A stretch of DNA of 64,000 nucleotides, taken from NCBI GenBank assembly GCA_963663965.2, contig CAXXFK010000028.1, forward strand, positions 192,001 through 256,000, written 5' to 3'. Shown piece after piece: positions 1-64,000 of this stretch (the first letter of the stretch is position 1; every line of letters starts with the position of its first letter). Source of the DNA: Sedimentisphaerales bacterium (GTDB taxonomy: Bacteria; Planctomycetota; Phycisphaerae; Sedimentisphaerales; SM23-30). The notes under the pieces are model-generated. The model did no database searches. It saw nothing but the letters and a program-made list of their open reading frames with translations, and was not told the origin of the DNA. The position numbers and the translations under genes are program-made.

Positions 1-1333
1 CAATCGTCGTGTGTGTTCTTGCCTTATAGGCTGTAATTGAACCTCGATCCTTCCAGAAAATATTAATGCCGTATTCAGCCAGCGTTGCAACCTCCAATTC
101 ATCCCAGTTTTCTGTTGTCAGAGAACCCTGGTCAGCGCCTCGAAGCGACTTTTTGTCTGCCAGATACGGGCCCCACATGGGCTGGGCCAATCCGAAGAGG
201 TTTGACTCAATGTCTATCTGTGTGTCCAGGTAACTGCGCACACCCAAAGCAGCCGCTGCGCTGACGACGGGAATACCGCTGCACGATAGTGCGCCGCCCC
301 AGACGCTGAGCCGTGCCCCCAACAGATCGGGAGTCGGGGGATTTTCCCGGCCCATGGCGATCAAATCTTTGGCATTCGCAGTACGAGGCGTGAACCAGAT
401 GGAAACTGCTTTGCCTGAATTTTCTGCTGCTTCCAACAGCCCGCTTACTTGCCCAAACGATCTCAGTGGAACTGGAAGCAGTATTGAAAACGACTGCAAT
501 TGACACTTTCTAATCGGATCCATAATGACTTCTGGCTGTTTGAGCGCTTCGGCCAGGGACATCGGCAGCCGAATGATGAGGGCTTTATTCAGGGTGTTTC
601 GCGCATTAGCGCATACGGTATGGACGGCCATTAAGGTTGACAGGCGCTCGGCGCCGATTTCTTGGCCAATCATGTTGGCATGGTTAAGAAACTCAGCGGT
701 CAGTTGACCATGTGTCTGACCGGCGGCAGCGATCAGATTTGCCGGATCGGCGCTGTCGCAATGGTCAATGATGGTCATAGCGGTTTTAAGCTGGCTCAGT
801 GTCAAAGTGTTCAGAAGGTAACTGTCAGGAATCAATAGACTGAGAACGTCATTGGTCTCTGCGGAGGTATCCAGTTGGGACAGGATCTGCGTGACGACTT
901 TGTTATCTTTCAGTGCGTTCTCAGGTGCATTTTGCCAGTTTTTCTCTGCCTTGGTCAGCTCACTGGTAACCTCTTTAATGGTTTCAATCGCCTTGACGGT
1001 TTGATCTGGACATAACGAATTCGGATTTCGCTTCTGGATTGAACCTGTCAGATCGCACTGCCCGGAGCTATCCAGGACTGGCGCCAATAAGGCTGGATTG
1101 CTGACCGCATCGCTGCCCTTCAGTCGAAGCGCTGAAATACCCGACTGTATGGCCGTTGGCGTCGATTTAATCATATCTGTTGTCAGAACTTCGGGAATAT
1201 CCGAACCGATATACAATGGATCCTTATCGCTGTTTTCCATATGAGGGATGATGAAAACAACGACAGGGGGCTCCAGGACTGGAGTGCTTTCGCGGATGTC
1301 ATTAATCATTTGGGTACGCGTTGAAATAAGCAT
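1..1333 (-). CDS. Putative divergent contractile sheath protein (T6SS TssB/TssC-like or phage tail sheath-like); partial, runs off the window
   Basis: Not in the ORF track. ATG at 1333 with AGGAGA RBS at 1341-1346; I read 444 codons without a stop to the window edge. The C-terminal part VVSAAAALGVRSYLD...GLAQPMWG...LRG...ELEVATLAEYGINIFWKDRGSITAYKART resembles the sheath motif PSGAVAG..AR.D..G.W.APAG...E...LN..GIN.....G..VWGART. Confidence 0.55.
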   Translation of the reverse strand, partial: MLISTRTQMINDIRESTPVLEPPVVVFIIPHMENSDKDPLYIGSDIPEVLTTDMIKSTPTAIQSGISALRLKGSDAVSNPALLAPVLDSSGQCDLTGSIQKRNPNSLCPDQTVKAIETIKEVTSELTKAEKNWQNAPENALKDNKVVTQILSQLDTSAETNDVLSLLIPDSYLLNTLTLSQLKTAMTIIDHCDSADPANLIAAAGQTHGQLTAEFLNHANMIGQEIGAERLSTLMAVHTVCANARNTLNKALIIRLPMSLAEALKQPEVIMDPIRKCQLQSFSILLPVPLRSFGQVSGLLEAAENSGKAVSIWFTPRTANAKDLIAMGRENPPTPDLLGARLSVWGGALSCSGIPVVSAAAALGVRSYLDTQIDIESNLFGLAQPMWGPYLADKKSLRGADQGSLTTENWDELEVATLAEYGINIFWKDRGSITAYKARTHTTI

Positions 1334-1361
1334 AATGGTATCTCCTATATTAAATAGTTGT

Positions 1362-1757
1362 TTATCGACCACAAATAACCTCTGCATGGCCGATTACCAG
1401 TTTAGCCGGTTTGGCCTGCTTTATAATACTCTTGCAGGATCTGACCGGGGCAATGTCATCACAAAGTTGTACGCTGTCATTCATTGTTGCCGGGATTTTA
1501 TCGCCGATTACTAATGGAGTGGGTCCATTTTGAATGAAGTGGGCCTCGCTGACAAACGGTCTGATGCACTTAGGGTCACGATGTTGATTCCCATCCTGGT
1601 GCTCGATGATTTGATCAGTAAAGACCGGATTAGCATTGCCGATTTTGAGCTTGCAGTCCTGGCCTTGAAGGTCTGCCTCAAAGGTCTGGCTTATCGCCGC
1701 GACTGTATTGCCGATGAGCTGATAATGAATATCACTTGTCTGGATTTTGTTTGCCAT
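1362..1757 (-). CDS. Degenerate PAAR-repeat spike-tip-like protein
   Basis: Likely start MANKIQ at 1757 (AGGA RBS). Three PAAR-like repeats (CKLKIGNANPV; GPTPLVIGDKIPATMNDSVQLC; SIIKQAKPAKLVIG), an N-terminal DIH motif and Cys/His residues; about 131 aa. Confidence 0.55.
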   Translation of the reverse strand: MANKIQTSDIHYQLIGNTVAAISQTFEADLQGQDCKLKIGNANPVFTDQIIEHQDGNQHRDPKCIRPFVSEAHFIQNGPTPLVIGDKIPATMNDSVQLCDDIAPVRSCKSIIKQAKPAKLVIGHAEVICGR

Positions 1758-1761
1758 AAGA

Positions 1762-3270
1762 TTATCCTTTACTATCATCAGAGTTTTGTTTTTCCGGTTT
1801 CAAACCATTTTCAAGCATAACCACATTTTTAAATACACCAAGGGTTTGGTTGTCCTCGCTGTTCAACTGTGATTCAATCGTTCTGGCAATTCCTAGCGCA
1901 ATTTTCATAGCATTTTTAGCATTTTCATTTTCCAGTTTATCCGAAGAAAAACGAGCGTATATCATGGCTTTGGTGGCTTGAACCTCGAAGTGCTGATGGG
2001 GATTTGCAGTTAAAGCTTCGGCAATTCGTACACGCATCAGGCACTGGTCGAGTCCGAGTACACCGGACTTAACGCCGTCATCCAGCGGAAAAAGCATATC
2101 CCGAGACGTGACCGTTTCAACGGCATACCTGTCATCCATCGGACTCGGCAATGTCGCCGCATACAGGAGACGCCGGGTTTTCATGCCAACCACCCTGAGA
2201 CGATATTGATCTGCTTTCAATTGAAGCTGAACGATTACCAGTTCTTTATCCTTATAACCGGCTGCCTGGACAATGGATGCCGCATTCGCGACCGTCATCC
2301 AGCTGGATACCTCCACATTGGGTATGTCAAATCCCAGGAGTTTGGAAAACAGGCCGCTTGCGATAATCGGAGCATCCTTGGAGCGAGGCAGTTGTGAAAC
2401 ATAACATGTAAGCCAGTGTCTCACATCGTCATTAGTGGCCATAATGGCGATGATAAAATCCTCCTGGTCAAGAATTTTGGCTAGCTTGTCGGCATCAATA
2501 GATTCAGTCCATTCCGCTATAGTGTGATTAGTCCGAGTAGATTGCATGGCCGGATATGTCAGCGATGTTGAATCAGGCATTTCAGCCGGATTATTTACCT
2601 CTTTTGTTGATTTTTGAAAGGCCCAGGCAATTCCGGTAATCGCAAGCATGACCACAAAAATCGCCATGGGAATTACAAACGACGGCTCACAGTGGAAAAT
2701 ACTATCTTTGACTGCTTTGTAACGACGGTAAAGGGCGCTGGGGGCAGGGCGATAAGGTGCCAGCATTTCTGCTAGGCCCGGATGCTGTTCCGGTAGATTC
2801 TCAAACGGCTTACGGTACTTGCGCCGGCCTTTAAAGATGATTTTTGCGATCGTGTTTCGAACTTGCTGGTTGCCCGTAGCGGCCAGATGTGCAAACACAA
2901 CTGCGGCGGGCAGGTTGGCTCTCCCATCTATGTTAACCGGGTGAGTTTCCGGATTCCACCCGAGAGCCATCAGCAATTCGCTATAGAAATGGAGATCTGA
3001 TATGAGCAGGGCCGGATCAAGTAGATATCGGGCAACCGTCTGGCGGAGTTCCTCTAGGCACAGATCGGGATCATGGATTCGATCCAGTACTGGCTGAAGA
3101 TCCTGTTTGTTATCGATACGGTTTAACGATTTGCTGATAAGGAAGTCAATTGCCTTTTTTATCACTGGATGGCAGTTATCGACGGCATCCAGGAGAAGGT
3201 GATATTCTTCAGTTTCGAGGTGATTAACTTCGCGAAGCCGGGCGACAAGTTGTGTCACTTTAGGATTCAT
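1762..3270 (-). CDS. Single-pass membrane protein with degenerate OmpA-like C-terminus (TssL/TagL-like architecture)
   Basis: Helical N-terminus with LHFYSELLMALGW (weakly DotU-like); TM helix FVIPMAIFVVMLAITGIAWAF; C-terminal MLFPLDDG...RIAEALTANPHQHFEVQAT resembles OmpA domains but lacks GHTD. Stop codon lies just before the next gene's start. Confidence 0.4.
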   Translation of the reverse strand: MNPKVTQLVARLREVNHLETEEYHLLLDAVDNCHPVIKKAIDFLISKSLNRIDNKQDLQPVLDRIHDPDLCLEELRQTVARYLLDPALLISDLHFYSELLMALGWNPETHPVNIDGRANLPAAVVFAHLAATGNQQVRNTIAKIIFKGRRKYRKPFENLPEQHPGLAEMLAPYRPAPSALYRRYKAVKDSIFHCEPSFVIPMAIFVVMLAITGIAWAFQKSTKEVNNPAEMPDSTSLTYPAMQSTRTNHTIAEWTESIDADKLAKILDQEDFIIAIMATNDDVRHWLTCYVSQLPRSKDAPIIASGLFSKLLGFDIPNVEVSSWMTVANAASIVQAAGYKDKELVIVQLQLKADQYRLRVVGMKTRRLLYAATLPSPMDDRYAVETVTSRDMLFPLDDGVKSGVLGLDQCLMRVRIAEALTANPHQHFEVQATKAMIYARFSSDKLENENAKNAMKIALGIARTIESQLNSEDNQTLGVFKNVVMLENGLKPEKQNSDDSKG

Positions 3271-3321
3271 ATTGTTTGATTCCTTTCTTTTTGTACGGGT
3301 TGTTTACTAAGGATCGTGTTC

Positions 3322-3495
3322 TCAAGCGGGAATTGCGTGGCTGGTATGATACAGCCTATCTCGTGTCATATTGGCACAGTTATCACAGTCGAACTTGCTC
3401 CTATGGATTTCTGTATTTTGGGGAGATTCCTTCGTAGCGTTGATCGTTTTAATTTGAGTGGTACCGTCTGGGGCAACAATGAATATTCGCTTCAT
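3322..3495 (-). CDS. Small protein (57 aa) with N-terminal FIVxPxGxTxI motif and CxxC
   Basis: ATG at 3495 with AGGAGA RBS; begins MKRIFIVAPDGTTQIK; first gene of the leftward operon. Confidence 0.6.
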   Translation of the reverse strand: MKRIFIVAPDGTTQIKTINATKESPQNTEIHRSKFDCDNCANMTRDRLYHTSHAIPA

Positions 3496-4096
3496 GATTA
3501 TTCTCCTATGAATAGTGGTTGTGTTAAAATTCTCATCGATCGTCGTGAATAAAATATACAACAAAGAGAACTTGTACTTCGTCAAGTCTGGATATTACAA
3601 TGAAAGCATCCAGTCGTTTTGTCGGTTTAATGAGGTTCATTATCTTCATCTCTTTAGTATCAAATATTTGTCACTAATAGGTCTTTGCCCATAAGGGGTA
3701 CTCCTGAAGAAAAATATCAAAAAAAATTGGAAAATTTTATTATGCTGAAGCGTAACTATGAAATGGATTGGATTTGTAGGACAAAATCAAACGTATGTAA
3801 GATGTTAATAACTAAAGAGATAGAGATGTATTTTTTGTTTGGGGCCAAATGGCAATAAAAAGTTCTTTTGGGTTGAATATTGTTGCTTTTACCATGACGA
3901 ACAATTATGATTTTGCTATCGAATTTGTCGATTTGTCGATCAAAAACTTAGCTTTTAATAACCGCCTTCTTAAAATGTCACTATTCGTATTGTGATATGA
4001 TACTTCCTTTTTTAAGCGTGTATTTTGGTCGGTTATTATACCACTTAATAAACAGGACATGTTATTGATATCACACATACTTAAGAGAGGTTTATT

Positions 4097-7000
4097 ATGA
4101 ATTGCCTGGTTTACTTGTTTTTAAGCGTGCTAATTGTATTGGGTCAAAATGTCTTTGCCCAAGACAAAAGTGGTTTTTCGGAGCACAACGAATCAGAACA
4201 GAAACTCCCTACGACGGAATCACTTGAAGCGACTAAAACTGTCAGGGAGAAAATCCAGGCCCATCTTCAAATGTATGAGTATGATAAGGCATTGCCCCTT
4301 TTAGAACAGCGGCTAGAAATTGTTAAAAAGTCGCACAATAATCAACCTCATAGAGAAGTAGCTGAAATTCTTGACAATATTGCTGATTGTAAATACCGAT
4401 ATTTTTGGCCTAATGAGGCGGTTGCGTATCAACAAAAAGCCCATCAAATGTGGTTAAAATTATTTCCAGAAGAAAACTGTGTCGACGTGGCGAGAAGCTA
4501 TACTCGAATGGCTATTTATCTTGCGGCCACAGGAGCCATTCCCGAAAGCCGTCAGCACCAACAGAAGGCAAATGATATTTGGGTGAAATATGCTACTGAC
4601 ACAAATCCCGATATGATTAGAAACAGTACACTAAAAGCCATATACTTCAATAGCGAAGGATATCCCGACAAGGCCATTCAACAAATCAACATGGCGCTTG
4701 ATTTATGGCAAAAGACTTATCCCAACAAGAAATACCCGGATATGACTAAATGTTATATCCAATTAGCTCAGAGCTATGAGGCCATGCAACACCCTGAGCA
4801 GGCCCAAACTCAATTTGATAATGCAATCAAATTGCTGTTGGAAATATTCTCTGATCGGGATTGTCCAGATATTGCATGGTGTAAATCGGAATTAGCGGGT
4901 TATCAGCAAAGATTGGGCCGTTACCAAGACGCCTTAACATCTCAAAATGAGGCTGTTGAAATTTGGCTGAAATTATATCCCGACTTGAGTCATCCGATGG
5001 TGGCCCATAACTTTACCTTACTTGCCAACTGTTATGCTCAAAATAATGAAAATTCTAATGCGATAAGGTATTACCAAAAAGCGATTGATGCTTACAATGT
5101 CTACCATCATAATCAGAACCATCCTGATATTGCCAGAAGTTATACAAATCTGGCTATGTATTATCAAAATACGGAAAACCCCGCCCAAGCAGAAGCTTAT
5201 CAAAAAAAAGCGGTTGAAATGTGGTTACACTTGGATCCTAAGATGTCTCATCCTGAAATCGCATGGAACATTACAGTATTGGCAAATTGCTATGTCGCCT
5301 TGAATAAAAGCCCGGAGGCGGTTTTGCATTTTGAAAAAGCCCTAACGGCGAATCTTAATATGTATAAGAATCAAGATCATCCTGAAATAGCAAATAGTTA
5401 TCTTAATCTTGGACGCTATCTTGGGATGACAGGCCATTGGAATGAAGCAATGCCGGTTATTAAGAAGGCTGTTGCAATGTGGGAGCAATTGTCTCCGAAC
5501 AAGTATTTTGCTGAGATAGCTATCAGTAAAACGGTTTTGGCTGGTTGTTTAACCATGGGGGGCAAGCATACCGAAGCTTTGCCGGTTATTGAAGAGGCCG
5601 TAAAAATATGGGACCAGTTCCTGCCCGGTCAGAATTATATAGAGATCATCAAAAGCAAAACTGTTCTGGCCGGCTGCCTGTTCGGGGTAGGACGCCATAA
5701 TGAAGCATTGCCGGAAATTAAGGATGCAGTGGCGATGTTAGACCAATTATTTCCGAACAAAGATCTTGCTGAAAAGGCTATGAGCAAGACGTTGTTTGCC
5801 GGTTGTCTAGCCGGGATTGGTGAGTATACTGAAGCGTTGTCAGTTATAGAAGATGCGGTTAAAATGTGGGATCGGCTCCTGCCCGGCCAGGATCATCTCG
5901 AGATCGCCAGAAGCAAAGCTGTCCAGGCAGGGGTACTTTCGTTCGCAGGCCGCTATGATGAAGCCTTGCCGATAATTGAGCAAGCCAATACAATGTGGGA
6001 AAAGCTTTTGTCCGACCAGATTCGCCCTGAAATCGCTATCAGTTATACTATTAAGGGTGAAAGCCTTTTGGGGTGTGGGAAGGCTCAAGATGCTCTCTTC
6101 TTTATTACAAAGGCGAAAGAGATATATGACCAAATATACCGCAATCAAGATCATCCGGAAGTAGCTAGATGTAATACTGTATTAGCAGGATGCCTGGCCG
6201 ACTTAAAAAGATTTCAAGAAGCGTTACCCATTGCCAGTAACAGTAATAAGATGTGGATAAAGTTATATCCTGGTGAAGATCGCCCAGAAGTTGCTTTCAG
6301 CCATTCCGTTCTAGCAAGATGTTTTGACTACACTGGAAATCCAGGTAAAGCATTGGAATATCAGAAAAAATCCCATGATATGCTACTTAGAATGTCGCAT
6401 GGAAAAGATAATCTTGGAGTGGCTATGAGCTACACGAGATTAGCCCTCATTTATCTGGATGCATTAAAAATGCCTCAGGAAGCCCTGAAATATCAGGAAG
6501 AAGCTTTGGCTATGCTTAAAAGTCTCTATCCTGATCAAAATCATCCAGAAATTGCCCGGTGCTATTTTATTAAAGGTGGATGTTATTTATCCACAGAACC
6601 TGATGAGGCAATCAGGTATTACGACAAAGCACTTAAGATACGCTTACGGCTTCTTCCTGTCGATCATCCTGATATAGCTTTAAATTATTCCAAGATCAGC
6701 CTTGCGTATATGATGAAGCACGAATACTCTATGGCATCGGTGAACCAGCAAAAAGCTTTGGATATATATTTGCAATTATATGAAAATCAATATAACCAGG
6801 ATGTCGTGGATAGTTATAATGGAGTAATTGTATGCTATATTATGGTAAAACGATATCAAGATGCGATTAGTCGATGTAATGATCTTTATAACTATTTGAA
6901 ACGATTTAAAGATGACGATGATCCTGAAATTATCAAAGTATATGAAAAGATAGCCTTGTGCTATTCTGCTCTTGATCAACATTCCGAGGCAAAAAAATAT

Positions 7001-9847
7001 TATGAAAAGCTAGATGGGATTCTTCATAACGATAGATCAGCAATAATTAAAAACTATCTTGATTTATCAAAATGCAATCTCTATCTATGCCATTTCGATG
7101 AAGCGTTGAAGTATTGTGATATGGCCCTCACCGAAGCATTGAATTATGGAAACAGCGAATTAATGGCTAGCAGTTATTTGGAAACCGCTATTGTCTATTT
7201 ACTGTCATCTTCGCCTCGGAAAGCGGTTGATTATGCGAGGAATGCTTTGGCTATTTATAGAGACATATCAGGTGAAAAGAGTCCGGATGTCGCACTGTGC
7301 TATGCTACATTATCGAGTTGTCTTCCTGCGGCAGGCAAACATGCAGAGGCGTATTCATACTGCATGAAATCATACGAATTATGGCAAGAGATTTTTCAAG
7401 ACACACATTCCATTAGCCCTGATCTTCAATATTTTTCATACAGAGATAGCTATGCTTCAATGAGCAAAATGAAAGGACTCTATTATTTAATGTATGAGAA
7501 ATATTCAGAGGCATCCGCTTGTCTGGAAGAATTTTTTGAATGGTATTCCGGGACGGATCAGATGGAGTTAATTGGTGGAGTTGTCGTGCAGGCCCTATGT
7601 TTTATTGCATTAGAAAAAGATGAAGAAGCACGTAAATTGCTTGATGATAGTCAGGAATTATTCAGACAATTTCGATTGGGTGATATCAGATCCTCATTCT
7701 ATCATATGTTACTGGCATCATGTTATATGTCTTTGGAGCAGCCAGAAGAAGCTCTTTCCTTGGTGGAGAAGGCGCTGGAAATCAGTCGGAGTCGATATCC
7801 TACTGAGGATAATTTGGAAATTGCGATGGAATATATTATGTTAGGCGCTATTTATGGTTCCTGTAGTCAGTATCCAGAGGCATATCTGCGATTTAATCAG
7901 GCTACCCAAATTTATAAAAAACATGATCACAATATTGGTATGGCTGCCGGGTATCGTGGCCAATACGCTTGCAGCTATCTATCATCAAATGATGCTACTG
8001 AAACCATTACACTATTAGAGAACGCATTGTCTTCCAGTTGGAAGCATATCGCTATTAATTTTCCATATTGCAATCAATCATTGAAAGAGCAACTCTTGTC
8101 CAGTGAATCGATGGATTTTCAGGGACAGCAGGATCTGATGTTCAACTTGATCTTAAAGAGAACGTCAAAAACAGACTCGTTGTCTCAAACAGCAAGAAAC
8201 ACAATTGGATATCAAACGCTTCTAGATATGAAACATGTTTTGCTGGAAGCCCAGGCAAAAGAGCAGCAAGTGATAAATGCCATTGCACGGTTGGACCCAG
8301 ACATTAAAGAGAAGTGCCAAAAATATATCGATCTCAGAAGGCAATATTCCCCTTTATGGATTCAATCTATAGATCCATCACAAAGTACGCAACCTGTCTC
8401 ACCTGAATGCCTTGAGAAATTGCATAATGAAATCGATTCTCTTGCCAGAGATATCCGCGATACAAATCCTCAATTTTTTCAAAATGCCGAGTTAGATAGA
8501 ATCTCCATTGCGGATATTCAAAAGTCCTTAAGGCCCGGACAAGTTCTGCTTGACTATGTAACATATCGACCATTAGATTTAGATAAAGTTGATTCAATTT
8601 CATTTAGCGACCAGCTACGCTATGCGGTTTTTATATTAAGTGGGGATACTGAAATAATTAACTTCATTGATCTGGAAAATTCTGAAAAGCTGGATTATTT
8701 TATTGAACAGTATCTCGACCTGTTAGAAAAACAAACCAAGCCAAGTATAAATGGCAGACACTTAAGCCAGGATGATGAACTGACGTTAGCCTCTATTTCG
8801 TCTCGAATCAAAAATATAATTTTACCAAAGGATGTTATCGCCTGTCTGGATCATGCTGACCGGTTGTATATTGTTCCAGCCGGCAATTTATTCCGTTTTC
8901 CATTTGAAGCGTTGCCGGGCCGGGAAATGAACGCCGGTCCGGATCTGAATTACCTGATAGATCAATATCAATTCGATATTATCTACTTAAACACTGCACG
9001 AGAATTAGTGAATCGAATTACCACAGACACAACCAGTGACTGGAATAGTGTTAAGCCTAAAAAGGCATGTAGCATTGTAAACCCGGACTTTAATGCAGAG
9101 TCGAGTTCTGTCAAAAGAAAATCCGAAAATAAAGACATGAAATTATTTCTTCCTGAGCCCGAGGTAGAGTTGATGGAGTACGGCGAAGGCATGATAGCTC
9201 GTGTGCCAAAAAAATGGGGCCAATTACCCCTTACTCAAAAATTAACAGATTCACTTAGCAGTCTTTTAAAACAAGGTTTCACGTTGGATCCAAATTGTTC
9301 TGGTGTTTTAGCGGTAGAAAAAGCATTTTATGATGGATCGCATTGTCAAATTATGAATATTGCCACCCATGGTTATTACTGTAACAATAAATGGATCAAT
9401 CCGTTGAATCGCTCAATGTTAATTATGGCGGGTGCTAATAATCGCGACCCCAATAATTACCCTGATGATAGCCTTCTAACTGCTTATGAAATAGTTGGCA
9501 CGGATTTGAGCGATGTCGATTTCGTGAATCTCATTGCTTGTCAAACTGGCCAAGGCCAGTTAGATAATTATCATGGTGTGATTGGTCTTCGGTCTGCTTT
9601 TATGATGGCCGGCGCTCGCTCAATGAGCGCCAGTTTATGGAGCGTTGATGAAGCATCGACTGTCGTTCAGATGACTGATTTTTATAATTGTTGGCTAGGT
9701 AACGACCATATCGATTCTTATAACCGATATCGAGCATTCAGGGCGGCCCAGCTGGAAGCCAGAAAAAGGAATCCTCACCCTTGGTATTGGGCCGGTTTCG
9801 TGTATATTGGCGATCCCGGCGACTGGCCAGGTCGCCAAACACAATAA
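4097..9847 (+). CDS. Exported TPR-repeat CHAT (caspase-like) protease
   Basis: Signal peptide MNCLVYLFLSVLIVLGQNVFA; many ~43-aa HPEIA-type TPR repeats; CHAT motifs IVPAGNLFRFPFEAL, ATHG (H1758), ACQTG (C1815), SLWSV and HPWYWAGF; GAGG RBS. Confidence 0.93.
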   Translation: MNCLVYLFLSVLIVLGQNVFAQDKSGFSEHNESEQKLPTTESLEATKTVREKIQAHLQMYEYDKALPLLEQRLEIVKKSHNNQPHREVAEILDNIADCKYRYFWPNEAVAYQQKAHQMWLKLFPEENCVDVARSYTRMAIYLAATGAIPESRQHQQKANDIWVKYATDTNPDMIRNSTLKAIYFNSEGYPDKAIQQINMALDLWQKTYPNKKYPDMTKCYIQLAQSYEAMQHPEQAQTQFDNAIKLLLEIFSDRDCPDIAWCKSELAGYQQRLGRYQDALTSQNEAVEIWLKLYPDLSHPMVAHNFTLLANCYAQNNENSNAIRYYQKAIDAYNVYHHNQNHPDIARSYTNLAMYYQNTENPAQAEAYQKKAVEMWLHLDPKMSHPEIAWNITVLANCYVALNKSPEAVLHFEKALTANLNMYKNQDHPEIANSYLNLGRYLGMTGHWNEAMPVIKKAVAMWEQLSPNKYFAEIAISKTVLAGCLTMGGKHTEALPVIEEAVKIWDQFLPGQNYIEIIKSKTVLAGCLFGVGRHNEALPEIKDAVAMLDQLFPNKDLAEKAMSKTLFAGCLAGIGEYTEALSVIEDAVKMWDRLLPGQDHLEIARSKAVQAGVLSFAGRYDEALPIIEQANTMWEKLLSDQIRPEIAISYTIKGESLLGCGKAQDALFFITKAKEIYDQIYRNQDHPEVARCNTVLAGCLADLKRFQEALPIASNSNKMWIKLYPGEDRPEVAFSHSVLARCFDYTGNPGKALEYQKKSHDMLLRMSHGKDNLGVAMSYTRLALIYLDALKMPQEALKYQEEALAMLKSLYPDQNHPEIARCYFIKGGCYLSTEPDEAIRYYDKALKIRLRLLPVDHPDIALNYSKISLAYMMKHEYSMASVNQQKALDIYLQLYENQYNQDVVDSYNGVIVCYIMVKRYQDAISRCNDLYNYLKRFKDDDDPEIIKVYEKIALCYSALDQHSEAKKYYEKLDGILHNDRSAIIKNYLDLSKCNLYLCHFDEALKYCDMALTEALNYGNSELMASSYLETAIVYLLSSSPRKAVDYARNALAIYRDISGEKSPDVALCYATLSSCLPAAGKHAEAYSYCMKSYELWQEIFQDTHSISPDLQYFSYRDSYASMSKMKGLYYLMYEKYSEASACLEEFFEWYSGTDQMELIGGVVVQALCFIALEKDEEARKLLDDSQELFRQFRLGDIRSSFYHMLLASCYMSLEQPEEALSLVEKALEISRSRYPTEDNLEIAMEYIMLGAIYGSCSQYPEAYLRFNQATQIYKKHDHNIGMAAGYRGQYACSYLSSNDATETITLLENALSSSWKHIAINFPYCNQSLKEQLLSSESMDFQGQQDLMFNLILKRTSKTDSLSQTARNTIGYQTLLDMKHVLLEAQAKEQQVINAIARLDPDIKEKCQKYIDLRRQYSPLWIQSIDPSQSTQPVSPECLEKLHNEIDSLARDIRDTNPQFFQNAELDRISIADIQKSLRPGQVLLDYVTYRPLDLDKVDSISFSDQLRYAVFILSGDTEIINFIDLENSEKLDYFIEQYLDLLEKQTKPSINGRHLSQDDELTLASISSRIKNIILPKDVIACLDHADRLYIVPAGNLFRFPFEALPGREMNAGPDLNYLIDQYQFDIIYLNTARELVNRITTDTTSDWNSVKPKKACSIVNPDFNAESSSVKRKSENKDMKLFLPEPEVELMEYGEGMIARVPKKWGQLPLTQKLTDSLSSLLKQGFTLDPNCSGVLAVEKAFYDGSHCQIMNIATHGYYCNNKWINPLNRSMLIMAGANNRDPNNYPDDSLLTAYEIVGTDLSDVDFVNLIACQTGQGQLDNYHGVIGLRSAFMMAGARSMSASLWSVDEASTVVQMTDFYNCWLGNDHIDSYNRYRAFRAAQLEARKRNPHPWYWAGFVYIGDPGDWPGRQTQ

Positions 9848-10113
9848 TTATTACTGTTCTTAGAATTGTAAGTTGGTTTTATTTGGCCATATTACAATTA
9901 TAGCTTGAGTTTACATAAGGGCCTATAAAAAAAGGTGTTATGTATTATTGTCTGTTTGGCCAATAATGCCTTTTCGGCATTTTTCCCGATTATGTATATT
10001 CGAGTAATTCATTTAAGGGCGGAAAAAACATAAAAAAAGGTGAAATTTCCATAAATGATTCCTCCATATAAGTGAAAGTAAACATTACATCACTTATTAT
10101 GGAGATTTCAATT

Positions 10114-10452
10114 ATGAGAACTTTTATTGTGGATCCAAATGGCAAAACCTGGATTGAAAATTCAGCGCTTTCTCTATCGAATCAATGTCCCTCAAATCAA
10201 AATGCTGTTACTGGAAAGAGTTGTTCTAACCATCGGAATGTGAGGGAGTCCAAAGAACACGATGGGGGATATGGGATTATTAAAGCAGTCGTTTTTTTGA
10301 TTGTATTAGCGATTTATTTAGGGATTACATTTGCAGTATTAAACTGGTTACCCTGCGGCCATTACCCGGTGTTGTTAGTTAGTCTGCCTGGATTATTAAT
10401 CACCTGGCCTTTATGGAGCATCGTGTCGGACGAATTCGGGTGGTCTGATTAA
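10114..10452 (+). CDS. Small 2-TM membrane protein with N-terminal FIVxPxGxTxI motif
   Basis: GGAG RBS at 10101 and ATG at 10114 (MRTFIVDPNGKTWIE); two C-terminal hydrophobic helices; paralogue of the next gene. Confidence 0.7.
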   Translation: MRTFIVDPNGKTWIENSALSLSNQCPSNQNAVTGKSCSNHRNVRESKEHDGGYGIIKAVVFLIVLAIYLGITFAVLNWLPCGHYPVLLVSLPGLLITWPLWSIVSDEFGWSD

Positions 10453-10612
10453 TAGCCAATCGTAATATTCTTATAAATTGAATACGGATGAATCAACATT
10501 TTCATGATCATTATTTCTAGCAAATATTCGATACCTTAAACCCATGTCAGGCATTTCAATTGACCTGGGAATAAGTCAGTAAAGTGCTATCATTTTCATA
10601 AGGAATCAGCTC

Positions 10613-11026
10613 ATGAGCATATTTATAGTGGATCCCGAAGGGAACACAAGGATTGAGACAAATCCTTGGCAAGCGACTCGCAGCCGACCTGTTGAACATA
10701 ACCATATCAAGATCAAACCGAATGGAATCGAGACTAATGATAAATTCGATGACGTATTATTTAAAATATTCGAACCGTTTATTGAGGTCATCGTCTTTCT
10801 TGATAATATCTTTAAAGCTATCCGTCGTAACGGAATAATTAATTGTAAGTCTAAGATCGTTGTTAAAATTAGCAATTTTCTTCTTGGCTTTGCGATCTAT
10901 TTTGGAATTGTCTTTTTTGTCGCCAACAGTCTGCCGGAGGATCGATATCCGACATTTGTAGCAGTATTATTTACACTGCCAATCTGGTTTATTATTGTCG
11001 TTGTTCTGGGATTACTTGAAAAATAA
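10613..11026 (+). CDS. Small 2-TM membrane protein with N-terminal FIVxPxGxTxI motif
   Basis: AGGA RBS; begins MSIFIVDPEGNTRIE; FAIYFGIVFFVANSLPEDRYP aligns with LAIYLGITFAVLNWLPCGHYP of the preceding gene. Confidence 0.7.
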   Translation: MSIFIVDPEGNTRIETNPWQATRSRPVEHNHIKIKPNGIETNDKFDDVLFKIFEPFIEVIVFLDNIFKAIRRNGIINCKSKIVVKISNFLLGFAIYFGIVFFVANSLPEDRYPTFVAVLFTLPIWFIIVVVLGLLEK

Positions 11027-11187
11027 GCGCATTAGTATTCGATTAATATTCGGGATAAACATGGCGATATACTTTACATTCCAGCCAGAAATTTGGGTTT
11101 GTGTATCATATGGTTTCTTGATATAATAGGTATAAGTGTAAAGGTTAATCAATGTTATTATGCAATTATATTGGAATTTAATCGATC

Positions 11188-12603
11188 ATGTCTAAATCTT
11201 CTATGTGTTGGAAAAAGGAATATGATAATGCCTGTGGGAAATGGCCTTATTACAGGGAATCAATTAAAGAAAAAGAATATGAATCACAGCTAAAATATTG
11301 CAGCTCAAACATAAAGCCCGGGGGCGATTCAGAAAATCAAGAAAAGGAGTATTTAACCATCAGGGATTTTAACGGAATATCGCTAGCACTAGCGGTTGGA
11401 TGTCGTGTTGAACAAGCCGTAAATGAGATATTAGAATATGAATCTAACGAGTATATAGAAAATAAAGCCAGACGAAATATAGACTCTTATGCCGCAAAAG
11501 ATCTTTGGAGAGACATGGTGGCAGCGGTCTTATTAGATATAACCTATAGACTTAGAGTTCCAACTGAACACAATGATGACAGTCAGGAGCAGATAGAGAA
11601 AAAAAGGGTCGCCGATAAAGCATTGAGAACTTTCCTGGATAAGCATAATTGCAGGAGTACAGGCAATATGCCTGCTGGTTTGCCGCGCAAAGTAGTATTT
11701 GACTTCTTAGAACAATTCCCTGTGATTGAGATTCATTCTTTGAATTATGGCAATCAAACTATCATAAACAAAATAAAATTGCAGAAAAATTTGCCTGCAA
11801 AAATCATTTATTACAAAGGAAGAACCAAGCTGCGAAAATATATTATAACGACTTGGTGCAAAGCCAATATCTGTCAACAAAGCAAAAAGACAAATACACC
11901 GGAGCATGGAGTTAATTCCGCGAACGATCCCAGATCTCAATGTATGGTTGATAGCGACTTTACCTCGACAATTCAACAGGTTGTTAAGGAATGCCTAGAG
12001 GAACAAATCGACAATACGAAAAGAAAAATTCTTATCGGTTTGTATTGTAACAATAAAAAACAAAAAGATATTGCCCGCGAACTCACTCTAACTGAAGTAC
12101 AAGTTCACAGATGGAAGAATGATGCAATTAAGCAAATCTCGGCAATATTCAAATCCCGCCGTTGTGACGATTTTGATGAAACGGATTTTGCCAAAATTCT
12201 TTCCGAATTTCTTGGGATAACTTTCGATATAGATATGGTGAAAAAGATGTTTGAACATTCCAGTCCTGAAGATAGACGTATTGAGAAAAAAAATGGCGCA
12301 TATTGCGAAATTGAAAATGAAGTGCGATCTAAGCTAGAGTGCCATATCACAGTTGAAGGCCAGTTTGCCCTTACATTGGTCTGCAGTGGAATAAGCTTGA
12401 AAAAAGTTGCTCAAATTCTGGGTTATAGCCATTTTACCACAGAAAAAATTATGCGCGATGCCAGGATTGCTATAAGGAATGTTTATGATGAATTCATGGC
12501 CTCACCGAATAATCTTGATGTTGACCGATACATTCAAATAGTGTGCGACTTTTTCGATGGCATTGACAATAATGCGATTAGGGACATTGTCAGGAACAAC
12601 TAA
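11188..12603 (+). CDS. Sigma-70/ECF-like factor (TIGR03001-like) with two region-4 HTH domains
   Basis: PAKIIYYKGRTKLRKYI resembles the PKI..YSGRG.L..W motif; HTH1 KRKILIGLYCNNKKQKDIARELTLTEVQVHRWKNDAIKQI; HTH2 FALTLVCSGISLKKVAQILGYSHFTTEKIMRDARIAI. Confidence 0.7.
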   Translation: MSKSSMCWKKEYDNACGKWPYYRESIKEKEYESQLKYCSSNIKPGGDSENQEKEYLTIRDFNGISLALAVGCRVEQAVNEILEYESNEYIENKARRNIDSYAAKDLWRDMVAAVLLDITYRLRVPTEHNDDSQEQIEKKRVADKALRTFLDKHNCRSTGNMPAGLPRKVVFDFLEQFPVIEIHSLNYGNQTIINKIKLQKNLPAKIIYYKGRTKLRKYIITTWCKANICQQSKKTNTPEHGVNSANDPRSQCMVDSDFTSTIQQVVKECLEEQIDNTKRKILIGLYCNNKKQKDIARELTLTEVQVHRWKNDAIKQISAIFKSRRCDDFDETDFAKILSEFLGITFDIDMVKKMFEHSSPEDRRIEKKNGAYCEIENEVRSKLECHITVEGQFALTLVCSGISLKKVAQILGYSHFTTEKIMRDARIAIRNVYDEFMASPNNLDVDRYIQIVCDFFDGIDNNAIRDIVRNN

Positions 12604-12620
12604 ATTCAATTGGACATTTT

Positions 12621-14381
12621 ATGAAAGATAATAGTGACTTAACGAGCAGTCTGAGCAATATAAATGACGGTTTGCCTGCTGACATAGATGAGGATATTGA
12701 AAGTTTAATTGTGCTATCCGAAGGAAGGAGAACGGAATTGACTGTAAGTGAAAGTGTGAAATTGATGGGTAATATTGCTCATAATTCAGTATACCGAAAA
12801 ATCTTTATGGAATTATGCGTCATAGATGATCTGGAAAAAGGTTCCCGGAGTACTGATAAACATAAATACAGATCAAGAAAGTGGATATTCAATCGTAGCA
12901 CATTTGTGCTTGCCGCCTGTTTAGTCGTTGGACTTGGAATTTATATATTTAACCAATGGAGTATTAAATATGACAATTCCGACATTGATTTCGATTTGTA
13001 TGCACAATATATCGACAATCATCACAAGAAAGGCAGCCTGCAATGCTTACGAAATGTTGAGCCAGTCATGCCCGCTACTTGGCAACAACCTGCGGCTCGG
13101 GTTATTATGGGGCAAGAGCCACCTTATAATAATATGAAATTATCGACAGTAATCGTAAAGAGTAAAAGCAGTCACGGTAGCGGAGTGTTTATTTCCAATA
13201 TGCTAAATGCGAAGCTTATACTGACGAATTATCATGTCATAGAAGATGAAGTGCAAAATGCTGCATTGAGCGGCGAAAAACCATGGTTAGAAATAATTAC
13301 TTGTGAATATATTCAAGATGAAGAGATGTTGGTCAGGCGAAAGTCGAAAGGGGCAACAGGTAATCTTAACGCGGAAGTTATTAAGATCGACCCTCTTAAA
13401 GATATTGCGTTGCTGAAACTTGCAGATGAGGTTGACTATAATATTGTGTGTATGCCTTTATTACCGACGGAATTTATACCGGATCGGCAAAAATGCTTTG
13501 CCATTGGCTCACCAGGAGGTAAATGGGCTTGGACCGGGAAAGAAGGTGTTGTCTTAAGACAAGTTCATTTCCCGGATGATTTAACCAAGTATATTGTTTC
13601 TGATAATAAGCTGCTGGAAGACACATCTGGTCTTTGGTTGAATACAAAACTGGAAGAACCTCTTGAACCGGGTGACTCTGGCGGCCCGCTATTCAATGAA
13701 AATGGTCAAATAATTGGATTAAATGTTGCTACTTTTCCCGATAACAATGCAAGTTTGCATATTTCCGTTAAAGAACTGAAAGCATTTATGGACGCTTATT
13801 ATAATAATCCGGAAATGTCTCCAATCCCCGTTGATATCTGGAAGGCGGGAAATTGTGGTGGCCGATTACTCTATCCACAATTAGTAGATATTCCTGTAAA
13901 GAAAAATATTGTAATCAGGGGACTTAGTTGTATCTATGATGCCGCGCCTCCCGATATAATAAATATAGAACCAATAGCGACTTGCCTTTATTTAAATTTT
14001 GTGGAATTAAATTCATCTGATATTAACTTGACGGATCTACCTTTCTCAACCAAGCGGCCTTATGGTCTTTGGGGAAGAAATCAGGGAGAATTTCGTTTCA
14101 ATATTGTTATGATATCAAGAAATGATGGAATTTCCATCGTCGGTTATACAGATAGCAGATTAAGACTTAACCATATTCGTGTTGACCATGACAACGATAA
14201 TCGGGCTGATGTAATATGGGAATGCAATCATGATGGGAATTGGTCATTATTAAATCTTAAAAGAGAGCGTCCTCTCATTGAAATGAGTAATAAACAACAG
14301 CAACAGTATGCCAGAAAGATATTTAAAAATCTCACTCAAAATATGCATACATACGGCGCCAATCATAATCTGGTTAAATAA
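12621..14381 (+). CDS. Anti-sigma-like N-terminus + TM + trypsin-like (S1) serine protease
   Basis: Catalytic triad motifs LTNYHV (H205), DIALLKL (D261) and PGDSGGPL (S353); TM segment FVLAACLVVGLGIYIF; short N-terminal cytoplasmic domain; directly follows the sigma gene. Confidence 0.8.
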   Translation: MKDNSDLTSSLSNINDGLPADIDEDIESLIVLSEGRRTELTVSESVKLMGNIAHNSVYRKIFMELCVIDDLEKGSRSTDKHKYRSRKWIFNRSTFVLAACLVVGLGIYIFNQWSIKYDNSDIDFDLYAQYIDNHHKKGSLQCLRNVEPVMPATWQQPAARVIMGQEPPYNNMKLSTVIVKSKSSHGSGVFISNMLNAKLILTNYHVIEDEVQNAALSGEKPWLEIITCEYIQDEEMLVRRKSKGATGNLNAEVIKIDPLKDIALLKLADEVDYNIVCMPLLPTEFIPDRQKCFAIGSPGGKWAWTGKEGVVLRQVHFPDDLTKYIVSDNKLLEDTSGLWLNTKLEEPLEPGDSGGPLFNENGQIIGLNVATFPDNNASLHISVKELKAFMDAYYNNPEMSPIPVDIWKAGNCGGRLLYPQLVDIPVKKNIVIRGLSCIYDAAPPDIINIEPIATCLYLNFVELNSSDINLTDLPFSTKRPYGLWGRNQGEFRFNIVMISRNDGISIVGYTDSRLRLNHIRVDHDNDNRADVIWECNHDGNWSLLNLKRERPLIEMSNKQQQQYARKIFKNLTQNMHTYGANHNLVK

Positions 14382-14637
14382 ATGAATGTTCTATAACACT
14401 GGAAGAATGATAATGAGGGGCCCAAGACTGAAAACTGAAATACTTCTCCGGGTGGACTTTCGCGCTTTTGAAGAGCTTAGTCTAAATATTAAATTGTGAA
14501 AAAAATATCGGCAATCCGATTGGTTTTGTACAAACTTACCCGCATGCGGATATATACAATCAATATTATTCAATATGGACAGAACTTCTTTAACACTATT
14601 TTTGAATATTTACCAAGCTGGAAGGGGAATCACCCGG

Positions 14638-15055
14638 ATGGTCATTGGCTGGATATAATGCACAAGGCGACGTACAATCACGGGAATTATTCCCTTCGCA
14701 GATCCGCCCTACGAAAGATCTCACGACTTTTACTATCGCTTTTTCCCGGATGGAAACTGGTCGTTGAGTCATTTGTGTCAAAAGCTTGCTCTGATTATGG
14801 TACAAAAAAATTTACAGGGTGTGATGGATGAAAAACAGGTATTTACCTGTGTTTCTCTCGGGTATAAGGGTAAGAGCAAAACTGGTCGAGTGTTATATGC
14901 AAAGTTCCAGAAAGCAAAGAAAAAGATGACTTTATCTTTACCACAAATATTGCTATGCCGGCCGAAGCGGTTCTGTCTTGCAATGCCGACCACTGGGCAA
15001 TCATCGAATACCGTGTTAAGCATTGGGACGAAATTCAAGTCAGAGAAGAAAATTG
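14638..15055 (+). pseudogene. Degraded IS701/IS4-like transposase remnant
   Basis: Reads MVIGWI*CTRRRTITGIIPFADPPYERSHDFYYRFFPDGNW with an in-frame TAA at 14656-14658, then frameshifted ESKEKDDFIFTTNIAMPAEAVL...HWAI; large internal deletion; IS66 copy 1 sits at its 3' end. Confidence 0.6.
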
Positions 15056-16520
15056 GTAACCGTTCACACATTCTGACAGATTAACGATGGATATTTTATG
15101 TTGCTCCAATGAGCAATAATCGATTCATGGATAAAATCAAGGACATTCTGACGCTGTTTTTTGCAGGTTGCTATTGTTGTCCAGATGCGTTCGCACCAGC
15201 GCATGCCTGCCTGGCCGCGCGTTCCTTGCGTGATCCGTCGGTCAATCACCACGGTGCGAATTTGGCGCTCCGTGCCATTATTGGTGGGTTCGACAGCCGG
15301 CTCCGTCAAAAATCGGAAGTAATCGGTTGCAGCATTGCCCTTAAATCGTTTGGCCAGTTTCTGGGCCAGTTTGTGATTCGGCGGCCTTCGCATTTGCTTC
15401 AAAAAGCCGGTTTTGAGGCGCGCCATCGAACGCAACCAGCCCGGTGGCGTCAAGGCGTCCCGCCGATGCAGGGTGTCAAACAGTTTTTTGAGCCATGCCA
15501 GCAATTTTGTTCCCCAGCGAGACAGTGCGGGCACGCTATGCTCGGCCAGAAAACGAACGTCTCGAATCAAGTGAGCCATGCAATACTGAACACGAACACC
15601 AAACAACCTGGCATACTTGCGATAGGCGCCCCAGTAATCGGCCCCAATGATCCCGGCAAAGGTTTTACCAAGCATGGTTTCCAGCACGCCGCTGCCGCGC
15701 GACGGATCAATCTTAAACAAACTGTAGGCGCCGGTATCAAAACACCAGGTCCAGTGCAGCTTGCCATTGTCATGATGGCCTGTCTCATCGATATTGACCT
15801 GCGGTTCGTTCGGCAATCGGTCGGCCAGTTCATCATACGATCGGCCCAAGGCGCTCGATCCCTTCTGAACCGCCTTGCCAAGCATGCCGCGAGAAACCTC
15901 CAGCTTCATCACCTGCTGGAAAAAACCCTGAATGGTGCTATACGACATATGGCAGGCGCCTTTCAAATAGGACACCAACGCCGTCAGGTCCGCACCCAGC
16001 AATCCCCCTTTACGAATCTCGTTCGGCAAGGGGGTGATCTGGACCTTTCCTGTCACAGGGTTTCGGTACTTTCTGGCTCGATGCTCAATCACCTGGTACA
16101 TTTTCTCCGGCAATCCGATTTGTTGAATGACAAACCAGGCATCCAGAGGCTTAAGGCCCACGGCGTCTTTGTCTGCCAACTCGTATTCAAATGTGTGGTC
16201 AACTTCTTCAAACGGTTGACGCGAAAACTTTTTATGCCCATGCTGGCCACCCCGGTTGCGTTTTTTGCGACTAGCCTTAGCGGAAGGCCTCTTGGGTTTG
16301 ACAATATCACTTGAGGGCGGCTTGGACGAATTGCTCGAATCTTTCTTGAGCCGAGCAATTTCTTCTTTGAGCTGCCTTACTTCTTCGCGTAAGGAAGCGA
16401 CCTCTTGGAGCAGCTGCGCTATAACAATATCTTTGTCATCCATAACTTTTGGTATAACAGATGGTTGTGCAGGGCGCAATCTTTTTTCTTGTTATTTTTA
16501 AAAAAAGTGTGAATTGTTAC
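15056..16520 (-). mobile_element. IS66-family element (single-ORF, ISBst12-like), copy 1, 1465 bp
   Basis: Terminal IRs GTAACCGTTCACAC and GTGTGAATTGTTAC (12/14 match); flanking 8-mers GAAAATTG and AAAAATTG (7/8 match). Confidence 0.9.
15064..16443 (-). CDS. IS66-family transposase
   Basis: Coiled coil followed by SSNSSKPPSSD; DETG, ADYWGAY, QYCMAHLIR and PTNNGTERQIR motifs; start MDDKD shared with copy 2. Confidence 0.92.
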   Translation of the reverse strand: MDDKDIVIAQLLQEVASLREEVRQLKEEIARLKKDSSNSSKPPSSDIVKPKRPSAKASRKKRNRGGQHGHKKFSRQPFEEVDHTFEYELADKDAVGLKPLDAWFVIQQIGLPEKMYQVIEHRARKYRNPVTGKVQITPLPNEIRKGGLLGADLTALVSYLKGACHMSYSTIQGFFQQVMKLEVSRGMLGKAVQKGSSALGRSYDELADRLPNEPQVNIDETGHHDNGKLHWTWCFDTGAYSLFKIDPSRGSGVLETMLGKTFAGIIGADYWGAYRKYARLFGVRVQYCMAHLIRDVRFLAEHSVPALSRWGTKLLAWLKKLFDTLHRRDALTPPGWLRSMARLKTGFLKQMRRPPNHKLAQKLAKRFKGNAATDYFRFLTEPAVEPTNNGTERQIRTVVIDRRITQGTRGQAGMRWCERIWTTIATCKKQRQNVLDFIHESIIAHWSNIKYPSLICQNV

Positions 16521-16620
16521 AAAAATTGAAATGTTCATTTACCTATGCAGCCGGGTCCAATTACCCACTACTATATGAATATTCGTTTCATTATAAATCA
16601 ATCTTGCCGGAAACAGATAT

Positions 16621-17406
16621 ATGGAACTGGATACGTTAATTGATACAGATCAACTCACGTCGCGAGAGGCTGGCTGGGTAAATAAGTTTATCAGGCAGCT
16701 CAAAGACAGGCAGGTAGTTCTGCTGTCACATTGTGATATCAGCGTTATAACTGAATTCGAAAATCGAGGCATGCCGATAAAAGATGCCTCCGATATTATC
16801 CATAACAGGTACAATTGCCGTGGTCATTTCGTTAGCCGCATAAATGGTCAGCCGCCGATGATCATACTGGTAAAAGAATATGCTAATAAACGAAATGATG
16901 GCTATACTCTCATTCATGAAGGCAGCCATCTCAGGATCCGCGAAATATACGACAGAATTCTACAGCGGGATAAAAATGAGATGCATACAGCTGCCGGTAA
17001 TCATATTGACAGGCTCTTTTTTGCTGACGAAAAGAATAGCGATGTCTGGGCTATCCTTGAAGAACTTATCATATACAGGCATGACAAACGATTCTCTGAT
17101 CATAGTAATATGGAACTTCTGGCAAGGGTTTTGCAAGCCTACTATATTGAACCAGACTCCAGAATGAACTTATACAGAATTATTTACCTTACCTTCGAGC
17201 CATTTACTACAACAGACAGTACATTCAGCTTTAAAACTTTTTTAAATCTGATGGTCAGGCTTCGCTATTCCAAAGTTAACAGGCTTGAAACCGCTACTCA
17301 TGCCCGGTTCAAGTTTTTTTATGATTACCTGCAGAAGATGCTGAAAGACCTGGACGTGCCAGAAGAAGAAAGACTAATTTTTGACTGGTATACCAATATT
17401 CCTTAA
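16621..17406 (+). CDS. Hypothetical protein with HExxH zincin-like motif
   Basis: TLIHEGSHL (H99-E100-H103) and a downstream ILEE; 261 aa; no signal peptide. Confidence 0.55.
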   Translation: MELDTLIDTDQLTSREAGWVNKFIRQLKDRQVVLLSHCDISVITEFENRGMPIKDASDIIHNRYNCRGHFVSRINGQPPMIILVKEYANKRNDGYTLIHEGSHLRIREIYDRILQRDKNEMHTAAGNHIDRLFFADEKNSDVWAILEELIIYRHDKRFSDHSNMELLARVLQAYYIEPDSRMNLYRIIYLTFEPFTTTDSTFSFKTFLNLMVRLRYSKVNRLETATHARFKFFYDYLQKMLKDLDVPEEERLIFDWYTNIP

Positions 17407-17656
17407 TCAGTTGATTATCTTTTATACACATAAAAAATGGGGACCATTAGGGATTCACTTATCACCATGTTTAAAGGTAGATAGTAATCGACCACAAAGG
17501 AGCAGAAAATTCAGTAACTTTGTCACCAAAATGTCACCACATGACGCCTCAGAGGCATCTTGAATGAAAAAACTATCTGCATTTTCAGCCTTAAAAACGC
17601 AGATTTTCAACATTTTACACAATAATTTCGTATCAAATGTCTGTTGGAATTTGAAC

Positions 17657-17990
17657 GCGTAATGAAATTCGATTTTTCCGACATATTGATATACATACCC
17701 ATGAGGAAAAACCTTGTGGGAGCTCCTTTGGTATGAGTATTCAAATTGTCATCCACTATAAGCAGTTTTTGATAAATAGGTTGGCGGTACCAGCACGTTC
17801 ATATTCATAGTTCACTCTGCGAGGATGATTTAAAGTCGCTGCAATTGTAGTTCGGGTTTCCTTGAGCTGTTGTGCCGACTGTCCATCCATACCTATCACC
17901 GGAAAATCCGGGTTATACGGCAGGGGATCGACGTTAAGGACGTCTCTCCCACACATACTACGAATACACTTTTCTTAACGGCTGGAATTG
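17657..17990 (-). pseudogene. Degraded IS630 transposase fragment
   Basis: DNA and protein similarity to 27714-28160 (HPRRVNYEYERAGTANLF versus HPRRVDYEYERAGTASIF); catalytic MDE changed to MDG; internal deletion. Confidence 0.8.
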
Positions 17991-18196
17991 TCGGCTGATT
18001 AGGAAGACCAGGTAGAATTGGGCATTAGTACGTCAAGCTGGGTGAATACAAGTGTAAATAATGCTATTCAGACTCTCTGAACAAATCTCATTACAACAAA
18101 AGTCAACTCTTCTATTTAGAAGTTGCTGATTAATGAGGCATTCTATATTTCACCCTTTTGCTTTTTTAGATTTCTTATGAGCTAAAAGGATTATTG

Positions 18197-19661
18197 GTAA
18201 CCGTTCACACATTCTGACAGATTAACGATGGATATTTTATGTTGCTCCAATGAGCAATAATCGATTCATGGATAAAATCAAGGACATTCTGACGCTGTTT
18301 TTTGCAGGTTGCTATTGTTGTCCAGATGCGTTCGCACCAGCGCATGCCTGCCTGGCCGCGCGTTCCTTGCGTGATCCGTCGGTCAATCACCACGGTGCGA
18401 ATTTGGCGCTCCGTGCCATTATTGGTGGGTTCGACAGCCGGCTCCGTCAAAAATCGGAAGTAATCGGTTGCAGCATTGCCCTTAAATCGTTTGGCCAGTT
18501 TCTGGGCCAGTTTGTGATTCGGCGGCCTTCGCATTTGCTTCAAAAAGCCGGTTTTGAGGCGCGCCATCGAACGCAACCAGCCCGGTGGCGTCAAGGCGTC
18601 CCGCCGATGCAGGGTGTCAAACAGTTTTTTGAGCCATGCCAGCAATTTTGTTCCCCAGCGAGACAGTGCGGGCACGCGATGCTCGGCCAGAAAACGAACG
18701 TCTCGAATCAAGTGAGCCATGCAATACTGAACACGAACACCAAACAACCGGGCATACTTGCGATAGGCGCCCCAGTAATCGGCCCCAATGATCCCGGCAA
18801 AGGTTTTACCAAGCATGGTTTCCAGCACGCCGCTGCCGCGCGACGGATCAATCTTAAACAAACTGTAGGCGCCGGTATCAAAACACCAGGTCCAGTGCAG
18901 CTTGCCATTGTCATGATGGCCTGTCTCATCGATATTGACCTGCGGTTCGTTCGGCAATCGGTCGGCCAGTTCATCATACGATCGGCCCAAGGCGCTCGAT
19001 CCCTTCTGAACCGCCTTGCCAAGCATGCCGCGAGAAACCTCCAGCTTCATCACCTGCTGGAAAAAACCCTGAATGGTGCTATACGACATATGGCAGGCGC
19101 CTTTCAAATAGGACACCAACGCCGTCAGGTCCGCACCCAGCAATCCCCCTTTACGAATCTCGTTCGGCAAGGGGGTGATCTGGACCTTTCCTGTCACAGG
19201 GTTTCGGTACTTTCTGGCTCGATGCTCAATCACCTGGTACATTTTCTCCGGCAATCCGATTTGTTGAATGACAAACCAGGCATCCAGAGGCTTAAGGCCC
19301 ACGGCGTCTTTGTCTGCCAACTCGTATTCAAATGTGTGGTCAACTTCTTCAAACGGTTGACGCGAAAACTTTTTATGCCCATGCTGGCCACCCCGGTTGC
19401 GTTTTTTGCGACTAGCCTTAGCGGAAGGCCTCTTGGGTTTGACAATATCACTTGAGGGCGGCTTGGACGAATTGCTCGAATCTTTCTTGAGCCGAGCAAT
19501 TTCTTCTTTGAGCTGCCTTACTTCTTCGCGTAAGGAAGCGACCTCTTGGAGCAGCTGCGCTATAACAATATCTTTGTCATCCATAACTTATGGTATAACA
19601 GATGGTTGTGCAGGGCGCAATCTTTTTTCTTGTTATTTTTAAAAAAAGTGTGAATTGTTAC
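18197..19661 (-). mobile_element. IS66-family element, copy 2, 1465 bp
   Basis: Same IRs as copy 1; perfect 8-bp target duplication GATTATTG (18189-18196 and 19662-19669); near-identical to copy 1. Confidence 0.93.
18205..19584 (-). CDS. IS66-family transposase
   Basis: Same as copy 1 except HRV versus HSV. Confidence 0.92.
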   Translation of the reverse strand: MDDKDIVIAQLLQEVASLREEVRQLKEEIARLKKDSSNSSKPPSSDIVKPKRPSAKASRKKRNRGGQHGHKKFSRQPFEEVDHTFEYELADKDAVGLKPLDAWFVIQQIGLPEKMYQVIEHRARKYRNPVTGKVQITPLPNEIRKGGLLGADLTALVSYLKGACHMSYSTIQGFFQQVMKLEVSRGMLGKAVQKGSSALGRSYDELADRLPNEPQVNIDETGHHDNGKLHWTWCFDTGAYSLFKIDPSRGSGVLETMLGKTFAGIIGADYWGAYRKYARLFGVRVQYCMAHLIRDVRFLAEHRVPALSRWGTKLLAWLKKLFDTLHRRDALTPPGWLRSMARLKTGFLKQMRRPPNHKLAQKLAKRFKGNAATDYFRFLTEPAVEPTNNGTERQIRTVVIDRRITQGTRGQAGMRWCERIWTTIATCKKQRQNVLDFIHESIIAHWSNIKYPSLICQNV

Positions 19662-19809
19662 GATTATTGTATTTAGCGGAATTTTGCTGATCCCGCTTAT
19701 ACACTACGGTAATAACCATCAATCAAAGTAAGATGAAATTATAACGACACTGAAATTTACCGAAGCTTTCTGTCGCAATATTAATGAAGAATATTTCAGG
19801 ATACTAACA

Positions 19810-21078
19810 ATGAATGAATGTAAATTATTGCTGAAAGAGAAAACATGTTTATTTATGAACCTATTTGCAGGATTAAAGCATGTATATGGTAGTTATAACA
19901 TAAAAACCGGTAAGACATATCAGGTGAAAGCGCCAGTCGATTTTAATGTGATTGCCAAACATTTATGGGGATATCATTCTTATGGCGTATACCCTTTGAT
20001 GGGGAAACATACCAATTTCATCGCTATTGATATTGACACGAATGATTTAACATTAGTTAGTCAATTTTACGCTGTTATGAATCAATATTATATCCCTTTA
20101 TATATCGAACGAAGCAAATCTAAAGGGTATCATTTATGGATATTTTTTGATCAACTCGTAAGTGCGCATAAGGCGAGACTTGTTGTATATCATGTGATAA
20201 ACACTATTGGGTGTGGTGCAATCGAAGTGTTCCCTAAAAGAGATGGGCTCGATGATAATGTGTCTTACGGTAATTTTATCAACGCGCCACTGTTTTATCC
20301 ATTTACCAAAGTTCAACGAACTGTTTTTATTAACCCAGAAAACGGTTATCAGCCATTTGAAGATCAATGGCAAGTCTTAAGTCACATCCAAAAAATATCT
20401 GAGATAAAACTAGGCTGCCTGATTGAAAAATTAGGCCTCAATAGTCATTCCAAATTCAAGTTCTCAACTGGCTCAAAAATATCTAGTCATGGATATTACA
20501 CACTTCCTCCATGCAAACAGAAAATGCTTGAATATGGAGTAACACAGTATCAACGGCTGGCGTGTTACCGTATCGCTATTAGCCTCAAATGTGCAGGAAT
20601 GCCTTTTGATAAAGCCGTTTATACCCTTAAATCCTGGGCCTTGAAAAACAGGCCTTCCAATAATAAAAGGATTATTACCGAAAAAGAAATTATCGCTCAA
20701 ACCCAAAGTGCTTATAAGGGAAAATATCGAAATATTGGCTGTGAATGTCCATCGGTCGTGCCTTTTTGTGATAATACATGTCAGATAAAAAATTCTTTTA
20801 AACATGATATGGGAGATAACATTATGAATAAGCCGAAAAAAAGAGTTAGATGCGGAGCTATCTCGGCCAGCATTTGGACAGATCAAAAGACAATCAATGG
20901 AAAGGAGATTGAGTATCATTCGATTAGTATTTCCAAGACTTACAAGGATGGGGATGAATGGAAACATACTAATAACTTTGACACAAAAGATCTCTGTAAA
21001 ATTGCAATAGTTGCCATTGAGGCGTATAAGTTAATCGAAGTATCTACTTCAGATTTGCCATTGTCGTCAAAGGAATAG
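19810..21078 (+). CDS. AEP primase-polymerase (TOTE-like) with Cys-rich PriL-like domain and C-terminal small DNA-binding-like domain
   Basis: AEP motifs GVYPL, IAIDID, ERSKSKGYHLWIFF, FPKRD and GNFINAPL; then LPPC...CECPSVVPFCDNTC; then GAISASIW...SKTYKDGDEWKHTNNF. Confidence 0.75.
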   Translation: MNECKLLLKEKTCLFMNLFAGLKHVYGSYNIKTGKTYQVKAPVDFNVIAKHLWGYHSYGVYPLMGKHTNFIAIDIDTNDLTLVSQFYAVMNQYYIPLYIERSKSKGYHLWIFFDQLVSAHKARLVVYHVINTIGCGAIEVFPKRDGLDDNVSYGNFINAPLFYPFTKVQRTVFINPENGYQPFEDQWQVLSHIQKISEIKLGCLIEKLGLNSHSKFKFSTGSKISSHGYYTLPPCKQKMLEYGVTQYQRLACYRIAISLKCAGMPFDKAVYTLKSWALKNRPSNNKRIITEKEIIAQTQSAYKGKYRNIGCECPSVVPFCDNTCQIKNSFKHDMGDNIMNKPKKRVRCGAISASIWTDQKTINGKEIEYHSISISKTYKDGDEWKHTNNFDTKDLCKIAIVAIEAYKLIEVSTSDLPLSSKE

Positions 21079-21124
21079 TTCCATTTATTATTTGTCTCTG
21101 ATAGTGGATGATCGCATAGGAAAT

Positions 21125-21421
21125 ATGATTTTGTGTGACTTAAAACAAAAGTGGCTGACTGTAAATCAAGTCTGTAAGATATTGCAGTTATCAGAGGATT
21201 ATATACGGTCACTAATCCTAAGTGGTCGCATTAAAGCTGTTAAAATGCCAGGCGGTCGTAATGCTCCTATTAGGATTGCCGAAGAGGATATATGCAATTT
21301 TATTGAATCTTGTAATATTTCAGAGCCACAAGCATGCGATGCTAAAAGCAACTCATCATTTCATAAAGTTACTCAACGCCCTCGCCGCCGATCCGCTTCA
21401 GCAGACTCGTGGGGAGTTTAG
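21125..21421 (+). CDS. Excisionase-family helix-turn-helix protein
   Basis: WLTVNQVCKILQLSEDYIRSLILSGRIKAVK...IRI; convergent with and overlapping the integrase 3' end. Confidence 0.85.
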   Translation: MILCDLKQKWLTVNQVCKILQLSEDYIRSLILSGRIKAVKMPGGRNAPIRIAEEDICNFIESCNISEPQACDAKSNSSFHKVTQRPRRRSASADSWGV

Positions 21422-22607
21422 AAAGCAATACTTCATATAATTGTTTTTGTGCAGATTGTGCCTTTATTGCACGGTCATGCCGATAGGTGTCTTGTTGCTG
21501 AATCGTGGAATGAGCCATGGCTGCCTGAACTTCACGTGGATCAGAGGATAGTTCGCCAATCATTGTGGCGTATGTATGGCGGAGAATATAAAAGCCTGTG
21601 CCATAGGGCAAAGATACACCAGCTCGCTTACATAATTTATCAAAGCGGTTTTTAACTGCGTCAGAGCGATGTGTTTTGCCCTTTTCATCAATTCTTTCCC
21701 AACACATCGGTTTGCCATTCCGACTAACAAAAAACAATTTATCGATATTCGCATCCGTAGTTTTGCCCCGATGGTGAGCGAGATATATTCGTAATGCAGT
21801 AATCGTTTTATCCCAAAGCATAAAATCACGAGAAACACCTGTTTTTTTGCGACGGTCTGATATTAAGCCACGATCAAGATCAACTTCTGATAGTTTAAGA
21901 GATCCAATATCAGAGTTACCAAAACCACAATTCAATCCTAAAAGAACCAAAGCAATATCAACTGGGCTGGCTGCACTTAGTAGTTTCTTAATTTGTTTCC
22001 AAGTGAGCGGGGTTCTGTTCTGACTCTTACCATGTCCATTCTTGGCTTTAATGGGAAATTTTCTAATTGCGCCAATAGCGGGTGGTCTCAAGTCATGGGT
22101 ATCCATACCCCATTTTAGAAATCCTCTAACTTGTTCGATATGATGATTGGCTTCAATTCGACCTATGGAAGTATTTACGGCCAGTTCATTTCTATAGCCA
22201 GCGAGAAGTGAAGTTGTAAGATCCGAAGGCCCTTTCATAGCTGGATCGAAACCATTATTGAATAACCATTTCATAAACCGAGGCAGGTATTTTTTTATGT
22301 TACCTAAAGTAGATGTACTGCATCCATCTGCCTTTTTCTGATTAAAGTAATTCTCAGCAAGATCTGTCAATGTCCATGAACAAGCATCTGCGTATTTTTC
22401 TGAAGGAGATTCTCTCAGGCTATACTCTGAAACAATTCGTTCAATTTCATTATTATAGATTGTTTTGGCTTCGGTACAATTATTAGCCCATGTTTTATAA
22501 CGCCGGCCTTTTGGATGTGAAGGATCCCTTATAATAGAGTACCACCAGCCAGTAGACTTATTATAACATAATTGAGGCAGCCGTTTTCTTATCGTTTTCT
22601 TAGCCAT
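21369..22607 (-). CDS. Tyrosine recombinase/integrase
   Basis: Likely start MAKK at 22607 (AAGGA RBS); LGLNCGFGNSDI, KKTG, FYILRHTYAT, MAHST and DTY motifs; adjacent to a tRNA-derived att site. Confidence 0.88.
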   Translation of the reverse strand: MAKKTIRKRLPQLCYNKSTGWWYSIIRDPSHPKGRRYKTWANNCTEAKTIYNNEIERIVSEYSLRESPSEKYADACSWTLTDLAENYFNQKKADGCSTSTLGNIKKYLPRFMKWLFNNGFDPAMKGPSDLTTSLLAGYRNELAVNTSIGRIEANHHIEQVRGFLKWGMDTHDLRPPAIGAIRKFPIKAKNGHGKSQNRTPLTWKQIKKLLSAASPVDIALVLLGLNCGFGNSDIGSLKLSEVDLDRGLISDRRKKTGVSRDFMLWDKTITALRIYLAHHRGKTTDANIDKLFFVSRNGKPMCWERIDEKGKTHRSDAVKNRFDKLCKRAGVSLPYGTGFYILRHTYATMIGELSSDPREVQAAMAHSTIQQQDTYRHDRAIKAQSAQKQLYEVLLSKLPTSLLKRIGGEGVE

Positions 22608-22650
22608 TTGTAATCTATCCTTATGGTAAGAGTGTCTTTTATGCCTATGA

Positions 22651-22670
22651 TGCTGCAAAAACTGCTGCAA
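22651..22670. repeat. Tandem TGCTGCAA repeats, putative integrase arm-type sites
   Basis: TGCTGCAA at 22651 and 22663 (12-bp period), between the integrase start and the att core. Confidence 0.45.
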
Positions 22671-22726
22671 GTCAATATGAAAATATGTAACTACTTGTCA
22701 ATAAAAGCATGAAAAGAATAAGCCAT

Positions 22727-22773
22727 AGCGGCTGTTAACCGCTAGGTTCCAGGTTCGAGCCCTGGTCGGGGAG
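22727..22773 (+). other. attR site: 3' half of tRNA-Asn(GTT)
   Basis: AGCGG-CTGTTAA-CCGCT anticodon arm, CCAGG-TTCGAGC-CCTGG T arm and TCGGGGAG acceptor strand; no D arm or 5' acceptor strand upstream. Confidence 0.88.
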
Positions 22774-22779
22774 TTTTTT

Positions 22780-22820
22780 AAAGCCTTTTAAGTTAATGAC
22801 TTATGAGGCTTTTTTGTTTT
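22780..22820 (+). terminator. Rho-independent terminator-like hairpin
   Basis: AAAGCCT...AGGCTTT followed by a T run, directly after the tRNA fragment. Confidence 0.65.
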
Positions 22821-23013
22821 ATTGGGCTAATAATTTTCTTCTGAAAATCGTTCCTAAAGACGGTAAGTATCGGTTTACCAATTAGCTTTTTTATACCATC
22901 ATCGGTTGTAACTCATTTACTATTATTGACTTGTCAATCGCTTCAAACCTGAGAGCGAGCGGCCCATGACCGGTCGGTCATGCATACAGACAGGCAGGAT
23001 TATAACCCATTTA

Positions 23014-25470
23014 TTAGGTTGGTTTTTGCGAGTCGGATTCATATCCGATGGCTTTATAGCCTCTGAGTCTGCGCTCAAACATCTTGACCAACATGGGCAC
23101 ATTCATATCCGCATAATCGTAAATGACTACTTCACTTTTGCTGTAATGGTCTCGGTGCAGCCGCCCAGCATATTGGGCAATCGTGCCTTTCCACGAAACC
23201 GGCAGAGTCAGGAACAGGGTGTCTAAACGAGGGTGATCGAATCCTTCGCCGAGATAACGGCCCGTTGCCAGGACCAGGTTCGATTGATTATCTGATGCGG
23301 CATTTAACTGTTCATTAGCCTCCACCAGTTGTTTTTTACCCATACCGCCCTTAAAGATGATCAGATTATCAATTCGGTCTTCCAATATTTCGGCCAAGTA
23401 CTCCAAATGTTCACGGCGCTCAGTAAGCAAAGCCGGGAAACGACCATTGTAGATCGCCTCCATCACATCCTCGAGAATCATGGCATTTCTTGGAATATTG
23501 TCTATCAAAGCTGAATAAAGGTCATTGATGGATGGTTTTTCTTTTGATTGGAGGGTTGGCGGCAATTCGAATTTTGTTTTTCGGATTACCAGTTTATGTG
23601 TAAACGCCCGTTTTTGCGCCTGCAATTTCGCGTTCACCTGATATCGAACCGGCCCGCAATTCATGTAGATGATGGGATGATGACCATCTTTTCTGGTTAC
23701 TGTCGCGGAGAGGCCGGTGATATATCTGCCTTTAAATTGTTTGGTAATCGCCTCAAAACTCGGCGCCGAAATATGATGGCATTCATCGACTATCAGATGG
23801 CCATAATCCGCAACAATATTATCCACCTTGCCCTTTTGGCTTAAACTCTGAATGATGGCGATATCGATTTTACCGGTTGGCTTGCGCTTACCAGCTCCAA
23901 TTTGTCCAATCTGGTTGTCAGCCCCAGCAATGAATTGCTTCAGCCGGACAGCCCATTGCTCCTGAAGTTGGCGGCGATGGACCAAAATAAGGGTGTTGAC
24001 TTGCCGTTGGGCCATTACATAACAGGCAATGACCGTTTTGCCAAATGCGGTGGTGGCTGCAAGAATGCCGGTGTCGAACTCAAGCAAGGCTTGGGCGGCT
24101 TTTTTCTGATCCGGATAAAGCTGGCCACTGAATTGGATGTCAATTGGATTACCAATAAATCGTCTGTCGCTGATAGTAACGGGAATATTTAGTCGCCCAA
24201 GTAATGCCTTTGCATCATCGAGACACCCCCTTGGCAGTGCGATATACTTGTCAAACATTTCCGCGCAACAGATGATGCGAGGAATGTTAAAAACTGGCAT
24301 TCTCATCGCTTGTTTCGAATAAAACTCAGGATTTTGAAAGGCTGCCAGGCGTATCAGACCATTACGCAGAGAAGGCGACAAACCCTCTTTGGGAATATAA
24401 ATCTGATTTGCCAATACCAGGTTGATGTTAGTGGGAAAGGGGCCGACAATCCGATTGTTCTTATCGCCTGATGGGAGCGTTTCCCAAGGTTTGTCATCCT
24501 CATCCTCTGTAACCGGTAATCCCAAACCAACTATTTTTCCACTGTTACAGGCTTTTTGAAACAGCGATTCAATTGTCCTTCTGTCGATCTTTTTGATTGA
24601 ACCGAGATAGTGCCATTGATCAGGATAGGGTTCATAATTGTCATCCAGAAAGACCGAGTTGCCATCTTCTCTTGGTTTCTTTTGAAAGGGTAAGGCAATC
24701 AAATTCCCAAAACCCCCTTGTGGCAGGGTGTCCTGATTGGGAAAAAAGCGGTCATAAGAATCGAATCCCAGTTCTGGACGGCGTTCCATGGTTTCAGTTA
24801 AAATGAAACTGCCAATTGCGCGCGCCTTCATACAGGGAATTGGTTCTTCAAAAAACAGCCAGACATGACCGCCATTACCCGAACGGGAACGCTCCACCGA
24901 GAAAGGTATGTCCAATTCGGTACAAGTCGTTCCATATGCTTTTACATCTTCCCGCCAGGATGACTTGTCAAAATCAGCGGCCAGAAACCAGCATTTTTCA
25001 TCCGGCAACATGGGGTAGATGCCTATGGTGAAATCTCGATTGCCATATTCATCCGGATCAACGCCGCGTAAATGAGATTCGATCACATGATCGGTCAAAG
25101 GCAAATAATCGCGGTTATTACAGTCGGAACACTTGATTTTCGGTTTGCCGCAGACACCTCTAATCCATTCATGACTGCATGCCGGTTGATACCCGGATTT
25201 GCCGGTCTTGAGACTTTCAAAGCGGCGGGGATAAACATCCTCTCTCCCTCGAAATAAACTGCGGAATAATCTAATTTTATCCTGATTTGGTGAAAGATGG
25301 GTGATACCGGAGGTTTTATTGTGAATGGTAGCAGGGCGATCTTGTTGCATCTCGATTTCCGATATTCTTCGCAGAATCTGCTGCCGTTTGGTGTCGATAT
25401 TTGCCAGCGCCTTTTTTAGCTGCGTTAACTCATAATGTTTGTCATTATCCAATTTACTACCCACGAACAA
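23014..25470 (-). CDS. AEP primase (TOTE-like)-SF2 helicase fusion
   Basis: LFRGREDVY, IGIYPML, AADFD, ERSRSGNGGHVWLFF and GNLIALP, then Walker A ATTAFGKT, DECHH, GLSAT, GEGFD and QYAGRLHR. Confidence 0.9.
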   Translation of the reverse strand: MFVGSKLDNDKHYELTQLKKALANIDTKRQQILRRISEIEMQQDRPATIHNKTSGITHLSPNQDKIRLFRSLFRGREDVYPRRFESLKTGKSGYQPACSHEWIRGVCGKPKIKCSDCNNRDYLPLTDHVIESHLRGVDPDEYGNRDFTIGIYPMLPDEKCWFLAADFDKSSWREDVKAYGTTCTELDIPFSVERSRSGNGGHVWLFFEEPIPCMKARAIGSFILTETMERRPELGFDSYDRFFPNQDTLPQGGFGNLIALPFQKKPREDGNSVFLDDNYEPYPDQWHYLGSIKKIDRRTIESLFQKACNSGKIVGLGLPVTEDEDDKPWETLPSGDKNNRIVGPFPTNINLVLANQIYIPKEGLSPSLRNGLIRLAAFQNPEFYSKQAMRMPVFNIPRIICCAEMFDKYIALPRGCLDDAKALLGRLNIPVTISDRRFIGNPIDIQFSGQLYPDQKKAAQALLEFDTGILAATTAFGKTVIACYVMAQRQVNTLILVHRRQLQEQWAVRLKQFIAGADNQIGQIGAGKRKPTGKIDIAIIQSLSQKGKVDNIVADYGHLIVDECHHISAPSFEAITKQFKGRYITGLSATVTRKDGHHPIIYMNCGPVRYQVNAKLQAQKRAFTHKLVIRKTKFELPPTLQSKEKPSINDLYSALIDNIPRNAMILEDVMEAIYNGRFPALLTERREHLEYLAEILEDRIDNLIIFKGGMGKKQLVEANEQLNAASDNQSNLVLATGRYLGEGFDHPRLDTLFLTLPVSWKGTIAQYAGRLHRDHYSKSEVVIYDYADMNVPMLVKMFERRLRGYKAIGYESDSQKPT

Positions 25471-25482
25471 GTTTTGAATCTG

Positions 25483-26495
25483 CTATCGACAATTTATTCT
25501 GTTTTCCAGAGCAGACAATTGCTCGATAATTTCATTAAAAGCCGGCGGCTTGGTAAAATACATAACCGCCATACTCCGGTAATCCCGGCGAAGCTCGGGT
25601 ATCCGTTCTTTGGGCGGCATCAGATGAAAACTTTTTGGGGCCGCCTGATCATATCTGGCCCATCCGCAATGATAAAACCGATCCTTATGTATCGTTACCC
25701 TTTTGAGCAGATCCAGATCATTCAACGCCTCTTCCACAACTGCGGACTGGCTCATCTGGGCTACATCGGCATAATGGCGGGAGTAGCGCTTAAGCATTGG
25801 CTTGTCCTTGGGGCGAAAATATTCAGCGTGCAGAATAGTTGCCTTTTCCCAGAATGTCCGCCTGGCTACCACGGTGGTTACTGAACACTCCGGCTGAGAA
25901 AACAGATTCGGGAAGAAATCGGCAGCATATGACTTGATAGTATAATTTGCGTGGGAACCGGTTCGGCATGAGTGCCCAACTCCAAAACGATATTGGGTTT
26001 GATATAATCCAAACCGGTTTCAAGCGAACCCGGATATTTAAACTCGATGATATTACCATCGGATGGATTGAGGTTAAGCTGCCAATCGGTAGCTGGTAAT
26101 GTTTCCGCGATGTCTGCGGATAATAGTGGCAATACCATATGTTGAATATAGTTCCGACATGCTGTCATCATTTCGTCAAGCAAGACTGCCCGTTTGGTAT
26201 GGGAAAGGCTTGCCTGTCGGGGATCTTTCCGATCGACAAAGCCCAGTTTATCAAAAACAACGGCCAAATCGATATCTTCTGAAAATCGCTGTATCAGATT
26301 AAAGCATTTGGATAGGCTGGTTCCACCTTTGAATACCAGCCGATCAGATAATTTCTGATTTGAGAAAATCCGCATCAGCAGCCAGCAAACCCAGAAATCT
26401 TTTTCGACAATAACAGGATCCAATTCCATACGGGCTGCGGTCTCGTGAAAAAGGTCTCTTCTGTTCGGGCGGCTCAATCTGGCAACCTGATTCAT
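25483..26495 (-). pseudogene. AbiEii-family nucleotidyltransferase toxin, frameshifted
   Basis: EKDFWV, FKGGTSLSK and RFSEDID in one frame; RTFWEKATILH and RYSRHYAD in another. Adding one base near 25953-25955 joins them (PVPHANYTIKSY). Confidence 0.85.
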
Positions 26496-27100
26496 GGCGA
26501 ATCCTTGATTATCTTCTGAACAACTTCAAATATCCATTCCGTAGAAAAGAGGATATTGTTTTGCAGTTCCTGCTTTTCTTTCCTGGATAATTTCCGCTTC
26601 AAGTACGAAATGATATCTTTATCAACAAGATCTTTACCCAGAAATCTCAGGGCCTGTACAATCAGTCCGGATATTTCGCTGTTGGCATAAATTTCTTTGG
26701 GCCGGGCATGCTTAAATTGAATGGTCCGGTTGCCGATTTTGACCTGTTTGGAGGGACCATTAGTTAAATAAATAAATTGGGCGGGCACTTGCTGAGATAA
26801 TCCCAACCGGTTGGCCGCTATATTCCCTTCGGGCAGGATTGTCCATTTGAATTTGCGTGCCAACGCCTTGGCTACCTGGTCCAGGTCGGAACTCAGTTCA
26901 CCGCCAAGCGCTGGATTGGTTCTGGGGGAATCAAAGATACCCCGCCCAATGCTTCGAATGAAACCATCCTTAACCAGCCGGGATAGAATCTGGCCTACGG
27001 AACCAGAGGAGGCTATGTCTTGAAAATCCTTTCGGGTAAATACATACCCTGGACCCCAACTTGCAATCCTTTTCTCAATTTGTTCTCGAATATTGTTCAT
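26492..27100 (-). CDS. AbiEi-type antitoxin (DUF6088-like)
   Basis: VFTRKDF, LSRLVKDGFIRSIGRG, AANRLGLSQQVPA and YLTNGPS; ATGA overlap with the toxin gene. Confidence 0.85.
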   Translation of the reverse strand: MNNIREQIEKRIASWGPGYVFTRKDFQDIASSGSVGQILSRLVKDGFIRSIGRGIFDSPRTNPALGGELSSDLDQVAKALARKFKWTILPEGNIAANRLGLSQQVPAQFIYLTNGPSKQVKIGNRTIQFKHARPKEIYANSEISGLIVQALRFLGKDLVDKDIISYLKRKLSRKEKQELQNNILFSTEWIFEVVQKIIKDSP

Positions 27101-27117
27101 GATGTTTTAGTGCCTGA

Positions 27118-27148
27118 TGTCACAAATAATATATCACTATTTGTGACA
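27118..27148. promoter_or_regulatory. Inverted-repeat operator of the AbiE operon
   Basis: Perfect TGTCACAAATA-N9-TATTTGTGACA just upstream of the antitoxin start; AbiEi antitoxins autoregulate through promoter inverted repeats. Confidence 0.7.
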
Positions 27149-27188
27149 GATGCAAGGGTAATTTGGATTTTAACTCAATTTTATGGCC

Positions 27189-27250
27189 TACTGTTTTAAT
27201 ACTGTTTTGCGGCGCAAATACCGCGATAAAACGCGAAAAAACGCGAAGAA
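27189..27250. repeat. att-arm direct repeats
   Basis: TACTGTTTT x2 (11-bp period, 27189 and 27200) and CGCGA repeats x3 (10-bp period, 27222-27250). Confidence 0.5.
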
Positions 27251-27337
27251 ATAAGAAGATTTGCGAAAATCAAGAAATCTGATAAGATATTGAAAACAAT
27301 AGACTAATGGGCCTTTCGGCCGATGCCGCGAAGCTTC

Positions 27338-27406
27338 CTGTTAACCGCCAAGGTTCCAGGCAGAAGATCCCGATTTTACATCGGGTTTCGAGCCCTGGTC
27401 GGGGAG
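27338..27406 (+). other. Second tRNA-Asn 3'-half att site, with a 26-bp insertion in the T loop
   Basis: CTGTTAACCGC..AGGTTCCAGG-[27361-27386]-TTCGAGCCCTGGTCGGGGAG; matches 22732-22773. Confidence 0.85.
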
Positions 27407-27418
27407 TTCTTCAAATGC

Positions 27419-27453
27419 AAAGCCTTGTGAGAGAAACCCATACAAGGCTTTTG
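27419..27453 (+). terminator. Terminator-like hairpin
   Basis: AAAGCCTTGT...ACAAGGCTTT followed by a short T tail. Confidence 0.6.
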
Positions 27454-27495
27454 TCTTGGCATTAACTAAATATCAAACCTAGTGCTCTGTAAAGA

Positions 27496-28185
27496 TTAAA
27501 TATTCGGATATAGTGATCTCAATTTACACCTGGCATCTTCCACTTTAAATTGCCAGTTAACGCCTCGTTGCTTTTCGTTGGAGTGGGTGGCCCATGCTTT
27601 CGTCTCTTTTTTCAGCCTATCCATGTCGGTCATTTTTCGATCCTTCAGACATTGCCGGGTCATCGCACTCAGTTCATTTTCGGCCACATTGAGCCAACTG
27701 CCATGCTTGGGCGTGTAATGAAATTCAATTTTTTCCACATACCGGCGCGCCTGCTCCGGAGGAAAAACCTCGTAAAAAGCTCCCTTGGTATGAGTATTCA
27801 AATTGTCGCACACCAGAAGCACTCGTTTCGCTTGGGCATAGCGGCCCTCCAGCAACTCTGCCATTTCAACGGCCCAGTCAACCTTTTTCCGTTGTGGACG
27901 AACGCTCACCCCACGCCAGCCGGATTTGGGTTCTGTGAACATGAATATGCTGGCGGTTCCGGCGCGCTCGTATTCATAGTCTACTCGACGAGGATGATGC
28001 AAGGTTGCTGCCATCGGAGGGCGAGTTTCCTTGAGCAATTGCACTGGCTGTTCATCCATGCATAGCGCCGGAAAATCCGGGTGATATGGCAGGGAATAGA
28101 CATTCAGAACATCTTCCATGCACGCGACAAATTCACTGTTTTGGTCCGGCGGTATCACCCAGTACTGTATCTTTCGGTTCGTCAT
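27496..28185 (-). CDS. IS630 transposase OrfB (DDE)
   Basis: MDE, DNLNTH and YTPKHGSWLNVAE motifs. Confidence 0.9.
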   Translation of the reverse strand: MTNRKIQYWVIPPDQNSEFVACMEDVLNVYSLPYHPDFPALCMDEQPVQLLKETRPPMAATLHHPRRVDYEYERAGTASIFMFTEPKSGWRGVSVRPQRKKVDWAVEMAELLEGRYAQAKRVLLVCDNLNTHTKGAFYEVFPPEQARRYVEKIEFHYTPKHGSWLNVAENELSAMTRQCLKDRKMTDMDRLKKETKAWATHSNEKQRGVNWQFKVEDARCKLRSLYPNI

Positions 28186-28622
28186 TTCATTTTTTTAAGC
28201 GTCGTGGCAACGGTGGTGTGACTGATGGATTCTACGATTCCCAATTCCACCGCTTTGTCGGCTATCAAACGCAACGACCAGTTACTGTAACCTTCCGGCG
28301 GATCGCTTAGCCTCAGGGCAATGATCTTTGCCTCCTGCTCGCCATCCAGCAGCTTGGCGCGAGGCGGCGTGTCACGCTGCTTACCGTTCAATGTGATGTC
28401 AAACCCTCTTTCTACCAGCGATTTACGAACTTTGGTTACGGTCCTGAGACGACACAAAAAAGCGTCGGCAATTTGATTGCAGGACCAGTTGGGACCGTCC
28501 GCATCCGCCTTAAGCAAGATTTGAGCCCGTTTGACTTTTTGCGAGGTGCCCTTGAGTTTTGTAACAACTTCAAGCAGCTCTTTCCGTTCTGCGTCAGTGA
28601 GACGAACGATGTACTTTTTCAT
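28182..28622 (-). CDS. IS630 transposase OrfA (HTH)
   Basis: MKKYIVRLTDAER, RAQILLKAD and PPEGYSNWSLRL; ends at an A7 slippery run (28190-28196). Confidence 0.88.
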   Translation of the reverse strand: MKKYIVRLTDAERKELLEVVTKLKGTSQKVKRAQILLKADADGPNWSCNQIADAFLCRLRTVTKVRKSLVERGFDITLNGKQRDTPPRAKLLDGEQEAKIIALRLSDPPEGYSNWSLRLIADKAVELGIVESISHTTVATTLKKMK

Positions 28623-28922
28623 AACAAACTCCATAAATATTCGGTTTATGGAGTTATTATCGGACATGCTATATAAGAATATTTAGTTTTTACAGAGCAC
28701 TAGTCGAAAAATATTGCGACCAGTAATCATTTCTGGTTTTTTTTCGCATGACCGTTTTCATGCGATTGCCTTGTGCTATCCATTAAATTTACTTGTAATT
28801 TGCCCGAAATTGTTATAATTAAAGTTTATAGTTAAATTGAATAACATTGGAGCAAAGGATTATTTACGGATATCAGGTCTTACTTTCTCTGCTTGCAAAA
28901 ACCCTGTAATGATGGAGTTTCT

Positions 28923-31900
28923 ATGTTCAGGTTTATTCTCAAAATGGTCATATTTTCTTTAACGATGTCACTGTCAGTGCTGGGCTACAGTGGCGGCAAC
29001 GGTTCAGCCGATCAACCCTGGCAGATTGCCAACATCAATGATTTTAACCAGCTTATTCACAGTCCCGGCACCTGGGCTGATCATTTTATCCTGACAGATA
29101 ACATGGACCTTTCTGGCGTGGTTTATGAAAAAGCCCCCATTGCTCCGGATATTGATGATGCTCAATATGATTTTCAGGGCGATGTCTTTACCGGTGAGCT
29201 TGATGGCAACGGTTTTACCATTTCGAATCTGACCATAACCAACACCACTGGCGGCGATTTTCTCGGCCTCTTCGGCAAGATACAATACGCCCGAATAACC
29301 AATCTCCATCTGGATTCTGTTACTATTAAAGTGACCGGTTATGATTCCGGTAATTATGGGGCGGAATTTATCGGCGGCCTGACCGGCTGGCAGGACTACG
29401 GTTTTGTGAGTAATTGCTCAGTCAGCGGAACTGTTGGAACCGAAGCGGGATGGCTTCTATATGTCGGCAATGTGGGCGGACTTGTGGGTGAAATAAACGG
29501 ATTGCATTCGGGCGACCTGGTCATGGAAAACTGTTCCAGTTCGGCCACGGTTAACGGCGGTAGTAATGTTGGTTGCCTGGCGGGAACCGCCTGGAACTGC
29601 TACCTGATCAAATGCTTCAGTGACGGTCAGGTGATGGGCCATTCTTATGTCGGCGGACTGGTGGGCAACGCGGCGGCAAGAATCGAACAATGCTATAATA
29701 CTGCTTCCATTACCGGATACTACGACGAGTACAATTCCAGTCAGCATATCGGCGGTCTGGTGGGCCATACTCATGGCGATATCTACGAATGTTACAACCG
29801 CGGCGCGATCCATATCACTAAAGGTGACTATGTCGGCGGCCTGGCCGGAAAAACCAACTGGCATATTACCCGCAGCTATAATGCCGGCTCTATCATCGTC
29901 GAGAATTCAGACAATGGCTTTATTGGCGGTCTGGCCGGACAAGTCAATGAAGGAGTAACAACCATCTCCGATTCTTTCTGGGATACCCAGGCCAGCGGAC
30001 AGCAGAGCAGCGCCGGTGGCGGCACTCCTTCCAATACCTCCGACATGCAGCAACAGCAGACCTATACAAATGCCAACTGGGATTTTAATTCTGTCTGGAA
30101 GATATTCCCGCATTACTATCCGGTCTTTATCTGGGAACCAGATCCTGTTATTGACTATTCCGGCGGCCAGGGAACCGCCGATGATCCCTGGCAGATTACC
30201 AGCGCGCAGGACTGGATTCTTCTGACCAATTCCCCTCAGCACTGGTCGAGCCATTTTATACTCATGAATAATATTGATTTCCAGGGACAATCGATTCTCC
30301 CCGTCGGCGACAGCCATTATGAAGAGTTCTTCGACGAGTTTGGCAACCCCTATGTCGCCCGGGTCGATTATCCTTTCGCCGGTGTTATGAATGGCAACGG
30401 CCATATCCTCAAGAATTTATCAATTTATCGCGATAACGGCCTGACCGAATTTGCCGGACTTTTCAGCTCAAATACCGGCGATATCAACCAACTCGGCCTG
30501 GAGAATGTTGTTATCTCCGATTATTACAATACCGGCGCTCTGGTTGGATTTAATCTGGGAGCTATTTCCGAATGCTACGCCACAGGCGCTATCGATTATG
30601 GCGATTATCTGGGCGGCCTGGTTGGCGTTAACGATCCCGGCGCCATTATTAATAACTGTTACAGCCTTGTGGCTGTGAGTGGATGGAATTTCATTGGTGG
30701 TCTGGTCGGCCTGAACCAGCCCAATGGCGGGATTTCCAACTGCCTTGCCGCCGGCGCGGTAACCGGTGAGACCTATGCCGGTGGATTGATTGGCTATAAT
30801 GAAGGTTATTACTACGGCTGTTTCTATGATTACGAAACCAGCGGGCAGAATGATTTCTCCGGTATCGGACTGCCCACCAGTCAACTTCAGGATATTACAC
30901 CATATCTGGATGCCGGCTGGGATTTCGCGCCCATCGAGGAAGATGGTACGCCGGCCGTCTGGACCATTAATCCGGATCATTATCCCATTCTGGTCTGGCA
31001 AACCCGGTTACCCGCCCGCTACAGTGGCGGCGAAGGCACGGCCGCCGATCCCTACAAAATCGCCACAGCTCAGGACCTGATCGACTTGGGCCAGACGACG
31101 GCAGACTACGATAAACATTTCCAGCAGATTGCCAACATAGACCTGTCGCAATACTCCTTTACGCAAGCCGTGATCGCTCCCTATCTTATGAATAGCAGCG
31201 ATAAATTCGATTTTGCCGGCGTTTATGATGGCGGCGGGTATCGAATCCTCAATCTGACGATTAACGCGCCTGATCAGTATTATGTCGGTCTATTCGGCCG
31301 GATTATTGCCGGCAGTAAAATTAAAAACCTCCGTTTGGATAGCGTTAATATCACAGGCGACTGGTATGCCGGCGGTCTCTGCGGCGGCAATGGCGACTGG
31401 GATAGTAGTGGCGGCGGCCTTATCAGCGGATGTCTGGTCAATGGCTCGATAGTCAGCGTCTCAGACAGCGCCGGAGGATTGTGCGGCTTCAATCAGGGCG
31501 TCATAGAAAAATGCGGCAGCACACAGGGTTCGGTTATCAGCCCAAACACCTCCGGCGGTCTCTGTGGTTATAATAACGGAACGATCGACCAGTGTTTTTC
31601 TGCCATGACTGTCGGCGATGGCTGGTACATCGGCGGCCTGTGTGGTTATAACTATGGACTCCTCTCTCAATCTTTTGCTACTGGCGCCGTAAATGGTTCA
31701 GGCAATTATGTTGGCGGATTCTGCTCGCTCAACGATGGAACGATTTCTCAATGCTATTCCACCGGCAGCGTTACCGGCGGCGGAGCCACCGGCGGTTTCT
31801 GCGGCGTTAATAACATCACTATCGAAGGCTGTTTCTGGGATATCCAGACCAGCGGCCAGGATTCCAGCGCGGGCGGAGAGGGCCTGGAAACCCAATTCAT

Positions 31901-33347
31901 GCAACAGGAACAAACCTATCTGGACGCCAACTGGAATTTCCAGACCATCTGGACCATCAATCCCAACGACTATCCCCGTCTGGCCTGGTTGTCAGCCATG
32001 ACCAACCGCTATGGCGGCGGCGACGGCTCCGAATCATCTCCCTATGAAATCTGGACGGTTAGCCATCTACTTGATCTAAGTCAGACTCCCGGCGACTGGG
32101 ACATGGCCTTCATACTAATGGCCGACCTGGATCTAACTGGCCATATCTTTGACCAGGCGGTTATCGCGCCCGATACTACGCCGGCAGATTATGACTTCCA
32201 GGGCACGCTGTTTACCGGCCGATTTGAGGGCAACGGTAAAACGATCAGCCATTTGAAAATCGTTAGCAATCAGGGCGTAGATTTCGTTGGACTCTTTGGT
32301 TGCGTGAACAACGCCCGGATTGGCAACCTGATCCTGTCCAATGCTTCAATCACGCTGAATGGCTACAATTCTTCCGGCGGGACCAGCGTATATGTCGGCG
32401 TTCTGGCCGGCCAGACGCAATATTCGATCATTGAAAATTGCTCTTCCAGCGGCCAGATTGTGACCGGCACTACCCCATCCAGTGGCGACACGGCCAGCTT
32501 AGTCGGCGGATTGATTGGCCATGCCTACGCCAATTACTGGTGGGAACTTTCCATCGACCGATGCTTCAGCTCAGTGGCTGTCACTGCCGGCTCAACGACT
32601 GGCGGTCTGGTCGGCGGCCAGTTGAATTGCACTATTCGTCAAAGCGGATCGCAAGGCGCCGTGAGTGGCCAATGGCTTATTGGCGGCCTGGTGGGCGATT
32701 CCGCCGGCATCATCGAACAATGTTACAGCGTTTCTCCGGTCACAGACGCCACCGGCGGTTATTATGTCGGTGGACTGGTCGGGGCCAGCTTTGGCGGCGT
32801 CTATGACAGCTATAGCGCCGGCGCTGTTTTCACCACATTATTGAGCCGTCATGTCGGCGGACTGATTGGCCAGGCTTCTGGTTATCTGGAAAGATGCTAC
32901 AGTACTTCCCGCCTTTATATGGAAAATGGTTCGATCGATGTCGGCAGCCTGATCGGATACAATTATGACGATCGTGTGGCAACCGATGGCTGTTTCTGGA
33001 GCCAGGCTTTCAGCGGTTATCCCACCAGCGATGGCGGCCAGGAAATCTCCGCGTTAGAAATGCTCAATCCTGCCACTTTCCAGCTTGCCGGCTGGGACTA
33101 TGCTCCCGCCGAAGAAGATGGCACGCCCGCCATCTGGAAGAGCCTGCCCAATGAAGCGCCCATGCTGACATGGCAGTCTTATGAAAAAATGGACCAGCAG
33201 GTGTTTTATTTGCTCAGCCAGTGCTGGCTGCAAACAGAAGTGTCCGGCACGCCCTGCGCTCAGCCCGATCTGACCGGTGATGGCGTGGTGGACGCCTCCG
33301 ACCTGGCCTGGCTGGCCGGGAACTGGCTCACAACTATCCGGCAGTAA
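28923..33347 (+). CDS. Large secreted GLUG-motif protein, four modules, dockerin-like C-terminus
   Basis: Signal peptide; four Y(S/G)GGxG(T/S)xxxP(W/Y)xI module starts; many VGGLVG repeats; DLTGDGVVDASDLAWLAGNWL tail. Confidence 0.88.
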   Translation: MFRFILKMVIFSLTMSLSVLGYSGGNGSADQPWQIANINDFNQLIHSPGTWADHFILTDNMDLSGVVYEKAPIAPDIDDAQYDFQGDVFTGELDGNGFTISNLTITNTTGGDFLGLFGKIQYARITNLHLDSVTIKVTGYDSGNYGAEFIGGLTGWQDYGFVSNCSVSGTVGTEAGWLLYVGNVGGLVGEINGLHSGDLVMENCSSSATVNGGSNVGCLAGTAWNCYLIKCFSDGQVMGHSYVGGLVGNAAARIEQCYNTASITGYYDEYNSSQHIGGLVGHTHGDIYECYNRGAIHITKGDYVGGLAGKTNWHITRSYNAGSIIVENSDNGFIGGLAGQVNEGVTTISDSFWDTQASGQQSSAGGGTPSNTSDMQQQQTYTNANWDFNSVWKIFPHYYPVFIWEPDPVIDYSGGQGTADDPWQITSAQDWILLTNSPQHWSSHFILMNNIDFQGQSILPVGDSHYEEFFDEFGNPYVARVDYPFAGVMNGNGHILKNLSIYRDNGLTEFAGLFSSNTGDINQLGLENVVISDYYNTGALVGFNLGAISECYATGAIDYGDYLGGLVGVNDPGAIINNCYSLVAVSGWNFIGGLVGLNQPNGGISNCLAAGAVTGETYAGGLIGYNEGYYYGCFYDYETSGQNDFSGIGLPTSQLQDITPYLDAGWDFAPIEEDGTPAVWTINPDHYPILVWQTRLPARYSGGEGTAADPYKIATAQDLIDLGQTTADYDKHFQQIANIDLSQYSFTQAVIAPYLMNSSDKFDFAGVYDGGGYRILNLTINAPDQYYVGLFGRIIAGSKIKNLRLDSVNITGDWYAGGLCGGNGDWDSSGGGLISGCLVNGSIVSVSDSAGGLCGFNQGVIEKCGSTQGSVISPNTSGGLCGYNNGTIDQCFSAMTVGDGWYIGGLCGYNYGLLSQSFATGAVNGSGNYVGGFCSLNDGTISQCYSTGSVTGGGATGGFCGVNNITIEGCFWDIQTSGQDSSAGGEGLETQFMQQEQTYLDANWNFQTIWTINPNDYPRLAWLSAMTNRYGGGDGSESSPYEIWTVSHLLDLSQTPGDWDMAFILMADLDLTGHIFDQAVIAPDTTPADYDFQGTLFTGRFEGNGKTISHLKIVSNQGVDFVGLFGCVNNARIGNLILSNASITLNGYNSSGGTSVYVGVLAGQTQYSIIENCSSSGQIVTGTTPSSGDTASLVGGLIGHAYANYWWELSIDRCFSSVAVTAGSTTGGLVGGQLNCTIRQSGSQGAVSGQWLIGGLVGDSAGIIEQCYSVSPVTDATGGYYVGGLVGASFGGVYDSYSAGAVFTTLLSRHVGGLIGQASGYLERCYSTSRLYMENGSIDVGSLIGYNYDDRVATDGCFWSQAFSGYPTSDGGQEISALEMLNPATFQLAGWDYAPAEEDGTPAIWKSLPNEAPMLTWQSYEKMDQQVFYLLSQCWLQTEVSGTPCAQPDLTGDGVVDASDLAWLAGNWLTTIRQ

Positions 33348-33414
33348 ACCATTTGGTTATCCACAGATTACCTGGATTTTCAAAGTTGAAGAAAATATTA
33401 TAAGGAGATTGTTT

Positions 33415-33966
33415 ATGCGAAAGATGGTATTGGTAATGTTGGCAATGTGCGTTCTTTCCTCGGCATTAACTGCGGAGGCCATTTCCGGCCTCAAGTCGCG
33501 CAGCGCTGGCGGTGGATCGGAATACAACACACTGGTCTATCTTTACAGAATTGAAGATTTTGGCACCGGCCCGGCCACGATCGGCATTGTCCGCGACAGC
33601 AACCAGACCCAGATGCGGGTGGACGGCCTGGCCTTTTCCAATCGACTGGGGCTTTGGTGCTTCGATGTCAGCAGCTCATCTCAGTCGGTGCTCCATCAGT
33701 TGGATCCCGCCTATGTCGGCCAGAACAGCGGCAACGGCACCGCCTTTCCCCAGCGGCAATTCTTCGGCGCCGCCTTTGACCGGCTGGACCGCTTATGGGC
33801 GCTGGACCCGGTTCGCGGTGAACTGGCCGTCATTGATATGACTACCAAAACCGAAATCGCCACTATCCCTCTTTATCTGAGTGGCCAGCGCTATACCTAT
33901 ACCCATGCCGGCGGCGATATCGCCTTTCACCCCCAGAAAGGATTATTCCTTATTAACTCAAACTGA
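33415..33966 (+). CDS. Secreted beta-propeller-like protein, possibly truncated
   Basis: AAGGAG RBS; signal peptide; blade-like repeats DGLAFS, GAAFD and GDIAFHP; ends abruptly. Confidence 0.5.
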   Translation: MRKMVLVMLAMCVLSSALTAEAISGLKSRSAGGGSEYNTLVYLYRIEDFGTGPATIGIVRDSNQTQMRVDGLAFSNRLGLWCFDVSSSSQSVLHQLDPAYVGQNSGNGTAFPQRQFFGAAFDRLDRLWALDPVRGELAVIDMTTKTEIATIPLYLSGQRYTYTHAGGDIAFHPQKGLFLINSN

Positions 33967-34192
33967 CCGATGGAAGTGTATTTGGTGACAATAATTATCA
34001 AACAAATTATAAAGATTTACTCTGGATGGTTCTATATGATTTGTATAACATTGGGTATTGTTTTTTAGCTTCTGTAACTTTCAAGGAAGCCACATTATCT
34101 TGTTGTTTTACACAGCATGTCTTGCTTGAAAAGGATGTCTAAATAATTGGACGCATGAGAGATTGTGGACCATAAAGAAAGAAGTAGGTATT

Positions 34193-35431
34193 ATGCATGC
34201 AATTTCCCGATTGAAATTTTATATTTTAATCATAGCGGTTATCGTAATAAATGAATCGCCAACCCGAGCCCAAAGCGCAGAGCGAGAGAAGGTGTTGGAC
34301 AGTTTTTTTCTGTCGGCAGTTGAGCGGGGCAGGATAGCCGGAGTGCATGCGCTGGTCGCGGTAGAAGGCGAGAAGGTGTATGCAAAAACGTTTGGATATG
34401 CCGATATTGAATCCGGACTGGAGTTAAAAGAAGATGCGATATATCGAATTGCGTCGATGACGAAAATTGTGACGGCTATGGCGGCGCTACAGCTTTGGGA
34501 GCAGGGGGTCTATGATTTAGATGATCCGGTGTCAAAATTTCTGCCAGAGTTTAAGAATGCCAAGGTGTTGAAAACAACGGCTGTGAACAGGGATACGCCG
34601 CCTTTCGATATGGAGGAGTTGGAACGAGAGCCGACGATTAGAGACCTGTTTCGGCATACTGCGGGCATCTGGGGTGGGCAGCGGTATACAAATATCGGCC
34701 TTCGGCAGTGGACAGGTACGCTGGACGGTTTTGTCGAACGGTTGATTTCGGTGCCGTTGAACTGTCAACCGGGAACGAAATTTGAATATGGGTATTCGAG
34801 CGATGTGCTTGGATTGTTGATTGAAAAATGGTCAGGCCAGTGCCTGGATGATTATTTCCGGGAGAAAATATTTGAGCCATTGAAGCTGAATGACAGCGGT
34901 TTTGTTATCGAGGACGGGAAACTGGCCCGGTTGGCGAATCATTATCATTTTGACGGAGAGAGGCTGGTATGTAAAGAGAAGAGCGCCGACAGCCCGTTTC
35001 GTAAGCGGGCGAATGCGTTATCTGGGGGTGGAGGATGGGATTACAGCTATCCGGGATTGCTGACATCTATGGATGACTGGCTGGTGATAATGGAATTGAT
35101 ACGCAATTATGGCATTATTGATAAGGTAAGAATCCTGAAGGAAGAAACCATCCGATTAATGTGTTCGGACCAACTTGGCAATATACCCGGAGCGTTTGAA
35201 ATTGGCACCGGTTACGGGTTGGGATTAGGGGTGATAACCGATGGCAAGAAGCACGGGCATCATGCGGCTACCGGGACGGTCTATTGGGCCGGCGGGCCGC
35301 ATAGTACCTATTTCTATATCGACTTTGAGAACAAGATATCGGCGGCAATGTTTATGCAGAGCGGGCCGTTTGATATTGACGGCATGATGAATGAATTTTT
35401 GAGACGGTCGCATCGTTTCTGTGGAGAATAA
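34193..35431 (+). CDS. Serine hydrolase, beta-lactamase/family VIII esterase-like
   Basis: IASMTK (SxxK), LFRHTAG, PGTKFEYG and YWAG motifs; signal peptide. Confidence 0.88.
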   Translation: MHAISRLKFYILIIAVIVINESPTRAQSAEREKVLDSFFLSAVERGRIAGVHALVAVEGEKVYAKTFGYADIESGLELKEDAIYRIASMTKIVTAMAALQLWEQGVYDLDDPVSKFLPEFKNAKVLKTTAVNRDTPPFDMEELEREPTIRDLFRHTAGIWGGQRYTNIGLRQWTGTLDGFVERLISVPLNCQPGTKFEYGYSSDVLGLLIEKWSGQCLDDYFREKIFEPLKLNDSGFVIEDGKLARLANHYHFDGERLVCKEKSADSPFRKRANALSGGGGWDYSYPGLLTSMDDWLVIMELIRNYGIIDKVRILKEETIRLMCSDQLGNIPGAFEIGTGYGLGLGVITDGKKHGHHAATGTVYWAGGPHSTYFYIDFENKISAAMFMQSGPFDIDGMMNEFLRRSHRFCGE

Positions 35432-35527
35432 AGTATTTGAGAACAATTTCTCTCAATCTCTCTGGTTATCTTAAGCATAATGGTTAACAAACAACTTAGA
35501 ACTTCTTGAAGGAAATTATTTTATTAT

Positions 35528-36043
35528 ATGTTTTTAGATGTATGGAACAATTTTTACCCAAATTGTGTACCGTTGCCTTGGATTACACGCGATGTCTATA
35601 GTGATATATGGTTTCGGATCTACAGTCTCCCAAAAGGTAAGCGCTATGCTGAAACCAGCCAAGAACGTAAAATAATAGCCACACGTCATAACATTATAGC
35701 AAAAGAAGTTTTAGGTGAAGGTTCTTTATGCTGGGTGGCGTGGAATTGTGATAAGAAGGCAGGAAATTTTATTGGTCATAAAGTTTGCGATTATGAGGAC
35801 GAGTGGACAGATACCACAGTTTATGCAACCCAAACAATATGGAAATCTAATAGTCATGATGACTTCATCTTAAAAGTTGCTGATGACGAGCTTTCATCAT
35901 CCATCTTTTTGAATAGTCAATCAGGTGACATTTATGCTCCATATGATGGTGGTGCAGATATATTTATTCGCGACAGCAATAAGAAAATTGAATTGGAACG
36001 CAAATTAATAAAATGGCTTTCTCCGCTTGAAAGTGGCTTATAA
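35528..36043 (+). CDS. DUF3885-like hypothetical protein
   Basis: WFRIYSLPKGKRYA and APYDGGAD motifs; AT-rich. Confidence 0.6.
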   Translation: MFLDVWNNFYPNCVPLPWITRDVYSDIWFRIYSLPKGKRYAETSQERKIIATRHNIIAKEVLGEGSLCWVAWNCDKKAGNFIGHKVCDYEDEWTDTTVYATQTIWKSNSHDDFILKVADDELSSSIFLNSQSGDIYAPYDGGADIFIRDSNKKIELERKLIKWLSPLESGL

Positions 36044-36316
36044 AACAGACCTGGAAAATCAGAAACTGATTTGACATATTCCTTTGTGGGAGTGTTAGGA
36101 ATCTTTCTCTCATTGTTTATTCGTCTTTCATCTGTTAATCATTGGGTTACTTTTTTTACTTATACAAGTCGGAGTATCGCGAAATTATACTGCTTGTAAT
36201 AACCTGTGATATTGCTATAATTTACGCTGTAAAAAAGATCTTCAAGAGAGTGGTCAGAGCGTAAAATCGGCCCTAAGAACGAAAGCTCACAATATTTTTA
36301 TTGGAAAGAATTAAAA

Positions 36317-38671
36317 ATGGCAAAATGGTTGAGTGTGATATGGATCGTTTTGGGTGTGTTATTGACAGGTTGTCAGAGTTTCAATCCTGCAACAAAATTA
36401 GAGCTTGATCCGGTCGATTATGTGAATCCCATAATCGGAACCCATGATATGGGGCACTGTTATCCGGGCGCCACGGTTCCGTTTGGCATGGTGCAGTTGA
36501 GCCCGGACACCGATATCCAGCCTTATAGTCTGGGCGACGGTTACAATCCCAAGGCCTATGCCTATTGCGCGGGCTATCAATATCAGGACAGCACGATTGT
36601 GGGGTTCAGTCACACGCATTTCAGCGGTACGGGCCACTCGGACCTGGGTGATATCCTGGTCATGCCGACCGTGGGGCCGATCCAACTGGAGCCGGGCACC
36701 CGGGAAGCTCCGGAGAGCGGCTATCGCAGCCGGTTTTCTCATGACAGGGAAACCGCAAAGCCGGGTTATTATTCGGTGCATCTGGATGACTATGATATTG
36801 ATGTGGAACTGACGGCCACCGAACGGGTGGGTTTGCATAAGGTGACCTTTCCCAAGGGGGCAGATGCCCATGTCATTCTGGATCTGACCGCGGGGATTTA
36901 TAACTACGACGGCAAGGTGGTCTGGTCCTCGGTCCGGGTCGAAAATGACCGCCTGATAACCGGCTATCGCCAGACCAATGGCTGGGCCCGCACCCGCTAT
37001 GTTTTTTTTGCCATGGAATTTTCCCGGCCCTTTACCGCTTACGGTTTGAAAAATGATGAGCAGGAGATCTATAGGGGTTGGTGGCGCAAGTTCAAGATGG
37101 ATGATAATTTTCCGGAACGAACCGGGAAAAAAATCAAGTGCCACTTCGACTTCGATACTAAGACGAATTCAGAAATACTGGTTAAGGTCGCTTTATCGTC
37201 AGTGAGCACCCAGGGGGCGCTGGCCAATCTCCGGGCAGAGATGCCGGAGTGGGATTTTGATCAAGTGGCCGCATCCGCTCGAACTAAGTGGAACCGGGAA
37301 CTGTCCAAGATCCAGGTGGCCGGGGCCAGGGACCGGATGGTCAGCTTTTACACCTCGCTGTATCACAGCTTTTTGAGTCCGATTATCTATGCGGATGTGG
37401 ATGGCCGCTATCGCGGGCTGGATCAAAACATCCATCAACCGGATACGTTTACCAATTACACCATCTTCTCCCTGTGGGATACCTACCGGGCACTCCATCC
37501 CTTTTTTACGATCGTGCAGCAGCAGCGGACCCGTGACATGGTCAACTCCATGCTGGCCCATTACCAGCAGAGCGTCCATAAGATTTTGCCGGTGTGGTCG
37601 CATTATGCCAATGACAACTGGTGTATGATCGGTTACCACGCCGTGCCGGTGATTGTGGATGCTTATCTGAAGGGCATTGGCGGTTTTGACAGAGACACGG
37701 CCTTGGAGGCGGTCGTCTCCAGCGCCACTTACGGTCCCTATGATGGGATTGACTCTTATGAAAAATATGGGTATGTCCCGGAAGACAAAAGCGGCAGTTC
37801 CGCTTCCAAGACCCTGGAGTACGCGTACGATGACTGGACGATCGCTCAGTTTGCCGAAGCATTGGGCAGGCAGGATATCGCCAGGGAATTTCTCAAACGG
37901 GCCGGCAACTACAAAAACATCTTCGATCCGGAAACCGGATTTATGCGCGCCAGGTTATCGGATGGCTCTTTCAAGACGCCCTTCGATCCCATGAGTACCC
38001 ACGGCCAGGGCTATATTGAAGGCAATGCCTGGAACTATTCGCTCTATGTTCCCCATGATCCCAAAGGTTTTATCCAACTGCTGGGAGGGGACCAGAAACT
38101 GGTGACCTGGTTGGATACTCTATTTACCATGGAGGTTTCCGATGAGGATATTGCCGGCAGCGAGGATGTCACACGCGTGGGGATGATTGGTAATTATGTG
38201 CACGGCAATGAACCCAGCCACCATGTGCCCTACCTGTATTGCTATGCGGGACAGCCCTGGAAAACCCAGGAGCGGGTGCATCAGATCGTCAACACGATGT
38301 ACAAACCCACCTATGACGGCCTGTGCGGTAATGACGATTGCGGCCAGATGTCGGCCTGGTACCTGTTCAGCTGCCTGGGCTTCTATCCCGTCGCCCCGGG
38401 CAGTAACCAGTATGTCATCGGCAGCCCCTGTGTTGACAGGGCTGTGATCCATCTGGAAAACAGGAAACAATTTGTTATGGAGGCCCCAAACCTGACTCTT
38501 GAAAATATCTATATTCAGTCTGTGACTCTCAATGGCAAGCCTCTGGAACGATGCTATCTCTGGCATAAGGAGATCGTCGGAGGCGGAAAGTTGATTTTCA
38601 ATATGGGCCCGGTTCCCAATCGAAAATGGGCAGTATCGCAGGAGGCCCGCCCGTATTCCATGACTCGATAA
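36317..38671 (+). CDS. GH92 alpha-mannosidase, lipoprotein
   Basis: Lipobox LLTGC; YPGATVPFGMVQLSPD, FSLWDTYR, HGNEPSHH and GNDDCGQMSAWY. Confidence 0.95.
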   Translation: MAKWLSVIWIVLGVLLTGCQSFNPATKLELDPVDYVNPIIGTHDMGHCYPGATVPFGMVQLSPDTDIQPYSLGDGYNPKAYAYCAGYQYQDSTIVGFSHTHFSGTGHSDLGDILVMPTVGPIQLEPGTREAPESGYRSRFSHDRETAKPGYYSVHLDDYDIDVELTATERVGLHKVTFPKGADAHVILDLTAGIYNYDGKVVWSSVRVENDRLITGYRQTNGWARTRYVFFAMEFSRPFTAYGLKNDEQEIYRGWWRKFKMDDNFPERTGKKIKCHFDFDTKTNSEILVKVALSSVSTQGALANLRAEMPEWDFDQVAASARTKWNRELSKIQVAGARDRMVSFYTSLYHSFLSPIIYADVDGRYRGLDQNIHQPDTFTNYTIFSLWDTYRALHPFFTIVQQQRTRDMVNSMLAHYQQSVHKILPVWSHYANDNWCMIGYHAVPVIVDAYLKGIGGFDRDTALEAVVSSATYGPYDGIDSYEKYGYVPEDKSGSSASKTLEYAYDDWTIAQFAEALGRQDIAREFLKRAGNYKNIFDPETGFMRARLSDGSFKTPFDPMSTHGQGYIEGNAWNYSLYVPHDPKGFIQLLGGDQKLVTWLDTLFTMEVSDEDIAGSEDVTRVGMIGNYVHGNEPSHHVPYLYCYAGQPWKTQERVHQIVNTMYKPTYDGLCGNDDCGQMSAWYLFSCLGFYPVAPGSNQYVIGSPCVDRAVIHLENRKQFVMEAPNLTLENIYIQSVTLNGKPLERCYLWHKEIVGGGKLIFNMGPVPNRKWAVSQEARPYSMTR

Positions 38672-38782
38672 AGCGGTTGTCGCTGAGTTGACTAGTTGGC
38701 GGCTCAAATTAAATGTTTACAGCATTAGATTAATATGCCTTAGGGACCGTAAATAAATAACTACTTCATTTTTCATCCCATC

Positions 38783-38893
38783 TTACCGCCATCTTCAGCC
38801 GCTTCTCAATCGCGAAATCCTCGACATAGCATCGCACTGCCTGCGGTTTCGCTCAATCGGCGCATCTGAATCTGACGACAAGCTGTGCGATCA
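38783..38893. repeat. Imperfect palindromic intergenic element (REP/MITE-like)
   Basis: Nested pairings TTCAG..CTGAA and GCGAAA..TTTCGC between convergent genes. Confidence 0.3.
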
Positions 38894-38933
38894 ATGAAGC
38901 GTTTATTTATATACGGACCCTTAGGATGCGTTG

Positions 38934-40757
38934 CTATTTATCCTTTCCGCCTCCCAGCAGGTTTTTAAGCCCGTCCTTTAGATTGTCTGTTTTGATGATA
39001 TCTTTGATTTCCTCGGGGACCTTATCGCCGAGATTTTTTTCAAGCTGTTTGTTGACTTCTTCGGCCAGTCTGGCTTTGCCGGCCTGTTTGAGCTTGTCCG
39101 TAAACGTTTTGCTGAGCGCTTCACTGTCAAAGGCTATTCTGGGCTCTGTAACAGGGCCAACAATCTGTATGGTCAGGTCCAGATTGTCCATCACTTTAAG
39201 GACTTCGGCCGATGTCTTTTGGTCGAGCCCAAACAGGCCCTTTTCGCCAGCACCGGCCTGCATGTCTTTAATGTTCACGTTTAGCGCCAGATCAACCCGA
39301 TCCCTGGTCAATCGGCCCTCGATGGTACCCGAGGCTTTACCGCCGCTGAACTGCACCGCATTACTGCGGTTCAACTCAGACTGCATCAGGGCCATGTCGA
39401 TCCCTTCAAACATCCCGCTGATTTTGCCAGGTTCCTCGTCTGACTCGAAATGCCAGATGAGTTTGACGTGAGCGCCGCCGCTTTGTGACTGGATATCCAT
39501 CTCGATCGGTAAGCCGGCCGCCGCCGGGGCGTTACTGACGTTGGCGACTGTAATCGTACTCAGCCCGAACTGGTTAATATCCAGTTCCACCTTGTCGGCA
39601 ATAATTTTCTTTGCCAGCATTTTAACCGTGGGCGACTGGGCTGATTTGGCCGTCAGATAGTCCAGGTATCTCTGCGGCGTTGTCGGCTCTGCGTCTATCT
39701 CTGACTTCGGAATCCAGCGGCGAATTTTAGCGATCCATTCCTTGATCTTTTTGGCATTTTCAAAGTATTTATCGAGCGTGCCCAGGTCAACATTATCAAC
39801 GTCCGAGTCGGTCTGCCCGGACGAAGAGGACTCCTGCTGCGGCTTTTCAATAACCTGACCTGGTGTATCCCGCTTCTGATCGAACTTTATATCCGAGACC
39901 AGGATCTCATCCATCACCAGCCGGCCTACGGATAGATCATAGACATTGGCCTGAGCGGCAACCTGCCCGATCTGAACCTTGTTCTGCGTCGGATTTTCCC
40001 TGTCTGTCATCCCGATGGCGGCAATCGATACCTTTCCCGTCGCCGGAGAAAGATTTAACGACTCAATGTCTACCGTGGCGCCGTTGATCGCCGTCAAGGC
40101 CTTGGATGCCCTGTTGCTAATCATCGTGTCTTTCATGAATAGGATCAGTGCGATAAAGATCATCAGAATCAGCACGGCCAGGGCCGCACCTGCCTTTCTC
40201 AAATAGACCGTTTTGGCCTCCAACGCCGTTTTGGCATCTTTCGCCCGTTTGCCGATCAAGATCCGGTCCATGATTTTGACATGCCGTTTGGATTGCCAGT
40301 TAACAAATTTTTCGGAACTATTTTCAAGTTTTTGCCAGGTCTTGCGGAAACCGAGGATCATATACCCGACGATTACGCCGAGGATGATCCCGTCTACAGG
40401 CCCACTCACAACAGCCCCCACCACAGCCGGTCGATTAAAGTCGGTCAGTCCAATAATCGGGATCATGCTCAGGATTTGCAGCAGCCAGGCCACGTGGTCC
40501 TGTATATACAACCCTATATGATAGAGAATCGGCGCCGTGGCCCAACAGCAGGATTTGCCCAATCCGGCAAAGAGCAAAAACAGGCCTGTCGGCACATTTA
40601 AGAAAACCAAGGCGATCAAAATCACGGCATGAACACCTGAAAATCCCGGAATCAGTCCGAACCAGAAACCCAATCCCACAGCAATACCGGCCAGAACCGG
40701 TGAGACCTGTCCGCGAAACAAAGCCACCAACTTGCGAATTTTCTTCAGAAAGGCCAT
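38934..40757 (-). CDS. TIGR03546 (DUF2062)-like membrane domain fused to a TIGR03545/AsmA-like domain
   Basis: N-terminal SPVLAGIAVGLGFWFGLIP membrane block; then GATVDI, GMTDRENP and beta-rich C-terminal IVGPVTEPRI. Confidence 0.6.
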   Translation of the reverse strand: MAFLKKIRKLVALFRGQVSPVLAGIAVGLGFWFGLIPGFSGVHAVILIALVFLNVPTGLFLLFAGLGKSCCWATAPILYHIGLYIQDHVAWLLQILSMIPIIGLTDFNRPAVVGAVVSGPVDGIILGVIVGYMILGFRKTWQKLENSSEKFVNWQSKRHVKIMDRILIGKRAKDAKTALEAKTVYLRKAGAALAVLILMIFIALILFMKDTMISNRASKALTAINGATVDIESLNLSPATGKVSIAAIGMTDRENPTQNKVQIGQVAAQANVYDLSVGRLVMDEILVSDIKFDQKRDTPGQVIEKPQQESSSSGQTDSDVDNVDLGTLDKYFENAKKIKEWIAKIRRWIPKSEIDAEPTTPQRYLDYLTAKSAQSPTVKMLAKKIIADKVELDINQFGLSTITVANVSNAPAAAGLPIEMDIQSQSGGAHVKLIWHFESDEEPGKISGMFEGIDMALMQSELNRSNAVQFSGGKASGTIEGRLTRDRVDLALNVNIKDMQAGAGEKGLFGLDQKTSAEVLKVMDNLDLTIQIVGPVTEPRIAFDSEALSKTFTDKLKQAGKARLAEEVNKQLEKNLGDKVPEEIKDIIKTDNLKDGLKNLLGGGKDK

Positions 40758-41123
40758 ACGATTTCTCCTGTGTATAAAAAGACTGTATGATGGTCATTGT
40801 ATCAAAGAGCGTCAAACAGGGGCGGGAGCACCTATGTCTGACAGTTCCCATTTAAACGCTCAAAGACTATAAATTTTTCTTAACGACATCGACAATTTTA
40901 CAAACTTCATTGCCACAGGATCAAGAAAAATCCATTCCATACCCGTTTTTTCACAAAATCCCGTAAATAGACGGTTTTCTCCTGTTGTGATTTTGTGGTA
41001 TAATTTCTACAATTAGACCAGGTACTATACTATCTGGCAGATGGCTGCCGGACTGTAACTTGCTTATCGTGTTCTAGCTTCTGCAGGGTGAAAAGAAAAT
41101 AAATCAAAAAGCGGGGCCGCCTT

Positions 41124-41939
41124 ATGAAAGCATCTGAGAAACCGCCGATAAAAATTCAGATTATCGAGATGACACCGGAGGATGCCGGTACGGCGGCATT
41201 ATGCGGGCATAAAGATCCGGGCAAGGGGTGTTATCAACACAAGTTTCAGTGGCTCAAACAACGCATGGCTGAAGGCTTGAAGGTGAAACTGCTCAAGACG
41301 CCGGCGGATGGTTTTGTCGGTTACATCGAGTATGTGCCGGGTGAATACGCCTGGCGGGCGGTGAACGCTGAGGGTTACCTGTTTATTCACTGCATCTACA
41401 TCGGGAAAAAAAGTTGCAAGGGCAGAGGGTATGGAACATTGCTGATTCAGGCGTGTGAGCAGGATGCCGGGAAAGCCGATATGAACGGTGTGGCCGTGGT
41501 CACGCGCCAGGGGACCTGGATGGCAGACAAGGAATTATTCCTCAAGAACGGGTTCGAAGAGGTGGAGCAGGCGGAACCGGATTTTTCTCTGCTGATGAAG
41601 AAATTTAAGCCATCCGCGCCCACACCGGGTTTTAAGGGTCAGTGGGATAAGAAGCGAAAGAAATACGGCAAAGGTCTGACTATTATTACTTCCGGCCAGT
41701 GCCCTCACAATTTGAAAATGGTAAACGATATTACCGGGATCGCCCAGGAGCAATACGGTATCGAACCAAAGATTATTGAGTATAAAAACTGCCGGCAGGC
41801 CCAGAACGCGCCCTGGCCCTATGCTGTTTCCGGCGTGCTCTATAATGGCAAACTGGTTGCCGATCATCCCATCAGCGGCACGAGATTTAAGGCTATCATG
41901 GAAAAAGAGGCAGGAATAGCGGCCATTAAGAAAAGCTGA
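41124..41939 (+). CDS. GNAT acetyltransferase with YoaP-like domain
   Basis: IEYVPGEYAWR, KGRGYG, QCPH and AQNAP motifs. Confidence 0.85.
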   Translation: MKASEKPPIKIQIIEMTPEDAGTAALCGHKDPGKGCYQHKFQWLKQRMAEGLKVKLLKTPADGFVGYIEYVPGEYAWRAVNAEGYLFIHCIYIGKKSCKGRGYGTLLIQACEQDAGKADMNGVAVVTRQGTWMADKELFLKNGFEEVEQAEPDFSLLMKKFKPSAPTPGFKGQWDKKRKKYGKGLTIITSGQCPHNLKMVNDITGIAQEQYGIEPKIIEYKNCRQAQNAPWPYAVSGVLYNGKLVADHPISGTRFKAIMEKEAGIAAIKKS

Positions 41940-42112
41940 TTGGTAAGGCCGGAATTAGGGTGATGAAGCAGGTCTGGTTCTTCCTGACAGCATTCCGCAG
42001 CCCTGGACCGGCAGTGCCGGAGCCAAAAAAGCGTGGGAATCATTGATTTGTTTCAATGGGGAGGCTCTTGAGGATCATCGGCCTCGCTACAAAAATTATT
42101 TTGCCAGGCACG

Positions 42113-42637
42113 CTAAATCGGTTCGTCCGGCCCGGCTTCATCTTCCGGACGCCTATCTTCCGTTGAAACGCGCCCCTGGGAGCCAGCGCCTTTGAGTTCA
42201 TCGATGAATACGCGAAAGTATCGCAAGCTCGACAGGACCAGCGCCAATCCGATCGCGATATACAAAATGGCCAGATACTGCCTGGGCAGGGTGGAATGAC
42301 GCAACAGCCGGCCCATCGTCACCATCACGATAATCAGAAAATAATTTCTCCAGGTAAAAAATGAGAATACACACCGACTGCCCGCCAGCGACAGGATGCG
42401 GGCGATATTTTTCGCGGCTATCCGGCTGAATCCCAGATGATGAATCAGTACAGCCGCCGCCACACCCGATCCGACACACACCAGGCTTACGGCACGCTGC
42501 CCCCCGGTCAGCCAAAACCCTGCCAGAACCAGCAAAAGAACTCCCACGCCCAGCCAGGCCAAGCCTGCCAGCGCCAGCAAAAAACGCCGCGGCACTGCCG
42601 GTTTGAACCTGTCCATTTTTTTCATTGCGTTTTCCAT
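42113..42637 (-). CDS. Conserved membrane protein
   Basis: Four hydrophobic helices. Confidence 0.7.
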   Translation of the reverse strand: MENAMKKMDRFKPAVPRRFLLALAGLAWLGVGVLLLVLAGFWLTGGQRAVSLVCVGSGVAAAVLIHHLGFSRIAAKNIARILSLAGSRCVFSFFTWRNYFLIIVMVTMGRLLRHSTLPRQYLAILYIAIGLALVLSSLRYFRVFIDELKGAGSQGRVSTEDRRPEDEAGPDEPI

Positions 42638-42670
42638 TTGAGTTCTTAAAGGGCTGATTGAAACCTGGGT

Positions 42671-42997
42671 TTATTCCATGGCTTTTTCTTCGGCTGAGGA
42701 TAGCTCTTTGAGCTGGTCACAGGGGTAGTCGCGGCAGGAGGTACAACTCTCAAGGTTCTTCTGTCTGGCGCAGTTTCTGATGGCGCAATCCGTATTGAAG
42801 AACCTTCCGGATGTGGCTTTACAGCCGTCGCAATCGGCGATGTCTTCGGGGTGGCAATGATGGCCGTAGATTGTCTCGATCTGCCGGGCGATTTCTGTCC
42901 TCATTTCCAGACGCTTGTGCTCATCGTCCAGCCGGGTAGCCAGATAGATGGCGCAACCCTGGCAGGTCCCGCCGCAATAGGATGTTTGTTCGGCCAT
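42671..42997 (-). CDS. DUF3795-like Cys-rich protein
   Basis: CGGTCQGC, CDGC, CAIRNC and CTSCRDYPC. Confidence 0.8.
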   Translation of the reverse strand: MAEQTSYCGGTCQGCAIYLATRLDDEHKRLEMRTEIARQIETIYGHHCHPEDIADCDGCKATSGRFFNTDCAIRNCARQKNLESCTSCRDYPCDQLKELSSAEEKAME

Positions 42998-43070
42998 TTT
43001 AATTTAGTTTCCTTTCAAGCAGGTTTTTCTGGACGAAGCTACGAATCAGGCGGATACAAAATCGGCTGGA

Positions 43071-44999
43071 TCAGCCAATGATTGGTTTACTGTCCGATAG
43101 GTCTAAAATCTCAATCAGTCGTTTTTTTCTGACGTGCCGGTTTCGCAGATCGTTTAAATAGTTTTTCCATTCCGTTAGTTTTTTACACCGTTTCATGATC
43201 TTTTCCGCTTTTCGCAAATATCGAACGGCCTGTTCGTACGCGCTGGGTTTGGTCTGATTGATAAGACCTTCAGCGATGGTTTGCCAGATCGCGACGGCAC
43301 GTTCCGGAGCATGCTCCTCAATGGCAACGGCAATTCTGTCATCTCCAATACTTATCCAATTTCTATTGTTCTTTAATGATTGATCATACCAGAAAAGCAC
43401 CCGGTCCGGTTGTTTTTCCTTAATAGCGATATCGATAAGCTTATTGAGCATCGGGAAAGTCTTGGCAGATAACTTGTCCGGTTTAAATTGGCTGGATTTA
43501 CCCAGCGGCCACTTTTTATGCTGCCAGGGCAATTGACCTTTTTCCAGATACAGCAACAGGGATTCTCGAACCGCCGGCCAGGTTTTAGTCTTTTTAGTAG
43601 CCTTTTGGCATTCGGCATAAGACTCTGTTGAGGGATACCGAACAAATTCTTCGGCTTGCATCATGGCCACGGCAGCCCAATCCTTTTGCGATGAACGAAT
43701 CTCCTTCAGACTGTTTCTCAATCTGGAAGCGATTCCCGGCTCCGTATTTTCGGTTTTTTTTATGCCTTCCTGAATCCAGCGTTCGGCATCTTCGTGCTTT
43801 TTATCCGAAATCAGATATTGCACCAGCCGGATATAGTTGCCGGTCTTTGAGACTTCGGCTTCGCACAACGGGATGACTTCATTCTCTCTGCCGGCCTGAT
43901 CCAGGGCATAGATAATCCAGTCGATCAGCCGGTCTCTCGCATACTTCCAATGATAATCGTTGGGCCCGTTTGAAGATTTTGCCTGTTTGAGCCGTTTGAG
44001 TAAACGGTCAGCCAGATGACTCCAATCCGCCTGGGCGTGCTTGCGCTCAAGATAATCCTCGAAGGCGTTTAATATATCGTAGTCATCTTTCAGCACGGTA
44101 TCGACCGCCCAGGCCAGTTTGTCAACGCCGGACAGGGAAGACGCTTCCAGCGCCCGGACCAGGATCGGCACACAATCCTCTATTTCCATGGCGGTGTCGC
44201 CATCGTCATCGCTTTGCTCAACCTGCTGGATGCCCAGGTCGATCAGCTCTGCGCCCAACGATAATAGCTGATCCTGATGCCCTGCTTCCAACAGCCTTTC
44301 AAACTGCTTACGGATCGCGGAATAATCCGGTGTATAACCATCGTGGTTCCAATAATCTTGCCATCCGGGCTCGCTGGATATTTTACGGATATCGTTCCGC
44401 AAACGATTCACTAAAGTTTTTGTGTCTCCGGATGAAAGCTGTTGGCGGTCGGTCAATTCCTGGGCCAGGCCGGGAAATTTGCCCGCCAGTTCCACGATCA
44501 GTTCGCCCAGTTGCGCTTTGGTTTTATTCTTAAGAAAAGCGGCGATGTCGGTTTTCTCTTTGGGGGTCAGTGTGGATTCCTCGTCCTCCTCGTCCTCATC
44601 TTCATCATCCTCGTCGAACTCATCGTCACCCTCGTCCCAGCGCTCATCGTCGAATAGCTTGAGTCGTTCATCGTCGCCGGCCGCCAGGGGCACCTTCTTT
44701 TTCTGTTTGACCTGCTCCAGGTATTCCAGTACAACGGCGACCCCGTGTTTGCAGTCATATTCATACGGGCAGGTACAGACCGATTCCGGCAGGCCGTCTT
44801 CATCAATGGTCACCTGGGTAGCATACCGGTGGGTGCCGTCCACCCAGGCGATCAGGCCGCCATTGTCCAACCGCGCCAGATGGGACACCAGCTTCTGCCG
44901 CTGATAACTTTTGCCCCGGCCGACAATCGTACTGCCCGCCCAGCGTTGCAGGTCGTTCCAAGATAGCTGAGCGAAGGGATCGGATTTTTTTCTGGCCAT
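43071..44999 (-). CDS. SWIM zinc-finger protein
   Basis: RGKSY and CTCPYEYDCKH; acidic linker; helical repeat C-terminus. Confidence 0.85.
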   Translation of the reverse strand: MARKKSDPFAQLSWNDLQRWAGSTIVGRGKSYQRQKLVSHLARLDNGGLIAWVDGTHRYATQVTIDEDGLPESVCTCPYEYDCKHGVAVVLEYLEQVKQKKKVPLAAGDDERLKLFDDERWDEGDDEFDEDDEDEDEEDEESTLTPKEKTDIAAFLKNKTKAQLGELIVELAGKFPGLAQELTDRQQLSSGDTKTLVNRLRNDIRKISSEPGWQDYWNHDGYTPDYSAIRKQFERLLEAGHQDQLLSLGAELIDLGIQQVEQSDDDGDTAMEIEDCVPILVRALEASSLSGVDKLAWAVDTVLKDDYDILNAFEDYLERKHAQADWSHLADRLLKRLKQAKSSNGPNDYHWKYARDRLIDWIIYALDQAGRENEVIPLCEAEVSKTGNYIRLVQYLISDKKHEDAERWIQEGIKKTENTEPGIASRLRNSLKEIRSSQKDWAAVAMMQAEEFVRYPSTESYAECQKATKKTKTWPAVRESLLLYLEKGQLPWQHKKWPLGKSSQFKPDKLSAKTFPMLNKLIDIAIKEKQPDRVLFWYDQSLKNNRNWISIGDDRIAVAIEEHAPERAVAIWQTIAEGLINQTKPSAYEQAVRYLRKAEKIMKRCKKLTEWKNYLNDLRNRHVRKKRLIEILDLSDSKPIIG

Positions 45000-45422
45000 G
45001 GATTGTTCCTTTTTATTAGGGTAGTCACGCGATGGTAATTCGATACCAACGCTTGCCGGCTATAGGAATAGCATTTGCAGTTATTCAGTGGCGATTGCGA
45101 ATATTTTACCACACATTGCGAGATTGTCAAACAAGGCAAATCAGGGTTTTTCTAATCATGTATGCAAGTATAACGAACGGCTAGAACTGGAAATTTTTAT
45201 TAATCGCCAAGATATTATGAGTGTGTGTGTTGGGATTAACGACGACATGAAAAAAAATGGAATGTCCAGAGACGGGGTTAGCTGTTGTCTGCGTCTTGTT
45301 CAACAATTCAATGGGTAAGTGTTGAAATGTCAGCAGATTGCAATAATCTGGCCAAGTTATCTGTTATCTTGTTGAGCGTTGCTATTTATTCATCAAGTCA
45401 ATAATATTCATGGTTGATTGTT

Positions 45423-48400
45423 ATGAAAATGGTTCGTCTGATCTTTTGTATAAATATTATTTTGTTATCCTGGTCATTGGCCGGTACCTTGTCGAGTGAT
45501 TTTGCCAGTCCGCCGGTGGATTATCTGCCGGAGACGTGGTTTCATCTGATTGGTGGTAATGTGGCGAAGCCCGGTTTGACGGCGGATCTGGAGGCGGTTA
45601 AGGGGGCCGGATTTGCCGGGATCCATTTATTTCATGGCCAGTTTGGCGGACCCTGGCCGGGGGTGGAACCGCAGGTGGTCTGTCTGAGTCCGTTGTGGGA
45701 TGGTATGATCGGACATGTGGCCGAGGAGTGCCGGCGGCTGGGGCTGACGTTTACCATGCAGAACTGTCCCGGCTGGGCGATGTCCGGCGGGCCGTGGATC
45801 AGTCCGGAACTGGCGATGCGTGAGTTGATTTGCAGCCGCGAGACGATCCAGGGCGGGGGCGAGATAGTGGTCAAGCTCGCACAACCGGAGCCGAGTCAGG
45901 AGCCGTGGCGTGACTATCGGGATATCGCGGCGCTGGCTTTTCCTACGCCGTTGGGTGGCGAGGGGGTGGTACTAAAGCCGGTGCGGGTTACCAGTAACCG
46001 GCCGGAGTTTGCCAGTGACAATCTGTTTTCGGGTCAGCGTAATGCCCGGCTGCGGTTGGAACCGGGCCAGGGGCTGCTTCAGCTGGAGGTGCGTTTTGAC
46101 CGGGAGGTTACGTTGCGCAGTCTGGAACTGCCATCCGTTGCGCAAATGACATTTAACCGGGAATACGATCCGGGTATCAAGGTGCTGATCGCGGTTCCGC
46201 AGGGTCAGCAGTGGGGGGAGGTGGCGCGCCGGGTGGTTCCGCGCAGTAACTGGCAGGATAATAAGCCGCTGACACTGGCGGTTTCTGAGGTGACCGGTCA
46301 GGTTTTTCGGATCAGCTTTGAAGTCGCCCGGCCGGTTGTGCTCGATTATCTTGACCTATCCTCGATAGCGCGGATCGATGACTGGCAGGGGCAGGGGGGC
46401 TATGTCCTGCGGAACCTGGACCGGAGTTTTCAGCCGCAACAGTCGCGGGCCGGCTGGCTGCGGGCGGATGACATTATTGACCTGAGCGAAAAAGTGGATG
46501 GGGATGGGGTGTTGCACTGGCAGGCGCCGGAAGGCAACTGGACGGTGCTGCGGTTCGGGCACGTCAATACCGGGGCAAAAAATGGCCCGGCTCCGGCTGA
46601 GGCCACCGGATTTGAATGCAACAAACTCGACAAGGCCGGCGCGGAGGCGCATTTTGCTGGTTATATTGGCAGGCTGATTGCGGCCGGCGGGCCGGTTGGG
46701 CCGGGCCGGCTGGATGGCATGTTAACGGACAGTTGGGAATGCCATACCCAGACCTGGACCGGGGCCATGGTGCAGGAGTTTGCCGCCCGGCGTGGGTATG
46801 CATTGCGGACCTGGCTGCCGGCGCTGGCCGGGTGGGTGATTGAGGACCATCTGACCAGCGAGCGTTTTTTGCGGGATTGGCGGGCGACGATCAGTGATCT
46901 GCTGGTTGAGAATTATTTTGGCCGGCTGGCCGAGCTGGGGCATGACAGCGGTTTAACAATTTCCTTTGAGACGGCGCTGGGCGATGTGAGTCCCGGCGAT
47001 ATCTTGCAGTATTACAGCCGGGCCGATATTCCCATGTGTGAGTTCTGGCAGCCCAATTGTCCGCAATGGGGCGGACTGGAGACCAAGCCCATACTGCCGG
47101 CGGCTTCGGCCACGCATATTTATGGAAAAAAAACGGCTGGCGGCCGAGGCATTCACCAATACCATGTTGCGCTGGGATGAACACCCATTCGCGTTGAAGC
47201 ATATGGCGGATCGGCATTTCGCCCTGGGGGTGACTCACCTGGTGTTTCATACCTATACCCATAATCCCCGCCTGGATGTGGCGCCCGGGACTTCGTTTGG
47301 CGCTTTTATCGGCACACCGTTTTTGCGGGGCCAGACCTGGTGGAAGAGTATGCCGCTTTTCACCGCCTATCTGGCGCGCTGCGGGTTTATGCTCGAGCAG
47401 GGCAATCCGGTGGCTGATGTGCTCTGGTACCTGGGCGATGAACTGGACCACAAACCGCGTCAGGACAGCCCGTTTCCGGATGGCTATCGTTTCGATTATG
47501 TGAATTACGACGCCCTGGCCCATCAGATCGATGTGCAGGGTCGTCTCCTGCGCAATTCGAGCGGTATCACCTGGCAGGTTCTCTGGCTGCCGCCGCAGAC
47601 TTGCGGGCGTCTGACGCCGCAGACGTTGCAGCGGCTTATTGAACTGGTGGAAAAGGGGGCGACTGTTCTGGCGGCGCCGCCGATGGCGAATGCGACCCTG
47701 GCGGGTGGTGTGGAAAATCAGGCGTTTGCCGAAATGGTTCGTCGGTTATGGGGAGAGCATCCGGCGGAAAAGGGAGATCGGACTATCGGCGGCGGAAGGT
47801 TGCTGTGGGGTTTGGAGTTGAAAGAGGCGCTGGAGTTGCTGGCGATTGGTCCGGATTTTGTCAGTGCGGGCGGACTGGAATGTTGCCATCGCCGCAGTGA
47901 AAATGCGGATATTTACTTTATTGCGGCCGGAAGGGATGCGCCGCTAACGGGGAATGTGGGCTTTCGCTGTCAGGGCCCGGTGGCGTTCTGGGATCCACTG
48001 GCCGGGATGAACGAGCCTGTTACCTTGCTCTCGCGCCAGGGAGAGTATACTTATGTTTCGCTTAATTTACCGGCCGGAGGTTCCACTTTTGTGGTCTTTG
48101 ATCGAGCGGGAAGTTCCGATACGCGATGGTTTAGCAAGATTGAGTTTGATGGGCAGACCATCGTGGATGCCGGGGACAGGACCAGGCTGGCCAGTGGCAG
48201 GCCCGGCAGAGTGCAGGGATTGACCGGTGGCCAGGAGAACCAGCCCTGGGTGGATTATCCATTGGTTCAATACGATATAGTGGCCGGGGGCCGGCAATTG
48301 CTGGGCCGGCTTGATGGCCATTATCAATTAACCACGGGTGATGGCCAGGTAGTTGAGGTTAATATTGCCGGGGCACGACAGAGGACTCTTGATGGTCCGT

Positions 48401-48879
48401 GGCGACTGACGTTTCCTGCCGGCTGGGTGGCTGAGGAAAACCAGCATATTACCCTGGCTAAGCTGATCCCATGGTCCAAACTGGATGATCCGGAGAGCCG
48501 GGCTTTTTCGGGTACGGCTGCGTATGAGTGCACCGTGGATGTTGCCGCGATTGATCCGGATGAGCGGGTGATGCTGGATCTGGGCAAGGTGTGTCATATC
48601 GCTTCGGTCAGTGTGAATGGCAAAGCAGTGGCCGAAAAATGGGCGGCGCCGTTTCGATTTGATATCAGCGGATTTCTGGTAAAAGGGGTCAATACGATTA
48701 CGGTTCAGGTGACAAATACCTGGTACAACCGACTGATCTATGATGCCTCCTTACCGGAAGAACAACGAAAGACCTGGACGATCCACGCGCCGGGCCCCCA
48801 GACGCCAATGCAGGAGGCCGGTTTAGTCGGACCGGTGATGCTTCATTGGGGCAAGTTGGTTGATTTGAATGGCGAATAA
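45423..48879 (+). pseudogene. GH106 alpha-L-rhamnosidase-like gene split by a frameshift
   Basis: TWFHLIGGN, NCPGW, DSWE and PMCEFW, then AEAFT and HTYTHNP in another frame. An A8 run at 47126-47133 breaks the frame; A7 restores HIYGKKRLAAEAFT. Confidence 0.88.
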
Positions 48880-48883
48880 GTTA

Positions 48884-50203
48884 TTATCTGCCTGACAGCC
48901 AATAATCAATGATAATCTGCAAATCATCAATAGAAACCATTCCATCTAATGGTTCAAATAAATCGGCTGAGGATTCGGCTGACGCTCTTAACCATTGAGA
49001 AGACAAAGCCGCAACATCTTCAAAGTCAACACCATAGCTGCCTGCGATATCACCGGGAATGTCTTTCTGCCACCAAAGCATCGGGTAACCCATTATATTA
49101 AATGGCATATGCCAGGTCTCTTCCGGGCCGTTTGCGGTTTCAGCATTGAAATCCCAACCGACATTCAAGAAGGTGTTTATATCCTGCATCTGGGCCGTGG
49201 TTTTGCCGATTGCCCCGAAATAATTCTCTCCTGGCCGGCCGATGCCAGAGGTTCCAACATTCCAGAAACTATTAACAATTGTGCCTATATATTGCCAACA
49301 CAGGCCGCCAACACCTACTTCCCCAGCCACAGGCCCAGTTGAATAGCACTGCGATATCGTGCCGGAATTCTCTCCACACAGGCCGCCGATACCCCACTCA
49401 TCCCCTGTCACAGACCCGTTTGCATAGCACTGCGATATTGTGCCGTAATTCTCTCCGCATAAACCGCCGACAAAATCATGCCCTGTTACAGAGCCAGTCG
49501 CGTAACATTGTGTTATCGTGCCTTCATAATGCCATCCGCACAGGCCGCCGGCATATTTTTCACCTCCTGTTATATTACCGGTCGCATAACATAGCGATAT
49601 CGTACCTCCATCATTCTCTCCGCACAAGCCGCCGATATAACTCCTGCCCTTCACAGAACTGGTCGTGTAACACTGTGTTATCGGGCCAGAATTTATTCCA
49701 CACAAACCGCCGACAAAATAATAATTACCCGTTACAGATCCTGTCACATAGCACTGTGTTATCGTGCCATATTTCTTTCCACACAGGCCGCCGACACAAT
49801 CAACACCTTTAATCCTGACATTTTCAATACCAAGATTAGTGATGACAGCGCTGGAATGAAGATAACCAAACAAGCCTAGGTTAGATTCCCCTTCGACTGT
49901 CAGGTTTCTGATGATATGACCGTTTCCATTAAAATGACCATTATATCGGTCATTATTATTCGGCCCTATTGGAGCTTTTGGATATATACCTGCGGCAGTA
50001 AGGTCGAGATCGGTATCCAACCTGGTATAAATTTCGTTAGCCCAATAGCTGTTACTGCCACAGAATGCCTGAAAGTCGGCGAAATCCTCGATTACAAACG
50101 GATCTGTCTGGGTTCCTGAACCGGGTAAAATTCCCTGAGCGGCCAGAGCAATGCTAGAAATCAGACCTAATACGACCAGTGAAAAAAGTTCCGATAAACG
50201 CAT
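48884..50203 (-). CDS. Secreted GLUG-motif protein with dockerin-like C-terminus
   Basis: Signal peptide; GSGTQTDPFVI; GGLCGEN repeats; GDIAGSYGVDFED tail. Confidence 0.88.
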   Translation of the reverse strand: MRLSELFSLVVLGLISSIALAAQGILPGSGTQTDPFVIEDFADFQAFCGSNSYWANEIYTRLDTDLDLTAAGIYPKAPIGPNNNDRYNGHFNGNGHIIRNLTVEGESNLGLFGYLHSSAVITNLGIENVRIKGVDCVGGLCGKKYGTITQCYVTGSVTGNYYFVGGLCGINSGPITQCYTTSSVKGRSYIGGLCGENDGGTISLCYATGNITGGEKYAGGLCGWHYEGTITQCYATGSVTGHDFVGGLCGENYGTISQCYANGSVTGDEWGIGGLCGENSGTISQCYSTGPVAGEVGVGGLCWQYIGTIVNSFWNVGTSGIGRPGENYFGAIGKTTAQMQDINTFLNVGWDFNAETANGPEETWHMPFNIMGYPMLWWQKDIPGDIAGSYGVDFEDVAALSSQWLRASAESSADLFEPLDGMVSIDDLQIIIDYWLSGR

Positions 50204-50418
50204 AAACCTTGCTCCTTTAGAATCTTAAAATTTCTTATCACCAAAAATGATCGCTAAGCGAGCAACCATTACCACAATTTTACGACTGTCGGACGAGAAA
50301 TTCTCTAATATCCTCAATCGTAGATTTCATAAATAACCTTCAAAATGTCATATTACCAGAATAGCAAAAATATCTAATATTTCAATATATTTTTTTGTTA
50401 CGTACCCCCGAATTCTTC

Positions 50419-50856
50419 TTAAATTACAAATGGGATCAGTGTTTTTGTGGTCCGTTTATACTCGGCGTATTCAGGATATCTGGCTATTAAGAGGCTTTCT
50501 TCGTAACGGAATTTGAACCAGAGATCCAGAAATAAAATCAGCCAGTAGCCAACCCGTAATGGGGTGGTGTTGGTCAACAGCAGCATCAGGGTGATGAGCA
50601 AGACCGCGGCATACATGGGGTGCCGTATCCACCGATAAGGTCCGGATGTGACCAGCGGGCTGGTTTCTTTCAAGTCGGGAAAGACATTCAGATTTCGCAA
50701 TTTCATCGTTGCTAATGCCCAGATCATCAAAGCAACCCCGCCGATGACACCGGTCCAGATCAAGAGATTTGTGTTGGGTTTGGAAGTGAGTCCAATGATA
50801 ATGATAAAAACACCCTGGATTAAAACAAAAAGATATGACAGCAGGTTAGTTCGCAT
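50419..50856 (-). CDS. Isoprenylcysteine carboxylmethyltransferase (ICMT/PEMT) family protein
   Basis: LVTSGPYRWIRHPMY and EE..L motifs. Confidence 0.88.
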   Translation of the reverse strand: MRTNLLSYLFVLIQGVFIIIIGLTSKPNTNLLIWTGVIGGVALMIWALATMKLRNLNVFPDLKETSPLVTSGPYRWIRHPMYAAVLLITLMLLLTNTTPLRVGYWLILFLDLWFKFRYEESLLIARYPEYAEYKRTTKTLIPFVI

Positions 50857-51176
50857 GGATTCTATATGAAAAAATAAATGATTATTGTCTATGGGTTTAC
50901 GTTCAGGATATTCAGTCCCCTATTTGCTCGTTTTGGTCAATTATACCATCTTAGTAATATTGTATCATGCCTGACAGATCAGGTCAATCGAGGATTTGGT
51001 TGTCATTCAGGGATACGGATGGAACTTTACGCATATCTTTCCCTGAAAGAATAAATTCCCATCGGATAAAACCATTGCATAAACGGATTGGGGGCTTATA
51101 ATTATTGATGAGAAACAGCCTCTCGGTGGCTGAAAGGGTGTCTGTATTGCTCCAAATTGTACTGGAGAGTATTTCA

Positions 51177-52778
51177 ATGAAAAAAGCAATTACGATTCTT
51201 CTTGCCATGTTTTTAACTTCAGTCTGCTTGTCTAAGGCGCGCGGCGCTCAAGGGCCTTATCAGACAGAAACCTGGGTGGGCACTAATTATACGCCGGCTT
51301 ATTGTGTGAATCAGGTCCAGATGTGGCATGAGTTCCGGCCGGAGGTGATCGAGCGAGAGCTGGTCGCGGCCCGGAGATATTACGGCTTGACTACCTTGCG
51401 GGTCTATCTGCACAATCTGGTTTTTGATGCGGAAAAGGAATTACTGTTTGAACGCATGGACCGGTTTCTGGGTATTTGTGATCGAAATGGGATTAGACCG
51501 GGATTTACCTTTTTTGACGATTGTCACCGACATGAAGGGATCACGCTGGAGTCATTGCCCCCGGTAAAGGGATATCATAACGGGCGCTGGGCGGCCTGCC
51601 CGCAGGATCGGGAGCGAACGGAAGATAATTTTCCAAAATTTGAGCGTTATGTCAAAGAGACGATCGGTCGATTCCGCGATGACCCCCGGGTATTGTGGTG
51701 GGAGACGTTTAATGAGCCCAATCTGGCAAGAGCCGATACGCAAAAAATCTTAAAACTTGCCCGCGAAGCCGCCGAGGCTGCTGAGCCGACCCAGCCGATT
51801 ATCTGCTGCTGGGAAGATAATGAGTATACGGATATTGTCAACGTGCATAACTATACTGCGAATTTTTCCGCCTGGGCAAAAAAGACAGAGATGAATCTTC
51901 AGAAAGGGTGTGTGTTTACTGAGGCGGGCGCCCGGTGGTACGCACCACGAACCAGTAGCGGCGAACCGGTTGAAATTATTGACTGGCTCAGTCAACGCAA
52001 GCAATCCGGCCGATATGTTCCGGGCGTTTATCTCTGCTGGGAGTTGTTTGTCGGGAATTCCAATTGCCGCTGGTATTGGGGAACTCCGGAGGGCGCGCCC
52101 GAGCCGACAGTGCCCTGGTGTGGATTAATGTGGCCGGATGGTACGCCGGTTTCCTGGGCGGAAGCGGAAGCGATTTATCATTATACAACCGGTAAAAGCC
52201 GGGCGTTATTTTTTGATGATTTCCAGAAGATAGATTATCAGGAACGAATGTATCCGGGCTGGGATCTATTCAATGCCGCGAAGAATTCCAACGACAGTCG
52301 GGTCTTGAAGCTGGATGCGAATATGAAAATGATCACCGGTGATCCGGCCTGGGATAATTACCTGTTGGAAGCGGTTGTCATGCTCAAGGAGTCCAATGGC
52401 AATGCCGGATTGCTGTTCCGGGTGCAGGACGCTCAGGATGGCAAAGATAATCTGCATGGCTATTATGTTGGTTTTGACAGCAAGATTCTGTATTTTGGTA
52501 AGTTTGATAAAGGCTGGAAAGAGTTGGAACGGTTCGATCTGGGGACACTGGATTGCCAGGTCAAGCCGGATGTCTGGAATCTGATGCGTATTGAAGCGAA
52601 AGGGAACCGTTTCAAAATCTATTTTAATCGCATGCATCCGGTATCGGATGAAAATAACGGGCTTCGAATAGATTATACCGATACGGATCATCCGATTCCA
52701 AGAGGCAAAATAGGAGTCCGAACGCATAACTTAGATGCATGGTTTGATAATGTGGTGGTGATGCCTTTGGAAGACTGA
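51177..52778 (+). CDS. Clan GH-A (GH5-like) hydrolase with C-terminal DUF1080-like domain
   Basis: Signal peptide; NYTPAYCVNQVQMW, FNEP and FTEAG; C-terminal NAGLLFRV, WNLMRI and GKIGV. Confidence 0.75.
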   Translation: MKKAITILLAMFLTSVCLSKARGAQGPYQTETWVGTNYTPAYCVNQVQMWHEFRPEVIERELVAARRYYGLTTLRVYLHNLVFDAEKELLFERMDRFLGICDRNGIRPGFTFFDDCHRHEGITLESLPPVKGYHNGRWAACPQDRERTEDNFPKFERYVKETIGRFRDDPRVLWWETFNEPNLARADTQKILKLAREAAEAAEPTQPIICCWEDNEYTDIVNVHNYTANFSAWAKKTEMNLQKGCVFTEAGARWYAPRTSSGEPVEIIDWLSQRKQSGRYVPGVYLCWELFVGNSNCRWYWGTPEGAPEPTVPWCGLMWPDGTPVSWAEAEAIYHYTTGKSRALFFDDFQKIDYQERMYPGWDLFNAAKNSNDSRVLKLDANMKMITGDPAWDNYLLEAVVMLKESNGNAGLLFRVQDAQDGKDNLHGYYVGFDSKILYFGKFDKGWKELERFDLGTLDCQVKPDVWNLMRIEAKGNRFKIYFNRMHPVSDENNGLRIDYTDTDHPIPRGKIGVRTHNLDAWFDNVVVMPLED

Positions 52779-52845
52779 TCTTGTTTGAACTGGACATAGC
52801 AAAGGTATTTCGAGCAGTTTATTTTGTTATAAGGTGTAAAGTGGC

Positions 52846-54669
52846 ATGACAAATATGAAGTTGTTGTGGTTTAGTTTTCTTTTGTTATTGATTATTCCAG
52901 TGAAATTTACAATGGGGGATAAACCCCCCGTATCGACATCATCTGCAGACTCGTCGGTATGGGTGGGCAGAAAGCTTTTTCCCCAATTAACCGATGGTAT
53001 CTACAATGCTTCCGGGCGTCTGGTTTTGAATTGCCAGATTGCCCCTGATGGCCTGACGGTGACGGATACTGCCTGGTTTGAATACCGCCCTCCGGAGGGG
53101 AAAGGAAAACGGTGGAGTTTCAACCAGACGCCTTATTCTCATGAGCCACTGGTCAACTATCGCTTTGATGATCAATTCGCAGGATTACAGGTCACGATAA
53201 ACGTTGAGATTTATAATTTATCGAATATCTGGGAAGTGTCAGAAAGTTATCAGGAGATTTTGCAGCTTGGGGGAGAGGTCAAGGCGGATCTGCCGGACTG
53301 GTTCAAAGTTCCCCAGGATCGACTGTCGTATGATTTTGATGAAGGAGCGTGGTTTCCCTCAGGCTGGACTTTGCCGAAGGGGAAATATGCCTGCTGGGAA
53401 GGCGCCGCCAAATACCGGCAGAGCGATCGTAACGGCAGACACCCCATGCTGGATTTTGGTTTTACCCATGTCGCTGAAAACACCATTTCGGCTGGCGGTC
53501 ATATGCCTGACAAAAAGCATCAGTGCCGGGTGTTTGGCGATGCCGAATGGCTGGATATGTCGAGAGGAGGCGATTACCAGCTCTGGCACAATGATGGCTG
53601 GAAACATCGGGGCGAACGGATGGAGATTGTTATTCCCGACTTTGAAAACGCCGATCACTGGAAGTGGAACCAGCAGCAATTCGATCGATTTCGTGATCTG
53701 GTGGCCGATTTCAAACTGGCCAGACCAGACTGCCTGTTGGGATGTTGGGGAGTTGGGGTAGTCAATCATTCATTGCGGATATTTGATCATATCGACGCCA
53801 ATGGCCGGCCAACCGGCGTGGTCAATCTGGAGGCGGCGGAGCAGTGGGCCAATAAATATAAAAAACCTGAAGGTGAATTGAACCGGATATTCGATTATTG
53901 TGGATTAAACTTCGGCAATCCGAGCATCTATTGGCTTAATGGCGGCAACCCGGCTCATTTATATGCTGTCGTTCAGGAATGGGAAGTGGGCAAGATTGCC
54001 CGGCCTGAAATTGCCAATGTGATATCGACATGGATACAGACCGAGTTTGTCGATGGATATCCTCTTTCAACCTATCGTTTCAAGACTCCTGATGGGAACT
54101 TTCAATGGCGAGGGATCAAGCACCAGGCGCCTCCCTCGCTGGTTTATGCCCTGTCTTTGTTTGCCCATTGCCGGATGGATGGGGCCTACTGCTGGGAAAC
54201 CGGAACCATTTATTCGGAAGATGTCGCAGATGCGGGTGAACTCGGTGAAGGAGGCATGCAGATTCCGGTGCGACGCACTTTCCATGGCGTTGACAAGGAT
54301 ATATATTACTATATCAAATACTTTGGATTCTATAATTACCATGTACTGGGGATGTGGCAGGCCAGTCAGAATCAAGATATTATTAATGCCGATACCCAGT
54401 GGTTTATGCCGGAGTTGCACAGTTCAACGGGCAGCCTGTGGCGGACCGACCTGAATCGCTATCCCAGTTACTGTAATTATTACCACGAGCCGCTGGTCAG
54501 GGCGAAGTACAGTGAGGATAAAAGTGAACTGCTGGTCATTGCCTGCAATCCGTACAACCGTGCGATTCAGCAGGTTCGAATCCGGGAGCCCAATACCGAT
54601 CAAGAAGTAGTCTTTGAGTTGATTGGTGATTATCCGGTAATTAAGAGGTACAAGATCGAGCCGGACTAA
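52846..54669 (+). CDS. Secreted hypothetical protein, possible glycoside hydrolase
   Basis: Signal peptide; aromatic-rich; IVIPDFE motif; lies between GH genes. Confidence 0.55.
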   Translation: MTNMKLLWFSFLLLLIIPVKFTMGDKPPVSTSSADSSVWVGRKLFPQLTDGIYNASGRLVLNCQIAPDGLTVTDTAWFEYRPPEGKGKRWSFNQTPYSHEPLVNYRFDDQFAGLQVTINVEIYNLSNIWEVSESYQEILQLGGEVKADLPDWFKVPQDRLSYDFDEGAWFPSGWTLPKGKYACWEGAAKYRQSDRNGRHPMLDFGFTHVAENTISAGGHMPDKKHQCRVFGDAEWLDMSRGGDYQLWHNDGWKHRGERMEIVIPDFENADHWKWNQQQFDRFRDLVADFKLARPDCLLGCWGVGVVNHSLRIFDHIDANGRPTGVVNLEAAEQWANKYKKPEGELNRIFDYCGLNFGNPSIYWLNGGNPAHLYAVVQEWEVGKIARPEIANVISTWIQTEFVDGYPLSTYRFKTPDGNFQWRGIKHQAPPSLVYALSLFAHCRMDGAYCWETGTIYSEDVADAGELGEGGMQIPVRRTFHGVDKDIYYYIKYFGFYNYHVLGMWQASQNQDIINADTQWFMPELHSSTGSLWRTDLNRYPSYCNYYHEPLVRAKYSEDKSELLVIACNPYNRAIQQVRIREPNTDQEVVFELIGDYPVIKRYKIEPD

Positions 54670-54976
54670 ATTGTTCGAAACAGTCAGGAGTGGGTTATAA
54701 GTATTTCTTCCGGTCAGATGACTCAAGCTGATAAGCGTCATCGACAGAATGGCTTTTTAGTTGGATTAGAAAAATCATACGGGAATTTAGGCGTCTCCAT
54801 TCTCTCTGAAGATGTTTTAATGTGAATTGAAGCAGAAATCAACAGAACTGAATATCCTTGACCTGTCCGTGGACTTTTAGTAAAACAAGGTTAAGTGATT
54901 AGGTGAAATGGTGCTTTCCATACGTGAAGATAGAATTTCTAATGACATGATATTGCTGAGAATAACGGGTAAAGAA

Positions 54977-56617
54977 ATGAAAAAGTGTATTGTACTATTC
55001 TTTTGGGTTGGCATGGGAATCTCATCCATCCTTTTTGCTGAATCGGTCACCCTGGAAACATTGCTGGAAGAGATGGTTGATCGGGCGGAGCTGACCAGGA
55101 TGCCTGATCCGGGGTATCTGGCCAAAGCGGCAACCAGCTATGATCGGGCTTCACAGGTCAACAATCCTGCTGATGGGCTGTATATAGAGAAGCAGGGGCG
55201 TGACTGGGGCAAGGGTTGGTTTGCCAATCGTGACTTTGGTCAGTTTGTCAGGGTTGAAAAGAATGAAGGCCGTACTGAAAATGTTTTGATGGAGGATGAC
55301 GGACCGGGCGCGATCGTGCGCTGGTGGGCCACGGCTAATAACAACGGTATGATTCGGATTTATCTGGATGGCTCGAACCAACCCACCATTATGATGAAGC
55401 CCGCCGAACTCGTCGGTGGTGAGGGTCTGGTTTCCTATCCATTCTCATTAAGGGCATCGGATGATCAGACCAATCCTGCCTGGCGGGGGCACAACCTTTA
55501 TCTGCCCATCCCATACCAGAATGGTTGCAAAATAACCTGGGAAGGCGGAGGCTCCTATTATCAGATCGGCTATCGAAAGTATGCCCCCGGTACGCAGGTC
55601 AGGACATTTACCATGGAACAACTCAAGCAGGCCGAAGGTCTTATAAAGCAGGTTGCCGAAAAACTGACCAGCGGAAATCCTGCTGTTTCAGGTGAAGTGG
55701 TTCGTTGCGAAGAAACCCTGCTGGCGCCGGAAAAATCAGTTGCCATAACATTGAGTGGACCTAAAGCTATCACCCGATTGCTTATCCAGCTTCAGGCGGA
55801 GGATTACCAGCAGGCGTTACGATCAACCGTAGTCAGCATTGCATTTGATGACAAACAGACTGTCTGGATTCCGGTGGGTTCATTGGTGGGGGTCGGCTAT
55901 AGCGATGAAAAAAATGATACCTTTTATGTCAAAGCCAACAACGAAACGGGTACGCTTACAACTTACTATATCATGCCATTCCAGAAATCAGCGGTGGTGA
56001 CAGTGACCAATTATGGTGATCAACCGGTCTCGTTGAAGCGATTTGAGGCGACAGTAGATGATTACAACTGGGATGATCGCAGTCGGTATTTTAATGCCAC
56101 CTGGTTCGAGTTGCGTAATATCAGCACGATCAATCGAAGTGATCTGAATTACGTTACTGTCCTGGGCTCGGGGCGTTATGTGGGCACTTCCATAACCGTT
56201 TTCAATACCTGTACATTGCCCAATAATCAAACCTGGTGGGGGGAGGGGGATGACAAAGTTTATGTGAATGGCGAGCGTTTCCCTTCCATATTTGGTACCG
56301 GTACGGAAGATTACTTTGGGTACGCCTATTGCCGGCCCCAGCGGTTCTATACCCCCTTTAATTCTCAGCCACGGGGTGAAGGTAACAAGAAATGGGGCTA
56401 TTCGAACAACAATCGCTATCATCTGCTGGATGATATCCCATTTACCGAATCCATTCAATTTGATATGGAAATCTGGCATCCATTTCGAAAGAACATGAAT
56501 TATGCCGTCGCGACGTTCTTTTATGCAAACTTTGATGCGAACCAAAGCGTCATTCCCCATATCGCCTCGGTCAGACACAAAGTCGCCTTACATCGTGATG
56601 ATGTGCTGGATAAATAA
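54977..56617 (+). CDS. GH172/DUF2961-like glycoside hydrolase
   Basis: GPGAIVRWW, WWGEGD and FGTGTEDYFG; signal peptide. Confidence 0.85.
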   Translation: MKKCIVLFFWVGMGISSILFAESVTLETLLEEMVDRAELTRMPDPGYLAKAATSYDRASQVNNPADGLYIEKQGRDWGKGWFANRDFGQFVRVEKNEGRTENVLMEDDGPGAIVRWWATANNNGMIRIYLDGSNQPTIMMKPAELVGGEGLVSYPFSLRASDDQTNPAWRGHNLYLPIPYQNGCKITWEGGGSYYQIGYRKYAPGTQVRTFTMEQLKQAEGLIKQVAEKLTSGNPAVSGEVVRCEETLLAPEKSVAITLSGPKAITRLLIQLQAEDYQQALRSTVVSIAFDDKQTVWIPVGSLVGVGYSDEKNDTFYVKANNETGTLTTYYIMPFQKSAVVTVTNYGDQPVSLKRFEATVDDYNWDDRSRYFNATWFELRNISTINRSDLNYVTVLGSGRYVGTSITVFNTCTLPNNQTWWGEGDDKVYVNGERFPSIFGTGTEDYFGYAYCRPQRFYTPFNSQPRGEGNKKWGYSNNNRYHLLDDIPFTESIQFDMEIWHPFRKNMNYAVATFFYANFDANQSVIPHIASVRHKVALHRDDVLDK

Positions 56618-56845
56618 GCGGGCATAACCGCTTGATATAAATACTGAATGACATTATCTGTTGATATAATCAACTAGGTCAGAGGTATTCTTTTTAAGGC
56701 TACTGCTTATTTGAAATTCATGCAAGAAACTACCTGTCCGGTACGTATATTTATGGAATTGAAAGGGAAACGGAGCTTGATGTATAACTTATTTTTCTCT
56801 GCAAAGGTGTATATTAAAAAATATCGATGATGTCAGGATAAATTT

Positions 56846-59800
56846 ATGTTTAGTCACTATTTCAATGGAAGTTTCCAGTTTATTCAGCACTGTTATTGTA
56901 AGAAGTTATTCCTGATGATGCTATGCATGATTGTCGGCTCAGGAATATCAGTAGCGCAAGGGACTGAATGGGCCGATGATTTCTCCTCGTACGCGGATGG
57001 CTCAGCGGGCGATCCGCGCTGGCTGGCTGGATCGATCGATTGGGAGATGAAGCAGGGCGGATACCAGTGTGGCGGATTAATCGATTCCTTCAGTATGGCC
57101 GATGGAAGTTCAAACTACCGGGAACTGGAGATCGAAGCGGTCGTTACGGTGCTTGAGCCTGCCCAACAAGATACCTGGCGGATAGCCGGCGTGGCCATTT
57201 ATAATAATGCGCAGGATTTCTGGCATTTTGCCCTGGTGGAGTCGCCCTCTGACAAAAATAAACGGCATTTTCTGGAACTGTCGGAAAAACGGGGGAATAT
57301 CTGGCTGGCTCAGAACAATCTTACTGTAACCACATCGGAACACATGGATTATAATTGGCAATATGATCAGCCCTATCGTTTACGGGTGAAGATGACACCG
57401 GCGGGGATAGAAGGACGCCTGTCCGACTTGAACGGGAAACTATTGGCCCGGCAGGCCTATGCTTTTAACGATAGCGCCGTGACTTCCGGGCGGCCGGCTT
57501 TGCGTGGCAATGCGCTGAAGATAAGCTTTGATGATGTCAAGGTGAATGGCGATGCACCTGTGCCGCTACGTGAAAAACCGGTTTTGCCGGCGTTTGCGAT
57601 TAAAACCTGGGATGGGATCCAGCGGCCGCCCACCGGATTTTTTCATGTGGAAAAAGTGGGAGCTCGGTGGTGGTGTATCGCTCCGGATGGCCGGGGATTT
57701 TATGCAGTCGGGACGGATCATTGTAATTTTAACGGCCATTGGTGTGAACAGCTGGGATATGCGCCCTATGGTCGTAATAATCGACAAACCTATGCTTCCG
57801 CAGACAGATGGTCCGAACAGACAGCCGAACGATTGAAAGACTGGGGTTTCAACCTGGTGGCCGCCGGTCATAGTGAGGAGCTGCGATACCGGGGATTGGC
57901 GCATACCTTGTGGCTGGGGGTGGGCGCTGAGTTTTCGGCGATCAGCGATATCGTGCCCAAAGTCCATTGGACCGGACTGCCTAACGTTTTCGATCCGCGC
58001 TTCGCCGCTTTTTGCAAGATTAAGGCGCGGCAGAAGCTGGCTGATCATGTGGATGATCCCTGGGTATTTGGGATCTTCATCGACAATGAACTGGAGTGGT
58101 ATGGTAAAAACTATAGTCTGGGCGGGGTCTTCGATGAAGCGATGAAAAAAGATGCGGATCATACCGCAAAAATCGCATTGGTTGACATGCTGCGATCCAG
58201 ATATACCAACATCCAGCGTCTGAATAAGAGCTGGGGAACCGGTTTTGCCGATTTCGATGCGATTTTACCGGCCAGTCATATTGACGCTCCCGCACTGGAT
58301 AACGAACTGGCGGCTGACAAACTGGCCTATCTGGCGCTGGTCGCGGAAAAGTATTTTGCGATTACTACCGCGGCCATTCGAGAAATCGATTCCCATCATA
58401 TGATTCTCGGCAGTCGCTTTGCCGGTAACGCGCCCGAGCCGTGCTGGCATGCCGCCGGCAGGCATTGCGATATTGTCTCGGTCAACCAATATCCCTTTAT
58501 CGATCTGGAGACCGGCCGGTTGCCTCAGGCGGTCAGTGATCTGGTGAAATTTTCGCAATGGACCCATCGGCCGCTCATGTTGACGGAATGGTCGTTCCCT
58601 GCCCTGGATAGCGGGTTGCCTTGCAGGCATGGGGCGGGAATGCGGGTTCAGACCCAGCAGCAGCGCAGCCAGGCATTTACCATCTATCAATCCACCCTGT
58701 TTGGCCTGCCGTTTATGGTCGGATCCGATTTTTTCATGTGGGTGGATGAGCCGGCGCTGGGAATCAGTTCAACCTTTCCGGAGGACAGCAATTATGGTCT
58801 GGTTAATGAAGAGGACCGGCCTTATGCCGAGCTGACCCAAGCGGCTTCTCAATTAAATCCGAAAGTATATGAAATCCATCAAAAAGCTGCGGATCCGGAT
58901 CTGGCGGATAGTTCTGTTACCCCCATTTCATATCAACCTGGAATTGCCTGGCCCGCCAATCTCCCCGCGCGAGCTTTTCGTTATCCCATAATAGTTTCCA
59001 ACCATACGAATCGGGAAGTTACCAGCGGCATTGTCAGTTTTACCCTGGATGAAGTGGATGCCGATTTGGACTGGTCGGGTATCGCGGCAGACTCACTTTG
59101 TCTTAAAGATGCCCAAGATCAGGATGTGCTCTGGCAGTTGGATCGCTTTGGCGATCGATTAGACCGGTATGATGAAATCTGTTTTGAGGTATCTCATCTG
59201 AAAGCCCAAAAGAGCCGTCCGTATTATTTGTATATCCATCGAGCTTCCAATCTGACCAGAACGCAAGCGGCGGTAAATTGCCGGGAATTTGAGAACGGCT
59301 TTGAAATCGCCAATAACATGATCCGGCTGGTAAAGAATGAGCCGGATGGCGATTTTGTGGATGCGTGCTATTACCAGGGTATGTTGTTAGGCCGCTATAA
59401 TCCGATGGTACATCAGAACCAGGGCCAGAACTTCTGGACGCATGCCAGTCAGTTTATCGATTGCCAGATCAGCCGGGGGCCGCTGCGCGTGTTGGTTCAT
59501 CTTCGCGCGCAGGGAGGAGATGAAAGCACCATCGGTTCCATCAAAGGATTATCGGATAAACCATTGGCATTTCAGATAGAGCACCGGCTGGCCGTCTATC
59601 CGGATATGCCGTGGTTCGATGCCCGCTTTGTTCGTCTTACCAACCAGTCCGGTGCTGAAATGAAATTATGCGACGGCTTCTTTTACATTGTGCCCTCAAT
59701 TAATGGCGATACGAATGATGATACCTTAATTCCTGAGGCGCCGAATTATTATCTCAGGAACTTTAATCTATGGCGGGACCCGACCGGTTATGAATATGGA

Positions 59801-60064
59801 GCGCTGGCATTGGGAGATACCAGTTTGAAGGTTCAGTTCTATATCAACCCACAGGGAGGCAAGCATCCAGACGCCATGCTGCGTTTTGATCCGCCGATGA
59901 TAATTGTCCCCTTGCAAAATTATAAACAATTTGACAGCCCGCCGCTTCATATTATTGGCTATCGCGAAGAGGATCCAAAAACAATATTACCCCAGCCACT
60001 CATGGATACAATCAAGCAGAAATATGCAGCGCAGGTTCAGTTTTTCGAAGCTGAAAAAAGGTGA
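56846..60064 (+). CDS. GH50/beta-agarase-like multidomain hydrolase
   Basis: GFFHVEKVGARWW, RLKDWGFN, FIDNEL, LMLTEWSF and EDSNYGLV; N-terminal beta-sandwich domain. Confidence 0.75.
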   Translation: MFSHYFNGSFQFIQHCYCKKLFLMMLCMIVGSGISVAQGTEWADDFSSYADGSAGDPRWLAGSIDWEMKQGGYQCGGLIDSFSMADGSSNYRELEIEAVVTVLEPAQQDTWRIAGVAIYNNAQDFWHFALVESPSDKNKRHFLELSEKRGNIWLAQNNLTVTTSEHMDYNWQYDQPYRLRVKMTPAGIEGRLSDLNGKLLARQAYAFNDSAVTSGRPALRGNALKISFDDVKVNGDAPVPLREKPVLPAFAIKTWDGIQRPPTGFFHVEKVGARWWCIAPDGRGFYAVGTDHCNFNGHWCEQLGYAPYGRNNRQTYASADRWSEQTAERLKDWGFNLVAAGHSEELRYRGLAHTLWLGVGAEFSAISDIVPKVHWTGLPNVFDPRFAAFCKIKARQKLADHVDDPWVFGIFIDNELEWYGKNYSLGGVFDEAMKKDADHTAKIALVDMLRSRYTNIQRLNKSWGTGFADFDAILPASHIDAPALDNELAADKLAYLALVAEKYFAITTAAIREIDSHHMILGSRFAGNAPEPCWHAAGRHCDIVSVNQYPFIDLETGRLPQAVSDLVKFSQWTHRPLMLTEWSFPALDSGLPCRHGAGMRVQTQQQRSQAFTIYQSTLFGLPFMVGSDFFMWVDEPALGISSTFPEDSNYGLVNEEDRPYAELTQAASQLNPKVYEIHQKAADPDLADSSVTPISYQPGIAWPANLPARAFRYPIIVSNHTNREVTSGIVSFTLDEVDADLDWSGIAADSLCLKDAQDQDVLWQLDRFGDRLDRYDEICFEVSHLKAQKSRPYYLYIHRASNLTRTQAAVNCREFENGFEIANNMIRLVKNEPDGDFVDACYYQGMLLGRYNPMVHQNQGQNFWTHASQFIDCQISRGPLRVLVHLRAQGGDESTIGSIKGLSDKPLAFQIEHRLAVYPDMPWFDARFVRLTNQSGAEMKLCDGFFYIVPSINGDTNDDTLIPEAPNYYLRNFNLWRDPTGYEYGALALGDTSLKVQFYINPQGGKHPDAMLRFDPPMIIVPLQNYKQFDSPPLHIIGYREEDPKTILPQPLMDTIKQKYAAQVQFFEAEKR

Positions 60065-60118
60065 CAAGAAAAAATTGTAATTCTGTTGAAATGATAAAGG
60101 ATTAAATATCAATCAAGG

Positions 60119-61465
60119 TTACTCTGGAACCACTTTCTGGGTTTCAAGTGTTTTTTTGCCAGAATCGAAATCTTTGGTAATGGTCGCCTGATCGTAAAGG
60201 TTGCCATCGGCAGTATAAGCCCGATAGGTCAATTGATTATCGACGACATCGATCACCTGAAAAAATTGTTTCTGGACATCGGTCTGGTCCGGTTCGTATC
60301 CATCCACTTGATAGCTTTCAAGTTGTTCCGGCGAAAGTTCATACATCTTCGTTCCGCTGACCGAAGTGACATACATGGTTTGAAATGAATCTCCGTAGTT
60401 GCCGTCGGCCGAGCGCAGCGGCACATGGCCGCGGGCATAGGTGTGGTCGTGCCCCTGAAGCACCAGATCCACCCCGTATTGATCCAGCAGCGGTTTCCAT
60501 GCCTTGCGGGCGTAAGGAAAGTCTCGATCTTTGGCCGGGGAGAAAATGGAATAATGGCAGGTGACCACCTTCCACCTGGCGCCGGGACGCTTCAGTTGCT
60601 GTTCCAGATAGATGGTCTGGGTTTCGGTCTCCAACATGGAATTGAGTACAATAACGCGCAGTCCCTGGTAGTCAACCGTATAGACGGTTTCCTGGAGATC
60701 TTCAGGCAGCGTTGGCGCCGGCGGCAGGGTAAATTGAGGACGCCACAATAATGAGATTGCCTTTTTTGGTAATAAACCCAGACTGGCAATTTCATGATTG
60801 CCAAGCACTGGAATGCCGGTCCACTGGGCATGGATCCAGCCGCCCGCTTTGAACCACTGGGCCCATTCCTGGTCTCGATGCGCGTGATTTATCAGGTCGC
60901 CGGCGTGAATAGCAAAGGCGGCGTTGGGCGCTTTTTGATAAGCCATCCGGATAACGCGCGACCAATGGCTCAGGAGGTCATTCTGGGCGTCGCCAAAATA
61001 CACAAAACGGAATGGTTCCGGCTGGTCGGCGGCGGTTTTGAACTGGATCCATTCCGACCAGTATTCCTCGCCATCACCCACCCGATAAGCATATAAGGTG
61101 TCCGGTTTCAAATCATTAAAAATAGCAGAGTGGTAATTGACCTTGCCCTGGATGTTGCCGGTCGCTTTGTTCAGATCAATGGTTTCCGTATGGGCCTTGA
61201 CCGTGTCGGCGGATCGATCAAATTTGGGATTGGGCGTTGATCTGGTGATCTGGGCCACTGACTGAGAAATACTGGTGTCTGTCCGCCATGTTACCGCGCG
61301 CGATGTGGAAGCATCGCCGTAAAATGATAAAAAAATACGGTCAGGGTCGGGACTGGCAGCCTCCCAGTGGCGCAGGTGCTCGTTAGATTCATGGCCCAGG
61401 GCCAGTGACGCACAAAGGAGTATCCATAACTTGATGGATAGGAGTCTGACAATATGGCTATTCAT
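60119..61465 (-). CDS. Purple-acid-phosphatase-like metallophosphoesterase
   Basis: GDAQ, HAGD, GNHE and GHDH motifs; FN3-like N-terminus; signal peptide. Confidence 0.9.
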   Translation of the reverse strand: MNSHIVRLLSIKLWILLCASLALGHESNEHLRHWEAASPDPDRIFLSFYGDASTSRAVTWRTDTSISQSVAQITRSTPNPKFDRSADTVKAHTETIDLNKATGNIQGKVNYHSAIFNDLKPDTLYAYRVGDGEEYWSEWIQFKTAADQPEPFRFVYFGDAQNDLLSHWSRVIRMAYQKAPNAAFAIHAGDLINHAHRDQEWAQWFKAGGWIHAQWTGIPVLGNHEIASLGLLPKKAISLLWRPQFTLPPAPTLPEDLQETVYTVDYQGLRVIVLNSMLETETQTIYLEQQLKRPGARWKVVTCHYSIFSPAKDRDFPYARKAWKPLLDQYGVDLVLQGHDHTYARGHVPLRSADGNYGDSFQTMYVTSVSGTKMYELSPEQLESYQVDGYEPDQTDVQKQFFQVIDVVDNQLTYRAYTADGNLYDQATITKDFDSGKKTLETQKVVPE

Positions 61466-61663
61466 GATGTTGTATCCTGATTTTTCTTGATAACAAGAGC
61501 ATAAATATTAAATGATATGCATAAAATAACGTATCGGCAGGGAAAAAATTGCTCAATAACCAAAATGTGCAGCTATTCACTTATGGCTTGGCAGTTTATC
61601 TAAAATATCCGTGACCATTTTTTATAAAAAAATCCAGTAATCAGACAATTGGAAGTTTAAAAC

Positions 61664-62810
61664 TCAGGATTTTAAATGCTTGCGAAAGTCACCGGGACTG
61701 ACTCGGTGATACCTGCGGAAAGCCACGAAAAGATTATTGTCACTGGCAAAACCGGTTCTGGCGGCTATGCCGGCGACTGATAATCTGGTATCCTTCAATA
61801 ATTCAGTCACTTTTTCCATTCGTACTCGCATGATTTCCTGGTGAATCGTTCGATGCAAGGTTCTCTGAAATGCTTTGCGCAGGCCTCTGGAGGTGAGTGT
61901 GGTTTGCGAGGCCACCTGTTCGACAGAGAGGGTTCTATCAGCAAAATGGCTCCAGATATAACGCAGTGCCTTGGCAACCTCAACATGATCCAGGGCAAGA
62001 ATGTCGGTGCTCAGGCGGGTGACGATTCCTCCGAAGCGAACACGAGTCAACGTTTCAGGCGGGTTTGTGCCCATCCATCAATCGATCCAGCAATGCCGCT
62101 CCTTCATAGGCCAGTACTTCCAGATCATACTGGATACTGGATAACGCGATGGGAACCGATTCACATACGATCTGATCATTATCAACTCCCAGGACCGCTA
62201 CCTGCTCCGGAACCAGTAATCCCGCTTCCAGGCAGGCGTCGATGACCTCAACGCCGACTCCGTCATTATAGGCAAAAACCGCAAACGGTTTGGGCACCTG
62301 TTGCAGCGCCTTGATCAGTTTTCTTCTCCGGGTTATCCAGTTTACTCGATTAGAACGATCATTTGACATCATTTCTGTCGGCAGTGAACAGCAACCAAAA
62401 CCGGCATTCTTTAGCGTTTCAATAAAGCCGCCCAGGCGCTCATGGTCCGGCACATCATCCGCAAAAGGCGCTACCGCGAAATTCTTAAAATACCGCTCCA
62501 GGAAATACTCCGCCGCCATCCGGCCGATTCCATGGTTATCGCTGGCCACTTTGGGCACATCCAGATCATCCCTGAGCAAAGATAGTTCCACCCTGGGAAG
62601 CCGCGCCTGCCTGATGAAATCCGCCAGATCATCCCGAAAACCACAAAATGAGATAATCCCGTCGCCTTGCCAGCCATAGGGTATTTTTCCAGTGTAGGCC
62701 ATGAAGGTGTTCAAGTGCCAGTCGTGTTCACCGGCATATCTGGAAATGCCGCGAAAAAAGCCATGGTGAGTGGAAGCCAGCGCCATCAAGACAGATTTTC
62801 TTTTTTGCAT
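61664..62810 (-). pseudogene. XylR-family regulator (LacI-type sensor + AraC HTH), frameshifted
   Basis: PEQVAVLGVDND and LSSI, then the AraC domain in another frame; removing one base at GGG 62061-62063 gives GHKPPETLTRV. Confidence 0.85.
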
Positions 62811-63066
62811 AAGTAGGTTATATTATGGCCTAAAGTTCCGAAAATTCAATAAATTATTACCAAAAATGAAGCTATTAAGACACTTTGTTTTGATTATAAT
62901 CGCAATCAATCTGTCCAGAAGTGTTTGAATGAAGACGCCAGCGTCAAAAGTCTTTTGGCGTGTTGTTTTTGAGTGATCAACGCCGTTTTTGTTCGCAATT
63001 TCTGACTTTTGTCGTGAACATCAATGAATAGTTATTTAATCGTTTCGTATCAGGGAGCCGGCCATT

Positions 63067-64000
63067 ATGCTGCATGATCCCAGTCACCATACGCCGCCAC
63101 CGGTAGCGGCTGAAATCAAATTGTCTGGTAAGGATGCCGGCATTCTGCGCCGTTTGGCCGGAGAGGTAGCGGAGATTGCCATGCTCCCCGTGCATCAGGA
63201 AAAAGCCTGCCTCTGGGCCAGGCTCAATGCATTACAATCGGAACGGCCGATGGTCTGGATCAATGAGATATGCTGGAACGAGATGAATGTTGATGATGAG
63301 TTAACCCTGCAATGTGAGCATTACTGGGCGCGGGATCAGGAAGACCAACTTCGAAAAACGATCTACCAATGGCAACACTTGCCGGGGGATATGGTGGTCA
63401 GTGATTTTCTGGTCTGTCCTCTGGCAATTCACAGTACGGATTTTGGGATCATTGAAGATGTGGATATTGTCAGGACGGATGAATCCAGCGATGTGGTATC
63501 CCGTCATTTCAATATCCAGATCAAAGAGATGGAAGACATCGACAAGATCAAATTGCCCCGGATCAGCCATAATGAACAGGCCACTGAATTCTGCTATCAG
63601 GCCATGCGCAAGGTATATGATGGTATTCTGCCGGTCAGGAAACAGGGTCAGACCCATATCTGGTTTACTCCGTGGGATTATCTGATTCGCTGGTGGGGTA
63701 TTCAGGAAGCGATGATCGATATGATCATGCGGCCGGAGATGGTCCATGCCGCAGTGGAGAAGATGGTCGATGCCTGGATGACCGAACTGGATCAGTTTGA
63801 AGCAATGAATCTGCTGTCTCTGGATAACAACAATACGCGGGTTGGTTCCGGGGGATATGGCTATACCGACGAGCTTCCCGGCGATGAGTTCGATCCGGAA
63901 CATATCAAAGCGCATAATATGTGGGGCTGTTCCAATGCCCAGATTTTTTCGGAAGTCTCGCCGGAGATGCACTGGGAATTTGCTGTCAAGCACGACCTGC
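63067..64000 (+). CDS. URO-D/methyltransferase-fold hypothetical protein, partial
   Basis: Not in the ORF track. GGGAG RBS, ATG at 63067, open to the window end; ILRRLA, RPMVWINE, RWWGIQEAMIDM..RPE and SEVSPEMHWEF. Confidence 0.65.
   Translation, partial: MLHDPSHHTPPPVAAEIKLSGKDAGILRRLAGEVAEIAMLPVHQEKACLWARLNALQSERPMVWINEICWNEMNVDDELTLQCEHYWARDQEDQLRKTIYQWQHLPGDMVVSDFLVCPLAIHSTDFGIIEDVDIVRTDESSDVVSRHFNIQIKEMEDIDKIKLPRISHNEQATEFCYQAMRKVYDGILPVRKQGQTHIWFTPWDYLIRWWGIQEAMIDMIMRPEMVHAAVEKMVDAWMTELDQFEAMNLLSLDNNNTRVGSGGYGYTDELPGDEFDPEHIKAHNMWGCSNAQIFSEVSPEMHWEFAVKHDL

Follow-up and report, generated by a model that had tools for sequence, protein, structure and literature searches.

The window (the whole stretch of DNA that was analysed, 64,000 nucleotides) contains five forward-strand reading frames, all of them open, which encode a TPR-CHAT protease, two small membrane proteins, a diverged ECF-type sigma factor and its probable anti-sigma partner, and which diverge from an operon running leftward (Table 1). 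Gaps of 266, 160 and 161 nt part the protease gene, the two small genes and the sigma gene, and tight coupling (17 nt) is found only between the sigma gene and that of its partner. One public contig covers positions 2049-15081 of the window; it probably comes from the source sample.

Table 1. Genes and other features of the locus, with window coordinates
Feature	Position	Strand	Details or basis
Sheath-like protein, first part of 563 aa	1..1387	-	weak match
138-aa protein without a family match; likened to a tip protein only from its position and by eye	1362..1778	-	position
502-aa protein with one TM helix and without a family match; part of the neighbouring operon	1762..3270	-	family search and TM
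57-aa ORF heading the leftward operon; leader as in both small membrane proteins	3322..3495	-	leader comparison
Divergent intergenic region, 601 nt	3496..4096	.	promoter signal not above chance
TPR-CHAT protease	4097..9847	+	1916 aa; CHAT domain 8807-9814; H1758 codon 9368, C1815 codon 9539
Small 2-TM protein with shared N-terminal leader	10114..10452 (longest ORF from 10072; likely start 10114)	+	TM and leader comparison
Small 2-TM protein, paralogue of the preceding one, same leader	10613..11026	+	TM and leader comparison
Diverged ECF-type sigma factor, TIGR03001-like clade	11188..12603	+	471 aa
Probable anti-sigma factor with cytoplasmic N-terminal domain, TM, linker, trypsin domain and conserved C-terminal domain	12621..14381	+	TM 89-107 = 12885-12941
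Codons of M163-G164, where the family has its T[LM]G motif in the linker; putative cut site	13107..13112	+	inferred from family motif

The protease, the sigma factor and its membrane partner

In a Pfam scan the protease showed 15 TPR_12 stretches and, C-terminal to them, a CHAT domain (PF12770; residues 1571-1906, E 2.2e-41, 142.6 bits against a cut-off of 24), in which H1758 and C1815 are in place within the dyad motifs. A sequence search of the PDB with the CHAT region returned nothing relevant. The earlier note had described an exported protease with an intact His/Cys dyad; the dyad stands, and export is predicted from a hydrophobic leader (residues 3-21), which by hydropathy and eye is likely to be a signal peptide. 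A hydrophobic N-terminal stretch is found in 16 of the 26 rows of the window-type CHAT subfamily. The two small proteins are, as had been noted, membrane proteins with two TM helices each, and are 27% identical to one another.

The assignment of the 471-aa protein as a sigma factor was retained in a weakened form. It matches the sigma70-ECF family (TIGR02937) with E 1.7e-8 and 34.2 bits, below the cut-off of 42.9 and by region 4 (residues 260-318) alone, so that "sigma factor" here stands for a very diverged member. Region 2 is recognised via homologues and encloses an insertion of about 85 residues, and a C-terminal extension of about 125 residues is present. The relatives L090, L199 and L200 exceed the TIGR02937 cut-off. 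Against TIGR03001 (Myxococcales family 1 sigma), the window gave no match and the relatives gained 26.6-63.5 bits, below the cut-off of 154.6, which makes the clade a relation of this family and not a member. A clade profile built without the window sigma scores it at only 20 bits, a full HMMER search with it returned one homologue, and a word search found nothing except the protein itself. The same region-2 insertion occurs in the sigma protein P0060 (29% identity over residues 12-347). For residues 400-427 a second sigma-4-like HTH was considered, but it reached only E ~0.1 and was not accepted. The AlphaFold2 model, built with 2 alignment rows, was unusable (pLDDT 41).

The partner has one TM helix after its N-terminal domain and carries a trypsin domain (E 7.4e-15) with an intact triad, H205/D261/S353; the outward position of this domain, claimed in the earlier note, is predicted from the cytoplasmic N-terminal part and the single TM helix. 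The trypsin domain replaces the DUF928-like ectodomain usual in anti-sigma factors of the clade. No PDZ domain was matched in the protein, and neither a zf-HC2 match nor a CHCC zinc-site motif was found in residues 1-88. The N-terminus obtains no score on the anti-sigma domain (ASD) profile of the clade, and a profile comparison gave a probability of 5.6%. The same profile does score the orthologue P0003 (38% identity over 95% of the partner) and the corresponding protein of genome G013, and among 13 trypsin-type N-termini 8 score above the best shuffle; an anti-sigma domain in the window protein is thus probable by way of its orthologues.

Since the window sigma folds poorly in models, the sigma/anti-sigma pair of G013 was taken as a proxy in complex prediction. 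This pair scored 0.82, the best of three controls scoring 0.14, and passed a mark that is attained by 116 of 157 complexes of solved structure and by 2 of 215 pairs that were mismatched; similar ECF-ASD complexes have already been solved, and the pass may reflect likeness to them. At least 70% of contacts agreed between runs, the pLDDT of the partner was at least 67, and contacts fell at sigma residues 126-146 and 192-228. The anti-sigma N-terminus is accordingly predicted to lie between sigma regions 2 and 4 in the G013 pair, and a similar arrangement may be supposed for the window pair; for the proxy, the interaction that the earlier note wished to check by co-folding is supported by the model.

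Recurrence of the module

A CHAT gene lies within about 10 kb of the sigma gene at 31 of the 40 loci of the sigma clade, which are kin and in many cases come from one family, versus 0 of 17 other sigma loci. The association holds at 26 of the 28 loci that have 6 kb or more of flank on either side and in 18 of 22 genomes, and a membrane anti-sigma (ASD-TM) gene follows the sigma gene at 32 of the 40. At locus L200 the genes are ordered as in the window, with CHAT followed by sigma and zf-HC2-TM. No cas gene was matched among 25 window proteins (Pfam) or 9 (PADLOC), no CBASS or CRISPR regulon was seen, and the cluster contains no subtilase. These data support a CRISPR-independent module of sigma factor, membrane anti-sigma and likely exported TPR-CHAT, as the earlier note had proposed. 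Since such modules occur widely in part of Planctomycetota, a single assay would serve for the annotation of many loci.

The scans of the locus collection with the trypsin alignment relied on generic trypsin patterns; of 160 loci, one (L090) held a true family member among the matches listed, and apart from the window it is the only such locus with neighbours there. In L090 the sigma gene stands immediately before that of the trypsin-type partner, and 8.8 kb further on lies a leader-bearing TPR gene, whose own CHAT domain is cut off and whose 12 best matches out of 12 are window-type CHAT proteins. P0060 probably pairs with the trypsin-type partner P0003, as the longest contig is of the same length, 10051, for both. 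In 400 genomes of the phylum the trypsin family was matched once, in a caspase-trypsin fusion (genome G098) on a contig without a sigma gene, and the search of 40 relatives gave generic HtrA matches only.

The window CHAT subfamily, present in 1 of 400 genomes of the order, differs from the CHATs usual at sigma-clade loci, and in a quick tree the 34 sigma-adjacent CHATs form a group that does not include the window protein (SH-aLRT 100). The nearest relatives of the window CHAT are three tandem genes in G013, on a 24.6-kb contig that begins inside the first of them and has no clade sigma; the sole clade sigma of that genome adjoins a C14 caspase and a subtilase.

A putative proteolytic switch and its alternatives

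Of 26 loops in window-type CHATs, 15 contain the motif T[LM]G, where shuffles give a mean of 0.55 and a maximum of 3; it also occurs in 13 of 18 linkers before the trypsin domain, and in none of the 34 CHATs adjoining DUF928-type anti-sigmas. Its presence in both proteins suggests a matched cut site between the window-type CHAT and the trypsin linker, here M163-G164; the loop of the window's own CHAT has no [LM]G. In DUF928-type linkers R[GS] is found in 28 of 32 cases, and in the CHAT loops on that side in 14 of 34, not beyond chance (shuffle mean 9.7, maximum 18). The G098 fusion has RG both in the caspase loop and before the trypsin domain. From this and from the Arg motif in the 32 trypsin-free DUF928-type partners it follows that the motif goes with the caspase-type partner and not with the trypsin. 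Craspases cleave after M or L and separase after R, according to the accessible part of PMC11506125.

We propose, with a probability of about 0.58, that the five genes specify a proteolytic switch across the envelope: the trypsin-bearing partner would hold the sigma factor, and the likely exported TPR-CHAT would be the site-1 protease. The anti-sigma N-terminus would hold the sigma at the inner membrane, between its regions 2 and 4. If DdvA and Csx29 are a guide, binding of a signal in the periplasm by the TPR array would align the His-Cys dyad, and the CHAT domain, to judge from the co-variation of the motif, would then cut the linker after Met or Leu (here at M163-G164) and shed the trypsin domain, which may serve as an amplifier or effector. 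An RseP-type protease could finish the membrane stub and free the sigma; M50 proteases match over the cut-off in the genome.

The order of the two proteases might also be reversed: the serine protease of the anti-sigma would sense the signal, cut its own linker after Leu or Met and activate CHAT by a cut in the loop, CHAT being a downstream effector. We regard this as unlikely. It would agree with the invariance of the triad (18 of 18 rows of the trypsin family), with the 4 of 18 rows that bear a leader and no anti-sigma domain, and with T[LM]G in both proteins, as HtrA-type proteases favour aliphatic residues at P1. In G098, however, RG precedes a trypsin domain of this same family, in agreement with the loop of its fused caspase, and partners that have no trypsin keep the Arg motif at a similar place.

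Another view, to which we likewise give a small probability, regards the sigma and the trypsin-type anti-sigma as a two-gene unit. CHAT would then take no part in sigma release; it would be an exported protease that was acquired independently, or else belong to the regulon, within a low-GC island. The separate position of the CHAT subfamily and its lack of linkage to the sigma in G013 fit this view, as do the two genes and long gaps between CHAT and sigma, the IS66 copies, integrase and primase genes downstream of the cluster, and the absence of a sigma from 4 of 4 CHAT regions of G098. Against it stand the clade-wide association, the motif common to this CHAT subfamily and the trypsin family, and the similar GC content of the five genes (0.37-0.41 versus 0.486 for the genome). 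Decay or remodelling of the module, such that the 471-aa protein no longer works as a sigma while the proteases have other targets in the envelope, would account for the sub-cut-off and leave-out scores, the large insertion and the unscored ASD, but is very improbable given the open reading frames, the two intact catalytic sets and the conservation of the insertion in P0060 and of the partner in P0003.

The leftward operon and comparison with known systems

The earlier note had the five genes diverge from an injection-like operon, possibly under control of the sigma. The strands and the operon are as described; the injection-system identity is suggested by weak matches. Beyond the left end of the window the operon runs on for about 6.3 kb and comprises another five ORFs, of which one is TssK-like (E 1.6e-5, 24.2 bits versus 100), and a DnaK paralogue. 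The sheath-like protein obtained an Atlas score of 0.96 with a recognition value of 1915, below 2300; searches of 300 genomes of the class, 5 of the family and viral contigs did not find it. In genome G000 (94.6% complete) TssF, TssL/DotU and VgrG (GPD) were not matched even with E values as high as 1 allowed; diverged forms may escape such a search. The TssK-like and 502-aa TM proteins were not found in G013, nor the VgrG-like protein in plasmids; PDB sequence searches with the sheath-, VgrG- and tube-like proteins returned nothing relevant, and the AlphaFold2 model of the 392-aa VgrG-like protein was unusable (pLDDT 34).

Control of this operon by the sigma was not borne out. Eleven leftward or small proteins had no match in 254 loci, the GC content of the operon differs from that of the five-gene cluster, and nothing but the leader of the 57-aa ORF connects the two halves in sequence. 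Promoter scans were at chance level, no terminators were found, and no upstream motif was shared beyond short AT-rich words. A broader scheme is improbable, in which a modular family of trans-envelope switches would use a matched cut-site code (Arg-Gly with DUF928-type, Leu/Met-Gly with trypsin-type partners), one cut would both free the sigma and shed a live serine protease into the periplasm, and the sigma would turn on a highly diverged contractile injection system from the divergent promoter. Its regulon would be marked by the leader that three small genes have in common.

As to known systems, the earlier note had named Csx29-Csx30 as the nearest, but DdvS/DdvA of Myxococcus xanthus, with a periplasmic TPR-CHAT on the anti-sigma, is closer on the accessible text (PMC11506125). 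That system comprises an ECF sigma and a single-pass anti-sigma with a class I ASD and a periplasmic TPR-CHAT with a His-Cys dyad; the proposal there is that the TPR-CHAT, which is fused to the anti-sigma, makes the site-1 cut of the linker in trans within a dimer and that RseP acts next, and the fused forms are reported there only in Myxococcota and one Comamonas. The window shares the ECF-type sigma, the single-pass partner and the TPR-CHAT with its dyad. Unlike in DdvA, the TPR-CHAT is a separate leader-bearing gene, the anti-sigma carries trypsin, and there is no CHCC zinc site.

In CRISPR type III-E, as far as the available part of PMC10028731 goes, a separate TPR-CHAT (Csx29) of the Csx29-Csx30-CASP-sigma system cuts a soluble anti-sigma, Csx30, at residues 427-429 beside Met, in the cytoplasm and with Cas7-11 and target RNA as the trigger. 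The window resembles it in the separate coding of TPR-CHAT and anti-sigma, and differs in the lack of cas matches beside CHAT. The actinobacterial ECF54 group is CRISPR-independent, with 0.71 TPR-CHAT and 0.68 subtilase copies per ECF and, in the text available, no putative anti-sigma (PMC7826278); the window likewise has an ECF-type sigma with a TPR-CHAT and a serine protease nearby, but its sigma gene is followed by that of a membrane partner, which itself carries the serine protease as a fused trypsin domain. Later ECF groups of the same source may describe the sigma clade of the window. EACC2-caspase systems combine within a single neighbourhood a caspase-type protease, an ECF sigma, a TPR protein and variable domains including trypsin, and activation by an autopeptidase was proposed (PMC8195603, accessible part); in contrast to their EACC2 and C14 caspase, the window has a likely exported TPR-CHAT and a probable ASD-TM-trypsin protein.

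The locus is likely a variant of the switch so far proposed for one Myxococcus protein, DdvA, in which CHAT-driven sigma release across a membrane has hitherto been a hypothesis for one fused protein. In the regulated intramembrane proteolysis of RpoE-RseA-DegS-RseP an HtrA-family protease also belongs to the circuit, as the separate PDZ protease DegS; here, by contrast, the HtrA-like domain lies within the anti-sigma and CHAT is the candidate site-1 enzyme. If the trypsin is shed in active form, the anti-sigma would double as a protease zymogen, for which we found no precedent in the literature searched. In the natural split form the enzyme and its presumed substrate are separable, and the motif match points to one bond, M163-G164.

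The rightward genes and their sigma factor

The five rightward genes (table) were recovered at the positions proposed in the earlier note, together with the features claimed for four of them: the CHAT His/Cys dyad (H1758 and C1815, present in dyad motifs), the membrane nature of the small proteins (two TM helices in each), and the trypsin triad and TM helix of the partner. As to the claimed sigma factor, its region 4 does match sigma70-ECF, but the score stays under the cut-off and region 4 alone is covered. The TPR-CHAT protein, with a hydrophobic stretch at residues 3-21, is likely exported, judging from hydropathy and by eye; its nearest CHAT, P0066, carries the source label Phycisphaerae, from which the phylum, Planctomycetota, is deduced. 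Full-length paralogues of the three large genes were not found within the genome.

Coordinates of the features discussed, in the window and in the fetched loci
Feature	Location	Position	Strand	Remarks
Nine genes of the leftward operon, ending in a DnaK paralogue beyond the window	L001 (G000:C28)	9698-19270 (window -6302 to 3270)	-	weak sheath and TssK matches
57-aa ORF preceding these nine genes, leftward operon	window	3322-3495	-	shared leader
TPR-CHAT protease, 1916 aa	window	4097-9847	+	CHAT E 2.2e-41
Small 2-TM gene	window	10114-10452	+	shared leader; paralogue of the next
Small 2-TM gene	window	10613-11026	+	shared leader
Sigma	window	11188-12603	+	sigma70-ECF match below cut-off, region 4 only
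Trypsin-bearing partner	window	12621-14381	+	TM 89-107; H205/D261/S353
IS66 transposase	window	15064-16479
261-aa ORF of no family	window	16621-17406
IS66 transposase	window	18205-19584
AEP-TOTE primase, HTH_17 gene, integrase, second AEP-TOTE primase-helicase, AbiEii/DUF6088 pair	window	19810-27100
Small ORF	L090	2808-3065	-	N-terminal leader
Small ORF	L090	7565-8206	+	N-terminal leader
Leader, C14 caspase, DUF4384 and same-family trypsin in one 1150-aa protein	L172 (G098)	5767-9219	-	RG motifs repeated
ExbB/ExbD/TonB-like cassette	L182 (G013)	8425-19730		exported coiled-coil proteins
ExbB/ExbD/TonB-like cassette, paralogous	L178 (G013)	15251-19988		exported coiled-coil proteins

Atlas leads for the sigma gene product are sigma-like (0.94-0.95). 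A search of 1.84 billion representatives turned up one homologue of it, P0060 (29%, E 1.4e-21), and the alignment reveals an insertion inside region 2 common to both. Profile searches in steps reached first a sigma in G013, a genome of the same family, and next those of loci L199 and L200; for all three TIGR03001 is the best or second-best match, with scores far below its cut-off. On a profile of the 40 sigmas of this TIGR03001-like clade, built without the window, P0060, G013 and locus L090, these score 20 (residues 209-319), 36, 77 and 26 bits, respectively; at only 20 bits, the window's sigma is to be regarded as a remote clade member. Its C-terminal extension (residues 345-471) is missing in P0060, and a second helix-turn-helix there is hinted at with E about 0.1 only.

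Recurrence of CHAT genes at clade sigma loci

The module is real and recurrent. With E limited to 1e-9, the five-row sigma profile had matches in 32 of the 401 phylum genomes, and flanks of up to 10 kb per side were taken for 35 strong matches and for 20 weaker ones intended as controls, three of which were reassigned to the clade by sigma score and coverage alone. In the final sets, the association of CHAT with sigma postulated in the earlier note recurs at 31 of 40 clade loci versus none of the 17 controls; as many of the loci are from one family and hence related, a Fisher test on these counts overstates the significance. Removal of L199 and L200, both part of the query, leaves 30/38; among loci with 6 kb on both sides the count is 26/28, by genome it is 18/22, and among controls with full flanks 0/10. 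Of the 36 CHAT ORFs, 19 follow the sigma in its own orientation and 11 precede it divergently; five share the window's arrangement, upstream and co-oriented, and one is downstream but opposite. His and Cys are retained in all 34 aligned sigma-adjacent CHATs.

The gene after the clade sigma (n=40) encodes an anti-sigma domain (ASD) with TM and DUF928-like ectodomain in 32 cases and an ASD-kinase in four, was not found in four, and in none of the 40 loci contains trypsin. The Ser/Thr kinase fusion replaces ASD-TM-DUF928 in L212, L215, L228 and L229, and CHAT genes follow directly in two of these four.

The trypsin-type partner and the candidate CHAT cut site

The window's partner has 17 family relatives matching beyond the trypsin domain, whose named sources are Phycisphaeraceae, Nitrospira and Eisenbacteria; of the 18 rows, 12 possess the N-terminal domain and TM, two are cut short and four have the leader only. 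Of 13 trypsin-type N-termini, 8 score higher on the clade ASD profile than the best of 200 shuffles. The window's own N-terminus gives no score; it is 32% identical over 103 residues to that of its best homologue P0003, which scores 8.8 bits. The anti-sigma label is thus weaker for the window's own partner, a putative anti-sigma.

At L090, an ECF sigma that scores above the cut-off is followed after 76 nt by a trypsin-type partner gene, and 8.8 kb beyond the latter lies a TPR gene with a leader, cut by the locus end. Among 60 CHAT proteins, the 12 that match this TPR gene best all belong to the window's type, TPR repeats being weak markers. P0060 and P0003 may form a second such pair, as indirectly suggested by the longest contig of 10051 nt noted for both. 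The L090 pair is flanked by two small ORFs with a common N-terminal leader, one containing a pretoxin HINT domain; they parallel three leader-sharing ORFs of the window, with no sequence likeness seen between the sets.

The predicted complex of the G013 sigma with the first 100 residues of its partner scored 0.82 (best control 0.14), passing a benchmark mark that solved pairs reached in 116 of 157 cases and mismatched pairs in 2 of 215; contacts, at least 70% consistent between runs at partner pLDDT of at least 67, map to region 2 and region 4 stretches of the sigma. Since ECF-ASD complexes have already been solved, this modelled pass shows likeness to them for a proxy pair, and is no demonstration for the window's own copies.

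A quick tree built on 63 CHAT domains places the window's CHAT with three tandem genes of G013 (support 99), within the set from the window's own search and separate from the sigma-adjacent CHATs (n=34; support 100). The G013 tandem occupies a contig without clade sigma, and the clade sigma lies on another contig beside an exported subtilase and a C14 caspase, which counts against a fixed trio. What speaks for the trio is a motif common to the window-type CHAT loop and the trypsin linker. In the loop before the catalytic His, 15 of the 26 CHATs of the window's type have T[LM]G (0.55 on average in shuffles, 3 at most) and 20 have [LM]G (at most 13 in shuffles), the window's own loop lacking [LM]G; T[LM]G is found in 0/34 loops of the other, sigma-adjacent CHATs. 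In the linker right before trypsin, 13 of the 18 rows have T[LM]G and 16 have [LM]G (M163-G164 in the window). Linkers of DUF928-type partners carry R[GS] in 28/32 cases; in the other CHAT loops its frequency (14/34) is not above chance. The G098 caspase-trypsin fusion has RG in the caspase loop and also before trypsin. Craspases are known to cleave behind M or L, and separase behind R (PMC11506125), so both specificities occur in the family, and we infer that the motif may represent a matched cut site of CHAT and linker.

The best reading of the locus is a variant of the DdvS/DdvA design that is split and carries a trypsin domain, and in which the CHAT would act as site-1 protease on the anti-sigma (probability about 0.58). 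In DdvA, ASD, TM and periplasmic TPR-CHAT are already joined, and site-1 self-cleavage is proposed (PMC11506125). Csx29 cuts Csx30 in the cytoplasm (PMC10028731). The available text on ECF54 gives CHAT and subtilase neighbours without anti-sigma (PMC7826278), and EACC2 systems combine a caspase with ECF sigma, TPR and trypsin (PMC8195603). No description of a split sigma/ASD-TM-trypsin/exported TPR-CHAT unit was found in the literature searched, mostly non-subscription papers.

One of the G013 ExbB/ExbD/TonB-like cassettes lies upstream of the clade sigma, divergent from CsgG-DUF4384-subtilase and caspase-FGE genes; the other follows the three tandem TPR-CHATs, near DnaK pieces. The subtilase and caspase have a short KAIG motif in common, by eye.

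The leftward operon and neighbouring mobile elements

The leftward operon is possibly a very diverged contractile system: a TssK match under the cut-off and a sheath lead of low recognition point to injection, and the tube, spike and tip labels were assigned by eye and gene order. The genome gave no match for TssF, DotU or GPD, and homologues of the operon were not found in 300 class genomes, five family genomes and 254 fetched loci. Its GC content (0.46-0.51) resembles that of the genome (0.486) and differs from that of the five rightward genes (0.37-0.41). The sole link between the two halves is the N-terminal leader FIVxPxGxTxI of three small ORFs (table). These ORFs account for three of the pattern's four matches among 14.5 million translated residues, the remaining one being elsewhere than at a start, and the other fetched loci lack it. 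The proposal that the sigma switches on this contractile-like operon found no support, and such control is unlikely. Adjacency of the halves is probably no assembly error, as one public contig covers 2049-15081, although this contig is likely to stem from the source sample.

Further right, two near-identical IS66 transposases flank the ORF of no family; contig depth in the IS66 region is 18-20 versus 2-3.6 in the five-gene cluster, which indicates many copies. The stretch 19810-27100 beside the cluster is a mobile or defence island.
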